This document shows positions 1 through 64,000 of a stretch of DNA of 64,000 nt, piece after piece. The translations under genes were made by a program, and so were the position numbers. Numbering within the stretch: the stretch's first letter is position 1; the number at the start of each line of letters is the position of its first letter. The stretch comes from Schmidtea polychroa (taxonomy: Eukaryota), in contig CM097885.1 in NCBI GenBank assembly GCA_044892525.1, forward strand, positions 11,224,001 through 11,288,000, read 5' to 3'. The notes under the pieces are model-generated. The model saw only the letters and a list, made by a program, of their open reading frames with translations, was not told the origin of the DNA and did no database searches.

Positions 1-290
1 TTTTCATCATAATTTTGGTCATAAAGCATTTTCATCATAATTTTGGTCATAAATCATAAAGCATTTTCATCATAATTTTGGTCATAAAGCATTTTCATCA
101 TAATTCTGGTCATAAAGCATTTTCATCATAATTTTGGTCATAAATCATAATAAATCATTTTCATCATAATAATTCATTTTCATCATAAATTTTCTTCATA
201 TTTTCATCATAATCATTTTCTTCATAAATCATTTTTTCATCAATTTTTTGGCATATTTTCATCATAAAATCATTTTCTTCAACAGTTTCA
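1..290. repeat. Degenerate tandem repeat, ~28-bp unit TTTTCATCATAATTTTGGTCATAAAGCA
   Basis: About five clear units, then decay into TTTTCATCATAA-like subunits. Confidence 0.8.
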
Positions 291-421
291 TTATAATTTT
301 TATCCAAATATTTAAAAAATTTTTTATCAAAATGTTTTTTTTTTTATGAAAATATTTAAAAAGTTGTTACGAAATTTTAATAAATTTTAATATAAAAAAT
401 ATAAAAATAAATGAATCTTAC

Positions 422-1212
422 ATTTCGATTCCATATCGGAATCAGAGTCCTCCTCATTAGAAGCGATGTCATTCATTTCGTCCATATTAGAACTATTATC
501 GGAATCATCATCTTCAGCAATTTCATAATCTTCGGCATCAATGTCAACATTGAAAACATTTGAATTTGAACATTTGAAAACATTTGAAACATTTTCTAAA
601 ATGAAAAATTAATTTAATAAAGTGAAAAATAATAAAATTTACTTTTTTCTTCGAAAACCTTGTTTTGCCCAACATCCTTAACTGGGGCATCAATAAATAT
701 CAAATCCTCATCGGCATTAATTTCTTCGTCTTCGCTAATAGTAATAATACTAGGTTCTAAATGCAAAAATTAATTTAATAAAAATTAAAATTATAAATTT
801 ACCGATGATATTTTCCGTATTTAAAATCGATTCGGCATTAATTTCTTCATCGTCGTCGCTAATAGTAATAATACTAGGTTATAAATGCAAAAATTAATTT
901 AATAAAAATTAAAATTATAAATTTACCGATGATATTTTCCGTATTTAAAATCTATTCGGCATTAATTTCTTCATCGTCGTCGCTAACAGTAATAATACTA
1001 GGTTCTAAATGCAAAAATTAATTTAATAAAAATTAAAATTATAAATTTACCAAAGATATTTTCTACATTTAAAAGCGAATCGTTTTCGGTAACCTCATAC
1101 CAGTCGAATGGTTCTAAATAAAATAGAATAAAATATAATAAAATAGAAAAAAAAAATTACCATTCGTCAAAAGACTTCTCAAAACGCGATCGTTATTATT
1201 GTTATTTTGCAT
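422..1212 (-). pseudogene. Multi-exon acidic protein gene (probable Polinton accessory gene) with tandemly duplicated exon-intron units; disrupted
   Basis: ATG at 1212 (MQNNNNNDRVLRSLLTN-EPFDWYEV...). Introns at 1114-1160, 1005-1050, 881-926 (acceptor mutated), 757-802 and 596-642, all 46-47 nt. In-frame TAG in one duplicated exon. D/E-rich product. Confidence 0.7.
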
Positions 1213-1544
1213 TTTAGCTAAACAGATTTTTGAAAAATTTAGAAAAATTGTGACAAATTTTAGATTTGTCGATGTTTATAAAGAGAATGAATATTTTCCT
1301 GTCCCAGCCAATGAGAATATAGACACACACACATATACACAGAATATTTTACTCTCTCAACCAATCACACACATGCATGTATGTAATGTAAATCAGTCAG
1401 AATTACATGTGACTGCCTTTGTTAGTCATGCCTTTGTTAACTTGCACTGTGCATGCCTCAGGCAAATGCAGTCTTTATGTTACAAATAATAATATTTATT
1501 AGAATAATAATAAAATTAATTAAAAATAATAATATTTTTCACAA

Positions 1545-1572
1545 TAATAATAATATTAATAATATTAATAAT

Positions 1573-1630
<58 letters not shown>

Positions 1631-1662
1631 TTAATAATAATAATAATAATATTAATAATAAC
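1545..1662. repeat. (AAT)n microsatellite
   Basis: Directly visible. Confidence 0.95.
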
Positions 1663-1720
1663 ACAACAACAAAGGAAAGGATACATTTATTAAACATCAA
1701 ATTTATTAAACATTTTTTCT

Positions 1721-2108
1721 TTAAACATCAAATTTTTTGTACAATAACCAAGCTAAACAATGTTGACCGCATGTTTGGGTCAAAGGATTTTGAAACATAG
1801 TTTTATTATACACAATAGGTTTTCCCATTGTTTGTAGTTTTGATATCAACAAAGCCGGGTAATAGAAACCCATAGGATCGAACACGAATATATTACCAGG
1901 TTTCACATATATAGCTATCCAATGTTCTCCACCAAGATGAGACGATTGAGTATTGACGATTATTGCTTGATTATTGCTCAAATATGGAATTTTATCAAGA
2001 GGAAAAACTCCAACAAATTCATTTCCCAATATCTGTTTTCCGATTTTATTGACCTGAACAGAACTATTTAAATAAATCCAGAGTATAAAAAAAAACAACT
2101 TACTCCAT
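1721..2108 (-). CDS. Adenain-like (C5) cysteine maturation protease; exons 2104-2108 and 1721-2063
   Basis: Catalytic His/Asp/Cys motifs GEHW, FDPMG and Q...TCGQHC. ATG GA|GTAAGT...TAG|T TCT (40-nt intron 2064-2103) gives MDSVQVNK. Confidence 0.88.
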
Positions 2109-2135
2109 GATAACTTTTTATGTTTCAATATACAT

Positions 2136-3356
2136 TTATACCAACACAGTTCTATTTGCAGTAATTTGAACTTCATTTTCAAATACTCCATATATTATAA
2201 CATGTACTGGTTCAGTAACAGCTTTTGCAAACTTTATATCCAGTCGTAAATTTCCATTTTGAGGTAATTGACTTTGATTTAAATCAAAATCAGGGGCTAA
2301 AACAAATGTAAAAAATGGGTATTTGCTTTTAAAATCTTCTAGAGTTATTCCGCAATTCAAATTTTTATCTAAATAACCCAGATTTCTAACAATACTCTGC
2401 ATATATGTCGCGCAGTAATTGTCATTCTCGAAATCTTGAATATATGTTTCTCTATAATCAGTATTTTTCGACAAAGTCAATGATGTAACACCAAAGTTTT
2501 TGAAAATTGAGCTGGACGCAGTATATGATCCATTATATTGTGCTTCACTTTGAAATGTTATCAGAATAAAATTAGGCATTCTTCTGTCACCAAATATTTG
2601 TTCTTTATAGAAAAATGAAGCACCTTTAGCAATAGCAAATTGTACAATTTCCTTTGTTTTTAAGGGATAAACTGCATGTTTTGAATTAAGACCCAATTGA
2701 TGACTAGCTAATACAGAGGGGTCTACTCGAACTCTTCTCACCAATAATTTTGCATCAACTAATTGACATATTGGTGCAGTAGTTGCACTAGTAAGAGATA
2801 ATGCAGAATCAGACCTTTTCAATCTAATATGTACATTAACTCCCGGTAGTAAATATTTCGGTTGATCCATAAAATCAAGTTGTAATGATGAGCACATGGT
2901 GAAAACCTTTGAGCCTTTTACCCACTTTTTTCTTTCATCATCACTGCCATAACCCATAGGAGTAAGACATGTATTTTTAGTATCGGAATTGTAATTTAAA
3001 ATAGTTTCTATTAATGCCTTGTGAATGAATGTATTATTTCCGCCCTCAATCTTGATATTATTAAATCCCAACACTGCATCTTTAAAAAGAGTATGAAACA
3101 GGAAATTGTTCGGTATTACATCTGCATTGGCATCCAAAACTTTTCTATCTTTATCTACAACCTTAATCTGAACAGTCAATAAAGTATCGTTCAAATCTAA
3201 ATATTCGGTTTGTGAACCATTAATATAAAACTCGATATCATTTCTACTATCTGTAATTGAATTCATAGGAAAAACTTCCTCAAATGCCCCAAATTCTATT
3301 ACAGCCTGGGGCGACGGTCTATCAAATATACATAATTCAGATTTACCACAAATCAT
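2136..3356 (-). CDS. Polinton major capsid protein (double jelly-roll, hexon-like), intact ORF
   Basis: 406 aa with KSELCIF, YLDLNDTLL, QPKYLLPGVNVHIRLKR and GNLRLDIKF motifs typical of Polinton MCP; adjacent to the protease. Confidence 0.9.
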   Translation of the reverse strand: MICGKSELCIFDRPSPQAVIEFGAFEEVFPMNSITDSRNDIEFYINGSQTEYLDLNDTLLTVQIKVVDKDRKVLDANADVIPNNFLFHTLFKDAVLGFNNIKIEGGNNTFIHKALIETILNYNSDTKNTCLTPMGYGSDDERKKWVKGSKVFTMCSSLQLDFMDQPKYLLPGVNVHIRLKRSDSALSLTSATTAPICQLVDAKLLVRRVRVDPSVLASHQLGLNSKHAVYPLKTKEIVQFAIAKGASFFYKEQIFGDRRMPNFILITFQSEAQYNGSYTASSSIFKNFGVTSLTLSKNTDYRETYIQDFENDNYCATYMQSIVRNLGYLDKNLNCGITLEDFKSKYPFFTFVLAPDFDLNQSQLPQNGNLRLDIKFAKAVTEPVHVIIYGVFENEVQITANRTVLV

Positions 3357-3724
3357 TTTGCAAATATAGTTCCATGTCCTTTCATTCGTTTGTTTATACG
3401 TGATATTCCATGTCTTTTACGTTTTGGAGCATGAGCTGGAGCTGGAGCTGGAGCTGGTTTTTGAAACATACCTGCAACCCCGGGTAAAACTTTCCCTAAT
3501 TCTGCTAAAGCTTTTGTTTTTAGAAATGGTAATATTTTCTGTTCATTCATAATAACATCTTTTGCAGTTTTCATACCAAAACTACCGATACGTTTAAGAA
3601 TAGGCAATGCAAATCTACCTATTGTTCTCAACCATCCTGATCCGTACTGTTTACCAATAAAATATGGTAAATCACCACCAGATTGGCTACCACTATACAT
3701 ACTAATAATATCAGAATTAGCCAT
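3353..3724 (-). CDS. Basic virion core or membrane-active precursor protein
   Basis: 123 aa with QSGG, QYGSG and MKGHG glycine motifs, an amphipathic helix WLRTIGRFALPILKRIG and a basic tail. Lies between mCP and MCP with start/stop overlaps; conserved in copy 2. Confidence 0.7.
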   Translation of the reverse strand: MANSDIISMYSGSQSGGDLPYFIGKQYGSGWLRTIGRFALPILKRIGSFGMKTAKDVIMNEQKILPFLKTKALAELGKVLPGVAGMFQKPAPAPAPAHAPKRKRHGISRINKRMKGHGTIFAK

Positions 3725-4750
3725 TTATTTTACGAAAATGTAATGTCAAATGAGTTTTTGAACCTTTTGGAAATTCGATTAATTGACCAGAATCATCTCT
3801 TATATTTATTTCTATATTGTTTATACAAGATGTTGAAACAGGTAAATACATGGGATTTTCTACATTGATTTGTACAACTTCATCTTGATCATGTTTTTCA
3901 ATCCATATAGATTTCATTAAAGGAACACTAGAATCACCAACAATAACTGGTTCCACGATATTACTGTAAATGAACATTTGCTGATGATTTTCGGTTTGTT
4001 TGTTCCTTCACAAATTTGTTCATTTTGTGTACATACTGGTTTAGTCAATCCTAATGTTTTTGTCAAATTTGAGTCAAATTTAACTTGACTAAGATTAGAA
4101 TTTATACTAAATCTAAATACTTTATCTTTTTGAAGCTCAAAAACTGTTAAAATCTCGCTACAATTGTCACCTAAATAAGTTTGTAATTGTTCGAGGTCTG
4201 TAATATATAAATTATCTTTAAAAGTATATGCATGCTCTGTTATTTCAAAGTATGATAGCTTAAATTTGAATTCAACTAAATTATTAGTTTTCGGAAGTGT
4301 AGAGAGATTTATTTTGACTGTATCATTAAATACATTACGTAAATCGGTAAATCCAAGACGTTTAGCATCAGCCACTGTAGAAAATATAATTTCGAATGGC
4401 TTATTCAAGCAATTCATGTATAAATATTGACCATCATCATAAATTATAGGTTTCCTTGATTTCGATGAACTCGTCAAGTTATAATTATCTTTATCAATAA
4501 GAACACTAATATATTCCGTTACTGCTACTTTCTTATTATATTCAAAAACAGACTTGCTATAGATTGGGAATAAATTGTATACAAATGTAAAATCCAACAG
4601 AGCAACTTCCCAGTCATTATCCAAATAGATAGGGTTTTGGAGTTCGATGATGAATTTGCTTGCTTGATTTTCTGGATGAATTAATGGACAACTATTGCTC
4701 GGCAAAATAGTATAAAAATTCACTTTACTATGTCTTTTGCTGATATCCAT
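3717..4750 (-). pseudogene. Minor capsid protein (penton-like), frameshifted near 3988
   Basis: N-terminal FYTILPSNS...WEVAL and C-terminal IVGDSSVPL...NIEINIRDDSG...LTLHFRK motifs are split over two ORFs. Small deletion relative to the intact copy 2 gene. Confidence 0.85.
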
Positions 4751-5352
4751 GACGGGTTTTGATAACCATGCCATTTGACATAGTATTGTTTATCCTTACC
4801 GACCTTTTTAGTTTTCAATATTTTTTGAATTCTAAATACTTTTGGATGTGGAATGACTTGTAATTCCTGCTCATAAAATTTCCCCTGTACAATATTATTA
4901 TCATTGTCTTTGATGACATACATTACAGGATTCTGTTTAGTATTTATTTTTGAAATTACAAAGACTTCATCACTCCAATTTGTATCAAAATTTTTAATAA
5001 ATGGTGATGCACTAATTTTACTAATTCTAACATGATCACCGACTTTATATTTAGGTTTTGTAATTTTTACAGATTTCTTAGAAGTCAATGATGTTTTTGA
5101 TGTAATATCAACCGGTCTCAATCCATTCAGTCCTCGATGTGATGAATGATTATAACTTGTTATTATTTTCGGTAAAGCATTTACCCATTTTTTATTACCT
5201 TGATGCACGAACAATTTCTTTAATCGATCTCTCAATGTTCGATTAAATCTTTCAACATGGGCAGCTTTGTATTGAGAATGTACCGAGTAGTGATTTATTT
5301 TCAGTTTATCGAGGATTTGCTTAACTTTGCTATTGTAGAATTCTTTACCTAA

Positions 5353-5434
<82 letters not shown>

Positions 5435-5850
5435 TTAATAATAATAATAATAATAATAATACCTAAATCTGTTTGCAAGTTATTAGGATGTCCATCTTTA
5501 AATAAAATATTAATTGCCTTGGACATTTCTTCTGCAGATTTTGCCTTGACCGGTATTGCTCGTGCAAACCTGCTGTATACATTAATACATGTTAAAATAT
5601 ATTTATTCCCATTGTTAATTTTCGAATATGGTATCATCTCCATCAAATCCATTTGCCATAAATCGTCAATACCAAATGTTTTATACGCTCTTGTTGGAAA
5701 TCTTTTCCGCATTGGTTTGTTCAAACTGTACGCAAGCTGATCTGATAACCACTTCTGGGTTTCTTTTTTCGAATTCGGAACTCTTTTGTTTAATTTTGCC
5801 ACTCCACCGAAACCGGCTTCGTCTTCTGGGTTCGTCCAAATCTTCTCCAT
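4720..5850 (-). CDS. Polinton retroviral-like DDE integrase with C-terminal chromodomain; intron 5349-5462
   Basis: WQMDL (D), QTDLG|KEFYN (D, restored by splicing), VERFNRTL (E), and chromodomain FRIQKIL...YYVKWHGY...SWI. Confidence 0.92.
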
Positions 5851-5908
5851 TACAACAAGAAGATTTAAAATTAAATTTAATGTCGGGCAATGAAGGAATA
5901 GCACCCAT
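5681..5908 (-). CDS. Small predicted N-myristoylated protein overlapping the integrase 5' end in another frame
   Basis: MGAIPS fits MGxxxS, followed by SSCC and RRRSR. ATG lies 3 nt after the upstream stop. Open at the same length in copy 2. Confidence 0.5.
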   Translation of the reverse strand: MGAIPSLPDIKFNFKSSCCNGEDLDEPRRRSRFRWSGKIKQKSSEFEKRNPEVVIRSACVQFEQTNAEKISNKSV

Positions 5909-5911
5909 TGT

Positions 5912-6445
5912 TTATGATTGATTTCCTACAACTCCACCTAATATTGATAATGCCAGAGGTATCAGGGCACCAATAAATCCACCTTGTTGTTTATATATAA
6001 TTTTCCTCATTTGCTTACGATTTTTATTATTTACTAAAGATAATAAAGGTTTCCTATGTTTGCTCAATAAATGCTTTTTTGATTTACTGATTTTAATTTT
6101 GCCTTTGACTACTTTAAGTATAATATTGAGTAAATCATCGACAACAAAATTTGGGAATGATTGCAATATATTCATTCTTTTCATACTCGGAGCCTTTAAC
6201 AATGCATTAAAAAATGGAAAACTGCGATGATTTTTAACTACTTTTTTACCGGTTTTACAGGTTTTACGGGTTTTACGTTTAGGTTTAGGATTTTTCGAAA
6301 TAAGATTCATTGCAGAGAAATTTTCAGTTACAAGTTTTTTAGATGGTGTATAACTAGTTGTTGGTGGAACTTTTGGAACTTTAATAGTCTTTCTAATACC
6401 TTTTCTTAATTTCCTAATATGTTTCACCCTTGCTTTTAGAAACAT
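5912..6445 (-). CDS. Lys/Arg-rich core protein precursor with adenovirus pX-like hydrophobic C-terminus
   Basis: Highly basic 177 aa ending QQGGFIGALIPLALSILGGVVG, resembling the GG-cleaved hydrophobic tail of adenoviral pX. Conserved in copy 2. Confidence 0.7.
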   Translation of the reverse strand: MFLKARVKHIRKLRKGIRKTIKVPKVPPTTSYTPSKKLVTENFSAMNLISKNPKPKRKTRKTCKTGKKVVKNHRSFPFFNALLKAPSMKRMNILQSFPNFVVDDLLNIILKVVKGKIKISKSKKHLLSKHRKPLLSLVNNKNRKQMRKIIYKQQGGFIGALIPLALSILGGVVGNQS

Positions 6446-6463
6446 TATTATTCATAGAGGTTT

Positions 6464-7090
6464 TCAACTTTGTTTATAAACCATGGCACCTTTTGGGTTG
6501 AAAATATCTGTTTTTACACGTAAATCATCTGGACATTGTTTTGTGAAATCAAGAAATATATATCCATGAGGTATTTTTGTAGCATCTTGAAATGCACTGA
6601 TAAGAAAATTACGATTGTTAGGGTATGCTTGACGTGCAAGAAAATCAATCACTGTTGCATCTCTAGGATTCTTGAAAATAACTAAATACTGTACATTTAA
6701 ATTACGTGTTCGATGTGCCCCACCTTGATGAAATAGATTTTGTGTTATGAAAATAACTGTTACACCGACATGTCTGCTGATCTTTGTAAATAAATTATTA
6801 AAATCTTTTTCTTTATTAGCTTCTTGATACAAATCATCGATAATAATGACATCACCCTTCTTTAATCGGCTGGACCAGTTTTTATCAAATCCCTTTACTA
6901 TTTTCATGTTTTTTAATTTACAGAAACTTGATTGAGTTAATCCATGTTCTTCATCAGCACCCCTATGCCAATAAATCCTGTTGAATTTTGATTTGAATAA
7001 ATTTGATTTTAGTAATTTACAAACAAATAATGTTTTTCCACTACCACTCGGACCAACGATTTGGTATACTGCATCATTTCTTAATTCCAT
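6464..7090 (-). CDS. A32/FtsK-HerA family genome packaging ATPase
   Basis: Walker A GPSGSGKT, Walker B IIIDD, plus SRH and ITQN motifs. Confidence 0.92.
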   Translation of the reverse strand: MELRNDAVYQIVGPSGSGKTLFVCKLLKSNLFKSKFNRIYWHRGADEEHGLTQSSFCKLKNMKIVKGFDKNWSSRLKKGDVIIIDDLYQEANKEKDFNNLFTKISRHVGVTVIFITQNLFHQGGAHRTRNLNVQYLVIFKNPRDATVIDFLARQAYPNNRNFLISAFQDATKIPHGYIFLDFTKQCPDDLRVKTDIFNPKGAMVYKQS

Positions 7091-7189
7091 TTCAAAAATT
7101 TTATATATGTATATTTGTTTATATTCGATGATTTAATGAACTCGTGCTCAATTTGTATATAAAGACTAATTTTCATAAATGATTTAATA
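7091..7189. promoter_or_regulatory. Divergent promoter between the ATPase (virion gene block) and the TBP-like gene
   Basis: ~100-bp head-to-head spacer with TATATAAA at 7156-7163 (+) and TATAAA near 7118-7123 (-). Conserved in copy 2. Confidence 0.55.
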
Positions 7190-7627
7190 ATGTTAGCAAA
7201 TATAAATTATCGAGGAAATTTTGATGTATCGAATATGAGGTTCCCACCAGGGAAACCCCAGCAAATTATCGATAGAAGCGGGAAATATCCGATAATATTT
7301 TTCAAGACTGGTAAATGCAGAATCATGGGATGTAAGAAACCTTTGGATATTAATAAATTACAATATCGAATAAATAATATTAAAATCCAATCAATTACCG
7401 TTACTATGGATATGGGACATAGTATCAATCTTTATAACATGTCGAAAAAATGTGATTGTATGTTTGAACCGGAATTGTTTCCGGCACTAAGACTATTAAA
7501 ATATAACCCTATATGTGTCAACGTGTTTGCTAGTGGAAAGGTTGTCATGCTGGGGTTGAGAAATTTGGACTATAGAGAATTTGTTGACAATGTTCGAAAT
7601 GAGATAATTTCATTGGTCGATTTCTAA
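7190..7627 (+). CDS. Virus-encoded minimal TATA-box-binding protein (TBP)-like protein
   Basis: Two TBP repeats: LANIN...IIFFKTGKCRIMG and KIQSITVTMD...FEPELFPAL...VNVFASGKVVMLG (compare TBP YEPELFPGL...LIFVSGKVVLTG). Confidence 0.85.
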   Translation: MLANINYRGNFDVSNMRFPPGKPQQIIDRSGKYPIIFFKTGKCRIMGCKKPLDINKLQYRINNIKIQSITVTMDMGHSINLYNMSKKCDCMFEPELFPALRLLKYNPICVNVFASGKVVMLGLRNLDYREFVDNVRNEIISLVDF

Positions 7628-7701
7628 TTGGTAAATTTCTAATTGGTTATTGATTGATTTAAACAAACGGTTTTTTGTTTAGAATTCATTTTTTCAACAC
7701 C

Positions 7702-7825
7702 ATGTACAAATTACCAAGCTCTGCAACTCTCATGAAAGATATCGACGATTCCGGTAAATTTAAAATTTTTATTTTCACATTATTTACTATTTATTATTTT
7801 AGAAAAATATTTAGAAGTTATGATA
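7702..7825 (+). pseudogene. 5' remnant of the intron-containing accessory gene that is intact at 27649-28065
   Basis: MYKLPSSATLMKDIDD, then a GTAAAT...TTTAG intron; truncated by a ~2-kb deletion relative to copy 2. Confidence 0.7.
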
Positions 7826-7958
7826 AATTGAGGACGTCCTCATAATCAATGTGATTACCTTCTATAATCTTTTCGGTCCGATCGACCAGGAAAATTAGGC
7901 TTTCCATAATATTCTTGTTGATGAGTTCTCTTAACATATTTTCCATTAAATTAGACAT
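7826..7958 (-). pseudogene. 5' remnant of Bcl-2-like gene
   Basis: MSNLMENMLRELINKNIMESLIFLVDRTEKIIEGNHIDYEDVLN, homologous to 29770-29903. Confidence 0.75.
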
Positions 7959-8063
7959 TTTTACAATATTTTAAAATATGATGTTTTATTTATACCAATA
8001 CTGTATGATTTTGATTGGTTGATAGACTATAAATGTAAAAGAAAGGTTTTGATTTGATACACC
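7959..8063. promoter_or_regulatory. Bidirectional CCAAT/TATA promoter shared by the Bcl-2-like and glycoprotein genes
   Basis: TATAAATAAA on the minus strand, central GATTGG (CCAAT) and TATAAAT on the plus strand. Same layout at 29904-30007. Confidence 0.55.
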
Positions 8064-8564
8064 ATGAAAACTCTATTCATATTGCTAATTATTATAACGA
8101 GTGTGTGCTCACACAATACAACAATAACAGTGGAGTCTTTTAATAAATCAATATGTGTTTGTCCGAATACAGCCAAGTTGATGGATATTTTATATATTCT
8201 CGATAAACCAAAATGGTCAAAGCATCCAGGAAAAAGAATATCTCAAAGATTGGAGAATTTAGAAAACAGTTATGAACTAACATTTGAATATATACAAAAT
8301 ATAAAAATTAAATTGATTGATCATATTGAGGTTTTCAATAACTCTATTACTGAAAATAAAAAGAATATGAAGATTATTGATAAGAAGCATGATTATTTGT
8401 TAAAAAAGATTGAATTATTATTAAGAGAAATTCAAACAATCAAAGGATCAATAGAATATCTGAAAATCAATTCAACGTTACCAATTTCTAACAATATTGC
8501 TGCGAATAGTAGTACATCAATATTTAGTTTACCTTTGTTAATTTTACATTATTTTATTGTTTAA
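8064..8564 (+). CDS. Secreted or GPI-anchored coiled-coil glycoprotein (viral accessory)
   Basis: Signal peptide MKTLFILLIIITSVCS, several N-x-S/T sequons, heptad-like middle, and small residues (ANSSTS) before a terminal hydrophobic tail. AATAAA follows the stop. Confidence 0.7.
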   Translation: MKTLFILLIIITSVCSHNTTITVESFNKSICVCPNTAKLMDILYILDKPKWSKHPGKRISQRLENLENSYELTFEYIQNIKIKLIDHIEVFNNSITENKKNMKIIDKKHDYLLKKIELLLREIQTIKGSIEYLKINSTLPISNNIAANSSTSIFSLPLLILHYFIV

Positions 8565-8589
8565 ATAAATGTATGTTTTGTTGATTTCT

Positions 8590-9094
8590 TGAGCGTGACC
8601 AGTACCCTTGTGAGGACCTTGATGAGTCATATGCCCTTGAAAATGACCTTGATGAGTCACACTATGAGTCATGGTCTTTGTTTCAATGGCCTTGATGAGT
8701 CATAGTATGAGTCATATGACCCTGAAAAAAAATTTCAAGGTCATATGAGTCATACTATGAGTCATATGACATTGAAAATGACCTTGATGAGTCATGGACT
8801 TTGTTTAAGTGACCTTGAGAAATTTTTCGACCTTGATGAGTCATAGTATGAGTCATATGACCTTGAAAATGACCTTGATGAGTCATATGATGAGTCATGG
8901 TCTTTGTTTAAATGACCTTGAAAAATTTGATGAGTCATAATATGAGTCATAGTCTTTGTTTCAATGACCTTGATGAGTCATATGTCTTTGTTTAAATTTG
9001 ACCTTGAAAAAAAAATGTACTTTTAGACTTAGAATATTTTTGAAAATCTTACCGACGGGGGGGTACTGTGCTAGCGGTGCCCAATCTATCTACT
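8590..9094. repeat. Right terminal inverted repeat of Polinton copy 1, an array of TGAGTCA and TGACCTTG motifs
   Basis: About 15 TGAGTCA and about 9 TGACCTTG/CAAGGTCA motifs. Inverted homologue at 60988-61220. Confidence 0.85.
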
Positions 9095-11644
9095 AATAAT
9101 AAATATTGATTTATAGTATAAAAAGAAAATCAGATAAATGAAATTTATTTTAAAATCACTAAAAATATAAATTATATGGAAAATTAAATTATCTAGAACC
9201 GGGACTCGAATTGCTTTACTATATATAAAACAAAAATTTGTTTTGCAAAAAAAACATGACAACAATAACCCATACATTTTAATATTTAATATATCAACAA
9301 CCGAGTTAAAACAAGACAAGCTGTGATACAGGCGAGTCAACGATGGTGTATAAAATAATCAAATATGAATGTCATCTAACCAAGTTAAAAACATTAAAGT
9401 TCAGAACAATTCGAGGTAAACAGTTCACGGATGTAGAACTTTTGGATAGTTTAATTATTCAACTAATTAATTTAATTTGTTTTTACACTTAAACTGTTTA
9501 AATTGTTTGTTTGTAAAATTGTTAAATTTGAACTTCTACATTTTTGGTAAATTTTTTTAAAGGAAACAAGTTTTATTTTAATTTAATATATATTATACGT
9601 GTTGATATTTTTAAGGCATGGCGAATAATACAAATGTAAATGATAAGAATAAAGATTCACTGTGGAATTACTTTAACCGCACTAAAGATGGAAATGCAGG
9701 TATATGCACAATTCAAGGTTGCTCGTAAACCATAAAATCTTCAGGCGAAACGACTACTGGTTTACGTAGCTATCTTAGAACACAGCATAACATAAATTTA
9801 TTAAAAAGAGATCTAAATGGTGGAACCTCGAGCTCAAGCGAAATTAAAAATATCAACCGAAGTGAATTTTTCTTGTAAAATTACAAACTTTTTCACCAAA
9901 ACCATTGATGAATCTCTAACTGCAATAATATCTCGGATGACAAGCAAAGATGGCCTGATATTTAAAACATTTTGTACGTCATATAATTTGAGAGAGCTAT
10001 TAAAAAGTAAAGGTCATCAACAAATTCCTAAATCGTCCAATACAATTAGGAATATAGTTTTATCGTATTCCCAAAAAATACGTGATGAAATGATGAGTTA
10101 TCTTCATGAACTGTTCGCGCGAAAGATTTAGTTTGACGTTTGACGAGTGGACATTGGTTAAAAATCGCCGATATAAGTGTATTAATATTCACGCGAATAA
10201 CATATTTTGAAACCTTGGCTTAACACGAGTGAATATTATCAATGCCAGCAGAAAAGTACATAGAAATACTTGGAGAGAAATTGCGTGAATTTAATTTTTT
10301 AATTTATAATATTATTTCAATAACAACGGACGGTGCTTCCGTGATGACAAAAGTGGGAAAATTAGTAAATGTTGATCATCAGCTTTGCCTAGCACATGGC
10401 ATACACTTAGCTGTGGTAAAAGTCATTTATAAAAAACACCGTAAATGAAGAATTAAATAATTATGAGAATCCAGATAATGATGAAGATGATGAAAGTGAA
10501 GAAAATGACGGTTTTAATGTTATTAATGGTACGCTCATAGAAGTTTCAAATATAAAGTTGAACTCAAAAATATATTCGCTAGTTGAATAAATACGAAAGG
10601 TCGTAAAAATTTTTCGCAGATCACATACAAAAATTGATAGTGTTCTTCAAAAATATGTAAAGGCAGAATTTGGAAAAGTAATGGAATTGAAATTGGATTC
10701 GAAAACACGATGGAATAGTTTACTTGATATGCTCGAACGATTTCAGAAATTAAAAATAAGGTAAGAAAAAGTCTAATTGACCTTAACATAGATATTAGCT
10801 TCTCAGATGAACAATTTCACTTATTATCTAATATAATGTCAGTGCTGCTTCCTATTAAAGTCGCGGTGGTAACACTTTGTTGTCGAGACACAAATCTATT
10901 TAGTGCTGACATCACTTTAAAATTTATGCTGGATGGATTATTTCAACAAAACAGCTGTTTAAGTAATCAATTTAAATCAGAATTGATTTTACGTATCAAG
11001 GAACGCCCAACAACTTTTGCAGATGTTTTTCAATATTTAAATAATTCGCAAGGTTACTTTACATCAAACGAAAAAGATTACGATATATTCTATTAAACAA
11101 GTAAAAGTTCAATAACTAAAGCTATTGTAAAATTGGTGATGAGTCATTGTGACAAAAATGATGAAAACGTTGTTGAAAACACGGATGATATTATAGAAGA
11201 AGTTTTAGAGGCGTCACACACTCCTGTTCATGATGTTATATTATCAGTGAAAGAAAAACTTCACCGAACAATACAAGAAAAATCCAATTTAAATCTCGAA
11301 GGTCCACAAGGATCACAGTAAATAACGTTAGGAGATATAAATAAAATTATCAAAAGAGAAATGAAAATATGAAAGTTCGTGGTAAATACTTAGAATTGGC
11401 CTATAACTACCTTAGATCCGTGCAACCAATAAGTGTTAATTCAGAAAGGACGTTTTCGGTTGCAGGGATTTTCTGCACAAAAATACGATCACGATTATAT
11501 GATGAAGGCCTAAATGCGTTATGTTTTTAAGAGCGTTTTTTAATAAGTTAAATTAAATAAATAAAACTTTAATAAAAATTTGTATTGTTTGATTTTTATC
11601 GATATTTATCGATAATTACATTGTAGGATATTTTGCAATCACTA
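9095..11644 (+). mobile_element. Decayed hAT DNA transposon (transposase pseudogene ~9618-11550)
   Basis: BED finger (LWNYF...C...C...H), LTFDEWT, ITTDGASVM, CLAHGIHLAV, TRWNSLLDMLERF and SVNSERTFSVAG motifs with many stops and frameshifts. Candidate right end ...TTGCAATCACTA at 11644. Confidence 0.88.
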
Positions 11645-11969
11645 AGCCGGAGTTTGATTTAAAGAATTATTATTGTTTTCCAAATGTTGATGATGATGAA
11701 ATGTTATTTGCAGATATCAAAGAGGGAGTTATTGATGAAGATGATAATCTTTTGGATGATAACAGCGAATCAAATAATTATAAAGACAAATGTGAGATAT
11801 TAGTCATCTCGCTGCATATAATATGTTGACAAAATTAAAGTTATATTTATTAGAAAATGATCCAAAAAACATGACACTGATTTACAAGCTTAAGAATGTT
11901 CTTGATGAAAATAAAAAAAGTAAACCCCCAAGTTTATTAGATTATGTTTCAAGAGATAATATTAAATAA
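11645..11969 (+). pseudogene. 3' fragment of an unidentified spliced host gene cut by the hAT insertion
   Basis: Open frame PEFDLKNYYCFPNVDDDEMLFADI..., a GTGAG...TTAG intron (~11792-11853) and a short last exon ending in TAA. Confidence 0.35.
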
Positions 11970-11997
11970 AGGAAGAAAATTTATATTTTATTATAAC

Positions 11998-13190
11998 CAC
12001 GGTCGGCCTTAGGTACAGTCAAAGCAGACAGTTGCCTAGCGCCAAAATCTGGGGAGCCATTTTAACCAAAAAATGTTTTTCACTTTTTTAACCTTTTTTT
12101 CTCAATGTAAGCTGTTGCATTTTTATTAATTTCGAATTAAAGACTGTTGCTTATAACTTATAATATTTCTAAAAGACCACTTTTATTTCAACCAAGTGTT
12201 TATAATTAGATTCACTTTTCGTCTTTATAATAGATAAAATTATTATCATTCAGAACGTAATAATATTCTCATAATAAGTTATATCGACTAAATTTTTAAA
12301 ATGTTTTAAATTTAATTAATCATAATTTATATTGATGACTAGTGAGCGTTATTATTAAAACGATTTTGCAACAAACGCAAACAGTATTGGTATGTGATTA
12401 GTTGAAAAAACAAAACAAAGGTATTGAAATAAGTTAATTATCCTTTAAAATCTGAAGTACTTTTTAATTTTAATCAGTTTTCTTAGTTATATCTAATTGC
12501 TAAATATTAAAAAATAATGTCAAACCCTATGAAACGTCAGAAGTTATCGGGTGCTCAACCTCATCAGAAAAAGCGACAAACAGAACTTAGTATAAAAAAG
12601 CAAACAGGATGGCTTTTCAGGTATTTAGAGAAAACCAAAACTACTCCAACTGTTAATATTATTGCCCAGTCTGGCCAGTCATCAAACTACAACGCTCAAT
12701 GTTAACTGTGACAATGTTGCTCAAAATGAAACGGAATTAAGCCTTACTGTCACTGAAGATGTACTAATAGGTCCATCTGCCTCTGATTCCGATTCGAATA
12801 CATCTTCAAGTACAGAAAACAATGAAGAAGTAGCCGTGGAAGAAAATCGATTTGATTTTGACGATCCAGCCATTTGGCCAAATGTAATAGATGATGCCAC
12901 TCGAGTAGCATTTGTAAAGAAAGGCCCAGTAAGAATCACAGAGTATGATTTTCCTAAAAATGAATATCAAAACAATCGTCGTTCTAAGGAAACATATTAT
13001 AAACAAAACTCAAGAATGGAGAAAAAGTGAAGAGAACATGGTTAGTTTATTCCAAAAATAGCGATGCCGCCTACTGTTTATTTTGTAAGTTATTTTCATT
13101 TAACAAGATTGCATTGACAGAAAATGGGTATATGAGACAGGCAAATATTTCACACCATTTATCGAGTCACGAATGCTCTCCAAATCCATG
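11998..13190 (+). mobile_element. 5' part of a hAT Tip100/ZMYM1-like transposon (truncated, frameshifted)
   Basis: Terminus CACGGTCGGCCTTAGG...GTTGCCTAG. Protein fragments KLSGAQ, DDPAIWP...KKGP...FPK and RTWLVYSK...AYCLFCKLF (TTF-type zinc finger). Confidence 0.8.
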
Positions 13191-14283
13191 CTTTTGGTGG
13201 CACCATTTAATTAAAATATGGTTATTTAATTCTAAAATTCATAAGATATTTATATATAGTTGATAGAAATACAGTTCTATATCAATAGTGATACCAATTA
13301 TTTCAATCATTTAACTAGAAACATATTTAAGATAATATTTAATAAAAACAGTCAATTTAAAATTATTAATACATGACTAATTGATTTGATTCTTAAAAGT
13401 TGTTGAAATATCCTTTATTTATTGCATATTAAAGTCGATTATTTAAACTATAGTGTGTCTTTAACCTACTTAGGCCCAGCAGACTCATGGTTTTAAAGTT
13501 GATAAAATAAACTATAGTCTGTGTGTGACTTGCCCCAGTGGGTCCATACCCCTTACTTTTGGGTTTGTATAACTGTTATCTACTAAAACCATATAGTATA
13601 TATATTGTGCCAATTGGGACTATGTTTTTTTATGTGTGTGTATGTTTGTGATCTATCTATTTATTTATTAAATCTGTATGCCCTACTTATTTATTTATTA
13701 AAACTATACATTGTGCCAGTGAGGACTATGTTTTAAAGATGACTTGACCTACTTAAAATTTGATTAACTTTGACGTGAAATACATTAAAAATTCCATGAC
13801 CTACATAAAAATACTAGTTGACCTACTTAAAAAAATTAATCAAAAATCTTTTGCTTAATTATTTTTTCCTCAGAGGGGATCAATTCATCTACTTATGATT
13901 TCAGATACTAATTTATAACATGTATATTTAATAAAAATAATATCAGATATTGATGCTTATGACCATAGTAGTAATGATTGCCAAACATTGATAAAGGTAT
14001 GGTAAGTCAACCTCCTTTATAAGTGTTAGAGGATGGACGAACACTAAAGATTCTGAAAATTAAATATTACATGGTATGAGCAGATAAATACAGAATAAAC
14101 ATACATATGGACAATAATCAATAATGATAATATCTATGTGATGAAAGGAATATACATTACTATATTGACTCGTGATAATAACTTATTATTAACAATTTGA
14201 TGTGATCTGTTAATTTATATATTTATGCAATTATATTGATTTATTGATTCTTGTTGACATTATAATAAATTTATCCTGTTTTA

Positions 14284-14317
14284 ATTATTGTTGTTGTTAT
14301 TGTCATTGTTGTTGTTG

Positions 14318-14414
<97 letters not shown>
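14284..14414. repeat. (TTG)n/(TTA)n microsatellite
   Basis: Directly visible. Confidence 0.95.
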
Positions 14415-14415
<1 letters not shown>

Positions 14416-14577
14416 TAAAACAATAAAATGATAATTTAAGCCTTTTGCTGCAAATAATGTATTTAATGAAAGAATTTTCGACTATACGAGGACTATCGTA
14501 TAGTCGAAAATTCTTTCATTAAATACATTATTTGCAGCAAAAGGCTTAAATTATCATTTTATTGTTTTAAATAATAA
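14408..14577. repeat. Perfect palindrome with 82-bp arms and a 6-nt spacer
   Basis: 14408-14489 is the exact reverse complement of 14496-14577; spacer GGACTA. Confidence 0.95.
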
Positions 14578-16569
14578 ATGCTGCTACCAAGCAATCATCA
14601 TTTTATACTATTATTATTATTATTATTATTATTTCGATCAACTTATGTTGATTGTTTTAATTTAAAAAAAAAGATATTTACTTTTGCACTAAGTGCATTC
14701 AATTAAAAATTTTATTTATTTAGTATTTTTGCACTAAGTGCATGATATTTATATTCAAATCAAAAAATGTTTATTCTGTGCAATAAGTGCATTATAGAAA
14801 AATTTAATTTGAAAAAATAAATGCAAAAAAAATAATAATTAAATGATTCCATAGACTTAGATTAATATTGAATATATTGAAAAAAATCCTTCAATTAAAT
14901 AACCTGTGCAATTTTCTACTGAGAGTGATGCAGAACATGTCACATATATAAAAAGTCAGAATTATTAATTAAAAAGAAAAAGAATTAAATAAATAATAGA
15001 CAAGCATATTAACAACATATTAATAATCCTCCACCTTTTTTTATTTGTGTCTTTTGAACTGTTTTCACATGTAATCTTACAGTTATCGATTAATGTTTGA
15101 ATTGAATATGTTTTGGAATTTATCAATTACTAATTGAATTATTAGGAATACTTATTGAAAAACACTTCTACGGATTAACTGTTTTAGATCAATAACAAAC
15201 AAAAATACATTAAAGATGCTGGATAACGGGATAATTCCAAAAATAGTAACAATTAAAATCTGCACTTTCAAAAACAGACATTCTATTGACAGAACAGAGT
15301 GTATTGACATTCGAAATAGAGTGTCAACAGGGATTGTTAATTTTATATTATATAATTTGTAATTGTGATAATCAAATATATTTTATTGAACCAGTGTTTG
15401 TGTTCTTATTTATATAGGAACCATCAAGTTGAGATTTGAGAACCTCAACATAAGATTTTCAGCTATAACGATATAGCTAATAATTATGAAGGTAATAAAC
15501 TAAAACCTGAGTACAGAAGTTGAGTGATAATATTTATTTTACACAAAGATTTGCATCTAGAGGCATGTATATTAGCTTTTTCTAAAACTGATTTCATAAG
15601 TATTTTTGTCAATTATTACTTTTCCGATAAATATCTGACTATAGATTAAAACTTTGTTGAATTGATGAAAGATTAAGATATTGTACCTTTGAATGCCTTG
15701 ACTAAGTTTCCATATCTCCATCAAGTTATTACAACCGTTGGAGACTTAATAAAAGCCTTTTAGTGCATAATTTCGTTCTCTTGGAAGCATTTGATTATGT
15801 CATATTGATCAATTCATTTTTTTAATATTTTTTATTAAAAATATTTATTTTATTTTTATTTTTTTACTATATTTTTTTAATTATTTATAATATATTTTTA
15901 TTGTTTATAAATATTTTAATTATTATTTATACAATTATTCTAATTTTTATATTTTATTTGCTGAAACGGCCACCAGATTAAATTACGCTAAATATCTGGC
16001 TTGCGATCAAATGCGTGTTGCTTTGATGGATGATAAAGTTATTGAACCTAGAAGATTTAATAAAAGCATTCCAGTTTAATTTTTTCGTTCCCTTGACACC
16101 ATTTAACCATCTGGCTCTGCTAACCTTTTCCCATTATCATGTGGCGATTATGAGAAGCAGTTATCATACATCCAACTGTTTTATACATCGACCTTATTGC
16201 ACCTAGAAAGGTCATTTGAACAGTAAATCCATTTAAATATTTTGAATTAATTCTCTAGCATCCGGTTTTATAAGGCAATAAATTGCACGAATCATAAATT
16301 TATTATTTCTTTTGTTTATTATTCAGATATTTTCAAAAAATAACTTTTTTCAAAATGCCTTATTTAAAATTGGCAACAATAAAATTATTCAAAACAAAAA
16401 TATTTAAAATCTCTCGACATTTATAAAAATTTTGACAATTAAATTAAACTATTTCACGCTTTGGCATTTTTATCCCTAATTAATTAATTTTATAATAAAT
16501 CAAATTTATTATTTCAATGATACAATAAATATATTATTCTAATTGGCAATTTTAGATAGAGAAATGTAA

Positions 16570-16619
<50 letters not shown>

Positions 16620-17234
16620 TCTTTATTACCTTTTGTATTAATTGTCATCAGCATTTTTATAATTTTATATTTATTGTTTTTCAATTTATTATCATTCCGA
16701 GTTTTTATTAATTTATTATTTTTATTGTGATGTTTTTGTAATTATTATTTTTAGTTTCAATTATATTTTGTGGCTTGCCTACCAGCGAAAAAGAATAGAA
16801 ATGGCTCACAAATCCTTACAAAGCAAGCAAATTTCTCAATAATTCCAACTAACATGAAATGCATGCTTCTAATTAATAAAAATCAAATATAAATGAAAAA
16901 ATGATTAATTTAGCAACTGAAAATCATTGGAATATAGCACACTGATAGAGCTACCAATTTGTCCAATGAAATTAAATGGCCTTGAAAACAACTAATGAAA
17001 AACGAGTTCGCTTTATTGACAGGCGAATTAGCGTTTAGATTGACCACCAATCTTGCTGTGGTCTTGTGGAACTGATTAAACATTCATGTCGAATATAAAT
17101 GCAAATGAATATTAACTATTAAGAATTCAGATAATAATTTATAACATGTATATTTAATAAATATAATTAATTCACAAACTAAGCTTATCTCGAATTTAAA
17201 CAAATTAATATTAGTTTTTAAATTTAAATAATTA

Positions 17235-17739
17235 AAAAGAACTCACTAATTGAATGGCTAACATCAATACTGTTTTTAACGAGATTTGCCTATAACAATG
17301 AATAAACAAATCTTCCAAAGACGGACCCAGTAATTCTAAAACTAACGCATTGTATCGATCGCATTGTCCAAAGTAAAAATCTTCTGGAAAGCCTGTTATC
17401 GGATTACCTAAACTGTTAAAAATATTAATCACAACCATAATATAATAAATGAAATAGTTGAGCATTCTATAAAATCTGTATTCTAAATGTAATTAGGGTG
17501 CTCTGGTTTTCATGAATTCTGACTTTAGAGCAACATGTTCGTTTGTATATCAATTCCTCCCGGAAACATTATGAAAATAAAAAACATTTGTAATTGATAA
17601 TATTACCTAATCGAAGTTCATCAAAATTTCCACAAAACTATCAAAAAATTCGAATCTCCACCGCTCAGAACATTAGAAGATTTCGAATAACGATTTTAAT
17701 CTGCTAAGCACTATATTTGAATATTTTATTAAAACTAAC
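17235..17739 (-). pseudogene. CSNK1G: Casein kinase I gamma (gilgamesh-like) 5' pseudogene fragment with introns
   Basis: [22 protein letters not shown] and [17 protein letters not shown]...[11 protein letters not shown] motifs. In-frame stop and deletions; no downstream exons seen. Confidence 0.85.
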
Positions 17740-18039
17740 CTGAAAAAATAGTGAATTTAAACAAACAGCTTAATAAAAAATGCTGACTTATAATAATTAA
17801 AAATTTATTAAAATTGTTTATATCCCATGAAAATTTTAATATATGTTCAAAGTTTTGAAATTTAATTCGTATTTTTTATTGGACAATAAAAGTAGTTTAA
17901 TTTATATTTAATTTTTGTGTATGTAAAATTGGTTTTCAACTATTTAAAGATAAAAGATTTAAAAACACTTAGTGTTTGGTAAAAACTGTAGAAATTAAAA
18001 TATTTTTGAATACGATAGTAATGCATTTTCAGAAACCAG

Positions 18040-18989
18040 CATGACAATCACATTGATAAATTAAATAAATACAAAACCCATTGGCAGTAAACGGGAAACG
18101 TTGACATATTTTTCATTAAGATTTTTAAGCTGTTGAAACTATTCGAAAACAGACTGGTGAGCGTTGGAATTTATGCACGCAACCCTGCTGTAAAGGCATA
18201 TGTTTCTGATAAGAATTGTCGGGAAATAATTGCCTTTGCCTAAAAGCACATTGGCTGGACTACACAGCAATGGTCTGATGAACCAAAGTTCAACCTTTTT
18301 GTTTCCGATGGTCGATGTAAAGTTTGGCGCCCCAAACGAGAAAAGGACAATCCTCTATATTCCAGGGTAAGAATACCTCATTGATGGAGATTTTAACAGG
18401 ACAACGATCCGAAGCATTCCTCAAAGTCCTACAAGAGTGGTTCGTGAAGAAAAGGTCAATGTTCTGAAATGGCTGTCACAATCTTTGGACCTTAATCCAA
18501 TTCGAACATCTTTGGGATGAGATTGGATGAGACGCCTTGAAGGTCAACATTTCTCGAACTCGAATCAGTTGTATGAGAAACTTTAGGAAATTTGGTCTGA
18601 GATTCTTGTTAGCATATGTGAGCGCCTTGTGAACTCGAACCCACGCTGTTGTCAGGCAGTCTTGGATGCTGGTGGATACCCTACAAAATATTAATCATTA
18701 TCTATGTGTAAACTCTTTCACTCAGTATTTATTCTGTATTTATTCAGTACAAAAGAAAATAAAAAAGTGTTTCCATATTGATTTGATTCAAAATTGAGAA
18801 TTTTTTTCAAACAAATTACGATAAGAGTGTTAAAATTCCCTCTCATTGTTTCACTGATTGTACCTTCAGAAAGCCCACCTAAATTTTACCAAGAAGCACT
18901 AACGGGAAAATTCATGGCATTTACAGAATAAAATGATGAAAGATGAAACAAATTTCTATCTCATATTTCTATACTTTTTCTGCTCACTG
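18040..18989 (+). mobile_element. Tc1/mariner (Tc1-like DDE) remnant
   Basis: WSDEPKFNLFVSDGR, QDNDPKH, SQSLDLNPI..HLW and GGYPTKY* fragments. Right TIR ...CTGCTCACTG followed by TA. Confidence 0.88.
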
Positions 18990-19229
18990 TATATATGATA
19001 AATATAGAAATTATGAAGGTAATAAAGAAAAAGCTTAATGCGGAAGTTGAAGGATAATATTTATTTTACACAAAGATCTGCATATAGTGACATGTAGCTA
19101 TCTTATTAATTCATCTCAATCAACTACGAAAAACGCTTGTGATCATAGTAATAATGATCGAAGTAGAGTTATGTTGCTAGATAGTGATATAAGTATTGTT
19201 AGTCAACCTCCTTTTACGATTGTTAGCTT

Positions 19230-19472
19230 GAACGACATAACTCTTGTCCAACCAACTCATTTGCAAACTAACCTCAAAGAAACTATTGATTCTTAGTGAA
19301 GAAAGAATTAAGCAATTGGATATTAAAATCAGAGTTCACAGTGGTGGAAAGAACTCACAAATTTATGCAATCAGTCAAGCATTGGTAAAATCTGTTGTTG
19401 CATCCTAGCAAAAATTTGTTGATGAACAATCTAAAAGAGAGTTGAAAGAAAGCTTCATTCGATATGATGGAA
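19230..19472 (+). pseudogene. RPS16: 40S ribosomal protein S16 (uS9) pseudogene fragment
   Basis: LDIKIRVHSGGKNSQIYAISQALVKSVVAS*QKFVDEQSKRELK...YD matches RPS16; contains a stop and a frameshift. Confidence 0.88.
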
Positions 19473-20448
19473 GTGAAATTCCTTGGATATCTAATTATGA
19501 TAACAGCGGTATTTTTGATCAAAGTTTTGGCAGTTGAGATGGCCGTGAAGTCAAAACACACCCATAGCTCTATTTGGATCATCGCAGGTGAAGTGACACG
19601 ATTAGGGTGAGATATCGTCGCGAGATTAATGGAACTTTATCTATCGCAAGAAAATGAGTGCGAAAATTCCGGATAGTGTCGATTTATTGTCCACAATATA
19701 GATAATTGAATGGATAGAATGACTTACACCTAAATCCGAATTATAAAAGTCTCTACACCAAACACCACTGAGATTCATTCTCTATAGTGGTGGTTGGCGT
19801 GTAGAGCAATTGCTCACTCACCAATTTAATGAATTTCCTATCATATTTTGGAAATTTATTTTTGCCATTTTACAAATGGTTTTCAGGTAAGATGTTAAAT
19901 TTTAAGACTTGAATTTTGATCCATATAGATATGAGAGTTCTTAAATACTACTTTTAATCAACAGTATAAGTATAAAATATTTTTAATTAATTTTCAAGGT
20001 TTTTTAGGAATTTTATGATATTTATCTTTAAGTATTTTAGAATTATTTCGAAAAAATGTGAGTGAGATATATTTTTAATTATAATTAAATAAATCAATCA
20101 CCAAAAATATGTATTTTTCTAAATAATTTTTGTTTTTTTTCTGAGCTCAATATGAGATGCTTCTTTCAGGAAACCATCTGGATTGAAAAGACATTGAACC
20201 AGATTCATCTGCTCTTGATAATTTGATTAAAAATATATTTTTAAAAAGTTTCAGCGATCTTTTTTCTTTCTAAAAATTGTCAAAAATCAAGTTATAATAG
20301 AAACTTATCTCAGCGGTGCATTTCTACGAATCAAATGTTTATGTGTTTTTAGTGTGTGTTACGCTTGTGTGTAGTTTTTAATTTTTCTTCCAGTTTTCAG
20401 ATTTCTATAGTATAAAATGTATCTTACTGCACTATAAATGAGAACATC

Positions 20449-22302
20449 AGTAGGTAGTTAGTAAAATTGTTGCAACTTTTGATTACGCAATTGTTGCAAC
20501 TCAAATTTTTTGCGTTCAGGGATTTTTAGTCCAAAATTTTTTTTATCACACTATAGTGAGGGGGTCTCGATTGATCCTGAGATTTTCAATACAAAAAAAT
20601 TTTTTCAATAGAAATTTGAATTATCATTAAAAAGCCAAGGATTTTTCGAATTAAATTAAGGTGGGTCTCCTTGGTCATGAGAATTTCAATAGAAAAAGGT
20701 GGTCTACAATAAAAAAGCCAAGGATTATTCAGACTGTAGTGAGAGGGTCTCCATGGTCCTAGAATTTACAATCGAAAAAGACGGTCTTCAATAAAAAAGC
20801 ATGGTAATTTAAGGTCTCAGGATATTTTCAATACAAAAAGGTGGTCTACACTAAAAAACAGTGGTAATTTAAGGTCTCAGGATATTTTCAATACAAAAAT
20901 CCGATTATCACTAAAATAGCATGGATTTTTCTAGGTCAATTCAGGTGGGTCTTCTTGGTCCTGAGAATTTCAATAGAAAAAGGTGGTCTACACTATAAAA
21001 CTTGGTAAATTTTTTAAAATAAAGCAAATTATGGGTCTAAAAAATTGATTTACAGTAAATTATGGTCCAAATTTTTAAATTAAAGTAAATAATAGGTCTA
21101 ATAATTGAATTAAAGCAAACAATAGGCTGAAATAAGTAAATTAAGGTCCAAATTTTTGAATTACATTAAATAATAGGTCTAATAATTGAATTAAAGTAAA
21201 TAATGGTTCAAAATTTAAAATTAAAGTTAATTAAGGGTTCAACTAAGTAAATTAAGGTTCAAATTTTAAATTAAAGTAAATCAAGGTCCAAATTTTTAGA
21301 ATTAAAGTAATCAATGGGTTCAAATTTTTATATTAAAGTAAATAATGGTTCAAAATTTAAAATTAAAGTTAATTAAGGGTTCAACTAAGTAAATTAAAGT
21401 CCAAATTTTTAAATTAAAGTAAATAATGGTTCAAATTTTTAATTAAAGTAAATCAAGGTCCAAAATTTTAAATTAAAGTAATGAATTGGCTCAAATAACT
21501 AAATTAAGGTTCTAAAAAATTAAATTAAAGTTAATTAAGGTCCAAATTTTAAAATTAAGTAATCAATGGTAAAAAAATTTTAAATTAAAGTTAAATAAGT
21601 AAATTAAAGTAATAATTTTTAAATAAGTAAATTAAAGTTATGTAATAAGTAAATTAAAGTAATATTTTTAAATTTATTAACAAAAAGTTGAAATAATAGA
21701 AGATGTTTGAGAATTGAAATTTTTTAATGAAAATTTTTTATGAATAATTTTTTAAGTTAATTTTTAATGGAAATTTTTATGAAATATTTTTTAATGATAA
21801 TTTTAGATGGAAATTTTTATGAAATATTTTTCAAAGACAAATTTTAATAATAATTCAACAACAAACCAACAACTTAGTACCAACAACCAGTAACTTACGA
21901 ACATGTATTAACAACCACATACCTACAACTAGTTACTAACAATCAGTTACCTGATACCAAGTACTAACAACCAACTAGCTACCACCTACCAAGTACATAC
22001 AACCAACAACAACCAAGTACTAAGCATTATTAACTAACTACTAAGTACTTACAACCAAAAACAACCAGCTTACAACTAGCTACCACCTACCAAGTACTCA
22101 CAACCATTAACTTACGAACATGTATTAACAACCAAATACCTACAACTAGTTACTAACAACCAGTTACCTGATACCAAGTACCAACAACCACCTACCAAGT
22201 ACTAACAACCAAAAACAACCAGGTACTAAGCATTATCGACCAACTAAATACTAAGTACTAACAACCAAAAACAAGAAAAAACTAGGTACCAGATACCAAC
22301 TA
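20449..22302 (+). repeat. Left arm: AGTAG terminus, then ~60-bp GGTCT repeat, AAATTAAAGT-type repeat and CAACCAAGTACTAA-type repeat blocks
   Basis: Three distinct tandem-repeat blocks, truncated at 22302 where they join the protease intron. Confidence 0.8.
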
Positions 22303-22347
22303 AAAAACAACTTACTCCATGACAACTTTTTGTGTTTCTGTATACAT

Positions 22348-23563
22348 TTATACCAACACTGTTCTATTTGCAGTAATTTGAACTTCATTTTCAAATACTC
22401 CGTATATTATAACATGTACTGGTTCAGTAATAACTTTTGCAAACTTTATATCCAGTCGTAAATTTCCATTTTGAGGTAATTGACTTTGATTTAAATCAAA
22501 ATCAGGGGCTAAAACAAATGTAAAAAATGGGTATTTGCTTTTAAAATCTTCTAGAGTTATTCCGCAATTCAAAATTTTATCTAAATAACCCAGATTTCTA
22601 ACAATACTCTGCATATATGTCGCACAGTAATTGTCATTCTCGAAATCTTGAATATATGTTTCTCTATAATCAGTATTTTTCGACAAAGTCAATGATGTAA
22701 CACCAAAGTTTTTGAAAATTGAGCTGGACGCAGTATATGATCCATTATATTGTGCTTCACTTTGAAATGTTATCAGAATAAAATTAGGCATTCTTCTGTC
22801 ACCAAATATTTGTTCTTTATAGAATGATGAAGCACCTTTAGCAATAGCAAATTGTACAATTTCCTTTGTTTTTAATGGATAAATTGCATGTTTTGAATTA
22901 AGACCCAATTGATGACCTGCTAATACTGAGGGGTCTAGTCGTACTCTTCTCACCAATAATTTTGCATCAACTAATTGACATATTGGTGTAGTAGTTCCAC
23001 TAGTAAGAGATAATGCAGAATCAGACCTTTTCAGTCTAATATGTACATTAACTCCCGGTAGTAAATATTTCGGTTGATCCATAAAATCGAGTTGTAATGA
23101 TGAGCACATGGTGAAAACCTTTGAGCCTTTTACCCACTTTTTTCTTTCATCATCACTACCATAACCCATAGGTGTAAGACATGTATTTTTAGTATCAGAA
23201 TTGTAATTTAAAATAGTTTCTATTAATGCCTTGTGAATGAATGTATTATTTCCGCCGTCAATCTTGATATTATTAAATCCCAACACTGCATCTTTAAAAA
23301 GAGTATGAAACAGGAAATTGTTCGGTATTACATCTGCATTGGCATCCAAAACTTTTCTATCTTTATCTACAACCTTAATCTGAACAGTCAATAAAGTATC
23401 GTTCAAATCTAAATATTTGCGAACCATTAATATAAAACTCGATATCATTTCTACTATCGGTAATTGAATTCATAGGAAAAACTTCCTCAAATGCCCCAAA
23501 TTTTATTACAGCCTAGGGCGACGGTCTATCAAATATACATAATTCAGATTTACCACAAATTAT
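22348..23563 (-). pseudogene. Major capsid protein, copy 2 (start codon lost, frameshift near 23418)
   Basis: Highly similar to 2136-3356. ATG changed to ATA and a 5-nt deletion upstream of YLDLND. Confidence 0.88.
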
Positions 23564-23928
23564 TTTGCAAATATAGTTCCATGTCCTTTCATTCGTTTGT
23601 TTATACGTGATATTCCATGTCTTTTACGTTTTGGAGCTGGAGCTGGAGCTGGAGATTTTTCTTTTTGAAACATACCTGCAACCCCGGGTAAAACTTTCCC
23701 TAATTCAGCTAAAGCATTTGTTTTTAGAGATGGTAATATTTTCTGTTCATTCATAATAACGTCTTTTGCAGTTTTCATACCAAAACTACCAATACGTTTA
23801 AGAATAGGCAATGCAAATCTACCAATTGTTCTCAACCATCCCGATCCGTACTGTTTACCAATAAAATATGGTAATTCACCGCCAGATTGGCTACCACTAT
23901 ACATACTAATAATATCAGAATTAGCCAT
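23560..23928 (-). CDS. Basic core or membrane-active precursor protein, copy 2
   Basis: Near-identical to 3353-3724. Confidence 0.7.
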   Translation of the reverse strand: MANSDIISMYSGSQSGGELPYFIGKQYGSGWLRTIGRFALPILKRIGSFGMKTAKDVIMNEQKILPSLKTNALAELGKVLPGVAGMFQKEKSPAPAPAPKRKRHGISRINKRMKGHGTIFAK

Positions 23929-24964
23929 TTATTTTACGAAAATGTAATGTCAAATGAGTTTTTGAACCTTTTGGAAAGTTTATAAGTTTTCCACTATCAT
24001 CACGAATATTTATTTCTATATTGTTTATACATGAACTTGCTATTGATAAATACATGGGATTATCGATATTTATATTGACAACTTCATCATGTTCATATTT
24101 TCCAATCCATACCGATTTCAAAAGAGGAACACTGGAATCACCAACAATTATGGGTTCGATAATGTTAGTATATATGAACATTTGTTGATGATGTTCTAGT
24201 ATTCTTGGTTTGCGTATACCAGTCGAGTTTTCTCGATATTTTTGCTTATCTAATCCAAGTGAATTTGCCAAATTTTTATCAAATGTAACTTCGCAAATAT
24301 CCTCATTTAAACTGAAGGTAAAAATCAAATCTTTCACAATTTCCAAATTTTTAAATATGTGTGAACAATTGAACTTTAAATATTTAAGTAAATCATCAAG
24401 TTTATCAAAATATAATTCATCAGCAAAGGTAAATGATTCTTCAACTTCATCATTATACGACACAGATATTTTGATTTCTTCTTTCACTATACTGTTTGCT
24501 TCAAATAGATTAAAACGTAATAAATACTCGGTCTCCGTAACAATATTTTTCAACTTATTGCAACCCATTCGTTTGGCATCTTCAATAGTTTCGAATGTTA
24601 TTGTAAATGGTTTAAAATCACAACTGATATTTATTCCATCCTTGTAAAACATATAGCAATGCGAATCTAATATTTGATTCGGAATATGATATGTTTTATC
24701 ATAATTACTGATAACAAAGATACCGCTACATGTTTTCACAATATTCCTTTTGAAATCAATCTTACATTGACTATAAAATGGGAATGTGTTGTACACGAAT
24801 GTAAAATCTTGCAGTGCAACTTCCCAGTCACCATTTAAAGAAATCGGATTCTGGAGATTGACCATAAATTTACTGGCTTGATTGTCTGGATGAATTAATG
24901 GGCAACTATTGCTCGGTAAAATAGTATAAAAATTCACTTTACTAGGTCTTTTGCTGATATCCAT
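23921..24964 (-). CDS. Minor capsid protein (penton-like), intact, with divergent central domain
   Basis: Continuous ORF with FYTILPSNS...WEVAL and IVGDS...RDDSG...LHFRK motifs. Start placed at MDISK. Confidence 0.88.
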   Translation of the reverse strand: MDISKRPSKVNFYTILPSNSCPLIHPDNQASKFMVNLQNPISLNGDWEVALQDFTFVYNTFPFYSQCKIDFKRNIVKTCSGIFVISNYDKTYHIPNQILDSHCYMFYKDGINISCDFKPFTITFETIEDAKRMGCNKLKNIVTETEYLLRFNLFEANSIVKEEIKISVSYNDEVEESFTFADELYFDKLDDLLKYLKFNCSHIFKNLEIVKDLIFTFSLNEDICEVTFDKNLANSLGLDKQKYRENSTGIRKPRILEHHQQMFIYTNIIEPIIVGDSSVPLLKSVWIGKYEHDEVVNINIDNPMYLSIASSCINNIEINIRDDSGKLINFPKGSKTHLTLHFRKING

Positions 24965-25802
24965 GACGGGTTTTGATAACCATACCATTTTACATAGTAT
25001 TGTTTATCCTTACCGACCTTTTTAGTTTTCAATATTTTTTGAATTCTAAATACTTTTGGGGGAGGAATGACTTGTAATTCCTGCTCATAAAATTTCCCTT
25101 GTACAATATTATTATCATTGTCTTTGATGACATACATTACAGGATTCTGTTTAGTATTTATTTTTGAAATTACAAAGACTTCATCACTCCAATTTGTATC
25201 AAAATTTTTAATAAATGGTGATGCACTAATTTTACTAATTCTAACATGGTCACCGACTTTATATTTAGGTTTTGCAATTTTTACAGATTTCTTAGAAGTC
25301 AATGATGTTTTTGATGTAATATCAACCGGTCTCAATCCATTCAGTCCTCGATGTGATGAATGATTATAACTTGTTATTATTTTCGGTAAAGCATTTACCC
25401 ATTTTTTATTACCTTGATGCACGAACAATTTCTTTAATCTATCTCTCAATGTACGATTAAATCTTTCAACATGGGCAGCTTTGTATTGAGAATGTACCGA
25501 GTAGTGATTTATTTTGCAAACCTGCTGTATACATTAATACATGTTAAAATATATTTATTCCCATTGTTAATTTTCGAATAAGGTATCATCTCCATCAAAT
25601 CCATTTGCCATAAATCGTCAATACCAAATGTTTTATACGCTCTTGTTGGAAATCTTTTCCGCATTGGTTTGTTCAAACTGTACGCAAGCTGATCTGATAA
25701 CCACTTCTGGGTTTCTTTTTTCGAATTCGGAACTCTTTTCTTTAATTTTGCCACTCCACCGAAACCGGCATCGTCTTCTGGGTTCGTCCAAATCTTCTCC
25801 AT
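24934..25802 (-). pseudogene. Integrase, copy 2, with a ~262-nt deletion removing the intron and second catalytic Asp
   Basis: Junction at ~25515 joins copy-1 positions 5301 and 5564. Confidence 0.88.
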
Positions 25803-25860
25803 TACAACAAGAAGATTTAAAATTAAATTTAATGTCGGGCAATGAAGGATTAGCACCCAT
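25633..25860 (-). CDS. Small predicted N-myristoylated overlapping ORF, copy 2
   Basis: MGANPS...SSCC...RRR, same length as in copy 1. Confidence 0.5.
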   Translation of the reverse strand: MGANPSLPDIKFNFKSSCCNGEDLDEPRRRCRFRWSGKIKEKSSEFEKRNPEVVIRSACVQFEQTNAEKISNKSV

Positions 25861-25863
25861 TGT

Positions 25864-26388
25864 TTATGATTGATTTCCTACAACTCCACCTAATAATGAT
25901 AATGCCAGAGGTATCAATGCTCCAATAAATCCACCTTGTTGTTTATATATAATTTTCCTCATTTGCTTACGATTTTTATTATTTACTAAAGATAACAATG
26001 GTTTCCTATGTTTGCTCAATAAATGCTTTTTTGATTTAGTGATTTTAATTTTGCCTTTGACTACTTTAAGTATAATATTGAGTAAATCATCGACAACAAA
26101 ATTTGGGAATGATTGCAATATATTCAATCTTTTCATACTCGGGGCTTTTAACAATGCATTAAAAAATGGAAAACTGCGATGATTTTTAACTACTTTTTTA
26201 CTGGTTTTACGGGTTTTACGTTTAGGTTTAGGATTTTTCGAAATAAGATTCATTGCAGAGAAATTTTCAGTTACAAGTTTTTTAGATAGTGTATAACTAG
26301 TTGTTGGTGGAACTTTTGGAACTTTAATACTCTTTCTAATACTTTTTCTTAATTTCCTAATATTTTTCACCCTTGCTTTTAGAAACAT
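25864..26388 (-). CDS. Lys/Arg-rich core protein precursor, copy 2
   Basis: Near-identical to 5912-6445 with a 3-codon in-frame deletion. Confidence 0.7.
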   Translation of the reverse strand: MFLKARVKNIRKLRKSIRKSIKVPKVPPTTSYTLSKKLVTENFSAMNLISKNPKPKRKTRKTSKKVVKNHRSFPFFNALLKAPSMKRLNILQSFPNFVVDDLLNIILKVVKGKIKITKSKKHLLSKHRKPLLSLVNNKNRKQMRKIIYKQQGGFIGALIPLALSLLGGVVGNQS

Positions 26389-26406
26389 TATTATTCATAG
26401 AGGTTT

Positions 26407-27033
26407 TCAACTTTGTTTATAAACCATGGCACCTTTTGGGTTGAAAATATCTGTTTTTACTCGTAAATCATCGGGACATTGTTGCGTGAAATCAAGAAAT
26501 ATATATCCATGAGGTATTTTTGTAGCATCTTGAAATGCACTGATAAGAAAATTACGATTGTTAGGGTATGCTTGACGTGCAAGAAAATCAATCACTGTTG
26601 CATCTTTAGGATTCTCTAAAATAACTAAATATTGTACATTTAAATTATGTGTTCGATGTGCCCCACCTTGATGAAATAGATTTTGTGTTATGAAAATAAC
26701 TGTTACACCGACATGTCTGCTGATCTTTGTAAATAAATTATTAAAATCTTTTTCTTTATTAGCTTCTTGATACAAATCATCGATAATAATGACATCACCT
26801 TTCTTTAATCGCCTGGACCAGTTTTTATCGAATCCCTTTACTATTTTCATGTTTTTTAATTTACAGAAACTTGATTGAGTTAATCCATGTTCTTCATCAG
26901 CACCCCTATGCCAATAAATCCTGTTGAATTTTGATTTGAATAAATTTGATTTTAATAATTTACAAACAAATAATGTTTTTCCACTACCGCTCGGACCAAC
27001 GATTTGGTATACTGCATCATTTCTTAATTCCAT
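26407..27033 (-). CDS. Packaging ATPase, copy 2
   Basis: GPSGSGKT, IIIDD and ITQN motifs. Start at MELRN by comparison with copy 1. Confidence 0.9.
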   Translation of the reverse strand: MELRNDAVYQIVGPSGSGKTLFVCKLLKSNLFKSKFNRIYWHRGADEEHGLTQSSFCKLKNMKIVKGFDKNWSRRLKKGDVIIIDDLYQEANKEKDFNNLFTKISRHVGVTVIFITQNLFHQGGAHRTHNLNVQYLVILENPKDATVIDFLARQAYPNNRNFLISAFQDATKIPHGYIFLDFTQQCPDDLRVKTDIFNPKGAMVYKQS

Positions 27034-27136
27034 TTCAAAAATTTTATAAATATATGTGTATTTATTTATATTCGATGATTTAATGAACTCGTGCTCAATT
27101 TGTATATAAAGACTAATTTTCATAAATGATTTAATA

Positions 27137-27574
27137 ATGTTAGCAAATATAAATTATCGAGGAAATTTTGATGTATCGAATATGAGGTTCCCACCAGGGA
27201 AACCCCAACAAATTATCGATAGAAGAGGGAAATATTCGATAATATTTTTCAAGACTGGTAAATGCAAAATCATGGGATGTAAGAAACCTTTGGATATTAA
27301 TAAATTACAATATCGAATAAATAATATTATAATCCAATCAATTACCGTTACTATGGATATGGGACATAGTATCAATCTTTATAACATGTCGAAAAAATGT
27401 GATTGTATGTTTGAACCGGAATTGTTTCCGGCACTAAGACTATTAAAATATAACCCTATATGTGTCAACGTGTTTGCTAGTGGAAAGGTTGTCATGTTGG
27501 GGTTGAGAAATTTGGAGTATAGAGAATTTGTTGACAATGTTCGAAATGAGATAATTTCATTGGTCGATTTCTAA
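27137..27574 (+). CDS. TBP-like protein, copy 2
   Basis: Intact 145 aa with five substitutions versus copy 1. Confidence 0.85.
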   Translation: MLANINYRGNFDVSNMRFPPGKPQQIIDRRGKYSIIFFKTGKCKIMGCKKPLDINKLQYRINNIIIQSITVTMDMGHSINLYNMSKKCDCMFEPELFPALRLLKYNPICVNVFASGKVVMLGLRNLEYREFVDNVRNEIISLVDF

Positions 27575-27648
27575 TTGGTTAATTTTTAATTGGTTATTGT
27601 TTGATTTAAACAAACGGTTTTTTGTTTAGGATTCATTTATTCAACAAC

Positions 27649-28065
27649 ATGTACAAAATACCAAGCGCAGCAAATTTAATGAAAGATATTGACGACTACG
27701 GTAAATTTAAAATTTTTATTTTCACATTTTTTATATTTATTATTTTAGAAAAATATTTAGAAGTAATGCTCAATAGGATAAAATATTATTATCCTCAAAT
27801 TGCAGAAATAATCAAGGATAGAGAACCAGAAATCATTCCGGATCTCATATTCTATTCCACTCAAATTAGAATCATGGAGGTATTCCATCAATTTTTATGG
27901 GATATCAAGATTAATAGAACCATGAAACAAATGGAGCTGGAGTATCAATGTATGTTCGGATGTTCATGCTGTGCCGATCGATATCGGCGATATGTCGAAT
28001 GGGAGTTAGTGAAAACTCTGAGAAGGTTTCACTACTCCCGGATTGTTGATTTAGGTTATCAATAA
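27649..28065 (+). CDS. Unknown accessory protein with Cys cluster (CMFGCSCC); intron 27701-27748
   Basis: ATG at 27649. The 48-nt GTAAAT...TTTAG intron is also present in the copy 1 remnant. AATAAA overlaps the stop. Confidence 0.65.
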   Translation: MYKIPSAANLMKDIDDYGKFKIFIFTFFIFIILEKYLEVMLNRIKYYYPQIAEIIKDREPEIIPDLIFYSTQIRIMEVFHQFLWDIKINRTMKQMELEYQCMFGCSCCADRYRRYVEWELVKTLRRFHYSRIVDLGYQ

Positions 28066-28270
28066 ATGTATTTTTGTTTTTATTGTGATTTTATATTTGA
28101 AATAATAATATATAATAATAGTAATAATAATAATAATATAAATAGAAATAGTAATAATAGAAATAATAATAATAGAAATAGAAATAATATAAATAGTAAT
28201 AATAAAACATTAATAATAAAACATTAATAATAATAATATTTCACATTAATAGAACATAAATGCAGCAATA

Positions 28271-28381
28271 ATGCAAATGACATGCAAATTTAAACAAAGA
28301 CCTGCTATAATCTGATTGGTTGATAGGCATGAGTCAAAGGTATAAAAACCCTGTAACATTTCAATTTAATCATTATTCACT
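28271..28381 (+). promoter_or_regulatory. Compact Pol II promoter: two octamers, CCAAT, AP-1 site, TATA
   Basis: ATGCAAAT at 28271 and 28282, GATTGG at ~28314, TGAGTCA at ~28330 and TATAAAA at 28341, ~40 nt before the ATG at 28382. Confidence 0.65.
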
Positions 28382-28873
28382 ATGACCAAGAAAATTTCAT
28401 GCACCGAAAAACCAAAAGAAATGGTACAACCAGTTCAAATGTTCCACAACTACAAAATGTATTTTTTAAAAGAAGAAATCAATATAAAATTGGTGTCACC
28501 GATCAAGCTAATTCCAACTAAATTTCAATTCTTATCCGGCACGCTTTCAATGATTGATGTCAAAACTATTGATAATGTTTTTAAACGGATAGATTCGAAT
28601 CTATCTTGTAATCAACATGCATGGTTCAACAATAGATATGCAAGATTTTATGATGCTTTTGATGAAATCAGTTTCAAAGAAAATGAAAATTGGTATATAA
28701 CAATTGCAATCCAGGGATATAAAGTTGATAATAATGATGTATATTCTCCTATTTGGAAAATTATGTCTGCTAGACTTTCACAAATATTTATAATATATTT
28801 AATAAATGTATTAGTCATAATTGTTTTTCTCTTTATTAATTGCAACATAAATGCAAATGACATGCAAATTTAA
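28382..28873 (+). CDS. Unknown accessory protein, possibly OB-fold/ssDNA-binding; true 3' end uncertain
   Basis: ORF downstream of a clear promoter, with a beta-rich aromatic segment WYITIAIQGYK...SPIWKI. The fold suggestion is a weak inference. Confidence 0.5.
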   Translation: MTKKISCTEKPKEMVQPVQMFHNYKMYFLKEEINIKLVSPIKLIPTKFQFLSGTLSMIDVKTIDNVFKRIDSNLSCNQHAWFNNRYARFYDAFDEISFKENENWYITIAIQGYKVDNNDVYSPIWKIMSARLSQIFIIYLINVLVIIVFLFINCNINANDMQI

Positions 28874-28922
28874 CAAAGAAAATCTATAAACAAACTTATA
28901 ATATAGTTTTAAAGTGATAAAA

Positions 28923-29322
28923 ATGACTGCGGAAAAAGGTTAACATGATTAATTAATTACCGAATTATTTATTATTTAGAATTTGTAATCAACTTTTTGT
29001 TGGAAAAGTTAGCAGAAATATCTGGTGTGAAAATTGAGGACATATTATTTATTACAAATGCCTTAAATATCGGCTGGATAGTTGAGAGTCAAGATCAGGA
29101 TTTGATGATGAGGGAGAAACTCAAGAAATTGATGAGGAAGAAACTCAAGAAATTGATGAGGAAATCTATGAACCTATAGATGAACCTATTGATGAACCTA
29201 TAGAGGAACCTATAGAGGAACCTAACGATGAATCTAAAGATAATATTACGACTGATTGTATTGATCATGTCGTTGAAAATATAATGAAATGTGGAGATGA
29301 CGACTGCGAATGTGTTAATTAA
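28923..29322 (+). pseudogene. Acidic repeat-containing accessory gene (intron 28939-28979; frameshift near 29100)
   Basis: MTAEK|EFVINFLLEK..., then in a shifted frame ETQEIDEE x2, (D/E)EPI repeats and a Cys-rich end CIDH...KCGDDDCECVN*. Confidence 0.6.
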
Positions 29323-29392
29323 TAAATTTTAGTTAATTAGTGTTTGTAAATTTATTTAAAATTTTATTTAAAAATCAAACAAAATAACTATA

Positions 29393-29903
29393 TTAATTTT
29401 TATTTAAAAATCGCGATAAAGCATACAAAATAGCAACACCTGTTGCAAGTTTTATATAGTTTTTAAATTTCATTTTCTGTTCATCTATTTCCTTCGCATT
29501 TCTGGCGAGTTGATTCAGTACGCCCCATCCGCCATTGTCTTCAATCCATGGTTGAAACTTTGACTTGATTATCTAGAAAATAATTATTAATAAAATATAG
29601 ATTATAAAAGTATTACTTCTTGAGACCACTGATAATAATGTTCAGAGTCCCATAAACTTTTTTCGATTATGATCTTCATATAAGCGGTATTCGAGTCCAC
29701 TTCATCTTATCGTCACATAGGCAGTTAAAAATCCTATGAAAATAGAATTTTTTCGTTTCGAGGCAATCGGAATTGAGCACATCCTCATAATCAATATGAT
29801 TTCCTTCGATAATCTTTTCGGTCCGATCGATCAGGAAACTGAGGCTTTCCATAATCTTCTTGTTAATAACTTGGCTTAAAAGATTTTCCATAAAATGAGA
29901 CAT
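29393..29903 (-). pseudogene. Viral Bcl-2-family gene (BH3-BH1-BH2-TM); intron 29573-29616; frameshift near 29688
   Basis: BH3-like IMESLSFLIDRTE, BH1-like FHRIFNCLCDDKMKWTRI, BH2 FQPWIEDNGGW (exon 2) and tail anchor YIKLATGVAILYALSRFLNKN*. Confidence 0.8.
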
Positions 29904-30007
29904 TTCTACAATAATTAAAATATGATGTTTTATTTATACTAATACCGTATGATTTTGATTGGTTAATAGACTATAAATGTAAAAGAAAAGTTTTGATTTG
30001 ATACACC

Positions 30008-30508
30008 ATGAAAACTATATTCATATTGTTAATTATTATAACGAGTGTGTGCTCACACAATACAACAATAACCGTGGAGTCTTTTAATAAATCAATATGT
30101 GTTTGTCCGAATACAGCCAAGTTGATGGATATTTTATATATTCTCGACAAACCAAAATGGTCAAAGCATCCAGGAAAAAGAATATCTCAAAGATTGGAGA
30201 ATTTAGAAAACAGTTATGAACTATCATTTTAATATATACAAAATATAAAAATTAAATTGATTGATCATATTGAAGTTTTCAATAACTCTATTGTTGAAAA
30301 TAAAAAGAATATGAAAATTATTGATAAGAAGCATGATTATTTGTTAAAAAAGATCGAATTATTATTAAGAGAACTTCAAATAATCAAAGGATCAATAGAA
30401 TATCTGAAAATCAATTCAACGTTACCAATTTCAAACAATATTGCTGCGAATACTAGTACATCAATATTTAGTTTACCTTTGTTAATTTTACATTATTTTA
30501 TTGTTTAA
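30008..30508 (+). pseudogene. Secreted or GPI-anchored glycoprotein, copy 2, with premature stop at 30230-30232
   Basis: Near-identical to 8064-8564; GAA changed to TAA. Confidence 0.8.
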
Positions 30509-30534
30509 ATAAATGTATGTTTTGTTGATTTGTT

Positions 30535-30643
30535 TAATAATACCCTTGTGAGATGTTGAGCGTGAGCAGTACCCTTTTGAGCATTACCCATAGGTGGACA
30601 AAATATTTTGTCGGATAAACTCGGAGTATATAGATTAATACTC

Positions 30644-30716
<73 letters not shown>

Positions 30717-30750
30717 TTATTATAATAATAATAATAATAATATTAATAAT

Positions 30751-30799
<49 letters not shown>

Positions 30800-31362
30800 T
30801 TTTTAAAAATAATAATAATTATATATCATTGATCATGGTCTTGGGAAAATGTTAATAACTTTGCCAATATTAAAGATGGGGGGGGTCAAAACATCCTGTC
30901 GAATAAACTCAGAGTATATATAATAAAACTGATCAACAATAAGTATTTATTGAATGCGATTTTTACATTACAATAATAAGTCAGTAGTAATAATTTAAAA
31001 GAAGAATGTTTTGTAAATTAGAATTCATTGGTATTTCATTGTAATTTTTAATTATCATCAATTCCACGTAGTGATGAGTTGACAATTATTCAATTTTGAT
31101 GAAAATCAACATTTTTGTTAAACGTAGACATTTTGAAAAGGTTTTTCTACTGATTGTAATTAAAATTATTATAGAAGCTGTATAAAAAAAATTAATTTAA
31201 AAAAAATACATTTCATAAAATACAATAAAGGATATTTAGTTGATTGTAAGTAGTTAGTTGTAAGTATGTGGTTGTTTGAGAGTTAGTACGTGGTATCATG
31301 TTGAAAGCATTTGTTAGTACCTAGTTAAAAATATTTAGTAACCGATTGTTTGTAACTGTTGA

Positions 31363-31405
<43 letters not shown>

Positions 31406-33051
31406 CATTAAAATTTTCATTAAAAATTTACTTAAAAAATTATTTCATTAAAATTAACTTAAAAAATATTTCATAAAAATTTTCATTAAAAATTTACTTA
31501 AAAAATTATTTCATTAAAATTAACTTAAAAAATTTTACATTTAAAATTAACTTAAAAAAATTTTCATTTAAATTTTCATTAAAAATTACATTTATCAAAA
31601 AAGTTGGTGGTTATTCAATCTTTTGATAATAAATTTAAAAATCTTAGTTTAATTTACTTATTACATTACTTATTTAAAAATTATTACTTTAATTTACTCA
31701 TTTAGCTTTAATTTAAAATTTGAACCATTGTTTTCTTTAATTTTAAATTTTGAACCATAATTTACTTATTTAAAATTTTTAACTTTAATTTACTTATCCT
31801 TAATTTACCTAATTATTCTTGATTACTTAATTTTACATAATAATTTACTAAACAACTAATTATAACCCTTATTTTCATATTTAACTAATAATTTAATGTG
31901 GTCATCTGGTTATAAGTACTTGGTATCTAGTTGACAGTGCTTAGTACTAGGTAAGTTACTTGGTTGTTAGTACTTGGTATCTGGTTGTTGTCGGTTGTTT
32001 GTACTTGGTAGGTGGTAGCTAGTTGTTAGCTGGTTTTTTTAGTTGTTAGTACTTGGTAGTTGGTTAATAATACTTAGTACTTGGTTGTTGTTGGTTGTAT
32101 GTACTTGGTAGGTGGTTGTAGGTACTTAGTAGTTGGTAGTTAATGCTTAGTACCTGGTTGTTGACGGTTGTTAGTACTTGGTAGGTGGTAGCTAGTTGTT
32201 AGCTGGTTTTTTTAGTTGTTAGTACTTGGTAGTTGGTTAATAATACTTAGTACTTGGTTGTTGTTGGTTGTATGTACTTGGTAGGTGGTTGTAGGTACTT
32301 AGTAGTTGGTAGTTAATGCTTAGTACCTGGTTGTTGTCGGTTGTTAGTACTTGGTAGGTGGTAGCTAGTTGGTTGGAGGTACTTAGTAGTTGGTTACTAA
32401 TGCTTAGTACCTGGTTGTTGACGGTTGTGAGTACTTGGTAGGTGGTAGCTAGTTGTTAGCTGGTTGTAAGTAGTTGGTACAGTGTTGTTTACTGATTGTT
32501 GTTATATAGTTGTAGGTATCTGGTTGTAAATACATGTTCGAAAGTTACTGGTTGTTGGTACTATGTTTTTGGTTTGTTGTTGAATTATTATTAAAATTTG
32601 TCTTTGAAAAATATTTCAAAAAACTTTTCATTAAAAATTATCTTAAAAATTAATTCATAAAAATTTCCATTAAAAATTATCTTAAAAAATTATTTCATAA
32701 AAATTTCTAATAAAATTACTTAAAAAATTATTTCATAAAAATTTTCATTAAAAAATTTCAATTCTGAAACACCTACTATTATTCCAACTTTTTGTTAATA
32801 AATTTTAAAATCTTACTTTAATATACTTATTATATTACTTATTTAAAAATTATTACTTTAATTTACTTATTTAAAATTTTTTACCATTGATTACTTAATT
32901 TTAAAATTTGGACCTTAATTAACTTTAATTTAAATTTTTAGAACCTTAATTTAGTTATTTGAGCCGTTTCATTACTTTAATTTAAAATTTTGGACCTTGA
33001 TTTACTTTAATTTTAAAATTTGGATCATTATTTACTTTAATTTAAAAATTT
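30535..33051 (-). repeat. Right arm of copy 2: mosaic inverted repeat of satellite blocks, outer end truncated
   Basis: Reverse complement matches 21400-22300/56170-58441 and 61350-61430. Contains (AAT)n at 30644-30820. Confidence 0.8.
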
Positions 33052-33201
33052 ATTAATAATTCTGTCAAATTATTTATATTGAAATTAAAAATGTTTTTCT
33101 TTCAACTAACTGGTTGATGAATAAATTATTTATGAAACTAAAATTCTTTTAATGAAATTTTATTTGTTTAAATATTGGTTTTACTATAAAATATTCAAGA
33201 A

Positions 33202-36200
33202 ATGCTTGAAATTAGAAATTTATTGTTCAATATTATTGACAAACTAGCTGTTCAAAAGCTTTTTGATTACGCTCCTGAGTTTATTGAAACTTTAAATAAA
33301 AATCGTTCTGTGTTTTTGAACATATTAGATCATGATGTGAATTATTAATTTATTACATATTTATTTATCTAAACTTAATAGGCTTCAAGTGTAAATGATC
33401 GAAATTTAGTATTAAATTCTTATAGAGATCCAATTCAAATTCCAGGTTTCCAACAAAAAATAACACTATCTCAAGATTTCATCCAGGAAACAATAATTAT
33501 AAGCGATTTATTTAAGTTAAATGAAATAACATCTGTTGAATTATTACTATTCGGTTAAATTATATATTTTAGTGTACTCTTTTTTTACTCTAGTTTTACT
33601 CCTTAGGTGAAAGTGAGCGAACATCAAATCCTGACATGACTCGTGGATTATTGGCAGTAAATCAATATTATAATTCACAAAAAACAATAGTAGAAGCTCT
33701 GCGAAATCTACTAAAATTATTTTTAACAATCACAACAGACAATGCAAAAGCAGTGGAAATTGTAAACTTCACTCAAGCCTTTTGCGATAGTTTATTTCAA
33801 CATGGCCTATTTCCGAAATTGATCGGTTTATTAAAAAATCTAGACATAAACAAAGAAATCGAATTACTGGAATCTCAACGAGCTCTAGGAACAGCTAGGC
33901 ACAGGCGTCGGTTTTTTTTAATTTTTCAAAGCATTAAAGAAACACTGGCTGAATGTATTTTGTTACGAAGCTTCAAATGTCCACTTAATACGGCTGATAC
34001 AAAATTATTAATCGAATTTATGCGGGAATTTTATAAGGAAAGCAACAAAGAAATCAAGGTAATTGTTTTGCTTAATATTTGAATAGTTTAGTGAATTATT
34101 AATGTAGATAATTAATTATGAACATTTATTAGGGCAATTATTATATAATTATATATTTCATCAGTAGCGGTGGCTGTAGCAGGCGGGTGGAGCGCGTGGG
34201 GGGGGGTGAGGGTAACACGGGCTGTCCTATTTATTATCCTACATATTAATACGTATTTAATGAATGAAATGCTTCAATCAATGAGAATAACATTGCCAAA
34301 TGGAATGCCATCCGAATTATTCAGGGCGTAATTATCGATATATTGCTGTAATCATACAGAAACATTCATTATAAATTCAACCAATCATCGATAGCAAATC
34401 AAAAAACCAGTAAATTTATTGGATATAATCACTGCTTGTCATTAACCGCCTCTATAACTATTGCGCTTAGCTTTGGGCGTCGTTGTGACCCGATCCATGA
34501 GCCGGTGACAATTCCGTGGGCATGGCAACGCCTGATATAGCGCTAGTGATCATACACGCTAATGCATGCATGCATATCTGGAATATATCTAATATGGATC
34601 ATTTTGGCATCTCAATCAATGCCATCGGTGCCAATAATCACCACAGGATTCCAATCGATTGCATTTTATCGATCAATCGCTACCAGTTTCCCCGTTGTTC
34701 ATTTCCCAGCGGAAATTCCCCTCCAAACTATATAAAATGCGTTTAATCTATCGTTGACTGCTTTTTACACTATTTTATCGATATTTTATCTATTTTCTAT
34801 GTGACAAAATATTAATATTTAAATTTCCATCACCAAAAACGAAAACGATCAAAGATGATTCCTACTGATTAACCGCCTAGTTCCCGATATTGCTTATTTC
34901 TACCTTTTAATGATTGATTTTTCATCTTATTAATATTGTTTGATAACATTATATTTGAGTAATTGTAATCAATAATGTGATTTACTCAATAAATCGATTC
35001 GTAAATTTCATTTGAATAAATGTTACAGAATGAAGAGAATGAAACAATTGCTTTGCGGGAAGTTAAAATCGTAGATAAATGCTTTGTATATTTGCTAGTC
35101 AGTTTGATGGATTCAATTAATCCAGTCATTAATGAAAACAACGCGACGAATTATTCACAGGATTGTTGGTTTCATTCATGGCGTTTTTTATTTGTTGAAT
35201 TCCATCGGTTTAGGCCTCACGCATCCTTTCTTTACTGATGACGAATACACGAGAAATATTAGCGATCTGCTTTCGAAGAATATTAATGGGAATAATGATA
35301 ACGAAATGAAAGAATATGAAATGAAAAATATCGTTCAGAATTTTGATCAAGTTATATTTCTGGCATGGATTATTTCCCTACAGAAGGTGTCGCATTTGAA
35401 ACAGGAGAAATGCATTAACAGTTGTCAAATGACCACCAATTTCGGAGATTATGACGATATTTTGGACTGTGACCAATCGAAACTCGAATCTGGAAATCTC
35501 TATGAAATCTTTTCATTTTTGACCGTAATAACAGGAATTGAAGAATTCCATGAGCAGGTAAACGGATTTCAACGCGGGAAAGATTTCTGACTTTGTTTTA
35601 CAGAACATTTGGATAAAATGCTTTCATGATTTGGTCACCGATTTCATTATCTATATGCCGAAAATGCTGAAGGATTTAAAAACGGAAAGTTTAAGAACTG
35701 CATCGAATGTTACTCATTTCTCCTCATTGATGGGATTAATTGGAAATGTGCATGGGCCTCCTGAGAGATTGTTTGAATCTTCAATTCCATTTAATAATGA
35801 ATACTTGGAAAGCTTAACATTGGAATTCTGGGCTCCGCAAGACATGACAGGTACCGATTTATCGGCATCATTGATATCGGCTGGCAATTACAAGAATTTG
35901 CCTATCAAATCCAATTGTTCATATCGACAGTCGATGCTTTTTAAATTCATTCGAGACTGTGGAGATTTGATCGATAATCCAGAGTTTCTGTTGAATTTCC
36001 TCTTCATGTTGAAAGGGTTGTGCATAAATGAACGCGTGGCGGTTTATATTTACAATATGTTCAACAGCAATCTGATTGGTAAGCGGTTTCTGTTTTCTCT
36101 TTATAATTTCCATTTCCATATGAAATATTCTCATTTTTGGGAATTAAATTTCATCAACAATAACTCATTTAGTAAGCACTTTTATCTGTCACGCGGTGTT

Positions 36201-39200
36201 ACAGAGGCGCTGAAAGCGGTTTAAAGGTAGTCAAGGTCACTTAGGTAGGTTACTGTTAGAAATGTAGGTCAAGGTCATTAAAGTAAGTTAGAGATATTGG
36301 TTAAAGTTGTTAAAAGTAAGTCAAGGTTATTTGAAATAGGTCAAGGTCATTAAAGTAAGTTACTGTTAGAAATATCGGTGAAGGTCATTATAAGTTAGTC
36401 AAAGTCATTCAAAAAAGTCACAGCGAGGATCGAGTATTGATAAAAGTTGCATATACATATCAAATTATCAGGTTTCATAAATATGGCTAATAAATTATAT
36501 AAGTTTCTCCTTCACTGATCTAATAGCTGAAATATTTCATTCCAGGGCATCATAATAAGCTTTCTTGGGAATATTTTTCAACTTGCATGCTTCACCATGC
36601 CAAGTTTTACCACTCGAACCCTCACAGAAATCAAGTAATGGATCCGATGGAACTTGCAGGATTATTAGTTGTACTGCAGCTCACAAGGCAAGTGACTAAA
36701 ATGGTATTGGTTCTTTGGTGACATTTTCTACTGATTATTAACCCGGTAATTGAACAGAGTCCTAAAGTGTGTGAAATGATGGTGAATAACGACTCGCTGA
36801 TGATAGTTCAAAACTTGGTCTTGCTGTTGTCTTGTGGTGTACCAAAATCACTGAAAGCCGAGCTGTTTAATTGTTTGGCTGTGTTTTGTCATAACGTTTT
36901 AGTAGCCAAATCAATCTGGCAAGCACTCGAATCTAACAAAATCATAAGCAACTCACATGAAATCCATTCTTGTAGTATTCAAATTGAACTTGGGGAAAAT
37001 GAGCCTAAATTAGAAGAATTCGATATTACTAGAGCATTTCTCAATTTCCTATTAGCAATTGCTCCTCATATCTTGTGTGATATATCGTATTTGGATCAGT
37101 CTATGTTGTCATATGATAAATTGAATGTCTCCATTATTTCTGCTCCTTCTCATCACGCGGTTGTCGAGAATCTTACTTCTGTTGTCCAGTTGATGATGGA
37201 GAATGTTTTTCTCAAACATTCTATGAGGACCTATAGAAATATCTACGAAAAGGTGTGATTTACTTTATATTGATTTATTGATATCATTTATTATTAATAT
37301 TGATTTTAATATGATTATATTGATTTCTAAAAGTAATTAATTTTTCGATAAATAATAAAATTTCTTCCATATTCAACAAATATTATCGAATTCTGATTTT
37401 TTGACCTTGTATAAAGAATCAATGAAATTTTCTTTATTTTCTCACTTTTCAGTTTGCAATTTGTGAAAGCTTTTTGAAGTTGAGTAGTAAATGCGTCGAG
37501 TTATTCCTTGCTCAGAGCGGTAACACAAAAAACAGCAAATCTAAAATCTCCTGGTGTCAATATGATCCAGGATTTTACATTATCAATCAATTATTGTCGG
37601 AATCTCCCTTTTTCAAAACCATCGTTAGCATTATTGAAAATGGATTCCTACAAATCAATGAAACCCTAAATAATGTTACCTTTGGTCAGAAATCATTCAG
37701 CGAGCGAACTGTTGAGTTGTTGGGAAATTCCATATATCTTGCCATGGATTTAGTTTCAACCGTTTTGAAGCATGAATCATTTCTAGTTGAATTAAACACA
37801 AAATTTAAGTAGCTCATTTTTGGTTTTTTATCGATTTCCAATGACGATATTTTGCAGTAGTCAATATAAAATCGATAATTATCGCTCCAACATTCGGTCT
37901 GTGAAATCAAGAAATGTCATACCGCAGGAACTTAGCCAATTGTTGATCACAACTGGTGGATCTCAATCTTTCCTACCGAATCTCATTAAGTATATCAGCA
38001 TTGCTGATGAAAATGAGAAAATCGCAAGGAAAGCTTTAACGATTTTCAATTATTGTATTGAAATAGTTCAGCCTCATAGCAATTTGATGTTGCTGTTGAC
38101 CAATCAGAATGTAAATGAATTGATTTATCCCAATCATCAGCGGTTTATTGTTGTTACCATACATTAGGCAGTATATGTGGACATTTTGCCCCTGATGGTC
38201 AATTGCATTGATAAATATGGAGATATTGATTCGACTTTCGTTGATTGCGTCGAAAGGGGGAAAATATCTCAATTGTTTTTCAATGATTATGTTTCTCACT
38301 CTCCAAGGACTTTGGTGCTGAAGATATTGATCAATTGCCTCCAACAGCCAACTCCGAATCTCGGTCAATATCTGATGGGGTTTTCTTGTGCTAGCACGTT
38401 CTCAGTCAAACGGACATCATTGCAAGAAGCAGGAGTTGGAGATTTCCCGAAAACGTGTTTGCATTCATTGTTGAATCTCATTCAACGATTGGTTACTGGA
38501 ATCGTTTCAAATCCATTATTGAAGGATAATGATATCCCTGTGGAATGTCTCCCGGAATTAGCTGCCGATATGATCGATATCTGCCTTGGATATCGCATTC
38601 TTTATCTTTTAGCCAGTAACTCATTCACATCAATGGCTGTCTTGAGGTTCATTAGGAGCAATTACCAGTTCATTTTCAAGCAAATTGATTTGCTGGCATT
38701 TACAACTGCTCGATTAAATAATCCTGGTAAGTTATTATCATTATTGATTATTGATTAATTTAACGATATTTGAGTGTTGTTTAAATATTTTTGAGATCTC
38801 ACCGCACCTTTCTAAACATATTTAAACATCAAATGTTTCAATATATGAAAACAAATTAAAATTTTTTGGTCATTATCGATTTTCAATGTTTTTGATTTTT
38901 GAGATTCGCATTGATTTACCAGATCTTTTACAAAACACATTTATGAATCTGACAGAGAATTTAATTCTCTATGAAATGATATAAAAATATTTTAGAAGTT
39001 TTCATTTTTAATCTATTTTAATCAATACTTTGTAATGATTTATTCGATAAATTGATTATGAAATTGCAATATTATATATTGATTAATAAATACATTATAT
39101 TGATCTATATAAACAATTTTAAATGTGACGCGAGGCCTCGATATCAATTTGCCGGCATAAACACGGAATTCATATATATTTACTCTCATTTTAAATCTAG

Positions 39201-42200
39201 AATTGAGAGCAATCGTCTGGAATCAAAAATCATGGCTGCTGAAAATTATCGCCATAGAAATCCGTTTATGTACCGCAAATCAGCAGCGCTCATATATTTC
39301 CAAATTATTGAAACTTTTGCTCGGAGGTAACCAGTGTCTTAGTTTGTGTTCCCTTATGACCTTTCCTTCCTTTTAGAAGACTTATACTCTTCCAATAGCA
39401 ATTCGTTCCTATCGTGGCTGAGTGACGAAGGTATTGTAGCAATTTGAAAACAAATTACTGTGAATATTCATTGTCAACTCTTCCTAGAAGCTGTTTGCCA
39501 AGGTCTTATTTATGTAATTCTTGAAGATTTTGACATCACAGACTCTGAAGATTTCGTTGATTTCTCTATTTGTCAACGGTTGAAACCTGAAGTTTTGAAA
39601 GAAGTTAGGTAAATGAATGATCAGCAATTATTGATAATGTTCTGTAGTATCTGAATGATTGCATCGAAGAGACATATATGGGAATACAGTTAATTGATGG
39701 GAATAAATTCAAGCAGATCATATTTGCTGATATAAATATGGTTGGTGATGAGGAGCAGCTTCAGATGTTACAGTTCGAGGTTGATAACGTTTGCCATTTG
39801 ATCGATAGATACAATACAAACAATATCTGGTTGAAATTCGGGAAATCGGTTGCCACAGATGCCTGGTCTCAAGTGATAGAGGTTGTGATGCTGTCGGGAT
39901 GCAGTGGAGAAGATTCTGTACAAATCGAGATTAAGAAGAAAAAAATTTATGAAATTCTCCATTTAATCTATCAGAAAGTTCGATTTATTGAATATTGGAA
40001 ATGGTTATTATGAGATTGATTGACAGATGCTAATTCCGAGCACCCCGAGCTGTTTAGTTAGCCCTTTCAGTCGAGTTTCGCTGATATTGTCTGCCGTTCT
40101 TGCTGGCACATTTATTTGCAATCAGACCCAAAGCAATTTCCTTTCACAACTCATGCCGAGCGATGAAAGGAGAAATTCAGAAGAAAAACGGCTAGAAACA
40201 ATCGACATTGAGAGCTTATGTAATCAATTGAGAATATTGATAAAGCTCACAACTAGATGTATAATGGAAATAAGTAAGCGCATTTTCCTGTTGTATTTGA
40301 ATATTTTTGCATAATTATCGATTTATTATCGATTCACAACTCAATAATTTCTATTGATTTCGATTGAATATTAAAAAATGTTAAAAATCTGCACTTATAA
40401 ATAAATTGATTTATTTTATGCAATATTTAATAATAATGAATTTATAATTATTAATAACTGATTTGGTAATATTTGATCTATAAATTTATTATAATATTGG
40501 CTAATAATTTATTTTGTGATATTTTATCCATAATTTTGATTTTTCGTTAAAAATATAGTATAATTGATTAATAATTGATTAATAATTTATTATATCTGAA
40601 TCGATTAATATTTGATTTTCGGATGTACGATCGATATAGATTTTTTTTTATTTTTTATCTTTAATAATCGCTTTTTAATTAATAAATAATTTTTTAGTAT
40701 TTGATTAATTATAGTAATCGATTATATATTTGATTTTATTATATTTTACCTATAATTTCTATCGAATAATATATTTTGGGACATGATTGATAAATATATT
40801 ACTTCATTACGCCATGGTATTTTATATATAAATATCGATTTTTAATTAATAATTGATTTTTTATATTTGATCAATATTAATAATTGATTATTAATTGATT
40901 TTGTTATATTTGACTTGATTAATAATTTATTTTATTATATCTGAATTGATAAATAATTGATTTTGGGACATATGATTGATAAATGTATTACTTCATTACG
41001 CCATGGTTTTTTATTTATAATTATCGACTATATATTTGATTTTACGATATTTTATATATAATTTCTCTCGAATAATTGATTTTTTAATTGTTTTTCGATG
41101 TTTATAAAAACATTATTTGTAATTTGCCTGCTCTAGATTTCAAATATCAAAATATCCGAATAAAGTTTTATGGTGCTCTGACATATCTGCTTGAAATTGT
41201 CCTCGCGATAAGTTTGTATAGATAATATATTGTCGAATGCTTTTATGCGCCATTTAAGGTAAATTCAATCCAAATTTCTCGAGCCTCCTCAATGAGTGTT
41301 ATTTGACCATCAATAACCATTCATTGTTGCTGGAGAAGATATCTGAGAATTCCCTCTACTCTACTGTATGCTGTGACTGCATCAGTGGGAATTTCCATTT
41401 ATCTATCTCTGCATTGACTCTCCTTGATTGCATTGCTACACTTGATAATGACAATGGCGGTTTAATTGGCTACTTGAATTCACAGGGCTATCTCAAGCAT
41501 TTCATTGTCAGTCTGATACGAGATTGTGACAATCTCTATATCAATATGAAGCAGCATTGTTACGGCACGAATTATATTCAAGCAGATTCCAGCAACACAA
41601 ATGCCATTTATTCATATTATTTATATCAGTCCCGATTGTCATTGCTATGCAAATTGGCAACACAACCAAGCGGTGCCAAAGCATTGGTCCAATGTGGCGC
41701 ATTATCGAGCTTGTCTCGCTGTGAGATATTCAAAATGAAGCCGCCATTGATTGGAGGAGAATCAATATCCCACAACGTCATGGACACCGATGATGAAGGA
41801 GATATCGATGATATCCGCGTTCAATATAAAACAGTTATCTCATTGGCTATTCAATTTGCCAATAATATTCTCTCTGCTTCCGGTAGAATTGAATTGATTG
41901 GTCTATAAGATTAATGATTGATATTCGCTCCTTTCTCCTGCAGGGCTTGATAAAACCGATGCCATTCGAGAAGTGCTGATATTTATTGGCGAATCCATCG
42001 ATTGCTTCATTGAGCCGTTCCATTCACCTTCCAATGCTTCCAATAGCATTTCTATTAAGGAAATGATTCAGATTAGCAATCTATTTGTCATTCTCGTCCC
42101 GGCAATTCTCAATTCCAAATCATTAATAGAGTAAAATAATTCCTCCCGCCTCCCCCTGAACAGCCAATTAATAATAGCGCGTTTAGATTGGAGTATAAAT

Positions 42201-44038
42201 ACCGGAGCTTGGAGAAGATGAAACGGGCAGGATCGATGGTGATGAGTGTGATATTGGAATTGTTAACCAATCCCATCATGCACAATGAGCATGAAATGAT
42301 GCTCCATTTCCTTCACATTCAGTTGATGGGGAATTGCCTATCGATTGCCGCTGGATTTGTCGCTCCCTGTGCTGCTGCTGGTGCTCAATGTGCCGCTGAT
42401 GGTCCTGATGCATTCAATCGCGTCTTTTTCTCACCGGTGATCGATGAATCTATTGGCGGAAAGAATAGTAAGCAATGAATCCATTTGTGTGCGCGCGCGC
42501 GTTCATTTACAGCTGGATCGATAATTGCAGGTTGGAATTGCGCGCTGAGAAGGATCTCCCAGGCTGTCCGATCGGGCAATAAACCGCCTCTCAGTTTGGC
42601 AGTGATTATCCTGTTCAAATTGCAGGAATGCTTTGAAATGGCCAGCAAGAAACTGTCGGTTTTTGATGTGATGCAAGATTTGCCCGCTGCTGGTGCCGCT
42701 GCTGGTGCCGCCGGATTGCTGGATTGCAAAGGCCGCAGGAAGCTGCTGAGGTCGGCAGGGGAAATTGAGGAGAAACTGATGAGAATGTCAACTGATCAAT
42801 TGCAGTTGCTGTGGAATTCAGTATTTGATTCAGTTCCTAGGATCACTGACGACAGCCCAATTATCGCATTACCGGATCAAGTGAATGATCTCGTGATCGT
42901 ATACAAGCGCATTACTTGTGTTATTTCATCACTCAAAGGTTTCCTGATTTATTTATTTGTTTATATTGCTATCGATTATTTATATTTGTCTTTTATTGTT
43001 TCATTTTTTGTTTTTGGATTTTTTTATTATTAATTTAAATATTTAATTTATTACTTGTTTTATTTTTTTATTGTAATAATATTTTTATTAAAATTATTAT
43101 TTTTACAATTTTTTCGATTTTTATTATTTATTATTTTTAAATTTTATTATTCCATTTTAATTTTTTTTCAAAATTCAGTTTTTATTTTTTTAAGTAATAT
43201 TATTTTTATTTTATTAATAATTTTATGTTTATTTAAAATAATTAAATTTAAAATATATTTATTTTCAATAATTATTTTAAACTTTATTATTCCACTTTTA
43301 ATTATTTTTATTTAAAATTTTATTCGATTATGTTTTTTTATTTTTAAAAAATTTTTTTTTTAATTCAGTTTTTATTTATATATTTATTATTAATTTTTTT
43401 TTATTATTAATTTTAATATTTTTTTAATATTTAAAATTATTTTCAAAATTCAGTTTTATTTTTATAAATATTTTTATATATCTTTAATTTTTTTAAATTA
43501 TTTTAATTTATTAGTTTTAATATAAATTTTAATTAATTTATTTTGTAATTATTTTAAACTTCATTATTCCAATTTTAATTATTTTTTAAACTATTAATAT
43601 TTTATTTTATTATAAATGTTATAATTCCATTTCTAGACTCATTGGAAAGTTGCTGTTTCTTGATCTGGTATCACGCGCTGGCATACAACAACAACAACAG
43701 CTCAACGAGTGCCGATAAAGATAACTATATGATCACAGCTGATTCCAGCCTTCATCCAATCCAGCGATTGCATAAAATTCAACAAATTAAAATGGAATTC
43801 GATACACCAAAATCAGTCAATCAATCAAATAACGATATAATTTTCTTAATATCTAAATGTATCGATGATGACCTTCTCTACAAGATCCAATCGGCATTTG
43901 AGGTGACATTTGTTGATATGTTTATCAATAATGAATCATTGATTACTGTTTTATTTCCAGATTTATTCCGATGAGAATGAGAGCTCATTCTTGAGAATCT
44001 TGGTTCACCGACTGATGAGGATTCTTAAACTTGTTTAA
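33202..44038 (+). CDS. NUP205: Nuclear pore complex protein Nup205, multi-exon host gene
   Basis: ISDLFKLNEITSVELLL, TRGLLAV, RALGTARHRR, LQEAGVGDFPKTCLHSLL, NQKSWLLKIIAIEIR...QRS and IRIKFYGALTYLL match Nup205 motifs in order. Many GT-AG introns (first 33337-33381); stop at 44036-44038, then AATAAA. Not every exon boundary was checked. Confidence 0.9.
36186..36436. repeat. Intronic TCAAGGTCA-rich repeat fragment resembling the Polinton terminal-repeat module
   Basis: Repeated GTCAAGGTCA units, ending GAGGATCGA as at ~61283. Confidence 0.5.
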
Positions 44039-44479
44039 AAATTTTTGATTAATAAATGTTTAATAAATTTGTTCTTTTTAATAATCTATTGCAAATATTT
44101 TTATTAAATAATTATTTATATTTTTACTTCTATTTTTGGAATTAGAATAAATTATGTTTGCGGAAACCCATATATTATTTAGAGGAGTCATCTTTTGAAA
44201 ATGCATATTTTTCTCTAAAAATATATTTTTGAGTTGTTCTTTTGAATTTTCAACCTAAATAATTCAAATTTTTCGTTTCTATTTAGTTGTTTAGAAATTT
44301 GACCAATAAAGAATTTTTTTGAAGTAAAATTAACTAAGTATAAATAAATTTATACAAACTTCTTTATAACCTTTGTTTAAAAATTCATTTTCAATTTACA
44401 TTTTGAAAATGTAATATTCAAGAAATATTTCTTTTTACTATTTATTTATACTATTATAATTGTTAATGATTTTTAAACT

Positions 44480-45158
44480 ATATATATTTTATTTTATTAT
44501 AAATGTTATAATTTCATTTCTAGACTCATTGGAAAGTTGCTGTTTCTTGATATGGTATCAATAACAACAACAACAGCTCAACGAGTGCCGATAAATATAA
44601 CTATATGATCACAGCTGATTCCAGCCTTCATCCAATCCAACGATTGCATAAAATTCAACAAATTAAAATGGAATTCGATCAACCAAAATCAGTCAATCAA
44701 TCAAATAACGATATAATTTTCTTAATATCTCTACAAGATCCAATCGGCATTTGAGGTGACATTTGTTGATATGTTTATCAATAATGAATCATTGATTACT
44801 GTTTTATTTCCAGATTTATTCCGATGAGAATGAGAGCTCATTCTTGAGAATCTTGGTTCACCGAATGATGAGGATTCTTAAACTCGTTTAAAAATTTTTG
44901 ATTAATAAATGTTTAATAAATTAGTTCTTTTTATTTTATTTGTTCTTTTTAATAATCTATTGCAAATATTTTTATTAAATAATTATTTATATGTTTACTT
45001 CTATTTTTGGAATTAGAATAAATTATGTTTGCTGAAACTCAGATATTATTTAGCGGAGTCATCTTTTGAAAATGCATATTTTTCTGTTGAATTTTCAACC
45101 TAAATAATTCAAAATTTTCGTTTCTATTTAGTTGTTTAAAAATTTGACCAATAAAAAA
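44480..45158 (+). pseudogene. NUP205: Diverged tandem duplicate of the last two Nup205 exons and 3' flank
   Basis: Copy of ~43590-44310 with small deletions and substitutions. Confidence 0.85.
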
Positions 45159-45393
45159 TTACGTTAAAAAGTTTACGTTAAACCACCAAATGCGAAGTGC
45201 ACATCGATATGGGGTGAAGGGATTGTAACTGTTGGCGTATGTGGGGAGGAAAGAAATTTTAGTACAAGGCATACAATCGTTTTCGTTCCGCTCAGGCCCT
45301 TCTCCCAGCATACCCGTAATGATTTTACTAATATCCCTCATGTGTGCCCGTGGAGGTATTACACGTTGGTGATGCCCACATGGGTTGGAGTTG

Positions 45394-48300
45394 GTTAATT
45401 GATGGGAATAAATTCAAGCAGATCATATTTGCTGATATAAATATGGTTGGTGATGAGGAGCAGCTTCAGATGTTACAGTTCGAGGTTGATAACGTTTGCC
45501 ATTTGATCGATAGATACAATACAAACAATATCTGGTTGAAATTCGGGAAATCGGCAGCCACAGATGCCTGGTCTCAAGTGATAGAGGTTGTGAAGCTGTC
45601 GGGATGCAGTGGAGAAGATTCTGTACAAATCGAGAATAAGAAGAAAAAAATTTATGAAATTCTCCATTAAATCTATCAGAAAGTTCGATTTATTGAATAT
45701 TGGAAATGGTTATTATGAGATTGATTGACAGATGCTAATTCCGAGCACCCCGAGCTGTTTAGTTAGCCCTTTCAGTCGAGTTTCGCTGATATTGTCTGCC
45801 GTTCTTGCTGGCACATTTATTTGCAATCAGACCCAAAGCAATTTTCTTTCACAGCTCATGCCGAGCGATGAAAGGAGAAATTCAGAAGAAAAACGGCTAG
45901 AAACAATCGACATTGAGAGCTTATGTAATCAATTGAGAATATTGATAAAGCTCACAACTAGATGTATAATGGAAATAAGTAAGCGCATTTTCCTGTTGTA
46001 TTTGAATATTTTTGCATAATTATCGATTTATTATCGATTCACAACTCAATAATTTCTATTGATTTCGATTGAATATTAAAAAATGTTAAAAATCTGCACT
46101 TATAAATAAATTGATTTATTTTATGCAATATTTAATAATAATGAATTTATAATTATTAATAATTGATTTGGTAATATTTGATCTATAAATTTATTATAAT
46201 ATTGGCTAATAATTTATTTTGTGATATTTTATCCATAATTTTGATTTTTCGTTAAAAATATAGTATAATTGATTAATAATTGATTAATAATTTATTATAT
46301 CTGAATCGATTAATATTTGATTTTCGGATGTACGATCGATATATTTTTTTTTTATTTTTTATCTTTAATAATCGCTTTTTAATTAATAAATAATTTTTTA
46401 GTATTTGATTAATTATAGTAATCGATTATATATTTGATTTTATTATATTTTACCTATAATTTCTATCGAATAATATATTTTGGGACATGATTGATAAATA
46501 TATTACTTCATTACGCCATGGTATTTTATATATAAATATCGATTTTTAATTAATAATTGATTTTTTATATTTGATCAATATTAATAATTGATTATTAATT
46601 GATTTTGTTATATTTGACTTGATTAATAATTTATTTTATTATATCTGAATTGATAAATAATTGATTTTGGGACATATGATTGATAAATGTATTACTTCAT
46701 TACGCCATGGTTTTTTATTTATAATTATCGACTATATATTTGATTTTACGATATTTTATATATAATTTCTCTCGAATAATTGATTTTTTAATTGTTTTTC
46801 GATGTTTATAAAAACATTATTTGTAATTTGCCTGCTCTAGATTTCAAATATCAAAATATCCGAATAAAGTTTTATGGTGCTCTGACATATCTGCTTGAAA
46901 TTGTCCTCGCGATAAGTTTGTATAGATAATATATTGTCGAATGCTTTTATGCGCCATTTAAGGTAAATTCAATCGAAATTTCTCGAGCCTCCTCAATGAG
47001 TGTTATTTGACCATCAATAACCATTCATTGTTGCTGGAGAAGATATCTGAGAATTCCCTTTACTCTACTGTATGCTGTGACTGCATCAGTGGGAATTTCC
47101 ATTTATCTATCTCTGCATTGACTCTCCTTGATTGCATTGCTACACTTGATAATGACAATGGCGGTTTAATTGGCTACTTGAATTCACAGGGCTATCTCAA
47201 GCATTTCATTGTCAGTCTGATACGAGATTGTGACAATCTCTATATCAATATGAAGCAGCATTGTTACGGCACGAATTATATTCAAGCAGATTCCAGCAAC
47301 ACAAATGCCATTTATTCATATTATTTATATCAGTCCCGATTGTCATTGCTATGCAAATTGGCAACACAACCAAGCGGTGCCAAAGCATTGGTCCAATGTG
47401 GCGCATTATCGAGCTTGTCTCGCTGTGAGATATTCAAAATGAAGCCGCCATTGATTGGAGGAGAATCAATATCCCACAACGTCATGGACACCGATGATGA
47501 AGGAGATATCGATGATATCCGCGTTCAATATAAAACAGTTATCTCATTGGCTATTCAATTTGCCAATAATATTCTCTCTGCTTCCGGTAGAATTGAATTG
47601 ATTGGTCTATAAGATTAATGATTGCTATTCGCTCCTTTCTCCTGCAGGGCTTGATAAAACCGATGCCATTCGAGAAGTGCTGATATTTATTGGCGAATCC
47701 ATCGATTGCTTCATTGAGCCGTTCCATTCACCTTCCAATGCTTCCAATAGCATTTCTATTAAGGAAATGATTCAGATTAGCAATCTATTTGTCATTCTCG
47801 TCCCGGCAATTCTCAATTCCAAATCATTAATAGAGTAAAATAATTCCTCCCGCCTCCCCACTGAACAGCCAATTAATAATAGCGCGTTTAGATTGGAGTA
47901 TAAATACCGGAGCTTGGAGAAGATGAAACGGGCAGGATCGATGGTGATGAGTGTGATATTGGAATTGTTAACCAATCCCATCATGCACAATGAGCATGAA
48001 ATGATGCTCCATTTCCTTCACATTCAGTTGATGGGGAATTGCCTATCGATTGCCGCTGGATTTGTCGCTCCCTGTGCTGCTGCTGGTGCTCAATGTGCCG
48101 CTGATGGTCCTGATGCATTCAATCGCGTCTTTTTCTCACCGGTGATCGATGAATCTATTGGCGGAAAGAATAGTAAGCAATGAATCCATTTGTGTGCGCG
48201 CGCGCGTTCATTTACAGCTGGATCGATAATTGCAGGTTGGAATTGCGCGATGAGAAGGATCTCCCAGGCTGTCCGATCGGGCAATAAACCGCCTCTCAGT

Positions 48301-49497
48301 TTGGCAGTGATTATCCTGTTCAAATTGCAGGAATGCTTTGAAATGGCCAGCAAGAAACTGTCGGTTTTTGATGTGATGCAAGATTTGCCCGCTGCTGGTG
48401 CCGCTGCTGGTGCCGCCGGATTGCTGGATTGCAAAGGCCGCAGGAAGCTGCTGAGGTCGGCAGGGGAAATTGAGGAGAAACTGATGAGAATGTCAACTGA
48501 TCAATTGCAGTTGCTGTGGAATTCAGTATTTGATTCAGTTCCTAGGATCACTGACGACAGCCCAATTATCGCATTACCGGATCAAGTGAATGATCTCGTG
48601 ATCGTATACAAGCGCATTACTTGTGTTATTTCATCACTCAAAGGTTTCCTGATTTATTTATTTGTTTATATTGCTATCGATTATTTATATTTGTCTTTTA
48701 TTGTTTCATTTTTTGTTTTTGGATTTTTTTATTATTAATTTAAATATTTAATTTATTACTTGTTTTATTTTTTTATTGTAATAATATTTTTATTAAAATT
48801 ATTATTTTTACAATTTTTTCGATTTTTATTATTTATTATTTTTAAATTTTATTATTCCATTTTAATTTTTTTTCAAAATTCAGTTTTTATTTTTTTAAGT
48901 AATATTATTTTTATTTTATTAATAATTTTATGTCTTTTTAAAATAATTAAATTTAAAATATATTTATTTTCAATAATTATTTTAAACTTTATTATTCCAC
49001 TTTTAATTATTTTTATTTAAAATTTTATTCGATTATGTTTTTTTATTTTTAAAAAACTTTTTTTTTAATTCAGTTTTTATTTATATATTTATTATTAATT
49101 TTTTTTTATTATTAATTTTAATATTTTTTTAATATTTAAAATTATTTTCAAAATTCAGTTTTATTTTTATAAATATTTTTATATATCTTTAATTTTTTTT
49201 AAATTATTTTAATTTATTAGTTTTAATATAAATTTTAATTTATTTATTTTGTAATTATTTTAAACTTTATTATTCCAATTTTAATTATTTTTTAAACTAT
49301 TAATATTTTATTTTATTATAAATGTTATAATTCCATTTCTAGACTCATTGGAAAGTTGCTGTTTCTTGATCTGGTATCACGCGCTGGCATACAACAACAA
49401 CAACAGCTCAACGAGTGCCGATAAAGATAACTATATGATCACAGCTGATTCCAGCCTTCATCCAATCCAGCGATTGCATAAAATTCAACAAATTAAA
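45394..49497 (+). pseudogene. NUP205: Near-identical partial duplicate of Nup205 3' exons (copy of ~39689-43790)
   Basis: Offset ~5705 with exons and introns copied. TTA changed to TAA at 45668-45670. Truncated at both ends. Confidence 0.88.
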
Positions 49498-51330
49498 TAT
49501 GCATGATATTTATATTCAAATCAAAAAATGTTTATTCTGTGCAATAAGTGCATTATAGAAAAATTTAATTTGAAAAAATAAATGCAAAAAAAATAATAAT
49601 TAAATGATTCCATAGACTTAGATTAATATTGAATATATTGAAAAAAATCCTTCAATTAAATAACCTGTGCAATTTTCTACTGAGAGTGATGCAGAACATG
49701 TCACATATATAAAAAGTCAGAATTATTAATTAAAAAGAAAAAGAATTAAATAAATAATAGACAAGCATATTAACAACATATTAATAATCCTCCACCTTTT
49801 TTTATTTGTGTCTTTTGAACTGTTTTCACATGTAATCTTACAGTTATCGATTAATGTTTGAATTGAATATGTTTTGGAATTTATCAATTACTAATTGAAT
49901 TATTAGGAATACTTATTGAAAAACACTTCTACGGATTAACTGTTTTAGATCAATAACAAACAAAAATACATTAAAGATGCTGGATAACGGGATAATTCCA
50001 AAAATAGTAACAATTAAAATCTGCACTTTCAAAAACAGACATTCTATTGACAGAACAGAGTGTATTGACATTCGAAATAGAGTGTCAACAGGGATTGTTA
50101 ATTTTATATTATATAATTTGTAATTGTGATAATCAAATATATTTTATTGAACCAGTGTTTGTGTTCTTATTTATATAGGAACCATCAAGTTGAGATTTGA
50201 GAACCTCAACATAAGATTTTCAGCTATAACGATATAGCTAATAATTATGAAGGTAATAAACTAAAACCTGAGTACAGAAGTTGAGTGATAATATTTATTT
50301 TACACAAAGATTTGCATCTAGAGGCATGTATATTAGCTTTTTCTAAAACTGATTTCATAAGTATTTTTGTCAATTATTACTTTTCCGATAAATATCTGAC
50401 TATAGATTAAAACTTTGTTGAATTGATGAAAGATTAAGATATTGTACCTTTGAATGCCTTGACTAAGTTTCCATATCTCCATCAAGTTATTACAACCGTT
50501 GGAGACTTAATAAAAGCATTTTAGTGCATAATTTCGTTCTCTTGGAAGCATTTGATTATGTCATATTGATCAATTCATTTTTTTAATATTTTTTATTAAA
50601 AATATTTATTTTATTTTTATTTTTTTACTATATTTTTTTAATTATTTATAATATATTTTTATTGTTTATAAATTTTTTAATTATTATTTATACAATTATT
50701 CTATTTTTTATATTTTATTTGCTGAAACGGCCACCAGATTAAATTACGCTAAATATCTGGCTTGCGATCAAATGCGTGTTGCTTTGATGGATGATAAAGT
50801 TATTGAACCTAGAAGATTTAATAAAAGCATTCCAGTTTAATTTTTTCGTTCCCTTGGCACCATTTAACCATCTGGCCCTGCTAACCTTTTCCCATTATCA
50901 TGTGGCGATTATGAGAAGCAGTTATCATACATCCAACTGTTTTATACATCGACCTTATTGCACCTAGAAAGGTCATTTGAACAGTAAATCCATTTAAATA
51001 TTTTGAATTAATTCTCTAGCATCCGGTTTTATAAGGCAATAAATTGCACGAATCATAAATTTATTATTTCTTTTGTTTATTATTCAGATATTTTCAAAAA
51101 ATAACTTTTTTCAAAATGCCTTATTTAAAATTGGCAACAATAAAATTATTCAAAACAAAAATATTTAAAATCTCTCGACATTTATAAAAATTTTGACAAT
51201 TAAATTAAACTATTTCACGCTTTGGCATTTTTATCCCTAATTAATTAATTTTATAATAAATCAAATTTATTATTTCAATGATACAATAAATATATTATTC
51301 TAATTGGCAATTTTAGATAGAGAAATGTAA

Positions 51331-51386
<56 letters not shown>

Positions 51387-52002
51387 TCTTTATTACCTTT
51401 TGTATTAATTGTCATCAGCATTTTTATAATTTTATATTTATTGTTTTTCAATTTATTATCATTCCGAGTTTTTATTAATTTATTATTTTTATTGTGATGT
51501 TTTTGTAATTATTATTTTTAGTTTCAATTATATTTTGTGGCTTGCCTACCAGCGAAAAAGAATAGAAATGGCTCACAAATCCTTACTAAGCAAGCAAATT
51601 TCTCAATAATTCCAACTAACGTGAAATGCATGCTTCTAATTAATAGAAATCAAATATAAATGAAAAAATGATTAATTTAGCAACTGAAAATCATTGGAAT
51701 ATAGCACACTGATAGAGCTACCAATTTGTCCAATGAAATTAAATGGCCTTGTAAACAACTAATGAAAAACGAGTTCGCTTTATTGACAGGCGAATTAGCG
51801 TTTAGATTGACCACCAATCTTGCTGTGGTCTTGTGGAACTGATTAAACATTCATGTCGAATATAAATGCAAAATGAATATTAACTATTAAGAATTCAGAT
51901 AATAATTTATAACATGTATATTTAATAAATATAATTAATTCACAAACTAAGCTTATCTCGAATTTAAACAAATTAATATTAGTTTTTAAATTTAAATAAT
52001 TA

Positions 52003-52507
52003 AAAAGAACTCACTAATTGAATGGCTAACATCAATACTGTTTTTAACAAGATTTGCCTATAACAATGAATAAACAAATCTTCCAAAGACGGACCCAGTA
52101 ATTCTAAAACTAACGCATTGTATCGATCGCATTGTCCAAAGTAAAAATCTTCTGGAAAGCCTGTTATCGGATTACCTAAACTGTTAAAAATATTAATCAC
52201 AACCATAATATAATAAATGAAATAGTTGAGCATTCTATAAAATCTGTATTCTAAATGTAATTAGGGTGCTCTGGTTTTCATGAATTCTGACTTTAGAGCA
52301 ACATGTTCGTTTGTATATCAATTCCTCCCGGAAACATTATGAAAATAAAAAACATTTGTAATTGATAATATTACCTAATCGAAGTTCATCAAAATTTCCA
52401 CAAAACTATCAAAAAATTCGAATCTCCACCGCTCAGAACATTAGAAGATTTCGAATAACGATTTTAATCTGCTAAGCACTATATTTGAATATTTTATTAA
52501 AACTAAC
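52003..52507 (-). pseudogene. CSNK1G: CK1-gamma pseudogene fragment (duplicate)
   Basis: Copy of 17235-17739. Confidence 0.85.
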
Positions 52508-52807
52508 CTGAAAAAATAGTGAATTTAAACAAACAGCTTAATAAAAAATGCTGACTTATAATAATTAAAAATTTATTAAAATTGTTTATATCCCATGAAA
52601 ATTTTAATATATGTTCAAAGTTTTGAAATTTAATTCGTATTTTTTATTGGACAATAAAAGTAGTTTAATTTATATTTAATTTTTGTGTATGTAAAATTGG
52701 TTTTCAACTATTTAAAGATAAAAGATTTAAAAACACTTAGTGTTTGGTAAAAACTGTAGAAATTAAAATATTTTTGAATACGATAGTAATGCATTTTCAG
52801 AAACCAG

Positions 52808-53757
52808 CATGACAATCACATTGATAAATTAAATAAATACAAAACCCATTGGCAGTAAACGGGAAACGTTGACATATTTTTCATTAAGATTTTTAAGCTG
52901 TTGAAACTATTCGAAAACAGACTGGTGAGCGTTGGAATTTATGCACGCAACCCTGCTGTAAAGGCATATGTTTCTGATAAGAATTGTCGGGAAATAATTG
53001 CCTTTGCCTAAAAGCACATTGGCTGGACTACACAGCAATGGTCTGATGAACCAAAGTTCAACCTTTTTGTTTCCGATGGTCGATGTAAAGTTTGGCGCCC
53101 CAAACGAGAAAAGGACAATCCTCTATATTCCAGGGTAAGAATACCTCATTGATGGAGATTTTAACAGGACAACGATCCGAAGCATTCCTCAAAGTCCTAC
53201 AAGAGTGGTTCGTGAAGAAAAGGTCAATGTTCTGAAATGGCTGTCACAATCTTTGGACCTTAATCCAATTCGAACATCTTTGGGATGAGATTGGATGAGA
53301 CGCCTTGAAGGTCAACATTTCTCGAACTCGAATCAGTTGTATGAGAAACTTTAGGAAATTTGGTCTGAGATTCTTGTTAGCATATGTGAGCGCCTTGTGA
53401 ACTCGAACCCACGCTGTTGTCAGGCAGTCTTGGATGCTGGTGGATACCCTACAAAATATTAATCATTATCTATGTGTAAACTCTTTCACTCAGTATTTAT
53501 TCTGTATTTATTCAGTACAAAAGAAAATAAAAAAGTGTTTCCATATTGATTTGATTCAAAATTGAGAATTTTTTTCAAACAAATTACGATAAGAGTGTTA
53601 AAATTCCCTCTCATTGTTTCACTGATTGTACCTTCAGAAAGCCCACCTAAATTTTACCAAGAAGCACTAACGGGAAAATTCATGGCATTTACAGAATAAA
53701 ATGATGAAAGATGAAACAAATTTCTATCTCATATTTCTATACTTTTTCTGCTCACTG
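52808..53757 (+). mobile_element. Tc1/mariner remnant (duplicate)
   Basis: Copy of 18040-18989. Confidence 0.88.
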
Positions 53758-53997
53758 TATATATGATAAATATAGAAATTATGAAGGTAATAAAGAAAAA
53801 GCTTAATGCGGAAGTTGAAGGATAATATTTATTTTACACAAAGATCTGCATATAGTGACATGTAGCTATCTTATTAATTCATCTCAATCAACTACGAAAA
53901 ACGCTTGTGATCATAGTAATAATGATCGAAGTAGAGTTATGTCGCTAGATAGTGATATAAGTATTGTTAGTCAACCTCCTTTTACGATTGTTAGCTT

Positions 53998-54240
53998 GAA
54001 CGACATAACTCTTGTCCAACCAACTCATTTGCAAACTAACCTCAAAGAAACTATTGATTCTTAGTGAAGAAAGAGTTAAGCAATTGGATATTAAAATCAG
54101 AGTTCACAGTGGTGGAAAGAACTCACAAATTTATGCAATCAGTCAAGCATTGGTAAAATCTGTTGTTGCATCCTAGCAAAAATTTGTTGATGAACAATCT
54201 AAAAGAGAGTTGAAAGAAAGCTTCATTCGATATGATGGAA
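53998..54240 (+). pseudogene. RPS16: RPS16 pseudogene fragment (duplicate)
   Basis: Copy of 19230-19472. Confidence 0.88.
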
Positions 54241-55216
54241 GTGAAATTCCTTGGATATCTAATTATGATAACAGCGGTATTTTTGATCAAAGTTTTGGCA
54301 GTTGAGATGGACGTGAAGTCAAAACACACCCATAGCTCTATTTGGATCATCGCAGGTGAAGTGACACGATTAGGGTGAGATATCGTCGCGAGATTAATGG
54401 AACTTTATCTATCGCAAGAAAATGAGTGCGAAAATTCCGGATAGTGTCGATTTATTGTCCACAATATAGATAATTGAATGGATAGAATGACTTACACCTA
54501 AATCCGAATTATAAAAGTCTCTACACCAAACACCACTGAGATTCATTCTCTATAGTGGTGGTTGGCGTGTAGAGCAATTGCTCACTCACCAATTTAATGA
54601 ATTTCCTATCATATTTTGGAAATTTATTTTTGCCATTTTACAAATGGTTTTCAGGTAAGATGTTAAATTTTAAGACTTGAATTTTGATCCATATAGATAT
54701 GAGAGTTCTTAAATACTACTTTTAATCAACAGTATAAGTATAAAATATTTTTAATTAATTTTCAAGGTTTTTTAGGAATTTTATGATATTTATCTTTAAG
54801 TATTTTAGAATTATTTCGAAAAAATTTGAGTGAGATATATTTTTAATTATAATTAAATAAATCAATCACCAAAAATATGTATTTTTCTAAATAATTTTTG
54901 TTTTTTTTCTGAGCTCAATATGAGATGCTTCTTTCAGGAAACCATCTGGATTGAAAAGACATTGAACCAGATTCATCTGCTCTTGATAATTTGATTAAAA
55001 ATATATTTTTAAAAAGTTTCAGCGATCTTTTTTCTTTCTAAAAATTGTCAAAAATCAAGTTATAATAGAAACTTATCTCAGCGGTGCATTTCTACGAATC
55101 AAATGTTTATGTGTTTTTAGTGTGTGTTACGCTTGTGTGTAGTTTTTAATTTTTCTTCCAGTTTTCAGATTTCTATAGTATAAAATGTATCTTACTGCAC
55201 TATAAATGAGAACATC

Positions 55217-57696
55217 AGTAGGTAGTTAGTAAAATTGTTGCAACTTTTGATTACGCAATTGTTGCAACTCAAATTTTTTGCGTTCAGGGATTTTTAGTCC
55301 AAAATTTTTTTTATCACACTATAGTGAGGGGGTCTCGATTGATCCTGAGATTTTCAATACAAAAAAATTTTTTCAATAGAAATTTGAATTATCATTAAAA
55401 AGCCAAGGATTTTTCGAATTAAATTAAGGTGGGTCTCCTTGGTCATGAGAATTTCAATAGAAAATGGTGGTCTACAATAAAAAAGCCAAGGATTATTCAG
55501 ACTGTAGTGAGAGGGTCTCCATGGTCCTAGAATTTACAATCGAAAAAGACGGTCTTCAATAAAAAAGCATGGTAATTTAAGGTCTCAGGATATTTTCAAT
55601 ACAAAAAGGTGGTCTACACTAAAAAACAGTGGTAATTTAAGGTCTCAGGATATTTTCAATACAAAAATCCGATTATCACTAAAATAGCATGGATTTTTCT
55701 AGGTCAATTCAGGTGGGTCTTCTTGGTCCTGAGAATTTCAATAGAAAAAGGTGGTCTACACTATAAAACTTGGTAAATTTTTTAAAATAAAGCAAATTAT
55801 GGGTCTAAAAAATTGATTTACAGTAAATTATGGTCCAAATTTTTAAATTAAAGTAAATAATAGGTCTAATAATTGAATTAAAGCAAACAATAGGCTGAAA
55901 TAAGTAAATTAAGGTCCAAATTTTTGAATTACATTAAATAATAGGTCTAATAATTGAATTAAAGTAAATAATGGTTCAAAATTTAAAATTAAAGTTAATT
56001 AAGGGTTCAACTAAGTAAATTAAGGTTCAAATTTTAAATTAAAGTAAATCAAGGTCCAAATTTTTAGAATTAAAGTAATCAATGGGTTCAAATTTTTATA
56101 TTAAAGTAAATAATGGTTCAAAATTTAAAATTAAAGTTAATTAAGGGTTCAACTAAGTAAATTAAAGTCCAAATTTTTAAATTAAAGTAAATAATGGTTC
56201 AAATTTTTAATTAAAGTAAATCAAGGTCCAAAATTTTAAATTAAAGTAATGAATTGGCTCAAATAACTAAATTAAGGTTCTAAAAAATTAAATTAAAGTT
56301 AATTAAGGTCCAAATTTTAAAATTAAGTAATCAATGGTAAAAAAATTTTAAATTAAAGTTAAATAAGTAAATTAAAGTAATAATTTTTAAATAAGTAAAT
56401 TAAAGTTATGTAATAAGTAAATTAAAGTAATATTTTTAAATTTATTAACAAAAAGTTGAAATAATAGAAGATGTTTGAGAATTGAAATTTTTTAATGAAA
56501 ATTTTTTATGAATAATTTTTTAAGTTAATTTTTAATGGAAATTTTTATGAAATATTTTTTAATGATAATTTTAGATGGAAATTTTTATGAAATATTTTTC
56601 AAAGACAAATTTTAATAATAATTCAACAACAAACCAACAACTTAGTACCAACAACCAGTAACTTACGAACATGTATTAACAACCACATACCTACAACTAG
56701 TTACTAACAATCAGTTACCTGATACCAAGTACTAACAACCAACTAGCTACCACCTACCAAGTACATACAACCAACAACAACCAAGTACTAAGCATTATTA
56801 ACTAACTACTAAGTACTTACAACCAAAAACAACCAGCTTACAACTAGCTACCACCTACCAAGTACTCACAACCATTAACTTACGAACATGTATTAACAAC
56901 CAAATACCTACAACTAGTTACTAACAACCAGTTACCTGATACCAAGTACCAACAACCACCTACCAAGTACTAACAACCAAAAACAACCAGGTACTAAGCA
57001 TTATCGACCAACTAAATACTAAGTACTAACAACCAAAAACAAGAAAAAACTAGGTACCAGATACCAACTACTCACAACCGAAAACAACCAGGTACTAAGC
57101 ATTATCAACCAACTACCTACAACCACCTACCAAGTATTAACAACCAAGTAACTTACCTAGTACTAAGCACTGTCAACTAGATACCAAACACTTACAACCA
57201 GATGACCACATGAAATTATTGGTTAATTATGAAAATAAGGATTATATTTAGTTGTTAAGTAAATTATGATGTAAAATTAAGAAATAAAGAATAATTAGGT
57301 AAATTAAAGTTAAACATTTTAAATAAGTAAATTAAGGTTCAAAATTTAAAATTAAGTAACCAATGGTTCAAATTTTAAATTAAAGCTAAATAAGTAAATT
57401 AAAGTAAGATTTTTAAATTTATTATCAAAAGAACCAAAAAGAACCACCAACTTTTTTGAGAAATGTAATTTTTAATGAAAATTTAAATGGAAATTTTTTT
57501 TTAAGTTAATTTTAAATGTAAAATTTTTTAAATTAATTTTTAATGAAAACTTTTATGGTATAATTTTTTTAAGCTAATTTTTTAAGTTAATTTTTATGAA
57601 ATTTTTTTAAGATAATTTTAAATACAAATTTTAATGAAATAATTTTTAAGTTAATGTCAATGAAATATTTTTCAAAGTCAAATGAAAATTTAAATG

Positions 57697-57787
<91 letters not shown>

Positions 57788-58700
57788 TCAAAAGTTCCCA
57801 ACAATCGGTCACTAAATATTTTTAACTAGGTGCTAACAAATAAGTACCAAATACTTACAACATGATACCACGTACTAACTAACTCTCAAACAACCAGATA
57901 CTTACAACTAACTACTTACAATCAACTAAATATTCTTCATTGAATTTTATGAAAGGTTTTTTTTAAATTAATTTTTTATCTATCTTCAAAATATAATAAT
58001 GTTTAATGTTTATGTTTAATGTTATATGTTTAAGAATATGTTTATGTGTAGACCACCTTTTTCTATTGAAATTCTCAGGACCAAGAAGACCCACCTGAAT
58101 TGACCTAGAAAAATCCATGCTATTTTAGTGATAATCGGATTTTTGTATTGAAAATATCCTGAGACCTTGTAATTAAACAAATTAATAAACAATCAGTAGA
58201 AATCATTAAATTCTAATTTCTAAATTTAACAAAAATGATGATTTTCATCAAAAATGAATAATTGTCACCACGTGGAATTCAAAATAATTTAAATTACAAT
58301 GAAAGACTAATGAATTCTAATTTACAAAACATTCTTCTTTTAAATGATAACTACTGACTTATTATTGCAATGTAAAAAATACTTATTGTTGATCAGTTTC
58401 ATTATATATACTCTGAGTTTATCCGACAGGATGTTTTGACCCGCTAAGGGTACAGGTCATAAGGGTACTGGTCGTAAGGGTATTAGTCGTAAGGGTAATA
58501 GTCGTATGGGTATTGGTAAAGCTCAACCACCACCTACCCATTAACTAGCTACTAAGTACTAACAACCAGGTCTCAAACAACTAAATACTAAACACTTACA
58601 ACCAACATCAACCAGCTACTAATCATTATCAACCTACAACTATATAACAACAATCAGTAAACAACACTGTACCAACTACTAAATACAAGATATCAACAAT
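55217..58700 (+). repeat. Full-length satellite-rich left arm starting AGTAGGTAG
   Basis: Extends the 20449 arm. Inverted match to 30880-33051. An internal inverted ~120-bp copy of 55640-55760 sits at ~58047-58168, and 15-bp AAGGGTA repeats at 58445-58517. Confidence 0.8.
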
Positions 58701-60987
58701 CAACTAACAACACATAAAAATAATAGCAATTAAATACAAAATATTCTTCATCACATACACTATCTTCTTATCAAAATCTAAAAAGTCAATCAAGTACCTA
58801 CAACTAGTTACTAACAAATTGATCTTTAAAAGAAAATACTTATCACTTGAAAAATTAGATGGAAAATTAATTGAACTCAAAGTACTTTTAAGATTTACCA
58901 ATAACTAGGTAAAAATTGATTAAATAATTGTAAAAATTTAAATTATTCAAAATATACCAAATAATTATTATAAAAATGTAATTAATGGACAGGAAAGAAC
59001 TTTAAATTCTAGTCATTAATCATCCAGTAAATAAAAAAATAATACTGATCATTCAAGTTGAATCGACTAAGTTAATAAATAAGATCTAGTAGATAATTGA
59101 TTTAGATTGAATAAATCAATTAAAATTAATTAATTTTAATTATTTTTTTTTAAAAGTAACACATGTATAGTCAAATCTATTTACTAATTCCTCAAATTAT
59201 ACACAAAATTCAGTAGGAATTCATTACAATTATCAATGTCGTCAATCTACAATAAAAATAATTATCATTAAATTCCAAGAGAGACTAGAAAACTAATGAT
59301 AACATCTAACAAACCAGTAAATTCATTTAAATGTCAATAATTGGTATATCCAAGTAAATTTCCTACTAAAATCGTCTATAAACCATCAAATTTCCCTGAA
59401 ATAACTATCTTTAAAGTTTAGTATTTTATCGATAAATATCCTTAAAAGGTAATATATTTACCTCAGACTAATAAGATTGCTTAAAATCCCCTTTGAATGA
59501 CTATAATTCTAACTTTAATTGCTATTATCACGAATATTTCCCTATTGATAAAACCAGTTATAATTAAATTTTTGTTCTAAATGTAAATCACCGTACTCGA
59601 AATTTTAAATAAATATTACTACAATATAACTGACTAGGTCCCATTGAAAGATTAAATTTATCCATTCAATAAAATATATTTCTTCAAATGATCATTTTTA
59701 CCAATATTCAACCGATTTAATTACTAATTAAAATCAATCGATAGATTTCTTCCAATAAAGATCAATTTTATTTAGTTGTCGATGTTTTAAATCAATATTT
59801 CTCAACTTTTGTCGTTGTCCGTCTAAATAAAGATAAAAATAATTTAAAGTTGATATCAATCCCAATTATCTGTAAAGATTTCATTGTCAAAACCAAGTAA
59901 ATCGATCATTATCCTTAATTAATAAAACATTGTTCTAAATTAATTTACTATGCATTAATCACAACCTAATAAAACGATATAATTTCACATTATTATTGAT
60001 TCATAACTGACTAATGTATTGCAATTTCCCTTAAAACATTGATATTTTACCAACATCATCCTTAAAAAATCATATATTCCCATCTTAACCCATCATTCAT
60101 TAAAATCAATCGACTATATCTCCCTTACAATGATATATTCCCATCTTAACCCATCCCTCATTAAATTTAACCGACAGTATCCCATCTTAACCGATTTCTC
60201 ACCAAATATTTCTACACTTTTAAACAACTAACCGACTATATCCCTTAATTTCCTTAAAGATTCCACCCACTTGAGCCCTTATATCAATCCTCTTAAAATC
60301 CTCAGAGAACTTCAAAAATATGACTTTTCATTAACTGTTATAGACACCAAATATTCTTCCATTGAAATAATTTAGAAGTTAATAATAAGAGCCCACTAAC
60401 CAATCAAAATCAAGGAAGGGTAGGGGAAAATATATTACGTTGCGGTATTTTAAAATTTAAATATATTTTAAAAACACATTTTGACGCTAAAGTCGACTTA
60501 TGTAACAAAGATATAATAAACTCATTATTTCCTACAAATATTTAACCCATCAAATACCTAACTGGAAATGATATATATTGTTTGATCATAATTCTTCAGC
60601 TATTCAACCAATCATTTTCAAGCAATAACAGCAAACTAAATTTCTGTATATCCAACAATAATTATCAAGTAAATTTAAACTGGTTTCTTAGCTTATGTTT
60701 TTTAAAGATCAACAATGTGTAAATATTCTTAGAAAATTATTGAAAACATTATTTAGTCAAATATATTACAAAGTTATCATCAAAAATTTATTCTATCACT
60801 TAATTATTAACCTAATTGTCAATGAAATTAATTTTTATTTAAAAACTATTCAATAAAATACAACTAATTATCAAGAAATAATTTAAATTTATCAATTAAA
60901 TTTATCACCATTAAAACTTTTAATCAGTCAACATGAAATTCTTAGAAAATTATTCAATATCCTCATAAAAATTTATCCTATCACTTG

Positions 60988-61428
60988 AGTAGATGGATTG
61001 GGCACCGCGAAAACAGGTCACCGCGAGAACAAAGACATTTTTACCCCCCCCCCCCCGGCCGGAAAAATTTTTAAAATTTTTTTTCAAGGTCAACTTGAGA
61101 ACAAAGACATATGACTCATCAAGGTCATTGAAACAAAGCCCATGACTCATTCAAGGTCATTCTCAAGGTCATATGGCTCATTCAAGGTCAACTTGAGAAC
61201 AAAGACATATGACTCATCAATGATATATAATTATTATTATTTTTAAAAATATTATTATTTCTAATGTCTTTGTTCTCGCGGTGAGGATCGATAGCTTATT
61301 TCGAAGCTTGGTGCAAGACCTTTCGAATGAGCTATAATTGTCATCATCAACTTTAATATTGGCAAAGTTATTAACATTTTCCCAAGACCATGTTCAATGA
61401 TATATATAATTATTATTATTTTTAAAAA

Positions 61429-61468
<40 letters not shown>

Positions 61469-61480
61469 TTTCGTTGGAAT
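60988..61480 (+). repeat. Left terminal inverted repeat (copy-1 type)
   Basis: Reverse-complement homology to 8590-9094 and to 30790-30876. Confidence 0.8.
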
Positions 61481-61545
61481 CTTTTAATAAAATACTAACA
61501 ACAGATAAATAATGTTGCATACATTTATTATTATTAATATTATTA

Positions 61546-61610
<65 letters not shown>

Positions 61611-62077
61611 AATAATAAAAACCCTATCAACCGATAAATAATGTTGCGTGCACACTGCAACACTATTACACAATAAAAATATATTATTATAAAAATTCTT
61701 ACAAAAGTTAACACTTGTGTGAAATAATCAAATTTTTATACATTTATACAAGCGTTTAACTGTTGTAAGAACCTTGAAAACTATCACCAGTTTTCAATAA
61801 AACGAAATAAAACAATATAAAGACTATTTTATAAAACAATATATTAAAACACAAATTAATCTGATAAAATGACAATCTTCAATATCGATGCCGATTTCTC
61901 TAATAAAAATGTCTGAGTCCTCATCGAAATCGGGGCTCAAGCCACCAAAAAGCGGCCAATCTCTTCGAATATCTGACCAGGATTATCAGGATTATCAGGA
62001 TCCGAGTCATCGTCAAAGTCTGGACTCAAGCCACCAAAAAGTGGTCCTACTTCAGAAAATATCTGACCATCATCAGT

Positions 62078-62367
62078 TTAGTCAAATCCTAAATAATGCT
62101 CATATGCCAGACTGGAATTAGGCCCCATCCATAGTCTCTTGTCATCGTTGTTCGACAAGGCTATTTTACTGTTCTTAAAAGTAAAGAGCTGGTGGTTACG
62201 CGTCCCTATTCTAGTTTTTGGCACCGTATATACTAAGCTATTGTTGTAGCAGTCTAAATAAGACTGGTGCCCTATCTCAGTATTACCAAGCTGAACTCCC
62301 TTAGCCCTAAGTGTTGCCTTATCTCCTAACAAACTATAACACTTAGGGCGCAAGAAAACCCACTCCT
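62078..62367 (-). pseudogene. C-terminal remnant of protein-primed family B DNA polymerase (pPolB)
   Basis: LRPKCYS...RAKGV...YLDC...HQLFT...KIALSNNDDKR...SLAY matches the Polinton pPolB C-terminus. Confidence 0.88.
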
Positions 62368-62651
62368 TCTATTAACCAATCAAAATCATACGGTATTAGT
62401 ATAAATAAAACATCATATTTTAATTATTGTAGAAATGTCTCATTTTATGGAAAATCTTTTAAGCCAAGTTATTAACAAGAAGATTATGGAAAGCCTCAGT
62501 TTCCTGATCGATCGGACCGAAAAGATTATCAAAGGAAATCATATTGATTATGAGGATGTGCTCAATTCCGATTGCCTCGAAACGAAAAAATTCTATTTTC
62601 ATAGGATTTTTAACTGCCTATGTGACGATGAGATGAAGTGGACTCGAATAC
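62368..62651 (+). pseudogene. Inverted 5' fragment of the Bcl-2-like gene with its promoter (ORF from 62435)
   Basis: Reverse complement of ~29688-29970; breaks at WTRI into (AAT)n. Confidence 0.85.
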
Positions 62652-62778
<127 letters not shown>

Positions 62779-62806
62779 CACAACAACAAAGGAAAGGATA
62801 CATTTA

Positions 62807-63191
62807 TTAAAAATCAAATTTTTTGTACAATAACCAAGCTAAACAATGTTGACCACATGTTTGGGTCAAAGGATTTTGAAACATAGTTTTATTATACACA
62901 ATAGGTTTCCCCATTGTTTGTAGTTTTGATATCAACAAAGCCGGGTAATAAAAACCCAATGGATCGAACACGAAAATATTACCAGGTTTCATATATATAG
63001 CTATCCAATGTTCTCCACCAAGATGAGACGATTGAGTATTGACGATTATTGCTTGATTATTGCTCAAATATGGAATTTTATCAAGAGGAAAAACTCCAAC
63101 AAATTCATTTCCCAATATCTGTTTTCCAATTTTATTGACCTGAACAGAACTACTTAAATAAATCCAGAGTATAAAAAACAACTTACTCCAT
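62807..63191 (-). CDS. Adenain-like protease, copy 3; 37-nt intron 63150-63186
   Basis: GEHW, FDPLG and TCGQHC motifs; spliced start MDSVQ. Confidence 0.88.
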
Positions 63192-63218
63192 GACAACTTT
63201 TTGTGTTTCTGTATACAT

Positions 63219-64000
63219 TTATACCAACACTGTTCTATTTGCAGTAATTTGAACTTCATTTTCAAATACTCCGTATATTATAACATGTACTGGTTCAGTA
63301 ATAACTTTTGCAAACTTTATATCCAGTCGTAAATTTCCATTTTGAGGTAATTGACTTTGATTTAAATCAAAATCAGGGGCTAAAACAAATGTAAAAAATG
63401 GGTATTTGCTTTTAAAATCTTCTAGAGTTATTCCGCAATTCAAAATTTTATCTAAATAACCCAGATTTCTAACAATACTCTGCATATATGTCGCACAGTA
63501 ATTGTCATTCTCGAAATCTTGAATATATGTTTCTCTATAATCAGTATTTTTCGACAAAGTCAATGATGTAACACCAAAGTTTTTGAAAATTGAGCTGGAC
63601 GCAGTATATGATCCATTATATTGTGCTTCACTTTGAAATGTTATCAGAATAAAATTAGGCATTCTTCTGTCACCAAATATTTGTTCTTTATAGAATGATG
63701 AAGCACCTTTAGCAATAGCAAATTGTACAATTTCCTTTGTTTTTAATGGATAAATTGCATGTTTTGAATTAAGACCCAATTGATGACCTGCTAATACTGA
63801 GGGGTCTAGTCGTACTCTTCTCACCAATAATTTTGCATCAACTAATTGACATATTGGTGTAGTAGTTCCACTAGTAAGAGATAATGCAGAATCAGACCTT
63901 TTCAGTCTAATATGTACATTAACTCCCGGTAGTAAATATTTCGGTTGATCCATAAAATCGAGTTGTAATGATGAGCACATGGTGAAAACCTTTGAGCCTT
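63219..64000 (-). CDS. Major capsid protein, copy 3 (3' part; 5' end outside the window)
   Basis: Translation identical to copy 2 over the visible region. Confidence 0.85.
   Translation of the reverse strand, partial: GSKVFTMCSSLQLDFMDQPKYLLPGVNVHIRLKRSDSALSLTSGTTTPICQLVDAKLLVRRVRLDPSVLAGHQLGLNSKHAIYPLKTKEIVQFAIAKGASSFYKEQIFGDRRMPNFILITFQSEAQYNGSYTASSSIFKNFGVTSLTLSKNTDYRETYIQDFENDNYCATYMQSIVRNLGYLDKILNCGITLEDFKSKYPFFTFVLAPDFDLNQSQLPQNGNLRLDIKFAKVITEPVHVIIYGVFENEVQITANRTVLV

Follow-up and report, generated by a model that had tools for sequence, protein, structure and literature searches.

Introns of host type in the protease, integrase and polymerase genes of a Schmidtea polychroa Polinton: likely reliance on host splicing

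The protease, integrase and DNA polymerase genes of a Polinton/Maverick element of Schmidtea polychroa, together with three of its accessory genes, are cut by GT–AG segments which the host spliceosome very probably removes as constitutive introns. We analysed a window of 64,000 nt (GCA_044892525.1, contig CM097885.1, forward-strand positions 11,224,001 to 11,288,000); coordinates below are window positions. The observations behind this reading are the intron positions and phases, their presence or absence across lineages, and the single open reading frames (ORFs) of the capsid, ATPase and TBP-like genes. Like U2-type spliceosomal introns, the segments have GT..AG ends, a conserved position and phase, and a free length; compared inside the element, their bodies differ between genes and families bar one tandem duplicate. 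Because short host-style introns lie inside the protease, integrase and polymerase genes, the Polinton is likely to be reliant on the host splicing machinery for all three.

The family has about 2,000 copies in the genome (we put it at over 2,000). Copy 1 is 17,050 bp long; its right part occupies 1..9094 and its left end lies 7,956 nt upstream of the window start (L070:2045). Its ends read AGTAGAT..ATCTACT, in keeping with the 5'-AG...CT-3' termini of Polintons/Mavericks, and a 6-bp target-site duplication, AATAAT, is found on either side. The right terminal inverted repeat (8620..9094) is internally repetitive and matches the left repeat at 89% over 472 nt. Myosin-head exons adjoin the copy on the left. 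The genes for the major capsid protein (2136..3356, minus strand), the A32-type packaging ATPase (6464..7090, minus) and the TBP-like protein (7190..7627, plus, E 1.7e-15) are uninterrupted, intron-free single ORFs. The capsid protein, taken as double jelly-roll, has Atlas feature matches of 0.98, with PF21738 on 30% of the members in one cluster. Peptidase_C5 (protease) and Pox_A32 (ATPase) both score above cut-off; the integrase has an rve match at E 1.5e-5, below cut-off, plus a chromodomain, and PF00665 is present in its 120 listed homologues. A probable minor capsid gene (3720..4789, minus), so named from its position, is split into two frames in copy 1 and is a single 360-aa frame in copy 2 (23924..25003); this candidate for the single jelly-roll protein is conserved in relatives at the expected place, has no Pfam match, and a database search gave no name for it. 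Copies 2 and 3 are truncated: copy 2 (22302..30878) starts within the protease intron and is missing the part of the integrase where the intron sits. Scanning viral_contigs turned up no relative.

The protease gene (minus strand) has a first exon of 5 nt, the start codon and two bases (2104..2108), a 40-nt phase-2 intron with a GTAAGT donor (2064..2103) and a second exon with Peptidase_C5 (1721..2063, E 4.8e-6). In copy 3 the intron is 37 nt (63150..63186, minus). Both introns had been proposed from the sequence alone and have the GT..AG ends claimed for them. Among copies, the length varies from 36 to 41 nt in all three frames. Based on the 42 anchor matches (39 family copies and the window), GT..AG ends are found in 41, with sizes of 37, 38, 39 and 40 nt in 7, 13, 3 and 18 cases. 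The site and phase are constant in 32/32 matches with differing bodies. Exon 2 is open at 113 aa in 37 of the 39 family copies and contains no Met upstream of its conserved His-Trp motif. The splice pattern occurs 2,368 times in the genome (reversed control pattern: 0), above what chance would give. Throughout the copy comparisons, the copies were those that resembled the queries, there is overlap among some loci, and related copies do not count as separate events. An upstream in-frame start inside the end of the capsid gene, as in database entry P0121, was ruled out, since the reading frame across the segment is not constant from copy to copy.

Five families of the genome have the protease intron at one site and phase (exon-2 identity 63–70% for two of them). 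Outside the genome, the 17 closest metagenome contigs include 12 that have it (9 distinct, 37–43 nt), at 46–58% protein identity; the other five start M-D/L-x unbroken, as do 38 of 46 more distant contigs with M-N/D-x. The comparison with related Polintons that the sequence-only reading had suggested thus finds the intron in most close relatives and mostly absent farther out. That reading had also proposed intron gain fitted to host splicing. Host-type introns do appear to have been gained within the clade, since more distant relatives are intronless; the protease intron, judged from its distribution, is old and common to relatives outside the genome, and therefore is not a recent adaptation to this host. 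Its entry behind base 5 would date to the common ancestor of an AT-rich clade.

The integrase gene (minus strand) comprises exon 1 (5463..5850), a 114-nt phase-1 insert of the form GT-(ATT)n-AG (5349..5462) within the Gly codon of D-x-G-x-E-F, and exon 2 with a C-terminal chromodomain (4720..5348). The insert, also proposed earlier as an intron, is GT..AG as described. Both junctions bear the 8-nt direct repeat TTTAGGTA, and the insert is an in-frame ATT microsatellite through which the frame stays open as poly-Ile. The tract is fixed in this one lineage: it is present in 55/55 spans, 54 of them GT..AG, and the donor occurs 2,022 times genome-wide (reversed control pattern: 0); no empty junction was found genome-wide in the context of the window lineage. 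The frame is kept in 84 of 87 distinct inserts, the other three not being multiples of 3. D-x-G-x-E-F is unbroken in all 120 listed homologues (of 896 found), none of which has an insertion at the site. Both exons are conserved as protein, with 80 of 150 scored matches 100% identical over 150 aa.

A second integrase lineage has a plain intron at the identical base in 19/20 loci (43 nt in 17), and other integrase lineages of the genome are intron-free and multi-copy too. A claim of two independent gains was dropped: the two intron lineages stand apart in the best tree (supports 0.98 and 0.93; 46 rows, L273 dropped), but a single clade for both is not rejected (AU p 0.137). The site G|GTAAA could be a proto-splice site at which an intron was gained on one or two occasions; in the window lineage the intron body would be an ATT microsatellite between duplicated TTTAGGTA ends. 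Short inserts are scarce (12 at <=35 nt). We dropped a minimum-length argument for the intron because, at other places in the element, ATT tracts that are not introns reach down to comparable lengths (28–220, 37–240 and 66–248 nt, against 48–156 nt for the insert) and the 42-nt peak is mostly one sub-lineage. A (TA)n insert in L066, considered as a second microsatellite with target duplication, is a plain repeat expansion.

Three further introns proposed in the sequence-only reading, all GT..AG, lie in accessory genes: 27701..27748 (plus, 48 nt, phase 1) in a gene of unknown function, 28939..28979 (plus, 41 nt, phase 1), which follows the 16-nt first exon of a second acidic gene, and 29573..29616 (minus, 44 nt, phase 0), whose gene is probably Bcl-2-like. 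Exon 1 of the last matches Pfam Bcl-2 at E 0.013, below cut-off, and its exon 2 contains WIEDNGGW, which we take to be a BH2-like motif. As a reference for size, the host Nup205 intron at 33337..33381 (plus) is GT..AG and 45 nt, and of the 11 Nup205 introns predicted by a rough frame-based parse, 9 measure 40–57 nt.

Splice junctions were sought in sequence runs which are only guessed to be RNA, no matching run being recorded as such. The 48-nt accessory intron is exactly absent from one contig of run X1, whose flanks match an intron-bearing genomic variant, and is the sole intron with a junction contig. None of the protease, integrase and polymerase-leader junctions is found among 15 of the 30 joints and the 10 junction-table rows listed. 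The polymerase long intron and host control introns lay outside the stretch compared, and where that stretch is uncovered or unjoined this speaks neither for nor against splicing. In a first comparison, most joints came from run X8, whose behaviour is that of DNA, and hid the rest. Some contigs run unspliced into introns (X3 record 17, X2 record 9), and these are possibly DNA.

Acidic exons at the start of the window had been described as a gene of their own with five introns of 46–47 nt. Four are canonical, all minus strand and phase 1: 1114..1160 (47 nt), 1005..1050 (46 nt), 757..802 (46 nt) and 596..642 (47 nt). The third in order, 881..926 (minus), is set at 46 nt by analogy with its duplicate and lacks an AG at the matching place in copy 1, where the preceding exon (927..1004) also has an in-frame stop. 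Tandem duplication of a single exon–intron unit accounts for two of the five (711..958 vs 832..1082, 94%). The predicted first exon is 1161..1212 (minus, ATG at 1212), and the last acidic exon (422..595, minus) ends in a further phase-1 donor at 421. The exons are most likely a six-exon leader of the DNA polymerase rather than a separate gene. They would be joined by a 1,823-nt intron, of which 1..421 (minus) lies in the window and the acceptor at L070:8599, to a main exon of about 1,350 codons. A T stands before GT in 66/66 leader donor matches, and 51 of 52 motif-bearing matches at the acceptor start AG|GT (47) or AG|GC (4), with 13 different peptide starts; the junction thus reads TGT or TGC, a Cys codon. 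Four metagenome relatives encode a polymerase N-terminus M-x(-x)-C unbroken. The leader may have been added through an intron inside this conserved Cys codon. The polymerase carries an endonuclease VII/HNH-like insert and is recognised by Atlas feature matches of 0.95–0.97 to clusters with PF03175 on 19–47% of members; there is no direct PF03175 or PDB match, and a protein search with its N-terminus found no relative among 703 candidates.

It is very doubtful that the acidic exons are a separate gene and that the polymerase starts at a Met behind its C/H motif. The families share that Met, which lies at about residue 22 in the main exon, read-through of the donor meets a stop nine codons on, and no RNA joins leader and polymerase; the 21 residues before the Met, however, are also conserved and correspond to an N-terminus that is uninterrupted in relatives, and the T|GT donor and AG|GT/GC acceptor are kept across families. 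For the integrase alone, the insert might be an in-frame microsatellite expansion, yielding poly-Ile or no integrase, with the element moved in trans by intron-free lineages. Such lineages are present in the genome, 84/87 inserts keep frame, their lengths resemble those of other ATT tracts and no integrase junction is among the listed joints. This account is nevertheless improbable, as both exons are conserved as protein, GT and AG ends are found in 54/55, another lineage has a plain 43-nt intron at the identical base and no listed homologue has an insertion there. That the segments are decay, inserted into dead copies after integration, has almost no chance: copy 1 does have lesions (the leader stop, the broken frame of the minor capsid gene) and truncation affects copies 2 and 3, but the same segments occur at about 2,000–2,400 places, and the protease segment is also found in metagenome contigs, as described above. 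For the protease, the position shared across families refutes decay.

We prefer removal as constitutive introns to a regulated removal. The sequence-only reading had suggested gating of integrase and protease expression, and nothing shows regulated splicing or retention. With a gate, host cells would leave the introns of the protease, integrase and polymerase genes in place across most tissues and remove them just where the element is to move. Forms left unspliced would be non-functional or impaired, the introns lie in replication, integration and maturation enzymes and not in capsid or ATPase genes, some contigs enter introns unspliced, and planarian Polintons are described, in the available part of PMC8532177, as PIWI targets de-silenced in differentiation. 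Against this, the predicted stop at codon 3 of unspliced protease RNA is an automatic consequence of the phase-2 GTAA/GTGA donor, the splice sites are strong consensus, intron-free integrase lineages are multi-copy in the same genome, and the unspliced contigs may be DNA; we hold a gate to be unlikely. Speculative, too, is a wider proposal, in which an AT-rich animal Polinton clade makes host splicing an obligatory licence, with an ancient protease intron, a recurrent integrase hot spot by the catalytic Asp (once microsatellite-born) and a spliced acidic leader completing the polymerase Cys motif, and the host able to switch the element through these splices; we doubt it as a whole. Another speculative idea is that the introns protect the element from silencing directed at DNA that lacks introns (compare PMC8770142).

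Under constitutive splicing, the element would be transcribed in the host nucleus and its introns inherited by DNA replication, so that an intron once gained would never be removed by reverse transcription. Unspliced integrase RNA would place 12–60 isoleucines beside the catalytic Asp; with the protease stop, the element would therefore depend on splicing. The persistence of an intron in several families implies that expression has long been nuclear and coupled to the spliceosome, as it is in adenoviruses. Polinton core genes are searched for, and their intactness is assessed, on the basis of single ORFs, and intron-bearing lineages would score as broken or receive wrong N-termini; three database protease homologues (P0123, P0126, P0127) start with apparently intron-derived residues. 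With thousands of copies, and sister lineages that do or do not carry introns, the element offers a compact test set for proto-splice-site gain and microsatellite introns.

Core genes are usually annotated as single ORFs, as the earlier reading stated, and the available texts of PMC8097293 and 10.1101/2022.07.12.499685 describe them as intronless; this trait, reported for vertebrates and nematodes and not definitional, is absent here. In the articles covered, we found no report of introns in Polinton core genes; supplements and Repbase, outside that scope, may already annotate flatworm Polinton exons. The main texts of PMC8502044 and PMC10748475, as available, report no spliceosomal introns in element genes, and the available parts of PMC12220804 and PMC6431247 hold nothing on such introns in Polinton genes. 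Vertebrate Mavericks/Polintons share with copy 1 the terminal inverted repeats, the 6-bp duplication and the polymerase, integrase, protease, ATPase and capsid genes; they have eight intronless ORFs, intact elements being without introns, whereas three core genes are split here (PMC8097293, as far as available). Nematode Mavericks have the core set and also carry intron-bearing genes, but there the introns belong to cargo of host origin, the core genes being described as free of introns (10.1101/2022.07.12.499685, in part). Adintoviruses and pPolB2-type Polintons likewise have a polymerase with an endonuclease VII/HNH-like insert and Bcl-2-like and RING accessory genes (PMC8502044, PMC10748475, available portions), though a place for the element in the Beta/pPolB2 class is tentative; PMC8502044 also names a TBP-like gene in one of its figure legends. 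Ginger1 DNA transposons have a DDE integrase-type gene with 1–4 GT–AG introns at conserved sites, but are small cut-and-paste elements without polymerase or virion genes (PMC2836005, accessible text). Intron gain by AGGT duplication or break repair (PMC3443670, accessible part) may be comparable to the origin of the integrase intron, which has a duplicated 8-mer containing AG|GT at its two boundaries, but whose filler is an ATT microsatellite. Spliceosomal introns inside Maverick/Polinton-like proviruses are also described for dinoflagellate Polinton-like virus introners, which are repeated mobile sequences, mostly inserted after integration (PMC11957031, as accessible), whereas the introns described here are unique, fixed in site and inherited across lineages.

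The window lies in an AT-rich animal genome of 781 Mb and contains three copies of one element, for which a genome search with a 701-nt query returned 2,513 candidates. Its ATT microsatellites and short introns (40-57 nt) suggest a planarian-like genome. Copy 1 is a Polinton/Maverick: it spans 17,050 bp, from position 2045 of L070 (the locus covering its left part before the window) to window position 9094, with termini AGTAGAT and ATCTACT, inverted repeats and AATAAT flanks on both sides. Its polymerase exon has ~1,350 codons, and it also codes for a RING protein, a protease, an integrase, an A32-type ATPase, a TBP-like protein and a capsid protein. Myosin-head exons (L070:1291-2028, +) stop just left of copy 1, so that the insertion site is probably an intron of a host myosin gene. 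The RING-finger gene (L070:3125-3664, -) is located within its left end, where other copies have different cargo; to its right, at 9600-11500 (+), are degraded transposase-like frames, hAT-like by eye and with no Pfam match. Copy 2 (22302-30878) starts inside the protease intron and the integrase intron region is missing. Copy 3 starts at 60988 with the terminal AGTAGAT and is interrupted by the window end; it has only the last polymerase part, followed by a jump to other element genes (62081-62368 (-), 60988 onward). Two stretches of the window are doubled: 4.1 kb including the Nup205 3' end (39689-43791 and 45394-49497, 99.5%) and 7.6 kb (14739-22302 and 49500-57070, 99.7%), reflecting either recent duplication or an assembly artefact.

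The protease intron (2064-2103) is preceded by the start codon and two bases. Among the 39 closest other copies and the window, the segment is GT..AG in 41 of 42 anchor matches, the exception being the truncated copy 2, and its length is 37, 38, 39 or 40 nt in 7, 13, 3 and 18 cases. Because the length runs through all three frames while the flank remains intact (exon 2 is open at 113 aa in 37/39 copies), the segment is, on sequence grounds, non-coding. The site and phase are identical, with differing bodies, in all 32 matches of one locus set, and are likewise common to five families of the genome with different bodies; the intron pattern occurs at 2,368 places genome-wide (control: 0). The intron is also present in 12 of the 17 closest metagenome contigs (37-43 nt; 9 distinct, 28-34% GC, 46-58% identity to the query protease), and the other five (38-42% GC) have an unbroken protease start. 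Among 46 more distant contigs alignable at the protease 5' end, an in-frame ATG occupies the site in 38, and 8 are ambiguous. This distribution across families and close contigs, and not distant ones, points to an old gain within one clade. One family (L285, L286, L289) has a second ATG-NN-GTAAG unit 17 nt upstream of the protease start.

The integrase intron (5349-5462; GT-(ATT)n-TTTTAG) lies inside the Gly codon of D-x-G-x-E-F, a motif unbroken in all 120 listed homologues, and TTTAGGTA is found at both junctions. An insert of 48-162 nt is present in 55/55 spans recovered from 64 loci (GT..AG in 54). Genome pattern searches gave 2,022 occurrences of the donor and none of an empty junction in this lineage's sequence context. 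Owing to the three-base repeat unit, 84 of 87 distinct inserts leave the frame open (exceptions: 80, 101 and 122 nt). Inserts of ≤35 nt number 12, vs 526 at 33-63 nt; a splicing size limit was dropped as the cause because control ATT tracts in the element have the same lower range. The insert is absent in three metagenome contigs and in other families of the genome (30/30 loci, L231-L260), which show G|GTAA at the intron site. In a further lineage, 19/20 loci have a plain AT-rich intron at the identical base; 17 of these introns measure 43 nt and the other two 34 and 33 nt. On the best tree of the downstream exon the two intron lineages stand apart, but an AU test does not reject grouping them in one clade (p 0.137). 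Since metagenome contigs L157 and L159 carry the protease intron without the integrase one, the latter is probably younger.

The acidic exons (1161-1212, 1051-1113, 927-1004, 803-880, 643-756 and 422-595, -), previously taken for a gene of their own, appear instead to form a polymerase leader. Every inner exon is a multiple of three, every junction is phase 1, and the last base of the final exon is a T, with a donor directly behind it at 421; this T is found in 66/66 matches among the loci examined. A pyrimidine-rich acceptor lies just 5' of the polymerase exon (L070:8599). The N-terminal C/H motif is seen in 52 of 61 polymerase-exon matches (of the rest, 6 failed the motif and 3 reach the border of a locus; overlapping loci are included), and 51 of these 52 start AG|GT or AG|GC, over 13 peptide variants. 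Joining the leader T to GT or GC would yield Cys, the residue that four metagenome relatives code directly after the start Met. In two of these relatives, L152 (~1690-1735) and L155 (~1580-1620), short phase-1 intron candidates are located ~30 codons into the polymerase; the window's family lacks them. Loci L124-L140, L141-L150 and L261-L276 have strongly divergent leaders and polymerase N-termini despite a common capsid/protease module, which suggests module exchange between Polinton families. A 730-aa peptidase M60/enhancin-like ORF (L075:5737-7929, -) adjoins the degraded polymerase of a related element.

Concerning accessory genes, counterparts of intron 27701-27748 measure 48-52 nt in 32 spans, 31 of them GT..AG (20 more upstream-anchor matches had no downstream anchor); those of 28939-28979 measure 41 or 45 nt in 30 spans and those of 29573-29616, which probably splits a Bcl-2-like gene, 44 or 46 nt in 13. 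Single ORFs encode the major capsid (406-407 aa in 30/38 copies), the ATPase (208 aa in 27/29) and the TBP-like protein (145 aa, intact in 26/27; 7190-7627 and 27137-27574, +; Pfam TBP, E 1.7e-15), which relatives L162 and L163 carry as well. In the probable minor capsid gene (3720-4789 vs 23924-25003; also L051, L037, L065), the central part is wholly different among copies that elsewhere agree at 94-98%, a pattern suggestive of exchange of a variable module.

The introns described in the sequence-only reading are thus confirmed, with one degraded: the third leader exon of copy 1 contains a stop and the following acceptor is non-canonical. Their agreement in size with host introns also holds, since by a rough parse 9 of 11 Nup205 introns are 40-57 nt. 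Concerning transcripts, one contig (depth 8.9) of X1, a run only guessed to be RNA, skips 8477-8529 on copy L051 with five letters between. These letters match the exon ends in a genomic variant that has the intron, and the net loss is exactly the 48-nt accessory-gene intron at 8480-8527. Junction support is thus one contig, one run and one accessory gene; among the contig-alignment rows listed, none spans a protease, integrase or leader junction, and several contigs, which may be DNA, run unspliced into introns.

Constitutive splicing by the host is very probably how the element's introns are handled. If left unspliced, the RNAs would give null or impaired products, which would make the element dependent on splicing. 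The interpretation offered in the same reading is partly borne out: the core genes hold host-type introns, with GT..AG, position and phase kept, while the suggested gating of expression is conceivable, unsupported by these data and unlikely. The gains lie close to the start or at proto-splice positions, and a nuclear, DNA-replicated element would retain them. At the integrase intron, the duplicated ends of AGGT type fit tandem duplication or break repair, routes of intron gain described in PMC3443670, but the conserved G|GT context alone could yield part of the repeat.

Vertebrate Mavericks are described as having intronless core genes (PMC8097293), and so is a nematode Maverick with introns in its cargo (10.1101/2022.07.12.499685), whereas here core genes are split. 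Introners are found in dinoflagellate Polinton-like proviruses (PMC11957031) and introns in Ginger1 transposases (PMC2836005). A literature search covering parts of the sources, with supplements and Repbase outside its scope, turned up no account of conserved introns in the core genes of animal Polintons. The present analysis adds how deep the protease intron reaches among families and metagenome contigs, a presence/absence map of the integrase site and a single contig across a junction.

Follow-up and report, generated by a model that had tools for sequence, protein, structure and literature searches.

A mini-TBP gene of one Maverick/Polinton lineage, two promoter classes in its elements, and a probable switch for virion genes

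Late genes of beta- and gamma-herpesviruses carry a variant TATA element, TATT. In the accessible text of the reports on KSHV ORF24, EBV BcRF1, and HCMV UL87, these TBP-fold proteins act at variant TATA elements on late (structural) genes and recruit host RNA polymerase II (PMC4893493, PMC12529657, PMC4922670). They are large, multi-domain proteins that work with five other viral proteins and can hardly be recognised as TBPs. A virus-encoded TBP fold is also found in the TBP-like proteins of Nucleocytoviricota, whose viruses own RNA polymerases or have very large genomes. Among host proteins, TRF2/TBPL1-type paralogues are divergent PF00352 members with specialised promoter sets. For Mavericks/Polintons and adintoviruses, which are without RNA polymerase, we know of essentially no account of gene control. 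The literature was searched for Polinton promoter motifs and for TATAAACA in Maverick, Polinton, and adintovirus contexts, and no promoter code was found described; among the matches listed, such a code is described only for virophages and giant-virus-dependent Polinton-like viruses. The precedent for a TBP gene on a virus of this type is no more than a label, "TBP", in the Fig. 5 legend of Starrett et al. 2021 (Virus Evol 7:veaa055; preprint 10.1101/697771). It is applied there to a MELD virus with an adintovirus-like PolB, one of the mid-size linear dsDNA viruses of Polinton/adintovirus type, and the gene is described as "similar to TATA binding proteins"; that text holds no analysis of TBP architecture, distribution, selection, or promoters.

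The window (the whole 64,000-nt stretch of Schmidtea polychroa DNA that was analysed) contains two 145-aa mini-TBP ORFs on the + strand, copy A (7190-7627; Pfam PF00352, 57 bits) and copy B (27137-27574; 56 bits). Both are open, as the initial annotation had reported for this intact ORF in two copies. The copies differ by two synonymous and five non-synonymous nucleotide changes, the latter giving S30R, P34S, R44K, K65I, and D127E. The head-to-head arrangement with the virion block was also as described: the copy A ATG lies 99 bp from the start of the divergent gene for an A32/FtsK-type genome-packaging ATPase (6464-7090, − strand; Pox_A32, 30.4 bits, cut-off 22.8). The other − strand genes of the copy A block are ORF177 (5912-6445), a conserved gene without a match in the Pfam search and a candidate for the minor capsid protein; an integrase ORF (4720-5850) with an rve core and a chromodomain, both below the Pfam cut-offs (rve 25.9 bits vs 32.6; Chromo 21 bits vs 25.1); the variable ORF285 (3917-4774); the small conserved ORF123 (3353-3724); ORF406 (2136-3356), a double jelly-roll major capsid protein; and an adenain-type cysteine protease (1721-2191; Peptidase_C5, 26.8 bits, cut-off 21.3). 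The AF2 model of ORF406 (pLDDT 76.9) was aligned by VIA-align with the capsid proteins of PBCV-1 (Z 24.7), Sputnik (20.9), and mavirus (20.0), and with adenovirus hexon (13.6). In copy B, the virion block from capsid protein to ATPase lies at 22348-27123 (− strand). The right arms carry ORF166 (8064-8564, + strand) in copy A and ORF163 (28382-28873, + strand) in copy B, the latter homologous to the gene found ahead of TBP on contig L039.

Around mini-TBP genes in 81 loci, many of them short, homologues of the ATPase were found in 25, the integrase in 15, ORF285 in 12, ORF177 in 11, the capsid protein in 10, the protease in 7, and ORF123 in 6. Copies A and B in the window are without a polymerase gene, and pPolB (PF03175, 77-85 bits) is present on relatives L098, L087, and L082. 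Intact pPolB frames of 1167-1328 aa occur elsewhere in the genome, and one of these follows the protease gene within a single block. Since the same virion and pPolB neighbours recur on metagenome contigs, mini-TBP belongs to the conserved gene set of a single Maverick/Polinton (adintovirus-like) lineage. The Polinton setting first proposed stands: the protease and the A32 ATPase both exceed the Pfam cut-offs, the capsid protein is a double jelly-roll, and relatives have pPolB. Among the genes found in these elements, mini-TBP was the only conserved one from a known transcription-factor family.

The TBP fold was supported by sequence and by model. Both copies scored 56-57 bits against the Pfam TBP family (cut-off 22.9; best E 1.8e-15). 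A PDB sequence search returned TBPs in 35 of 36 matches (best E 5e-11), and the family profile matched 35 TBPs (best E 1.6e-20). The AF2 model of mini-TBP (pLDDT 96.2) gave 44 Foldseek matches at E<=1e-3, TBPs without exception, and an ESM Atlas search gave TBP clusters only. With VIA-align, all 145 residues were superimposed on residues 66-240 of yeast TBP (Z 13.3, rmsd 2.5 Å); 38 TBP rows fell at Z 11.1-13.3, and the best match outside TBP was to rolling-circle Rep proteins (Z 6.5), followed by a DNA glycosylase domain (Z 5.7). Canonical TBP (yeast 1ytb, human core 1cdw) shares the fold at full length (143-145 residues aligned, Z 13.0-13.3). Its core comprises ~180 aa against 145 aa, identity is ~25%, and mini-TBP, unlike it, has its gene on a mobile virus-like element.

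The two repeats of the model differ. Repeat 2 is a complete S1-H1-S2-S3-S4-S5-H2, whereas in repeat 1 DSSP called strands at residues 2-10, 25-28, 35-38, and 42-48 (S1 and S3-S5) and did not call S2. Repeat 1 contains zero helices of at least four residues, so that both H1 and H2 are gone, and the N-terminal stirrup is remodelled; canonical TBP has helices in both repeats. The full order of elements in each repeat is missing from repeat 1 across the family, in which most members are 144-165 aa long. Mini-TBP is thus a reduced variant of PF00352 and not a canonical member. As modelled, it keeps the whole ten-strand saddle and a complete C-terminal repeat, with the N-terminal stirrup remodelled.

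Yeast TBP intercalates F99, F116, F190, and F207 into DNA. Three of the four corresponding positions are kept in mini-TBP (F38, F97, and F113). The initial annotation had read both phenylalanines of repeat 2 as retained, and FEPELFPAL and VFASGKV do match YEPELFPGL and IFVSGKI of solved TBPs; its shortened repeat 1 with one phenylalanine gone was borne out by hhalign, in which Lys22 pairs with F97 and F38 with F113 (repeat 1 vs repeat 2, profile-profile probability 88%, E 3e-6). Residue correspondences in repeat 1 are those of this alignment and of the model. By these, Lys22 stands at the position of a stirrup Phe, and Arg44 takes the place of a DNA-facing Val of canonical TBP. A HMMER profile of the family aligned its own repeat 2 alone, onto both repeats of solved TBPs. 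A phmmer register of residues 17-62, which placed DRSGKY on ASGKMV, was dropped because it conflicts with the model strands and hhalign. E93, E95, F97, F113, F38, and R44 were invariant across 58 sequences and P94 nearly so; copy B has Lys at the family-invariant Arg44. In TBP-TFIIB-DNA structures, the C-terminal stirrup of canonical TBP contacts TFIIB through Glu-Pro-Glu-Leu, and the residues equivalent to E93 and E95 are not DNA-facing. The E93/P94/E95 stirrup of mini-TBP aligns with YEPELFPGL of solved TBPs and is a predicted TFIIB contact.

The family is wide. Relatives numbered 109 (96-232 aa, PF00352 in all), and cluster representatives came to 757 with a limit of E<=1e-3 and to 112 with a limit of E<=1e-10, with at least 100 clusters of mini-TBP-like proteins of 144-165 aa. 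The genome contains very many copies of the element. Of 4182 first-look candidate matches, 150 were scored, and 150/150 span residues 1-145, stop-free, at 99-100% identity; with the Pfam E-value of 1.8e-15, this goes well beyond what chance would give. In the viral-contig collection, a single distant TBP relative was found (L031, 26% identity), and no relatives of the capsid protein. The 28 BFVD matches at E<=1e-3 were TBP-like proteins of large DNA viruses (186-608 aa, 7-20% identity), among them Heterosigma akashiwo virus, mimivirids, marseilleviruses, an asfarvirus B263R homologue, and ascoviruses; Polinton-type viruses were not among these 28. Herpesvirus U58 and ORF75 were matched weakly (E 4e-3 to 6e-3).

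Ten pairs of metagenome loci gave pN/pS 0.05-0.50, and the gene is under purifying selection in the family. Genome copies L001-L030 were chosen by protein score, which favours residue-unchanged copies, and were left out of this estimate; from that set, L018 and L022 differ by 11 synonymous and 0 non-synonymous changes. The family profile scored the host TBP and TRF-like frames at 22-48.5 bits, compared with 313 bits for a 97%-identical relative. The highest of these, 48.5 bits, belongs to an intronless TRF-like frame of 215 aa (G000:C2:182637078-182637596). In the tree, branches with SH-aLRT 99 part the mini-TBP family from canonical TBPs, and the TRF2/TBPL1-type host proteins, which have two full repeats with helices and are not element-borne, fall on the canonical side. 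Eighteen tree rows were tagged "two-repeat" by the number of matched stretches; P0162, P0173, P0205, P0217, and P0229 lie within the family and carry inserts or an extra repeat. The grounds on which the initial annotation could have failed (absence of a TBP fold, dN/dS near 1, and a recent host pseudogene) were all examined, and its claim survived each of them.

Upstream of the genes, two promoter classes were found, which are new here: a canonical TATA box on the TBP gene and a YATAAACA box on the virion block. In copy A, the canonical box TATATAAAG (7156-7164, + strand) lies 34 nt upstream of the mini-TBP start codon. YATAAAC boxes on the − strand lie 33 nt upstream of the ATPase start codon (TATAAACA, 7117-7123), 33 nt upstream of ORF177 (6472-6478), 66 and 145 nt upstream of the integrase ORF (5910-5916 and 5989-5995), 101 nt upstream of ORF123 (3819-3825), and 42 nt upstream of the capsid gene (3392-3398); the upstream regions of ORF285 and the protease in copy A are without one. 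The copy B boxes start at 23599, 23978, 24023, 25862, 25941, and 26415, and the copy B ATPase gene has no YATAAAC box upstream. ORF166 has its own TATAAAT box at −36 with a CCAAT-type box (GATTGGTTGATAG) upstream, and ORF163 a TATAAAA box at −41 with a CCAAT-type box as in ORF166.

The same division held across the loci. TATAWAW was present at −50 to −31 in 20 of the 40 distinct TBP upstream regions (0-2 in other bins; shuffle mean 2.8, max 8) and a canonical TATA box missing from the other 20, and YATAAAC was upstream of TBP in 1/40 regions only. On the coding strand, YATAAAC preceded virion genes in 68 of 81 distinct upstream regions, compared with 1/81 on the opposite strand (shuffle mean 3.6, max 12); the ATPase regions had it in 22 of 23 cases. 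The boxes lie mostly 33-45 nt 5′ of the ATG, and A follows YATAAAC in 58/68. In loci of at least 4 kb, the motif occurred 146 times on the gene strand vs 17 times on the opposite strand. Of the 40 TBP regions, 13 have a CCAAT-type box, where shuffles gave a mean of 5.2 and a maximum of 12; of the 81 virion-gene regions, 8 have one (shuffle mean 11.2). The first box position was T in 77/91 boxes of near clades vs 47/95 of far clades, counts that are non-independent as the loci are kin. That YATAAAC might be the poly(A) signal for the gene before it was considered and dropped: the motif often falls 30-45 nt ahead of a stop codon, that of a preceding, overlapping ORF, and in the divergent spacer it also precedes the block's first gene.

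Several features of these regions weigh against the reading proposed below. Thirteen of the 81 virion-gene regions are without the box, and half of the TBP regions are without a canonical TATA box. A box 33 nt before the ATG, with initiation ~30 nt downstream as for host TATA boxes, would leave a 5′ leader of only a few bases, which is unusual. In several TBP genes, an initiator-like TCAYT was seen by eye ~30 nt past the TATA box. A 1105-base read contig of X1 contains the 5′ part of the ATPase gene, the spacer, and TBP; transcripts are not readable from it.

Mini-TBP probably serves to switch on the capsid genes of the element by way of a private promoter signal. In the specific form that we favour with moderate confidence, host TFIID would first read the host-type promoters of the TBP gene and its neighbours on the right arm, and mini-TBP would then bind the private YATAAACA box and bring host RNA polymerase II to the virion-block genes via TFIIB. 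Fold, family, synteny, selection, and the two promoter classes are established here; that mini-TBP binds DNA, selects this box, recruits TFIIB, and acts in this order is what we infer. The protein would bind coding-strand YATAAACA upstream of most virion-block genes and, through TFIIB, recruit the polymerase to those that bear the box. As to specificity, YATAAACA would be preferred by mini-TBP and not by host TBP. In TBP-DNA structures, repeat 1 touches the 3′ half of the box; Lys22 and Arg44 are both in repeat 1, and YATAAACA departs from TATAWAWR in its 3′ half. A point against this reading comes from sister elements of the genome, in which virion blocks and boxes are 84-97% identical and the TBPs only 54-63%; the TBPs diverge while the boxes hold, and any co-adaptation must therefore lie with the conserved residues only. 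A complex prediction for mini-TBP with the two cyclin repeats of host TFIIB, encoded by one exon at L131:1495-2001, scored 0.00, which, run without controls, is uninformative either way.

Taken at its fullest, as a two-stage transcription programme of the lineage's own, this reading is plausible though short of likely. Host TFIID would read the TBP gene and the adjoining right-arm genes first, through the CCAAT-type box and the canonical TATA box, and TFIIB-recruiting mini-TBP would then act on YATAAACA. With the repeat 1 helices lost, it would escape those host regulators that hold TBP by that face. The likeness to the herpesvirus TBP mimics lies in the two promoter classes with a variant box on virion genes, and is one of mechanism only, not of family: mini-TBP is small and a clear TBP homologue, and viral partners are not evident.

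A conserved element TBP with a strand-specific box provides a concrete and cheaply testable model of gene control. If true, a ~15-20 kb virus would run a herpesvirus-like late-gene switch from a true TBP, and this TBP would be a naturally occurring minimal form whose box specificity is altered. A promoter-recognition layer would then exist even in mid-size integrating viruses, convergent with herpesvirus late-gene control. A naturally minimised TBP would also aid the dissection of DNA bending, TFIIB recruitment, and regulation by TFIIA, NC2, Mot1, and TAF1, and mini-TBP together with YATAAACA boxes could serve as a signature for annotating the lineage in genomes and metagenomes.

Mini-TBP might instead be a general TBP substitute or booster that works on ordinary TATA boxes, raising or protecting element transcription when host TFIID is limiting or repressed, with YATAAACA read by host TBP or another factor. 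The near-canonical C-terminal repeat and three retained phenylalanines of four fit such a role, the canonical TATA boxes of the TBP gene and of nearby right-arm genes would permit positive autoregulation, and TATAAA is a canonical core. The invariant C and following A and the strict strand bias of the box, however, call for a reader other than host TBP, and the family-invariant changes of repeat 1 fall at DNA-facing places; we regard this explanation as unlikely. The box itself also offers a point against the main reading: its TATAAA core is a good host TATA core, and host TBP might read it unaided.

Distinctly unlikely is a decoy or shut-off function, an alternative already raised in the initial annotation, by which mini-TBP would block host TATA boxes or titrate TFIIB (or Brf-/Rrn7-type factors) without initiation and so damp the transcription of the host or of a rival virus. 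Retention of the saddle and the EPELFP stirrup, with the repeat 1 helices (part of the usual partner surface) gone, would suit a decoy, but the box before each gene would be left unexplained, and host shut-off would be costly for a germ-line element with very many copies and 150/150 scored frames intact, though expression may be restricted.

We give little credence to an architectural role in which mini-TBP would bend AT-rich DNA at the element ends or origin and aid protein-primed replication, packaging, or integration. The packaging ATPase adjoins the gene in 25/81 loci, and TBP-fold domains occur in other DNA transactions, as in the Rep proteins and DNA glycosylase domain of the VIA-align search (Z 6.5 and 5.7). 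The boxes, however, are spread gene by gene on the coding strand and not at the ends, and invariant E93 and E95 are best explained by a TFIIB-like partner. A recent or processed host TBP copy or a functionless decaying passenger, which a short, intronless gene and the five non-synonymous vs two synonymous changes between the window copies might suggest, is hardly credible and was ruled out by the pN/pS, the profile scores, and the SH-aLRT 99 branches, with the wide family and conserved synteny against it as well.

Further traces of the element are present near the end of the window. A third, partial copy was found by self-comparison at 62647-64000, adjoined by a pPolB remnant (62093-62368, − strand; tblastn) of which only the last ~93 residues are left. 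As possible traces of terminal inverted repeats, inverted matches join 7826-8026 with 62567-62368 (87.6%) and 29687-29970 with 62651-62368 (99.3%). ORF285 exists in two forms, ~47% identical, among otherwise near-identical copies.

The two 145-codon open reading frames at 7190–7627 (+, copy A) and 27137–27574 (+, copy B) are both intact, as the initial annotation had stated, and encode proteins differing at five residues (S30R, P34S, R44K, K65I, and D127E; five non-synonymous and two synonymous changes in the gene). Both were recognized as TATA-binding protein (TBP) by Pfam (56–57 bits, cut-off 22.9, E ~2e-15). TBPs made up 35 of the 36 sequence matches to solved structures at E ≤ 10 (best 5e-11), and YEPELFPGL...IFVSGKI of the solved TBPs aligned with FEPELFPAL...VFASGKV of the mini-TBP. 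The structural model (input 58 family members) had a pLDDT of 96.2 and a pTM of 0.84, and the 44 solved chains found with it by Foldseek at E ≤ 1e-3 were all TBPs (TM 0.67–0.78). In VIA-align, 145 of 145 residues were placed on residues 66–240 of yeast TBP (Z 13.3, rmsd 2.5 Å); 38 TBP rows scored Z 11.1–13.3 and the best other fold 6.5. The finding is real, and the TBP identity originally claimed for the frame is supported.

Repeat 2 is complete in the model (strand 62–74, helix 81–85, strands 90–92, 99–102, 109–113, and 117–123, helix 129–142). Repeat 1 has strands at 2–10, 25–28, 35–38, and 42–48, so it is predicted still to supply its share of the saddle, and lacks helices H1 and H2; its S2–S3 stirrup is a loop round the invariant Pro23. 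Profile–profile alignment of the repeats (88%, E 3e-6) paired F38 with F113, P23 with P98, Lys22 with Phe97 of the stirrup, and Arg44, which is invariant, with Val119. Of the four Phe positions, three are thus retained, in agreement with the earlier description of a short repeat 1 that seems to lack one Phe. The DNA-facing strand of repeat 1 bears family-invariant changes; Lys22, Arg44, and the lost helices all lie in the N-terminal repeat, and the EPELFP motif and the C-terminal repeat are invariant. Local truncation was ruled out as the cause of the short form, since shortness is a family trait: most relatives are 144–165 aa long and start at a common conserved 'NINY[KR]G' first strand. Long low-complexity inserts, located before repeat 1 or between its strands, were seen in some family members (P0162, P0173, P0217, P0229, and P0205; 173–365 aa), and P0205 has an apparent extra C-terminal-type repeat.

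Self-comparison of the window (G+C 28%) delimited element copies at ~1552–8587 and ~22302–30531, the latter with an extra segment (27768–29771), and a partial third copy at 62647–64000. The A32-type packaging ATPase gene (6464–7090, −; poxvirus A32 family, 30.4 bits, cut-off 22.8) starts 99 bp from the copy A TBP start on the other strand. The left arm further encodes, on the minus strand, an adenain-type protease (26.8 bits, cut-off 21.3), a 406-aa capsid protein, ORF285, two small ORFs, and a putative rve-plus-chromodomain integrase (rve and chromodomain matches each under cut-off). The capsid protein was modeled as a double jelly-roll (Z 24.7 with PBCV-1, 20.9 with Sputnik, and 20.0 with mavirus). 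The top BFVD match of this model was an uncharacterised Cotesia sesamiae Mombasa bracovirus protein (E 2e-25, 26% identity), which outranked MELD-virus, adomavirus, and virophage capsid proteins. A trinucleotide-type simple repeat occurs at 1485–1661, 5350–5461, 14284–14415, 28101–28238, 30636–30823, and 62647–62778, that is, at the left edge of element copies, within the integrase ORF, and elsewhere in the window.

Searched exhaustively, 1.84 billion cluster representatives included 757 matches at E ≤ 1e-3, of which 112 reached E ≤ 1e-10; the best 150 were mostly proteins of 100–230 aa matched over their full length in a single stretch. Metagenome contigs yielded 173 TBP relatives, of which 80 were kept, and the viral-contig collection one distant relative. 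In the resulting 81 loci, many just 1–3 kb long, homologues of the virion-block genes were found beside the TBP gene: ATPase in 25, integrase in 15, ORF285 in 12, ORF177 in 11, capsid protein in 10, protease in seven, and ORF123 in six. The TBP gene mostly lies immediately upstream of the ATPase gene in the same direction; the divergent arrangement of the window recurs in two loci (L043 and L075), and the protease precedes the TBP gene in seven. Long contigs carry a protein-primed PolB (PF03175, 77–85 bits; L098, L087, and L082), a KilA-N protein, and a parvovirus-type phospholipase A2 domain. The mini-TBP is a conserved gene of one Maverick/Polinton lineage. In L090, a distant relative of the window element, a tRNA-Ile gene (anticodon GAT, 3449–3523) lies between the TBP and ATPase genes, directly before the ATPase CATAAACA box.

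In the host genome, TBP loci of canonical type contain introns, score 124 bits per repeat, and lie on C1; intronless TRF-like paralogues are also present. Three intronless two-repeat paralogues were located at G000:C2:182637078-182637596 (L115, open frame 215 aa), G000:C2:132285308-132285757 (L117, 166 aa), and G000:C1:195751380-195751880 (212 aa). Origin as a host pseudogene was rejected: the canonical-type and TRF-like loci scored 22–48.5 bits against the family profile, and a 54-row tree (quick method, unrooted) split the family from the canonical TBPs and two host paralogues (branches SH-aLRT 99). The comparison with host TBP proposed at the outset thus places the family apart; its side of the tree takes in three more types from the host genome and the five insert-bearing members. 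The suggested dN/dS comparison across copies gave pN/pS 0.05–0.50 for ten non-independent metagenome locus pairs (pS 0.055–0.265). Some genome-copy pairs differ by as many as 11 synonymous changes and by none that alters a residue, counts that are biased because the copies were picked by protein score. The mini-TBP is almost certainly a selected, element-borne TBP.

Two promoter classes were distinguished. Canonical TATAWAW occurs at −50 to −31 of the TBP gene in 20 of 40 distinct regions (other bins 0–2; 1000 shuffles, mean 2.8, max 8), including TATATAAAG at 7156–7164 in copy A. A CCAAT-type box lies farther upstream in 13 of the 40 (shuffle mean 5.2, max 12), and the right-arm genes ORF166 and copy B ORF163 have the same layout. 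The second motif, YATAAAC, is found at most 120 nt before virion-block start codons, on the coding strand in 68 of 81 distinct regions (shuffle mean 3.6, max 12) and on the opposite strand in one. By gene, it was found in 22/23 regions for the ATPase, 7/7 for ORF123, 10/11 for the capsid protein, 9/11 for ORF285, 11/15 for the integrase, 6/8 for ORF177, and 3/6 for the protease; upstream of the TBP gene it occurs in just 1 of 40. TATAWAW at −60 to −25 is rare before the non-ATPase virion genes (0–1 each; ATPase 6/22). An A comes directly after the motif in 58 of 68 cases, and in 31 the ATG is 30–49 nt away. Loci of at least 4 kb have 146 boxes on the gene strand versus 17 on the other; in the window, boxes start at 7123, 6478, 5995, 5916, 3825, and 3398 (−). 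Box variants differ with TBP clade: on the gene strand (L032–L111), the first base is T in 77/91 boxes of elements with a TBP sharing 42% identity or more with that of the window versus 47/95 in more distant elements, and the following base A in 73/91 versus 54/95; the loci are kin, so these counts are no independent test of co-evolution.

Canonical TBP places its C-terminal repeat on the 5' half of its box and grips TFIIB through the stirrup glutamates of that repeat; the 3' half is covered by the N-terminal repeat, whose upper face is used by TFIIA, NC2, Mot1, and TAF1. The private box differs from TATAWAWR precisely in its 3' half (C at position 7), and the mini-TBP is the sole conserved known-family transcription-factor gene found in these elements. 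Based on the invariant C-terminal repeat and EPELFP, the N-terminal location of the changes, and the altered 3' half of the box, we propose an early/late scheme: the early promoter class would be read by the host, giving mini-TBP, which would read the late class and bring host polymerase II to it through TFIIB. A role of the mini-TBP in transcription initiation of element genes is on balance favored, and specific reading of YATAAACA is put forward more tentatively. The TATAAA core of the box may instead serve host TBP, and a box at −33 with a start 30 nt on leaves a very short leader, a weak point of the mini-TBP mechanism. A poly(A) signal was rejected, since the box also stands before the block's first gene and often lies within the 3' end of the preceding ORF.

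The proposed scheme would parallel the late-gene TBP mimics of herpesviruses, as outlined in excerpts of PMC4893493, PMC12529657, and PMC4922670. In the accessible Polinton/Maverick/adintovirus literature, the one TBP precedent found was the Fig. 5 legend of Starrett et al. 2021, also present in the preprint of that paper; supplements may name such genes. Excerpts of PMC10675990 mention TBP genes in mirusvirus-like elements, and the searched text of a 2026 preprint proposing a framework for Polinton-like viruses contains none of the terms TBP, TATA, or promoter. Among the matches listed for Polinton 'promoter motif', the excerpts concern virophages, giant-virus-dependent Polinton-like viruses, and giant viruses; TATAAACA was not found in the Maverick/Polinton/adintovirus excerpts among the matches listed. 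The mini-TBP is a reduced form of a known kind of protein, previously noted in this setting only as a label. Added here are the family-wide architecture, the conserved synteny, the selection evidence, and the new two-class promoter code, which makes mini-TBP function directly testable.

Of 4182 first-look TBP candidates in the genome, 150 were scored, all full-length, 99–100% identical, and free of stops. Copy B, with Lys in place of the invariant Arg44 and no box before its ATPase gene, looks like a decaying copy. No polymerase gene was found in the window element copies, only the last ~93 PolB residues (62093–62368, −). A 5'-truncated PolB piece lies right of the TBP gene in other copies (L118 and L125), and intact PolB frames of 1167–1328 aa occur elsewhere in the genome, one of them ~1 kb downstream of a protease on the same strand.

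Sister element types of this genome encode an ATPase, an integrase, and a capsid protein 84–97% identical to those of the window (one type's integrase 68%), and TBPs just 54–63% identical. Nucleotide identity drops abruptly at the start codon of the ATPase gene: in L126, identity is 95% for the integrase, 97% for ORF177, 92% for the ATPase, and 63% each for the spacer and TBP. The TBP and its promoter thus belong to a module of the right arm, which recombines separately from the virion module. Around window 7091–7627, L126, L127, and L128 have 82–93% identity in the ATPase and 57–68% in the spacer and TBP, and the TBP plus promoter acts like an exchangeable cassette among sister elements. ORF285 (3917–4774) has two forms with ~47% protein identity (L120, L126–L130) among copies otherwise 92–99% identical, even with a shared TBP type (L120), and may be a host-range or surface protein.

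Segments 14739–22302 and 49500–57070 (99.7%), and 39689–43794 and 45394–49501 (99.5%), are duplicated in the window, either recently or as an assembly artefact; they flank and partly take in the 3' portion of a host Nup192/205 gene with multiple exons (matched over 33636–41908). Runs X4 and X5 of a differently labelled second organism contain an ATPase–TBP stretch of mostly 90–95% likeness, suggesting that a related species carries a related element.

Follow-up and report, generated by a model that had tools for sequence, protein, structure and literature searches.

Control repeats that vary in copy number and drive viral genes are familiar from retroviral LTRs and from the enhancer repeats of polyomaviruses, and the gathering of host-factor sites in repeats by viruses is a known principle, which limits the surprise of meeting a further case. 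The hrs of baculoviruses are arrays of CRE/TRE repeats that act as enhancers as well as origins, with an activity that correlates with motif count (cited portions of PMC13513840). Adenovirus ITRs carry sites for NFI, NFIII/Oct-1, Sp1 and ATF (cited portions of PMC5717082), and the terminal repeats of KSHV act as an enhancer (cited portions of PMC12700447). For Polintons, short repeated end motifs of the type (AGT)2 or (AG)3 are described in the portions cited from PMC8097293, the (AGT)2 motif at Maverick ends in vertebrates, and terminal repeats are reported there and in the portions cited from bioRxiv 10.1101/2023.08.22.554363 and PMC8502044 to measure 46-1,447 bp. What these portions of the three papers describe is confined to 6-bp end motifs, with no inner array of host-factor sites, and the Polinton literature consulted, which takes in PMC6431247 and bioRxiv 2025.12.11.693146 and outside of which lie subscription papers and Repbase entries, holds no description of such a terminal array. 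An array of this kind is a concrete handle on what sets off expression and replication of an integrated Polinton: its three types of motif can be named, its module number differs naturally from copy to copy, and mutants are ready to hand.

The 64-kb stretch of an AT-rich animal genome analysed here (64,000 nucleotides, hereafter the window) contains such an array. It occupies 394 bp of the forward strand (8614-9007), consists of three motif types joined by short linkers, and lies subterminally in a Polinton/Maverick, 88 bp inside the element end at 9094. The array is a real and well-structured feature, and the conservation of its motif cores over its linkers suggests that the element has borrowed an on-switch of the kind that baculoviruses and adenoviruses have. 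To the reading in which host factors act on it as an enhancer for the element's own benefit, in the manner of baculovirus hrs or adenovirus ITR sites, we give a probability of roughly 0.55.

The array and the element that carries it

An adenovirus-type maturation protease (1721-2191; Pfam PF00770, E=4.8e-6, above cut-off), a double-jelly-roll major capsid protein of 406 aa (2136-3356) and an A32-type packaging ATPase (6464-7090; PF04665, E=3.6e-7, above cut-off) are all encoded on the reverse strand of the element. The capsid protein was recognised by fold search alone: sequence searches of its alignment against Pfam and PDB gave nothing useful, and its predicted model (pLDDT 85) retrieved the capsids of iridovirus, PBCV-1 and mavirus in Foldseek with E values of 1e-16 to 1e-14. 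On the same strand, an rve integrase with a chromodomain (4720-5850) matches intact-looking ORFs of relatives at 46-77% identity; its Pfam scores (rve E=1.2e-5, Chromo E=3e-4) stay under the curated cut-offs because of an AAT microsatellite insert at 5353-5461. Two further reverse-strand ORFs (3353-4774) have no Pfam match and keep the order seen in relatives; from gene position, one is labelled a basic core-like protein and the other a minor-capsid-position ORF. The forward strand encodes a small TBP-like protein (7190-7627; PF00352, E=1.8e-15), of which a second gene copy lies at 27137-27574, and the accessory ORF closest to the array (8064-8564), which has GATTGGT and a TATA-like box ahead of it and whose region recurs as a 95% identical copy at 29771-30534. 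Neither a family B polymerase nor a partner end of this Polinton was found within the window.

The element end at 9094 is confirmed by a drop of contig depth in public DNA-type runs. Past 9105 the summed depth falls about 100-fold in run X1 (582,659 to 5,727) and 64-fold in run X5, where contig depth stands for neither copy number nor expression; by the same measure the family is plainly abundant. Both ends visible in the window (9094 and 60988) begin AGTAGAT and so agree with (AGT)2 at five of six bases. The terminal segment at 9094 (9008-9094, reverse strand) contains an A-run and a G-run (9057-9063) and reads inward 5'-AGTAGATAG; this array-bearing end is likely a terminal inverted repeat. 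On the other side of the array, the inner flank (8590-8613, forward strand) lies in a stretch, 8589-8614, that matches 30556-30581 at 92%, after which the second Polinton copy diverges. The preliminary description of this locus had called the terminal repeat at 8590-9094 a dense motif array, with the motifs in about 420 bp; the array itself holds up, and the two flanks, 8590-8613 and 9008-9094, have to be separated from the array proper.

Motif cores make up 275 of the 394 bases (about 70% of the span). There are 15 AP-1 boxes (TGAGTCA, which we take to be the bZIP site) between 8622 and 8980, all of one common polarity and all exact matches to ATGAGTCA, 14 as ATGAGTCAT and one as ATGAGTCAC. 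Boxes of the NR5A/ERR type (TGACCTTGA; NR boxes below) also number 15, nine exact and six with one mismatch, one of the 15 being inverted; the exact 9-mer TGACCTTG occurs nine times, eight times on the forward strand and once on the reverse strand at about 8735-8736. The third module, CTTTGTT, presumably a Sox/TCF-type (HMG-box) site, occurs five times (8676, 8799, 8902, 8954 and 8986) and had been overlooked in the preliminary description, whose two motif types and counts of 15 AP-1 and nine exact NR words were reproduced on recounting. The modules follow one another in the order NANNAASNAANN'AANNASNNAANNAASNAASNASN, in units of 30-85 bp with tandem periods of 30, 32 and 52. NR and AP-1 words were also said to be often fused, and this is borne out by four exact fusions TGACCTTGATGAGTCA (8644, 8779, 8870 and 8965) and by seven direct abutments when one mismatch is permitted.

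All three words exceed the maxima of 2000 shuffles of 8590-9094: AP-1 was found 15 times (mean 0.16, maximum 3), the NR5A-type word 11 times (mean 0.03, maximum 2) and CTTTGTT/AACAAAG five times (mean 0.14, maximum 3). Shuffling ignores tandem amplification, so that this enrichment, a comparison already proposed in the preliminary description, proves a repeat and not a function. Outside the two arrays, the remaining 63,280 bases of the window hold only three AP-1 words and three exact NR 9-mers.

The single inverted NR box, placed between paired AP-1 boxes, is the source of an imperfect 68-bp palindrome (8696-8763). Its hairpin is retained in the centroid structure, and the stretch as a whole folds with z=-9.1 against 100 shuffles; such a strong single-strand fold is expected from palindromic motifs and was set aside as evidence. 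On the forward strand the central base is identical in each of the 15 pseudo-palindromic AP-1 boxes, even within the inverted-looking arm of the palindrome. The six distinct AP-1 spacings (12, 30, 31, 38, 40 and 49) lie close to multiples of 10 bp, with p about 0.01 in a helical-phasing test that is post hoc and uses spacings stemming from few units.

Variation of cores and linkers

Tandem anatomy can arise without any function. On this account, which we consider unlikely, a neutral minisatellite would have grown by slippage from a single ancestral unit, about 32 bp long, in which the words were present by chance. The tandem periods fit it well, as do the joints inside the array in public contigs, which skip 51, 54 or 83 bases or return by 88 or 104. 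Moreover, the probability that one random 32-bp unit contains three members of a panel of 100-200 seven-mers is 0.007-0.045, and a genome has many repeat families. An intronic repeat at 36231-36407 that is unrelated to the array by BLAST, also contains the NR word, which counts against the enhancer reading.

Neutral amplification predicts that cores and linkers decay equally. Across both arrays, cores deviate at 7 of 376 bases (1.9%) and linkers of equal length at 13 of 107 (12.1%; Fisher p=3e-5, for counts that are not independent, the units being related by descent). The preliminary description had proposed to set cores against spacers, and by this measure cores are about six times less variable, an outcome in favour of that description, which had named equally free mutation of cores and spacers as refuting. 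Cores were parsed with at most one mismatch, the column majority served as the linker baseline, and a linker class entered the count if it had at least three members of equal length. A conservative count, with one decayed NR box included among the cores (11 of 385) and only distinct linker changes (11 of 107), still gives p=0.003. The core changes are spread unevenly over the motif types, with 1 in 133 bases for AP-1, 0 in 63 for Sox/TCF and 6 in 180 for NR; NR boxes are thus less strict than the other two (6 of 15 mismatched), which speaks against the enhancer reading.

Anchoring the comparison on the eight Sox/TCF boxes with full flanks leaves their neighbours free of pre-selection. In all eight cases the AP-1 core upstream of the anchor matches exactly, as does the NR box downstream of it in seven, and the linkers around the anchors differ in letters and in length. 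Likewise, six AP-1 pairs keep a constant 12-bp spacing across a 5-bp linker whose middle position shows all four bases. Among 40 of 200 substitution rows from public runs, three of the four changes in the array fall in linkers and the fourth at 8828, where the base that is standard for the core makes up 99% of the X1 depth. Among 12 of 19 indel rows, the well-supported indels lie in a linker and the A-run; the same rows include four core deletions, each of a single base and essentially from one X18 contig, and these count against the enhancer reading.

The array varies in size and order among copies. In X1, the depth of 8620-8781 is only about a quarter of that on either side, which indicates that the inner part of the array is uncommon in the family and counts against the enhancer reading, and loose contig ends at 8587 and 8614 continue like the second Polinton copy. 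What is reshuffled is whole words, and the two arrays of the window differ in module order and in linkers, which together with the unequal decay argues against a neutral minisatellite. The arrays are also of uneven size at the two ends (35 and 12 modules), a point against the enhancer reading. Run X18, from organism B, has contigs at 8863-8943 whose loose ends look array-like and combine NR words and AP-1-like words with different linkers (agreement 0.54-0.70); this hints weakly that a related species may have the array as well. The public sequencing runs listed with matching sequence include no RNA run.

The second end, relatives and possible readers

A second terminal segment opens at 60988 (60988-61083, forward strand; 5'-AGTAGATGG), with a G/C-run and a Sox/TCF-type box at 61028, and leads into the short array (61084-61217, reverse strand) of four AP-1 boxes (one mismatched), five exact NR boxes and three Sox/TCF boxes. 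The stretch 61077-61150 matches 9014-8942 at 93%, and a perfect 22-bp inverted repeat (61018-61039 and 61263-61284) encloses the short array. The preliminary description had read this copy, at 61080-61220, as a mirror of the first; the copy is real, and it belongs to a different insertion rather than being the partner repeat. The ends point outward from each other, CTACT closing at 9094 and AGTAG opening at 60988, and no 6-bp duplication common to their flanks was found, both of which indicate two separate insertions. The end sequence stands on the ATPase side at 9094 and on the protease side at 60988, with capsid genes in the same orientation in the two insertions, an arrangement from which it seems that an intact element may carry the array at both of its ends.

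No complete Polinton lies within the window, and the insertion at 60988 is rearranged: a piece of promoter is inverted there, and the polymerase tail has an unexpected orientation. At 62093-62651 a polymerase-like C-terminal fragment adjoins a copy of the promoter region 29687-29970 that is inverted and 99% identical, a junction that is a recent rearrangement; the 92-residue fragment itself (62093-62368) matches, at 43-61%, long ORFs that three relatives have. The second Polinton copy (22302-30534) shows no array beyond its last gene, which counts against the enhancer reading. The internal promoter region of an ORF in the second copy (28293-28347, forward strand) contains Sox/TCF-type, CCAAT, AP-1 and TATA-like boxes in this order, so that two of the three array words recur there, as a single case that is not significant alone.

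A metagenome scan returned 31 loci with related capsids (41-70% identity), which share the gene order as far as each extends. Three of these relatives have an ORF of 1,089-1,298 aa in the polymerase position with a Pfam match to Endonuclease_7 and none to a polymerase family. The TBP-like gene is present in three of the 31 (L029, L030 and L050), most loci ending short of that region. The motif cluster was found in none of the 31, a point against the enhancer reading, although none visibly extends to an element end. Their non-coding DNA (19,209 bp) contains four AP-1 words against 1.85 expected, a count that 12 of 100 shuffles also reached, no NR5A-type word against 0.29 expected, and 12 Sox/TCF words against 4.9 expected (0 of 100 shuffles as high), the last excess being inflated by T-rich low-complexity DNA and by related contigs. 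In the coding DNA of loci L029-L059 the AP-1 word is depleted (2 observed against 13.8 in shuffles), for which the avoidance of stop codons accounts only in part and in which the loci are not independent. The contig of L035 stops in a G-run on the polymerase side (7473-7482) with no motif array inward; if this G-run is terminal, L035 is a relative without an array at its polymerase-side end. In scans of viral contigs, the fused 16-mer gave 28 loci with one match each and no cluster, paired AP-1 boxes gave 29 loci with at most five AP-1 words per 500 bp and an NR word in one of the 29, the 20-base end pattern gave no match, and the ATPase and capsid queries found no relatives.

Even if under selection, the words could have readers other than host factors. 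The left end of adenovirus has redundant packaging A-repeats nearby, and the array could similarly be a packaging or replication signal read by proteins of the element, such as the packaging ATPase, a terminal-protein polymerase, the integrase or a small accessory protein. Its redundancy and its position 88-480 bp inside the end are what such a signal would show, a short array has been kept at the end of the rearranged, polymerase-deleted insertion at 60988, and core conservation fits equally well. We nonetheless hold this account to be rather improbable: all three words coincide with known consensus sites of host factors, which proteins of the element need not bind, and the TBP-like domain is the only sequence-specific DNA-binding domain that Pfam detected among the element ORFs scanned.

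It could also be host genes that profit, the array having been co-opted as an enhancer of its neighbours and conserved for the benefit of the host. A family so abundant in the host runs could seed many such modules. The immediate flank, however, is a broken transposase-like remnant (9620-11320, just outside the Polinton end, which we take to be hAT-like), and the only host gene found, a member of the Nup205 family at 33.6-48.7 kb with PDB matches only to human and one vertebrate NUP205, starts about 24 kb from the array. Conservation among units and among copies is, moreover, the expectation for selection on the element rather than on one locus, and we regard co-option as very improbable; the suggestion of the preliminary description that the array could rewire neighbouring host genes finds no support in the window.

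The host sequence around these insertions is itself repetitive. Two near-identical duplications (14739-22302 and 49500-57070, 99.7% over 7.6 kb; 39689-43791 and 45394-49497, 99.5% over 4.1 kb and spanning the 3' part of the Nup205-family gene) represent either recent duplication or an assembly artefact. AT-rich, gene-less tandem-repeat arms (20764-22304, 31159-33051 and 55532-58520) occur in both orientations with 70-88% identity. The intronic repeat at 36231-36407 lies within the Nup205-family gene region, has a unit of about 38 bp and carries three exact and three one-mismatch copies of TCAAGGTCA on one strand, some of which have an AGGTCA direct-repeat context; the AP-1 word is absent from it.

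As to the factors themselves, the main NR word could plausibly be a flatworm NR5A site. In the portion of PMC8673669 cited here (S4 Table), FTZ-F1 of S. mansoni bound, by EMSA, three of three probes with an exact TCAAGGTCA among the 37 listed, in contexts other than that of the array, in agreement with the earlier assignment of this word to the NR5A type. In the same table neither of two CCAAGGCCA probes was bound, and the proposal that the NR variants at 8687 and 8828 are tolerated changes was dropped for this reason. A planarian chromatin study cautions, in its cited portion, that the presence of a motif by itself is no sign of regulation (PMC10558129).

A possible borrowed switch among known viral control repeats

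The reading preferred here, an enhancer that works for the element, can be put as a sequence of steps. Slippage and template switching would expand, contract and reshuffle the modules, and selection on the element would preserve the three short words, with host factors as their readers. Candidate readers are a bZIP dimer of the AP-1 type, a nuclear receptor that binds as a monomer (NR5A/FTZ-F1 or ERR), and a Sox or TCF protein with an HMG box. The resulting multimeric enhancer would then most likely open the chromatin of the element and drive its genes in particular cell states, possibly with a secondary aid to replication from the nearby end.

The preliminary description had interpreted the array as an enhancer responsive to stress or wounding and to nuclear receptors, or as a helper of a replication origin, and this finds partial support, in the subterminal position within a Polinton and in the core conservation. 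A putative wound response of the array is read from two things, the AP-1 word and the planarian nature of the host, which is inferred in part from composition. In the planarian S. mediterranea, jun-1 and fos-1 are wound-induced (cited portions of PMC5515462) and the silencing of Polintons is reported to be lifted in the course of normal differentiation (cited portions of PMC8532177). A rapidly evolving combinatorial switch of AP-1, NR5A/ERR and Sox/TCF words might let signals of injury or of differentiation wake the element in a host that regenerates and is probably of planarian type, might, given the great abundance of the family, have scattered injury-responsive enhancers in large numbers over the genome, and might be a general and so far overlooked trait of Polinton terminal repeats; taken as a whole, we find this extension improbable.

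Compared with described systems, the element shares with Polinton/Mavericks of the adintovirus type a protease, a capsid of double-jelly-roll fold, an rve integrase and an A32 ATPase. Within adenovirus ends, NFI and Oct-1 sites lie closer to the terminus than 88 bp, so that the first module of the array, 88 bp in, is farther from the end than these. The Polinton end, AGTAG, is close to (AGT)2 and differs at the sixth base, and the length of the repeat falls within 46-1,447 bp, the range in the cited portions of the Polinton papers. The repeats of KSHV, as far as the cited portion goes, and those of retroviral LTRs and polyomaviruses are alike in being variable-copy enhancer repeats, and the viruses and motifs are unrelated, which makes this an analogy only. 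Adenovirus, a virus relative that is linear, protein-primed and of the double-jelly-roll kind, likewise has host-factor sites just within its end; its ITRs, however, measure about 140 bp and have one or a few sites at fixed places (cited portions of PMC5717082), whereas the Polinton array has 35 shuffled modules for other factors. Baculovirus hrs share with the array an AT-rich span (390-880 bp), imperfect palindromes, clustered bZIP sites and a variable number of units, which for hrs differs between strains (cited portions of PMC13513840). According to the same portions, they are dispersed in a circular genome, have at their base a 30-bp EcoRI palindrome to which the viral IE1 binds, and are mostly of the CRE type, whereas the Polinton array is terminal, has TRE words only, and adds nuclear-receptor and HMG-box words. 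Strict membership among the hrs is ruled out, as units of about 70 bp with a 30-bp EcoRI-core palindrome are absent and the units here measure 30-85 bp. The array nevertheless has one trait of hr-like elements, namely clustered motifs that are conserved above their spacers.

Follow-up and report, generated by a model that had tools for sequence, protein, structure and literature searches.

In adenoviruses, the E1A/E1B-19K/E2A/E3 genes are small, spliced and equipped with their own promoters, they include a Bcl-2 homologue, a replication DNA-binding protein and a glycoprotein, and they lie apart from the virion block. The animal elements closest to the locus presented here are the Polintons/Mavericks known as adintoviruses, among which the Alpha class has a PolB of the PF03175 type and the Beta class a divergent PolB (Starrett et al., 2021; PMC8502044, section 7). 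In the parts of that paper considered here, Bcl2 is an occasional accessory gene and TBP is named only in the legend of Figure 5, for MELD viruses of non-animal datasets.

We analysed a window of 64,000 nucleotides from Schmidtea polychroa (contig CM097885.1, positions 11,224,001 to 11,288,000), which holds a damaged Polinton/Maverick copy from a very abundant, high-copy family of virus-like transposons. The family resembles the Beta-type adintoviruses, as far as these are described in the parts of PMC8502044 considered, in its adenain, FtsK-type ATPase, rve integrase, terminal repeats and 6-bp target duplication, and in a putative PolB that has no PF03175 match. We consider it fairly probable that the locus is a decayed arm of such an element, with a short TBP, a predicted ssDNA-binding protein (SSB), a Bcl-2-like gene of likely host origin and three orphan genes, and that it served a likely two-step gene programme, in which host factors would act on genes with CCAAT/TATA promoters and the element's own TBP would then read the motif ATAAACA before each virion gene. 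No description of this gene set or of the motif was found in the literature searched, which included few subscription papers.

The virion block and the state of the copy

The virion genes form a tightly overlapping block on the minus strand, just as the initial annotation had proposed:

26407..27033, minus strand: A32/FtsK-type packaging ATPase (Pfam Pox_A32, E 4e-7, over the cut-off)
25864..26388, minus strand: basic core-like protein with an amphipathic C-terminus (sequence, conservation)
25633..25860, minus strand: 75-aa frame starting with MG, overlapping the integrase start and recurring in other elements
24937..25802, minus strand: retrovirus-like integrase with chromodomain, internally deleted here (copy at 4720-5850)
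23921..24994, minus strand: putative penton (size, position, conservation)
23560..23928, minus strand: small virion protein (frame, recurrence)
22348..23563, minus strand: putative major capsid protein gene (MCP), 5' end damaged here (size, order, conservation)
22302..22400, minus strand: start of an adenain-like protease gene, cut by the duplication junction at 22301 (copy at 62807-63259)

The integrase copy at 4720-5850 matches Pfam rve with E 1.2e-5, under the curated cut-off, as well as Chromo, and the protease copy at 62807-63259 matches Peptidase_C5 with E 2e-6, over the cut-off. The putative capsid proteins (in Polintons a double jelly-roll major and a single jelly-roll minor one) gave no Pfam or PHROG match; the MCP and penton labels are partly our assumption, the core-like protein is presumably Cupiennin-like and the small virion protein is one that we take to be pVII/GasderminX-like. 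An exact AATAAA follows the protease gene, the last of the block, and none follows the ATPase, core, penton or pVII-like genes.

The copy breaks off at 22301 inside the protease gene, the integrase has lost an internal part and the capsid gene its 5' start, the polymerase gene is absent, and no right-hand terminal repeat of this truncated copy was matched. Other copies have a putative polymerase frame of about 1,400 aa at the expected place, with a homologue in a metagenome frame that matches PF03175 (E 2e-21). Families A, B and L124 have no direct PF03175 match at E<=1, which would point to the Beta class. Five of the nine copy pairs examined have terminal repeats of about 650-820 bp, with AG at the start and CT at the end; in these same pairs the repeats are long, inverted and flanked by 6-bp target duplications, and the elements span 16.6-17.3 kb. 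AP-1-like arrays sit in the terminal repeats of the family. Genome searches returned 4151 candidates for TBP, 3945 for SSB, 2568 for the surface gene, 2394 for Bcl-2 exon 1 and 9284 for the polymerase end, which are not copy numbers. For work on the host, the thousands of TBP-like and Bcl-2-like copies are a potential source of error in annotating genes and in designing knock-downs.

The six genes of the arm

The six small genes that separate the ATPase from the right arm are confirmed; the Bcl-2-like gene is on the minus strand and the other five are on the plus strand:

27137..27574, plus strand: mini-TBP, 145 aa, open frame (Pfam TBP, E 3.5e-15)
27649..28065, plus strand: Cys-cluster gene (Cx3Cx2C), predicted intron 27701-27748 (reading frame, copies)
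28382..28873, plus strand: predicted T7 gp2.5/Enc34-type OB-fold ssDNA-binding protein, initially annotated as an unknown beta-rich protein (structure model and fold matches)
28923..29322, plus strand: acidic Cys-tailed gene, predicted intron 28939-28979 (33% D+E)
29393..29903, minus strand: Bcl-2-like gene with BH1/BH2-like motifs and hydrophobic tail, predicted intron 29573-29616 (Pfam Bcl-2 in other copies)
29904..30007, no strand assigned: divergent promoter-like region common to the Bcl-2-like and surface genes (one ATTGG/CCAAT, a TATAAAT on each side)
30008..30508, plus strand: predicted surface glycoprotein (sequence features only, without family match)

The labels TBP and Bcl-2 hold, by Pfam TBP and by Pfam Bcl-2 in other copies; contrary to the earlier claim, the cassette is not complete, because the polymerase is missing and four of the six genes are damaged here. 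In the SSB, a 136-aa protein in other copies, the normal stop near 28790 is gone and the frame runs on, the acidic gene has a frameshift near 29096, the Bcl-2-like gene a short deletion with a frameshift near 29687, and the surface gene a premature stop at 30230-30232, which is open in the copy at 8064-8564. Five of the arm genes were found in 31-34 of the 34 TBP-anchored stretches and the surface gene in 29, so that the gene set is family-wide rather than absent from other copies, and a one-off capture of host DNA is rejected. Additionally, all six genes are under purifying selection (dN/dS 0.03-0.46 wherever dS is measurable). A second Polinton family, with a polymerase of no more than about 60% identity, has four of the arm genes, adjoining the polymerase instead of the ATPase. 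AATAAA signals after several stops are likewise confirmed: five of the six genes, all but TBP, have one at the usual stop or no more than 40 nt away; about 10% of 40-nt windows in the cassette contain one. The predicted introns of the Cys, acidic and Bcl-2-like genes are short GT..AG gaps with intron-like behaviour. Contigs of four runs, whose RNA origin is a guess, contained no GT..AG joint over 26900-29335 among the matches listed, and two extend into intron letters. The Cys intron is in frame here, and its reading as coding sequence was rejected since its length is not divisible by three in 14 of 28 copies.

The mini-TBP scores 56 bits against PF00352, over the curated cut-off of 22.9. Its second TBP repeat is recognisable and the first is shortened, the PDB profile matches span only positions 54-145 in the region of the second repeat, and the 145 aa fall short of a canonical cellular TBP with two full-length repeats and a core of about 180 aa. 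PF00352 is present in all 72 relatives (38-96% identity), the short TBP family is linked to Polintons and carries invariant polar changes on the DNA-facing strands, and of 34 metagenome loci that measure at least 3 kb, 25 have the gene next to Polinton core genes. A recent capture of the host TBP is rejected. Viral-contig scans with the TBP and with the ATPase gave no match.

The SSB was modelled with a pLDDT of 92 from an alignment of 41 rows (33.5 from the single sequence). In Foldseek the top five rows with this model are the Enc34 SSB (E 0.06-0.3), a viral library gave E 4e-6, and in VIA the four best rows of 48,161 chains are DUF2815, ASFV CP312R, Enc34 SSB and T7 gp2.5, with Z of 6.9-7.5. 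The protein is therefore predicted to be an OB-fold SSB of the T7 gp2.5/Enc34 type with moderate strength, because Z remains under 8. Its model aligns with the SSBs of phages and large DNA viruses (1je5, 5odk, ASFV CP312R 8hw5) over 100-124 residues with an rmsd of 2.8-4.5 A; however, the identity is 6-10%, and the arm protein is only 136 aa long and has no acidic C-terminal tail. It was present in 22 of 80 metagenome loci, which are partly near-duplicates. Such an SSB would supply a part so far missing from the Polinton replication kit.

In the Bcl-2-like gene, separate exons of other copies match Pfam Bcl-2 with E 1.7e-4 to 0.34, family A copies read through the intron reach up to 34.5 bits, over the PF00452 cut-off of 31.4, and an intronless relative in family B reaches 32.7 bits (E 1.1e-7). 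The hydrophobic C-terminal tail fits the anchor criterion, and KWTR stands where NWGR, a motif of the Bcl-2 family, is expected. The best match among seven non-Polinton Bcl-2 pieces is a host-like gene (38-43% for family B, 24-27% for family A); the Bcl-2 tree has a split of 87/90, below the tool's star level, and contains a false long-branch join. To judge by these sequences, the gene was likely captured from the host, and it is likely the only one among the arm genes with such an origin. Word-index searches with the SSB and with Bcl-2 exon 1 returned near-identical relatives only.

The Cys protein had no match in Pfam, PHROG, PDB or Atlas, where the SSB had no usable match either, and its profile was found in 0 of 80 metagenome loci. 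The Bcl-2, acidic and surface queries equally matched 0 of these 80 loci. Within the family the Cys-cluster gene has two deep alleles, and allele mosaicism gene by gene is seen among copies. The predicted surface protein has a hydrophobic N-terminus, five N-glycosylation motifs, a coiled-coil-like middle and a hydrophobic C-terminal tail; its gene is unbroken in only 16 of 29 copies and is cut by the terminal repeat in one sub-lineage. A strict LxCxE, which next to a CK2 site and with paired CxxC defines an Oncoid/E1A-like protein, occurs in none of the reading frames scored from the 34 stretches, the nearest being MKCGD in the tail of the acidic gene (27/29), and such a role for an arm gene was rejected.

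ATAAACA and two promoter classes

The motif occurs at the following places:

23598..26420, minus strand: six ATAAACA motifs, before MCP (-41), the pVII-like gene (-100), penton, integrase (-65, -144) and core (-32) (motif search)
28886..28892, plus strand: ATAAACA before the acidic gene, at -37 (motif search)

On the coding strand, all 7 sites in the element are followed by a start at a distance of 10-160 nt, where the expected fraction is 0.11; the motif was chosen after inspection of upstream regions, not blind, and in raw number it shows no clear excess (10 against 6.2 expected, 17/200 shuffles). The minus-strand sites are mostly within the preceding gene. The acidic gene has this virion-class motif in 29 of 30 copies. 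The label of host manipulation is not supported for the arm as a whole, which includes this gene, a predicted replication SSB and an old Polinton-borne TBP. The studied copy lacks the motif before the ATPase, and families A and B lack it before the protease. In metagenome relatives, partly near-duplicate loci, it stands upstream of the ATPase (21/23), core (8/10), integrase (10/14) and pVII-like (6/6) genes and of TBP itself at 1 of 65 loci, against a background of 214/3912 (5.5%). It is kept before the same genes in elements of 32-41% GC with far-diverged capsid genes. A third Polinton family of the same genome, with no TBP match in six 10-kb stretches, serves as a single-family control; in two of its copies, ATAAACA precedes none of 11 frames and none of 9 frames, respectively.

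The initial annotation gave most arm genes their own TATA/CCAAT-type promoters. Such words do occur upstream of the Cys, SSB, Bcl-2/surface and TBP genes (TATA-like only in the last), and the divergent region is kept in 27 of 27 copies where it was located; however, the window is AT-rich, and ATTGG..TATAAA does not occur in it more often than by chance (4 found, 6.9 expected), so what argues for these promoters is their position and conservation. The proposed early/late organisation is supported in part: two promoter classes point to such a split, but the analogy with adenovirus E1/E3 and major late regions fits poorly, because none of the frames scored has a strict LxCxE, the motif precedes virion genes individually and AATAAA follows only the last gene of the block. 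The virion block, with ATAAACA separately before most of its genes, does not resemble a single unit of the adenovirus kind.

A probable two-step programme, its rivals and known systems

As part of our preferred explanation, the arm would consist of two layers: an old Polinton module (TBP, SSB and probably an acidic late gene), and a cargo from the host lineage, made up of the Bcl-2, Cys and surface genes, which copies exchange one gene at a time. Host Pol II would express the TBP, SSB, Cys, Bcl-2 and surface genes early, the SSB would support strand-displacement replication by the protein-primed polymerase, and the Bcl-2-like protein may delay host-cell death; viral Bcl-2 proteins of the anti-apoptotic kind block it by binding BH3 proteins. 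The element's TBP would then drive late transcription from ATAAACA, giving nested 3'-co-terminal RNAs that end after the protease gene. By analogy, an early-to-late switch of the herpesvirus kind is likely. More tentatively, and as a plausible conjecture at most, there may be a broad clade of 17-kb Polintons with their own minimal late-transcription system, the smallest such switch known, in which a 145-aa TBP retuned to ATAAACA brings host Pol II to every one of the virion genes. In S. polychroa, stress may also trigger the element via the AP-1-like arrays, and its copies may trade deep Bcl-2/Cys alleles in the manner of recombining viruses that are in conflict with their host.

One would argue that the two promoter classes are real but that a host factor reads the motif, giving tissue- or stage-specific expression, and that the mini-TBP is employed otherwise, e.g. 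in auto-regulation or replication-origin binding. ATAAACA equals a Forkhead-type site and some TATA variants are bound by the host TBP. The distance from motif to start varies (about -17 to -100), and planarian Polinton transcripts rise in normal differentiation (PMC8532177, in the part considered). We find this unlikely, since the motif persists before the same genes despite diverged capsids and differing GC content, and is absent both from the TBP-less family of the same host and, with one exception, from the front of TBP itself. Quite unlikely, too, is an adenovirus-like layout in which all of the arm serves early host manipulation as E1/E3 do, the virion block is one late unit and the TBP-like protein a decoy damping host transcription. 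A real Bcl-2 family gene, a candidate surface glycoprotein, separate promoter-like regions, predicted introns and AATAAA signals speak for it, and adintoviruses carry Bcl2 and Oncoid genes (PMC8502044, section 3.2); the predicted SSB fold, the lack of a strict LxCxE in the frames scored, the motifs of the acidic and virion genes and a TBP that accompanies Polinton core genes across distant elements speak against it. That the arm is passenger DNA, i.e. host fragments copied along with a purely transposing element and now functionless, is very improbable. The damage to four genes and the often broken surface gene would agree with it, but selection on all six genes, the four shared with the second family and the recurrence of TBP and SSB in unrelated metagenome Polintons contradict it for the family, and it holds only for this single copy.

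Returning to the two-step programme, a TBP together with a seven-letter motif makes Polinton gene timing testable. The parts of PMC8502044 considered describe no animal adintovirus with a short TBP, a T7-type SSB or a dedicated upstream motif, whereas our element has no LxCxE Oncoid gene in the frames scored and, in family A, places the accessory genes beyond the ATPase. Planarian Burro giant LTR elements are likewise mobile elements with a Bcl-2 domain (PMC6431247, in the part considered), but there it is a domain of a retroelement polyprotein and not the closest match of the Polinton Bcl-2; matching hits are present in this genome, in frames as long as about 3,050 aa. The arm shares the adenovirus early-region traits outlined at the outset and differs in having no E1A-type motif, in its predicted OB-fold SSB and in virion promoters that are apparently individual instead of one major late promoter. 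Late transcription in beta/gamma-herpesviruses (KSHV ORF24; PMC7498053, in the part considered) is alike in a virus-coded TBP-like protein, a non-standard TATA-like word before late genes and the use of host Pol II, which we infer here. However, the herpesvirus protein is large, with its own Pol II-binding domain and five partners, while the mini-TBP has 145 aa; the herpesvirus word is TATT instead of ATAAACA, and the likeness, which for our element is a co-occurrence of TBP and motif, implies no shared ancestry. If our reading is true, herpesvirus-like late-promoter logic operates in a far smaller virus.

The six-gene arm and its family

The arm belongs to a damaged Polinton/Maverick copy, one of three pieces that represent a single Polinton family (family A) in the window (G000:C1:11224001-11288000 of the 781-Mb genome under study). 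The features concerned are as follows:

22302 to about 30820: copy in question; protease gene interrupted by a cut, polymerase gene absent
27137..30508: its arm, with genes for mini-TBP, Cys, SSB-like, acidic Cys-tailed, Bcl-2-like and predicted surface glycoprotein products
1543-8590: further family A copy with open frames for TBP, integrase and the surface protein; Cys, SSB, the acidic gene and the greater part of Bcl-2 missing
25633-25860 (minus strand): conserved 75-aa frame with MG start and CC motif, overlapping the integrase start, also in four metagenome loci; possibly a lipid-anchored virion peptide
33636-42000 and 17232-17465: host exons that look like parts of genes for a Nup205-type nucleoporin and a casein kinase I (putative labels)

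A 99.75% identical repeat of this copy, compared over 10 kb, lies 40,871 bases further on (downstream), so the copy is part of a duplication, either a recent one or one made by the assembly. Several large tracts of the window are duplicated at 99.5-100% identity (14739-22302 = 49500-57070; 22301-33151 = 63172 onward; 39689-43791 = 45394-49497), either by recent segmental duplication or as assembly duplicates.

The initial annotation described a complete cassette and allowed that other copies might lack it. Such absence does not hold for the family, in which each arm query matched 29-32 of 34 TBP-anchored stretches (30 top-scoring matches, biased to intact TBP, two from the window and two from a Bcl-2 search): Cys, SSB, acidic and Bcl-2 exon 2 matched in 31 each, Bcl-2 exon 1 in 32 and the surface gene in 29. 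By our own criterion, TBP was unbroken in 33, Cys in 28, SSB in 29, acidic in 28, Bcl-2 exons 2 and 1 in 30 and 26, and the surface gene in 16. The arm is thus common to the family but not intact here, where the acidic, Bcl-2 and surface genes are broken and the SSB gene reads beyond its usual stop. Pairwise, exon-by-exon comparison of natural copies gave dN/dS of 0.03-0.46 where dS was measurable. Three arm genes harbor gaps of 41-50 nt with GT..AG ends, often not a multiple of three in length, in 28/28, 25/26 and 23/23 of the copies where anchors (taken from visible copies) were found. Contigs aligned to 26900-29335 revealed no RNA joint, and the gaps are predicted introns.

The genome search with the TBP query returned 4,151 first-look candidates, a figure not equal to copy number, which means that family A is very large; all 150 scored were 97-100% identical. 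Ten stretch pairs were retrieved and nine examined. Five of these nine hold an element 16.6-17.3 kb long, flanked by a 6-bp target duplication, whose terminal repeats (roughly 650-820 bp) have AG..CT ends. The order is repeat, polymerase, protease, capsid, pVII-like, penton, integrase, core and ATPase on one strand, followed by the arm; the capsid, penton, pVII-like and core names are putative, given by size and order. In a sub-lineage (L038, L042, L044 and L048, near 7130) the right terminal repeat starts within the surface gene, and since several such copies exist, this gene is dispensable for copying within the genome. The terminal repeats (L042:7129-7781, L046:7666-8329, L050:7640-8078) also hold 12-16 TGA(C/G)TCA sites, which we take to be AP-1-like, against about 0.1 expected; another lies in the SSB promoter of 21/28 copies (here 28324-28331). 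Wound or stress induction through these sites is possible.

Elements with TBP 97-100% identical (34 copies) carry two Cys alleles (69% identical) and two Bcl-2 alleles (76-80% identical). Cys type B is paired with Bcl-2 type B in six copies and with type A in eight; no fourth combination was seen among the copies compared. For both genes dS is saturated, against 0.05-0.2 for their neighbours. Gene-wise exchange is the likely cause of this mosaic.

Identity of the arm proteins

The arm TBP (Pfam E 3.5e-15) has 72 relatives, mostly of 144-165 aa, that keep an FEPELFP stretch, have a shortened first repeat, and hold invariant polar residues on strands aligned to those we take to be DNA-facing in solved TBPs. 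Recent capture from the host is rejected: related TBPs adjoin Polinton core genes in 25 of the 34 metagenome loci of at least 3 kb, and TBP is an old Polinton gene. A recurring 174-aa frame, presumably a DEDD exonuclease by its look, adjoins mini-TBP at L156:1795-2316 and in 16 other metagenome loci; family A lacks it.

The beta-rich protein, left without identity in the initial annotation, has 42 relatives and an alignment-based fold with pLDDT 92. Foldseek placed Enc34 SSB in the top rows (E 0.06-0.3) alongside uncharacterised giant-virus proteins (E 4e-6), and a wide structural search was led by DUF2815, ASFV CP312R, Enc34 SSB and T7 gp2.5 (Z 6.9-7.5). These scores are middling yet concordant, and we predict an SSB; it occurs together with TBP in 22/80 metagenome loci.

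The Bcl-2 gene scores above the Pfam cut-off in other family A copies. In family B, whose polymerase is about 60% identical (L081/L082, L083/L084, L085/L086), intronless Bcl-2, SSB, TBP and Cys genes adjoin the polymerase and not the ATPase. Among seven non-Polinton Bcl-2 pieces, the nearest match for both families is the host-like gene L062, which has no Polinton gene within 10 kb and GTGAGT directly after its GGW codons; this suggests capture from the host through mRNA, with which the Bcl-2 tree is compatible though not firm (87/90). Seven near-identical Bcl-2 genes cluster at G000:C4:89.9-90.8 Mb (L051-L057); the flanking sequence retrieved contains no Polinton gene. Bcl-2 domains also lie within genome frames of about 3,050 aa, which have a counterpart in Burro elements (PMC6431247); on this ground the host is probably a freshwater planarian.

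The searches run gave no family match for the Cys, acidic and surface proteins; the last has two hydrophobic ends and five glycosylation motifs. The proposed host-manipulation role may hold for Bcl-2, but is not supported for the whole arm, given the predicted SSB fold and the old Polinton origin of TBP. The suggested likeness to adenovirus E1/E3 gained nothing from the frames scored, in which no strict LxCxE motif was found.

Promoter classes and the ATAAACA motif

Each of the seven ATAAACA sites in the element is on the coding strand, 10-160 nt upstream of a start (11% expected); six belong to the virion block and the seventh to the acidic gene. As a bare count, however, ATAAACA shows no clear enrichment, and the motif choice was not blind. 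In metagenome loci, which are partly redundant, the motif stands upstream of ATPase in 21/23, core in 8/10, integrase in 10/14, pVII-like in 6/6 and acidic Cys-tailed frames near TBP in 4/6, against 1/65 for TBP itself and 5.5% of background windows. The TBP-less control is one family, the third in this genome (polymerase 28% identical; L200 + L043:1-3107; L097:6291-9680 + L202): six 10-kb stretches gave no TBP match, and ATAAACA preceded 0/11 and 0/9 frames in two copies. One of its copies has a family A element inserted alongside. ATAAACA presumably matches a Forkhead site as well.

For the remaining arm genes, ATTGG/CCAAT and TATA-like words stand at constant positions (27/28, 28/29 and 27/27 copies), as the initial annotation proposed, but such words are commonplace by chance in the AT-rich window. 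An AATAAA stands after five arm genes and after the protease gene, but not after TBP, ATPase, core, penton or pVII-like. This pattern is compatible with late RNAs that have their own starts but a common 3' end, one nested in the other. The virion genes do form a single-strand block; one shared late promoter is disfavoured, as ATAAACA precedes most of them.

A proposed scheme and known systems

Gene content, selection and motif placement provide the observed basis for a scheme in which host Pol II likely first starts the CCAAT/TATA genes. Replication of the element by polymerase and SSB (a predicted fold) would follow, with the Bcl-2-like protein keeping the cell from dying. Transcription of the virion genes and of the acidic gene would come from ATAAACA, to which mini-TBP would steer Pol II. 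The timing, TBP binding and the death-blocking role are what we infer.

A PF03175 match was not found in the family A polymerase, which points to a Beta class adintovirus. Our literature search returned no description of the six-gene set or of ATAAACA; Repbase or the remainder of the PMC8502044 supplement may hold one. Adintoviruses with Bcl2 have already been described, and a figure legend of the same article names a TBP-like gene in non-animal MELD viruses (PMC8502044). In planarians, Polintons have been described as targets of piRNAs (PMC8532177), and they form an expanded class in Dugesia (10.64898/2025.12.11.693146). For mini-TBP, the working analogy is the herpesvirus TBP mimic (PMC7498053).

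What the first reader, a model, noticed from the sequence alone, without database searches (positions are those of the whole stretch)
29393..29903. Hidden spliced viral Bcl-2 homologue in the Polinton
Seen: correcting one frameshift (~29688) and removing a 44-nt intron (29573-29616) yields ...IMESLSFLIDRTE...FHRIFNCLCDDKMKWTRI/AYMKIIIEKSLWDSEHYYQWSQE|IIKSKFQPWIEDNGGWGVLNQL...YIKLATGVAILYALSRFLNKN*. Known: the order BH3, BH1, BH2 (WIxxNGGW), C-terminal TM defines multi-domain Bcl-2 proteins, and adenovirus E1B-19K is a viral analogue. The NWGR groove motif is altered to KWTR. Remnants at 7826-7958 and 62435-62651 show it belongs to the family. Inference: an apoptosis modulator, supporting a true infectious cycle.
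Basis: partly seen in the sequence, partly recalled or inferred. Interest (0 to 1): 0.88.

Follow-up and report, generated by a model that had tools for sequence, protein, structure and literature searches.

The report
Broken Bcl-2 gene in a Polinton
A virus-like Polinton/Maverick transposon present in about two thousand copies in this animal genome carries its own two-exon cell-death regulator gene of the Bcl-2 family, and the copy in this window is a broken one; such genes have been noted before in related animal viruses.

Summary
On the minus strand at 29393-29903 lie two exons split by a 44-nt GT..AG intron (29573-29616). The window copy is broken by a 10-nt deletion at 29686/29687 that 29 of 29 other aligned genomic copies lack. 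19 of 30 sampled copies are intact.

The gene is a Bcl-2 family member:
- Sister subfamilies have introns whose length is a multiple of three, so they can be read through. 5 of 6 pass Pfam PF00452's own cut-off (32.4-34.6 bits); the sixth scores 31.0.
- A profile of the element-borne proteins finds only Bcl-2 family chains among the best 60 PDB sequences (top E 7e-7).
- dN/dS between subfamilies is 0.03-0.17.

The gene sits about 0.8 kb inside one terminal repeat of a 16-kb Polinton (pPolB, integrase, A32 ATPase, adenain).

Not shown: splicing by RNA (no reads could be laid), the fold (AlphaFold pLDDT 53), and any anti-apoptotic activity.

Bcl2 homologues in adintoviruses/Polintons are already in print (PMC8502044), and planarian Burro retroelements carry a BCL2-like motif (PMC6431247). 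This is therefore a new member of a known kind.

The parts
29617..29903 (-). Exon 1 of the Bcl-2-like gene (ATG at 29901-29903). It covers helices up to and beyond BH1 (KWTR). It is broken in this copy by a 10-nt deletion at 29686/29687, so it is 287 nt instead of the 297 nt of intact copies.
   Evidence: Intact exon 1 of another copy gives PF00452 E=0.017 on its own, and the six best PDB sequences are all Bcl-2-related protein A1.
29573..29616 (-). 44-nt phase-0 intron, GTAAT...TTCTAG, with stop codons in the exon-1 frame.
   Evidence: GT..AG and the 44-nt length are kept in 30 of 30 aligned copies. Sister subfamilies have 45, 48 and 54 nt, and one copy has 30 nt, at the same codon boundary. 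An intronless relative (L065) is continuous across the junction. No RNA evidence.
29393..29572 (-). Exon 2: BH2 motif (W-I-E-D-N-G-G-W in this copy), a charged linker, a hydrophobic tail anchor, and the stop codon at 29393-29395.
   Evidence: It has no start codon at its head and is under purifying selection in this frame (pN/pS 0.15-0.39 between subfamilies), while the other two frames hold 3-8 stops.
29931..29962 (-). Putative Pol II promoter: CCAAT box (29958-29962) and TATAAATA (29931-29938), 28-35 nt upstream of the ATG.
   Evidence: TATAAATA is present in 30 of 30 copies. TATAAA at -33 to -37 plus CAACCAATCA is present in all three subfamilies despite saturated synonymous divergence in the coding part. 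Function inferred from consensus only.
22301..30878 (.). Partial Polinton copy 'B' that holds the gene. It lacks pPolB and most of the protease, and its outer terminal repeat is not fully recognisable.
   Evidence: Colinear at 93.7-96% with a full 16.1-kb reference copy. Pfam: integrase + chromo 24937-25533, A32-type ATPase 26410-27153, TBP-like 27110-27571.
7826..8018 (-). 5' 193 nt of the same gene in Polinton copy 'A' (about 971-9014). An internal deletion of about 2 kb removed the rest of the gene.
   Evidence: A 5563-7828 matches B 25515-27774, and A 7826-8590 matches B 29771-30534.
62376..62656 (+). 5' 282 nt of the same gene in a rearranged element. It breaks within 3 nt of the site of copy B's deletion and runs into a (TAA)n repeat.

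Best explanation
The stretch is a pseudogenised copy of a conserved accessory gene of a Polinton/Maverick (adintovirus-like) element family.

In intact copies the gene has its own CCAAT/TATA promoter and two exons of 297 nt and 177 nt plus stop, joined by removal of a 44-nt phase-0 intron. The product is a tail-anchored protein of about 158 residues that belongs to the Bcl-2 family (BH1 as KWTR, canonical BH2, C-terminal membrane anchor). The gene lies about 0.8 kb inside one terminal inverted repeat of the 16-kb element and is read inward.

Shown here: family membership by sequence, conservation under purifying selection across three subfamilies and a deeply divergent lineage, and the break in the window copy.

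Inferred: the intron is spliced by the host spliceosome. Also inferred is that the protein inserts into the mitochondrial outer membrane or ER and, like every characterised virus-encoded Bcl-2 homologue (my recollection), holds back Bax/Bak-type death effectors so that the cell survives while the element is expressed or replicated. I put about 0.55 on the anti-death direction. The window copy itself, and its identical twin, cannot make this protein.
For: - Break: 10-nt deletion versus 29 of 29 other copies. 19 of 30 sampled copies are intact (the sample is biased towards the best-scoring copies).
- Pfam PF00452: intact exon 1 alone scores 16.1 bits, E 0.017. Read-through of natural in-frame-intron copies scores 32.4-34.6 bits (E 3e-8 to 1.4e-7), over the 31.4-bit cut-off in 5 of 6; the sixth (L064, window's subfamily) scores 31.0. 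The own-genome scan with PF00452 finds these copies beside the host's Bcl-2 genes.
- PDB: the profile of element-borne proteins matches 149 distinct sequences at E<=1, and the best 60 listed are all Bcl-2 family (Bcl-xL top, 7.3e-7), aligned from BH1 through BH2.
- Protein-language-model look-alikes: 18 of 30 hits fall in Bcl-2 clusters, first hit 0.93.
- hhalign against host Bcl-2 paralogues: E 1.1e-4, probability 56%.
- blastp of the spliced product against a host-like PF00452 gene (L060): E about 4e-17, 27-28% identity.
- Selection: dN/dS 0.03-0.17 between subfamilies with dS>1. Exon 2 alone gives 0.15-0.39.
- Intron: conserved GT..AG at one codon boundary, with lengths of 30/44/45/48/54 nt. 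The intronless homologue L065 is continuous across the junction.
- Element: pPolB PF03175 E 2.5e-16, rve integrase, A32 ATPase, Peptidase_C5, and terminal repeats of 573-618 nt at 89.6% identity.
- The same gene sits next to a TBP-like gene in a divergent Polinton lineage (pPolB 46-65% identical).
Against: - No RNA evidence for transcription or splicing could be obtained.
- The window's own pieces give no Pfam hit, and the closest read-through copy of the window's subfamily is 0.4 bits under Pfam's cut-off.
- Both AlphaFold models are of low confidence (pLDDT 54 and 53). Foldseek gives no match at E<=0.001; the listed rows are all Bcl-2 family, but only at E 0.035-0.33 and TM 0.33-0.48.
- The BH1 glycine, which I recall as important for partner binding in Bcl-2, is threonine here, so groove function may differ.
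- The direction of action (anti- or pro-death) is not indicated by any test. Bax chains lead the weak Foldseek list, while Bcl-xL leads the sequence-profile list.
- No spliced full-length protein is on record in the searched protein collections.
Confidence: 0.8

Rival explanations
1. The protein is a pro-death, Bax/Bak-like pore former that the element uses to kill or lyse the cell, for example for release of particles, rather than a survival factor.
For: It is a multi-BH, tail-anchored protein, an architecture that effectors share. The weak Foldseek list is led by BAX chains. A BAX-like cluster appears among the language-model look-alikes (rank 6, score 0.88).
Against: The sequence profile scores Bcl-xL, Bcl-2 and A1 higher than Bax (32.9 against 27.6 bits). 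Exon 1 alone aligns best to A1, including its degenerate BH3 region. All characterised viral Bcl-2 homologues that I recall are protective. Roughly 2,000 genomic copies of a killer gene with a working promoter, many of them intact, would be costly to the host.
Confidence: 0.12
2. The protein has a Bcl-2 fold but is used for something other than apoptosis control. Examples I recall are damping of innate immune signalling, as in poxvirus Bcl-2-like proteins, or control of autophagy.
For: BH1 departs from the canonical NWGR (KWTR). Poxviral Bcl-2-like clusters appear among the look-alikes.
Against: Unlike most poxviral Bcl-2-like proteins, as I recall them, it keeps recognisable BH1 and BH2 motifs, passes PF00452 itself, and keeps a tail anchor.
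Confidence: 0.1
3. The two parts are not spliced. Only the exon-1 product of about 103 residues is made, or nothing is made and the frames are relics.
For: The only database proteins found are unspliced exon-1 open frames from short ENA contigs. No RNA data.
Against: Exon 2 has no start codon at its head yet is kept open and under purifying selection in exactly the frame that continues the Bcl-2 domain. The Pfam alignment runs from BH1 in exon 1 to BH2 in exon 2. An intronless homologue has the two parts fused. dN/dS of 0.03-0.17 excludes a relic for the family as a whole.
Confidence: 0.05

Closest known systems
Bcl2 homologues of adintoviruses / animal Polintons (Starrett et al. 2021, Virus Evol., PMC8502044; passages read)
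   Same: An accessory gene of the Bcl-2 family carried by an animal element with PolB, integrase and adenovirus-like virion genes. The same paper also lists TBP-like genes on such genomes, and one lies next to this gene here.
   Different: The paper gives one sentence and refers to supplementary figures that I could not see. It does not say which hosts carry the gene, whether any are flatworms, or whether any copy is spliced. Here the gene has a short intron, about 2,000 genomic copies and measured purifying selection. Relatedness to those adintovirus genes was not tested, because no sequences were in hand.
BCL2-like motif in the polyprotein of planarian Burro giant Gypsy-like retroelements (Arkhipova & Yushenova 2019, PMC6431247, passages read, citing Grohme et al. 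2018)
   Same: A Bcl-2-like domain carried by a high-copy mobile element. The own-genome PF00452 scan finds many matches of about 29 bits inside open frames of 1,000-3,000 residues. These fit that description, but I did not fetch them.
   Different: There it is a domain inside a giant retroelement polyprotein. Here it is a stand-alone, tail-anchored, two-exon gene of a DNA element. Kinship between the two was not tested.
Cellular multi-domain Bcl-2 proteins (Bcl-xL, Bcl-2, A1/Bfl-1, Bax; Pfam PF00452)
   Same: The order of BH1, BH2 and tail anchor, W and R of BH1, the W...GGW of BH2, and the overall length.
   Different: BH1 reads KWTR, not NWGR, and there is no BH4 hit. The intron lies 8 codons before the first W of BH2 rather than directly after the BH2 GGW. 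The host genes' open frames stop 8-13 codons after the GGW, which fits the family's conserved intron as I recall it.
Adenovirus E1B-19K (Pfam PF01691)
   Same: A survival factor of a virus of the same realm as Polintons; a functional analogue. A Preplasmiviricota-rich cluster with E1B-19K/Bcl-2 labels is the first language-model look-alike of the sister-lineage protein L065 (score 0.93; a lead only).
   Different: No PF01691 match was listed for any of the seven proteins at E<=1. E1B-19K has no recognisable BH1/BH2 by Pfam.
Host-like gene L060 (G000:C1:268544203-268544481, PF00452 46.7 bits)
   Same: The closest non-Polinton relative found: 27-28% identity, blastp E about 4e-17 to the spliced Polinton product and 41% identity to the intronless L065 protein. 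BH1 reads RWSR.
   Different: It appears as a single row in the own-genome PF00452 scan. Its open frame ends 10 codons after GGW, as in the host paralogues. No Polinton genes were detected within its 3.3-kb locus. Whether it is the source, or a domesticated copy, is open.

Membership tests
Bcl-2 family (Pfam PF00452) | Score at or above Pfam's gathering cut-off (31.4 bits) | tested here: met
   Met for 5 of 6 natural read-through copies of sister subfamilies (32.4-34.6 bits) and for the intronless relative L065 (32.7). L064, the window's own subfamily, scores 31.0, just under. The intron-coded insert costs score in all six. The window's broken pieces give 0 hits, and intact exon 1 alone gives 16.1 bits.
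Bcl-2 family (Pfam PF00452) | BH1 motif (canonical N-W-G-R; motif recalled) | tested here: inconclusive
   W and R are kept, while N is K and G is T (KWTR) in all Polinton subfamilies. Relatives read CWSK (L065) and RWSR (L060), and host paralogues read NWGR, NWVK or YWAK.
Bcl-2 family (Pfam PF00452) | BH2 motif W-x(3-4)-G-G-W | tested here: met
   W-I-E-(A/D)-N-G-G-W in exon 2 of all subfamilies. It aligns with the host paralogues' BH2 and with Bcl-xL's in the PDB alignment.
Bcl-2 family (Pfam PF00452) | C-terminal hydrophobic tail anchor flanked by basic residues | tested here: met
   The best 15-residue window is at exon-2 residues 42-56 of 59, Kyte-Doolittle mean 1.63, with K/R/N on both sides. 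Sequence level only.
Bcl-2 family (Pfam PF00452) | Eight- to nine-helix bundle around a central hairpin | tested here: inconclusive
   AlphaFold2 on a 17-row alignment that included host Bcl-2 paralogues: nine helices but pLDDT 53, pTM 0.35. Foldseek against the PDB: 0 matches at E<=0.001; all listed rows are Bcl-2 family at E 0.035-0.33.
Bcl-2 family (Pfam PF00452) | Binds BH3 helices and controls Bax/Bak-dependent membrane permeabilisation | not testable with these tools
   Needs a binding or cell-death assay.
Polinton / Maverick (adintovirus-like) element | [quoted passage not shown] | tested here: met
   PF03175 E 2.5e-16 in the full reference copy (L044:1369-2790). Not present in either window copy: copy A is cut by the window start and copy B is truncated.
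Polinton / Maverick (adintovirus-like) element | Retrovirus-like (rve) integrase | tested here: met
   PF00665 E 1.5e-5 plus Chromo at 4723-5925. rve_3 plus Chromo at 24937-25533. PF00665 E 8e-6 in the reference copy. All are under Pfam's cut-off but consistent with one another.
Polinton / Maverick (adintovirus-like) element | A32/FtsK-type packaging ATPase and adenovirus-type cysteine protease | tested here: met
   Pox_A32 at 30.4 and 27.3 bits, over the cut-off of 22.8. Peptidase_C5 at 26.8 and 27.8 bits, over the cut-off of 21.3.
Polinton / Maverick (adintovirus-like) element | Double jelly-roll major capsid protein and penton protein | not tested
   The 426-residue and neighbouring open frames between integrase and protease gave no Pfam hit. 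No fold was attempted.
Polinton / Maverick (adintovirus-like) element | Terminal inverted repeats | tested here: met
   573-618 nt at 89.6% identity at the two ends of the 16.1-kb reference copy. In the window only the inner part is recognisable, up to 30878.

The most novel reading that the evidence does not exclude
The Polinton clade of this animal acquired a Bcl-2 gene long ago and has kept it, together with its own TBP-like transcription factor, as a core host-control module. It is found in at least two lineages whose polymerases are only 46-65% identical. There has also been gene flow between this viral gene and the host's apoptosis toolkit: the single-copy host-like gene L060, the closest relative, would be either the donor or a domesticated viral copy. 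With hundreds of intact, promoter-bearing copies, the elements could collectively shift the death threshold of the host's cells. This would matter in an animal whose tissue turnover depends on regulated cell death.
Probability: 0.2. Interest if true: 0.6.

Novelty: new member of a known kind. Interest (0 to 1): 0.4.

Why it matters
Virus-encoded Bcl-2 proteins mark viruses that must keep an animal cell alive while they replicate. A selected, promoter-bearing Bcl-2 gene in a young, high-copy Polinton therefore supports the view that these elements behave, or recently behaved, as viruses rather than as simple cut-and-paste transposons.

It also adds a second, independent class of mobile element, beside the Burro retroelements, that carries cell-death regulators in the same kind of genome. 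It gives a concrete, easily cloned candidate for testing how mobile elements interfere with apoptosis in an invertebrate.

For annotation, it shows that Polinton accessory genes can hide behind very short introns that prokaryote-style ORF calling misses. All database entries found were unspliced exon-1 fragments.

Tried and rejected
- Pfam on the window's three broken pieces: 0 families.
I worked with searches and fetched stretches instead.
- Protein collection searches:
  - Exon 1 near-length: only a 103-residue ENA fragment.
  - Exon 2 'longer': 53 candidates, none scored.
  - Profile A1: 3 ENA fragments among 2,212 candidates.
  - All-against-all representatives: 1 protein, 61% identical.
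  - The cluster look-up gave no names.
  - So no spliced full-length product and no named relative is on record there.
- RNA: no RNA holder was listed for the stretch. Expression and splicing are therefore untested.
The single-protein scan gave 4 pattern matches, none confirmed.
- Alignment A2 (exon pieces as separate rows) was dropped, because a profile built from it loses the exon-2 columns (101 of 159 columns).
- Ideas rejected:
  - A programmed frameshift: the shift is private to this copy and its twin.
  - A host gene trapped between elements: the gene holds the same place inside the terminal repeat in independent copies.
  - A coding frame on the plus strand: selection and Pfam matches are in the minus frames.

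Full report
**What is in the window**

On the minus strand three open pieces lie head to tail: 29676-29933, 29602-29706 and 29393-29572. The first starts with an ATG at 29901-29903. The second overlaps it in another frame. The third begins directly after a 44-nt stretch (29573-29616) that starts GT and ends AG on the minus strand.

**Copies elsewhere in the genome**

The genome is 781 Mb, about 28% G+C in this window. Searching it with the first and third pieces gave 150 scored matches each, out of 2,145 and 1,912 first-look candidates. Nearly all were at 86-100% identity.

I aligned the gene region of 30 distinct copies, the window's included.
- The window copy lacks 10 nt at 29686/29687 that all 29 others have. 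This removes three codons and shifts the frame.
- The only other copy with this defect is a 100% identical twin 40,871 bases downstream, outside the window.
- All 30 copies carry the 44-nt GT..AG stretch.
- After its removal, 19 of 30 copies have an ATG, an open 297- or 294-nt exon 1 and an open 59-codon exon 2. This sample consists of the best-scoring copies, so it overstates the intact share.

The window copy is thus a pseudogene of an otherwise well-kept two-exon gene.

**Is it a Bcl-2 gene?**

- The window's broken pieces give nothing in Pfam.
- Intact exon 1 from another copy gives only PF00452 (Bcl-2), at 16.1 bits, E 0.017. Its six best PDB sequences by phmmer are all Bcl-2-related protein A1 (E 0.08-0.2), aligned in register over the BH1 motif.
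- The decisive material came from scanning the animal's own genome with PF00452. Beside the host's Bcl-2 genes (46-68 bits), many repeated matches covered profile positions 6-100 with one TAG inside.
- I fetched eight of these matches. Seven were copies of this same gene by blastn, at 73-97.5% identity. They belong to three subfamilies whose intron at the same codon boundary is 45 nt, 48-54 nt or, in one copy of the window's subfamily, 30 nt. Because these lengths are multiples of three, the natural DNA can be read through by reference, with the acceptor TAG as X.
- Of six such proteins, five pass Pfam's own cut-off of 31.4 bits (32.4-34.6 bits, E 2.9e-8 to 1.4e-7). The sixth scores 31.0. All carry the intron-coded insert inside the domain.
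- A profile of the element-borne proteins matched 149 distinct PDB sequences at E<=1. The best 60 listed are all Bcl-xL, Bcl-2, A1 or Bax, with the top at 7.3e-7. The alignment runs from BH1 through BH2 into the tail.
- Language-model look-alikes are Bcl-2 clusters: 18 of 30 hits, first hit 0.93.
- hhalign against five host paralogues gives E 1.1e-4 at 56% probability.

Family membership by sequence is therefore established. The caveat is that the window's own subfamily sits right at Pfam's line when the intron is left in.

**The fold was not established**

AlphaFold2 gave pLDDT 54 for exon 1 alone. It gave pLDDT 53, with nine helices, for a read-through copy on a 17-row alignment that included host paralogues. 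Foldseek found nothing at E<=0.001. Every listed row was a Bcl-2 family chain, but at E 0.035-0.33 and TM 0.33-0.48, and sequence feeds into that score.

**Is the intron real?**

No RNA test was possible. The comparative case is good:
- The splice signals sit at one codon boundary (phase 0) in three subfamilies that are saturated at synonymous sites.
- The intron length varies freely (30, 44, 45, 48, 54 nt), and the exon-1 frame runs into a stop inside every intron examined.
- Exon 2 has no start codon at its head, yet it stays open in exactly one frame. Its pN/pS is 0.15-0.39, and the other two frames hold 3-8 stops.
- Pfam's alignment continues from exon 1 into exon 2.
- A relative without the intron (L065) is continuous across the junction.
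- Candidate GT..AG introns of similar size, by my reading about 49 and 58 nt, can be picked out by eye between neighbouring open frames of the host Nup192/205 gene in the same window. I did not verify them.
- Earlier notes of this scan report short introns in the polymerase gene of Polintons of this genome. I did not check these.

**Selection and signals**

Between subfamilies dN/dS is 0.03-0.17 with dS above 1. Within subfamilies, where differences mostly postdate insertion, it is 0.27-0.75.

A CCAAT box and TATAAATA 33-37 nt before the ATG are kept in all three subfamilies and in 30 of 30 copies. An AATAAA overlaps the last codons.

**The element**

- Pfam on the window's long frames finds the following:
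  - Adenovirus-type protease at 1724-2194 and 62810-63277.
  - Integrase with chromodomain at 4723-5925 and 24937-25533.
  - A32-type ATPase at 6467-7132 and 26410-27153.
  - A TBP-like gene at 7163-7624 and 27110-27571.
- A full reference copy elsewhere is 16.1 kb, with terminal inverted repeats of 573-618 nt at 89.6% identity. It carries a protein-primed PolB, PF03175 at E 2.5e-16.
- In the reference copy the Bcl-2-like gene starts about 0.8 kb inside one repeat and is read inward.
- The window's copy B (22301-30878) lacks the polymerase and most of the protease.
- Copy A (about 971-9014) has an internal deletion of about 2 kb that leaves only the first 193 nt of the gene (7826-8018).
- A rearranged piece at 62376-62656 holds the first 282 nt.

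**Depth of the association**

The intronless 144-residue relative L065 scores 32.7 bits on PF00452. It appears as at least eight similar 152-residue open frames. It lies between a polymerase gene that is 46-65% identical to the reference element's and a TBP-like gene that is 57% identical, in a different gene order. The Bcl-2 gene is therefore shared by deeply divergent Polinton lineages of this genome.

The nearest relative outside the elements is L060, which appears as a single row in the own-genome PF00452 scan (46.7 bits).
- It is 27-28% identical to the spliced Polinton product (blastp E about 4e-17) and 41% identical to L065.
- Its open frame ends ten codons after the GGW of BH2, as in the host paralogues.
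- That position fits the intron conserved in cellular Bcl-2 genes, as I recall it. The Polinton gene lacks that intron; its own intron lies eight codons before the first W of BH2.

**How it most likely works**

Shown: a selected, promoter-bearing, tail-anchored Bcl-2 family protein encoded by a virus-like element.

Inferred: it is spliced, inserted into the mitochondrial outer membrane or ER by its tail, and restrains the host's Bax/Bak-type effectors so that the cell survives expression or replication of the element. I put about 0.55 on that direction, about 0.12 on a pro-death role, and about 0.1 on a non-apoptotic use of the fold. The change of the BH1 glycine to threonine leaves open that its groove binds differently.

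**What is known**

- Starrett et al. [quoted passage not shown] The supplementary figures were not seen.
- Arkhipova and Yushenova 2019 report a BCL2-like motif in planarian Burro retroelements (PMC6431247, passages read). The many matches of about 29 bits inside frames of 1,000-3,000 residues fit that description, but I did not fetch them.
- A 2026 preprint notes Maverick expansions in planarians without mention of Bcl (passages read).
- Full-text searches:
  - 'Polinton' with 'Bcl-2' gave three papers. I opened only PMC6431247; from their titles, the other two concern a sea-anemone and a cichlid transcriptome.
  - 'adintovirus' with 'Bcl-2' gave none.
  - 'adintovirus' with 'apoptosis' gave two, unrelated by their titles and abstract starts.
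  - 'Maverick', 'Polinton' and 'BCL2' gave only the adintovirus paper, its preprint and the review holding all three terms among the 12 listed.

Several features of this genome recall a planarian flatworm: the AT-richness, the four chromosome-sized contigs, and the Burro-like frames. That is my inference only.

**Verdict**

The interpretation as a spliced Bcl-2 homologue of a Polinton is supported. The window copy is dead, but the family's gene is alive in many other copies. It is a new, well-documented member of a kind already noted in print.

Noticed in passing
window 7163-7624 (+) and 27110-27571 (+); L043:2331-2693 (-); L065:2094-2501 (+): Every Polinton copy examined carries a TBP-like gene (PF00352, E 1e-14 to 2e-15) close to the Bcl-2-like gene. 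The Bcl-2 gene has a conserved TATA box. An element-encoded TATA-binding protein may drive the element's own promoters. TBP-like genes are listed for related viruses in PMC8502044.
   Followed up: partly
window 62610-62700 (+) compared with 29650-29725 (-): The 282-nt gene fragment at 62376-62656 ends within 3 nt of the point where copy B has its 10-nt deletion, and continues as a (TAA)n run. This makes two breaks at one site within one local cluster of rearranged elements.
   Followed up: partly
window 21001-22302 = 55769-57070 and 22301-23129 = 63172-64000 (100% identity): A recent segmental duplication carries copy B and its flank. The second copy holds about 6.1 kb extra (57070-63172) of rearranged element ends. 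The twin of the Bcl-2 pseudogene lies 40,871 bases downstream, outside the window.
   Followed up: partly
window 33594-47609 (+): A host nucleoporin Nup192/205 gene is spread over many short exons. Its last Pfam-matching exon is present twice (41258-41905 and 46962-47609, both profile positions 1440-1610), i.e. a local duplication of about 5.7 kb.
   Followed up: no
G000:C4:89.95-90.83 Mb (L049-L055): The best PF00452 matches in the genome (68 bits) form a cluster of seven near-identical copies in two forms, with open frames of 167 and 199 residues. This is a tandemly amplified canonical Bcl-2 gene.
   Followed up: no
L044:1369-2790: The Polinton polymerase frame also matches Endonuclease_7 (PF02945, 24.9 bits, cut-off 23.6) just upstream of the PolB domain.
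   Followed up: no
window 29086-29322 (+): A small, very acidic open frame with tandem D/E-P-I-E repeats and a Cys-rich end lies tail to tail with the Bcl-2-like gene inside the element. No family match was sought.
   Followed up: no
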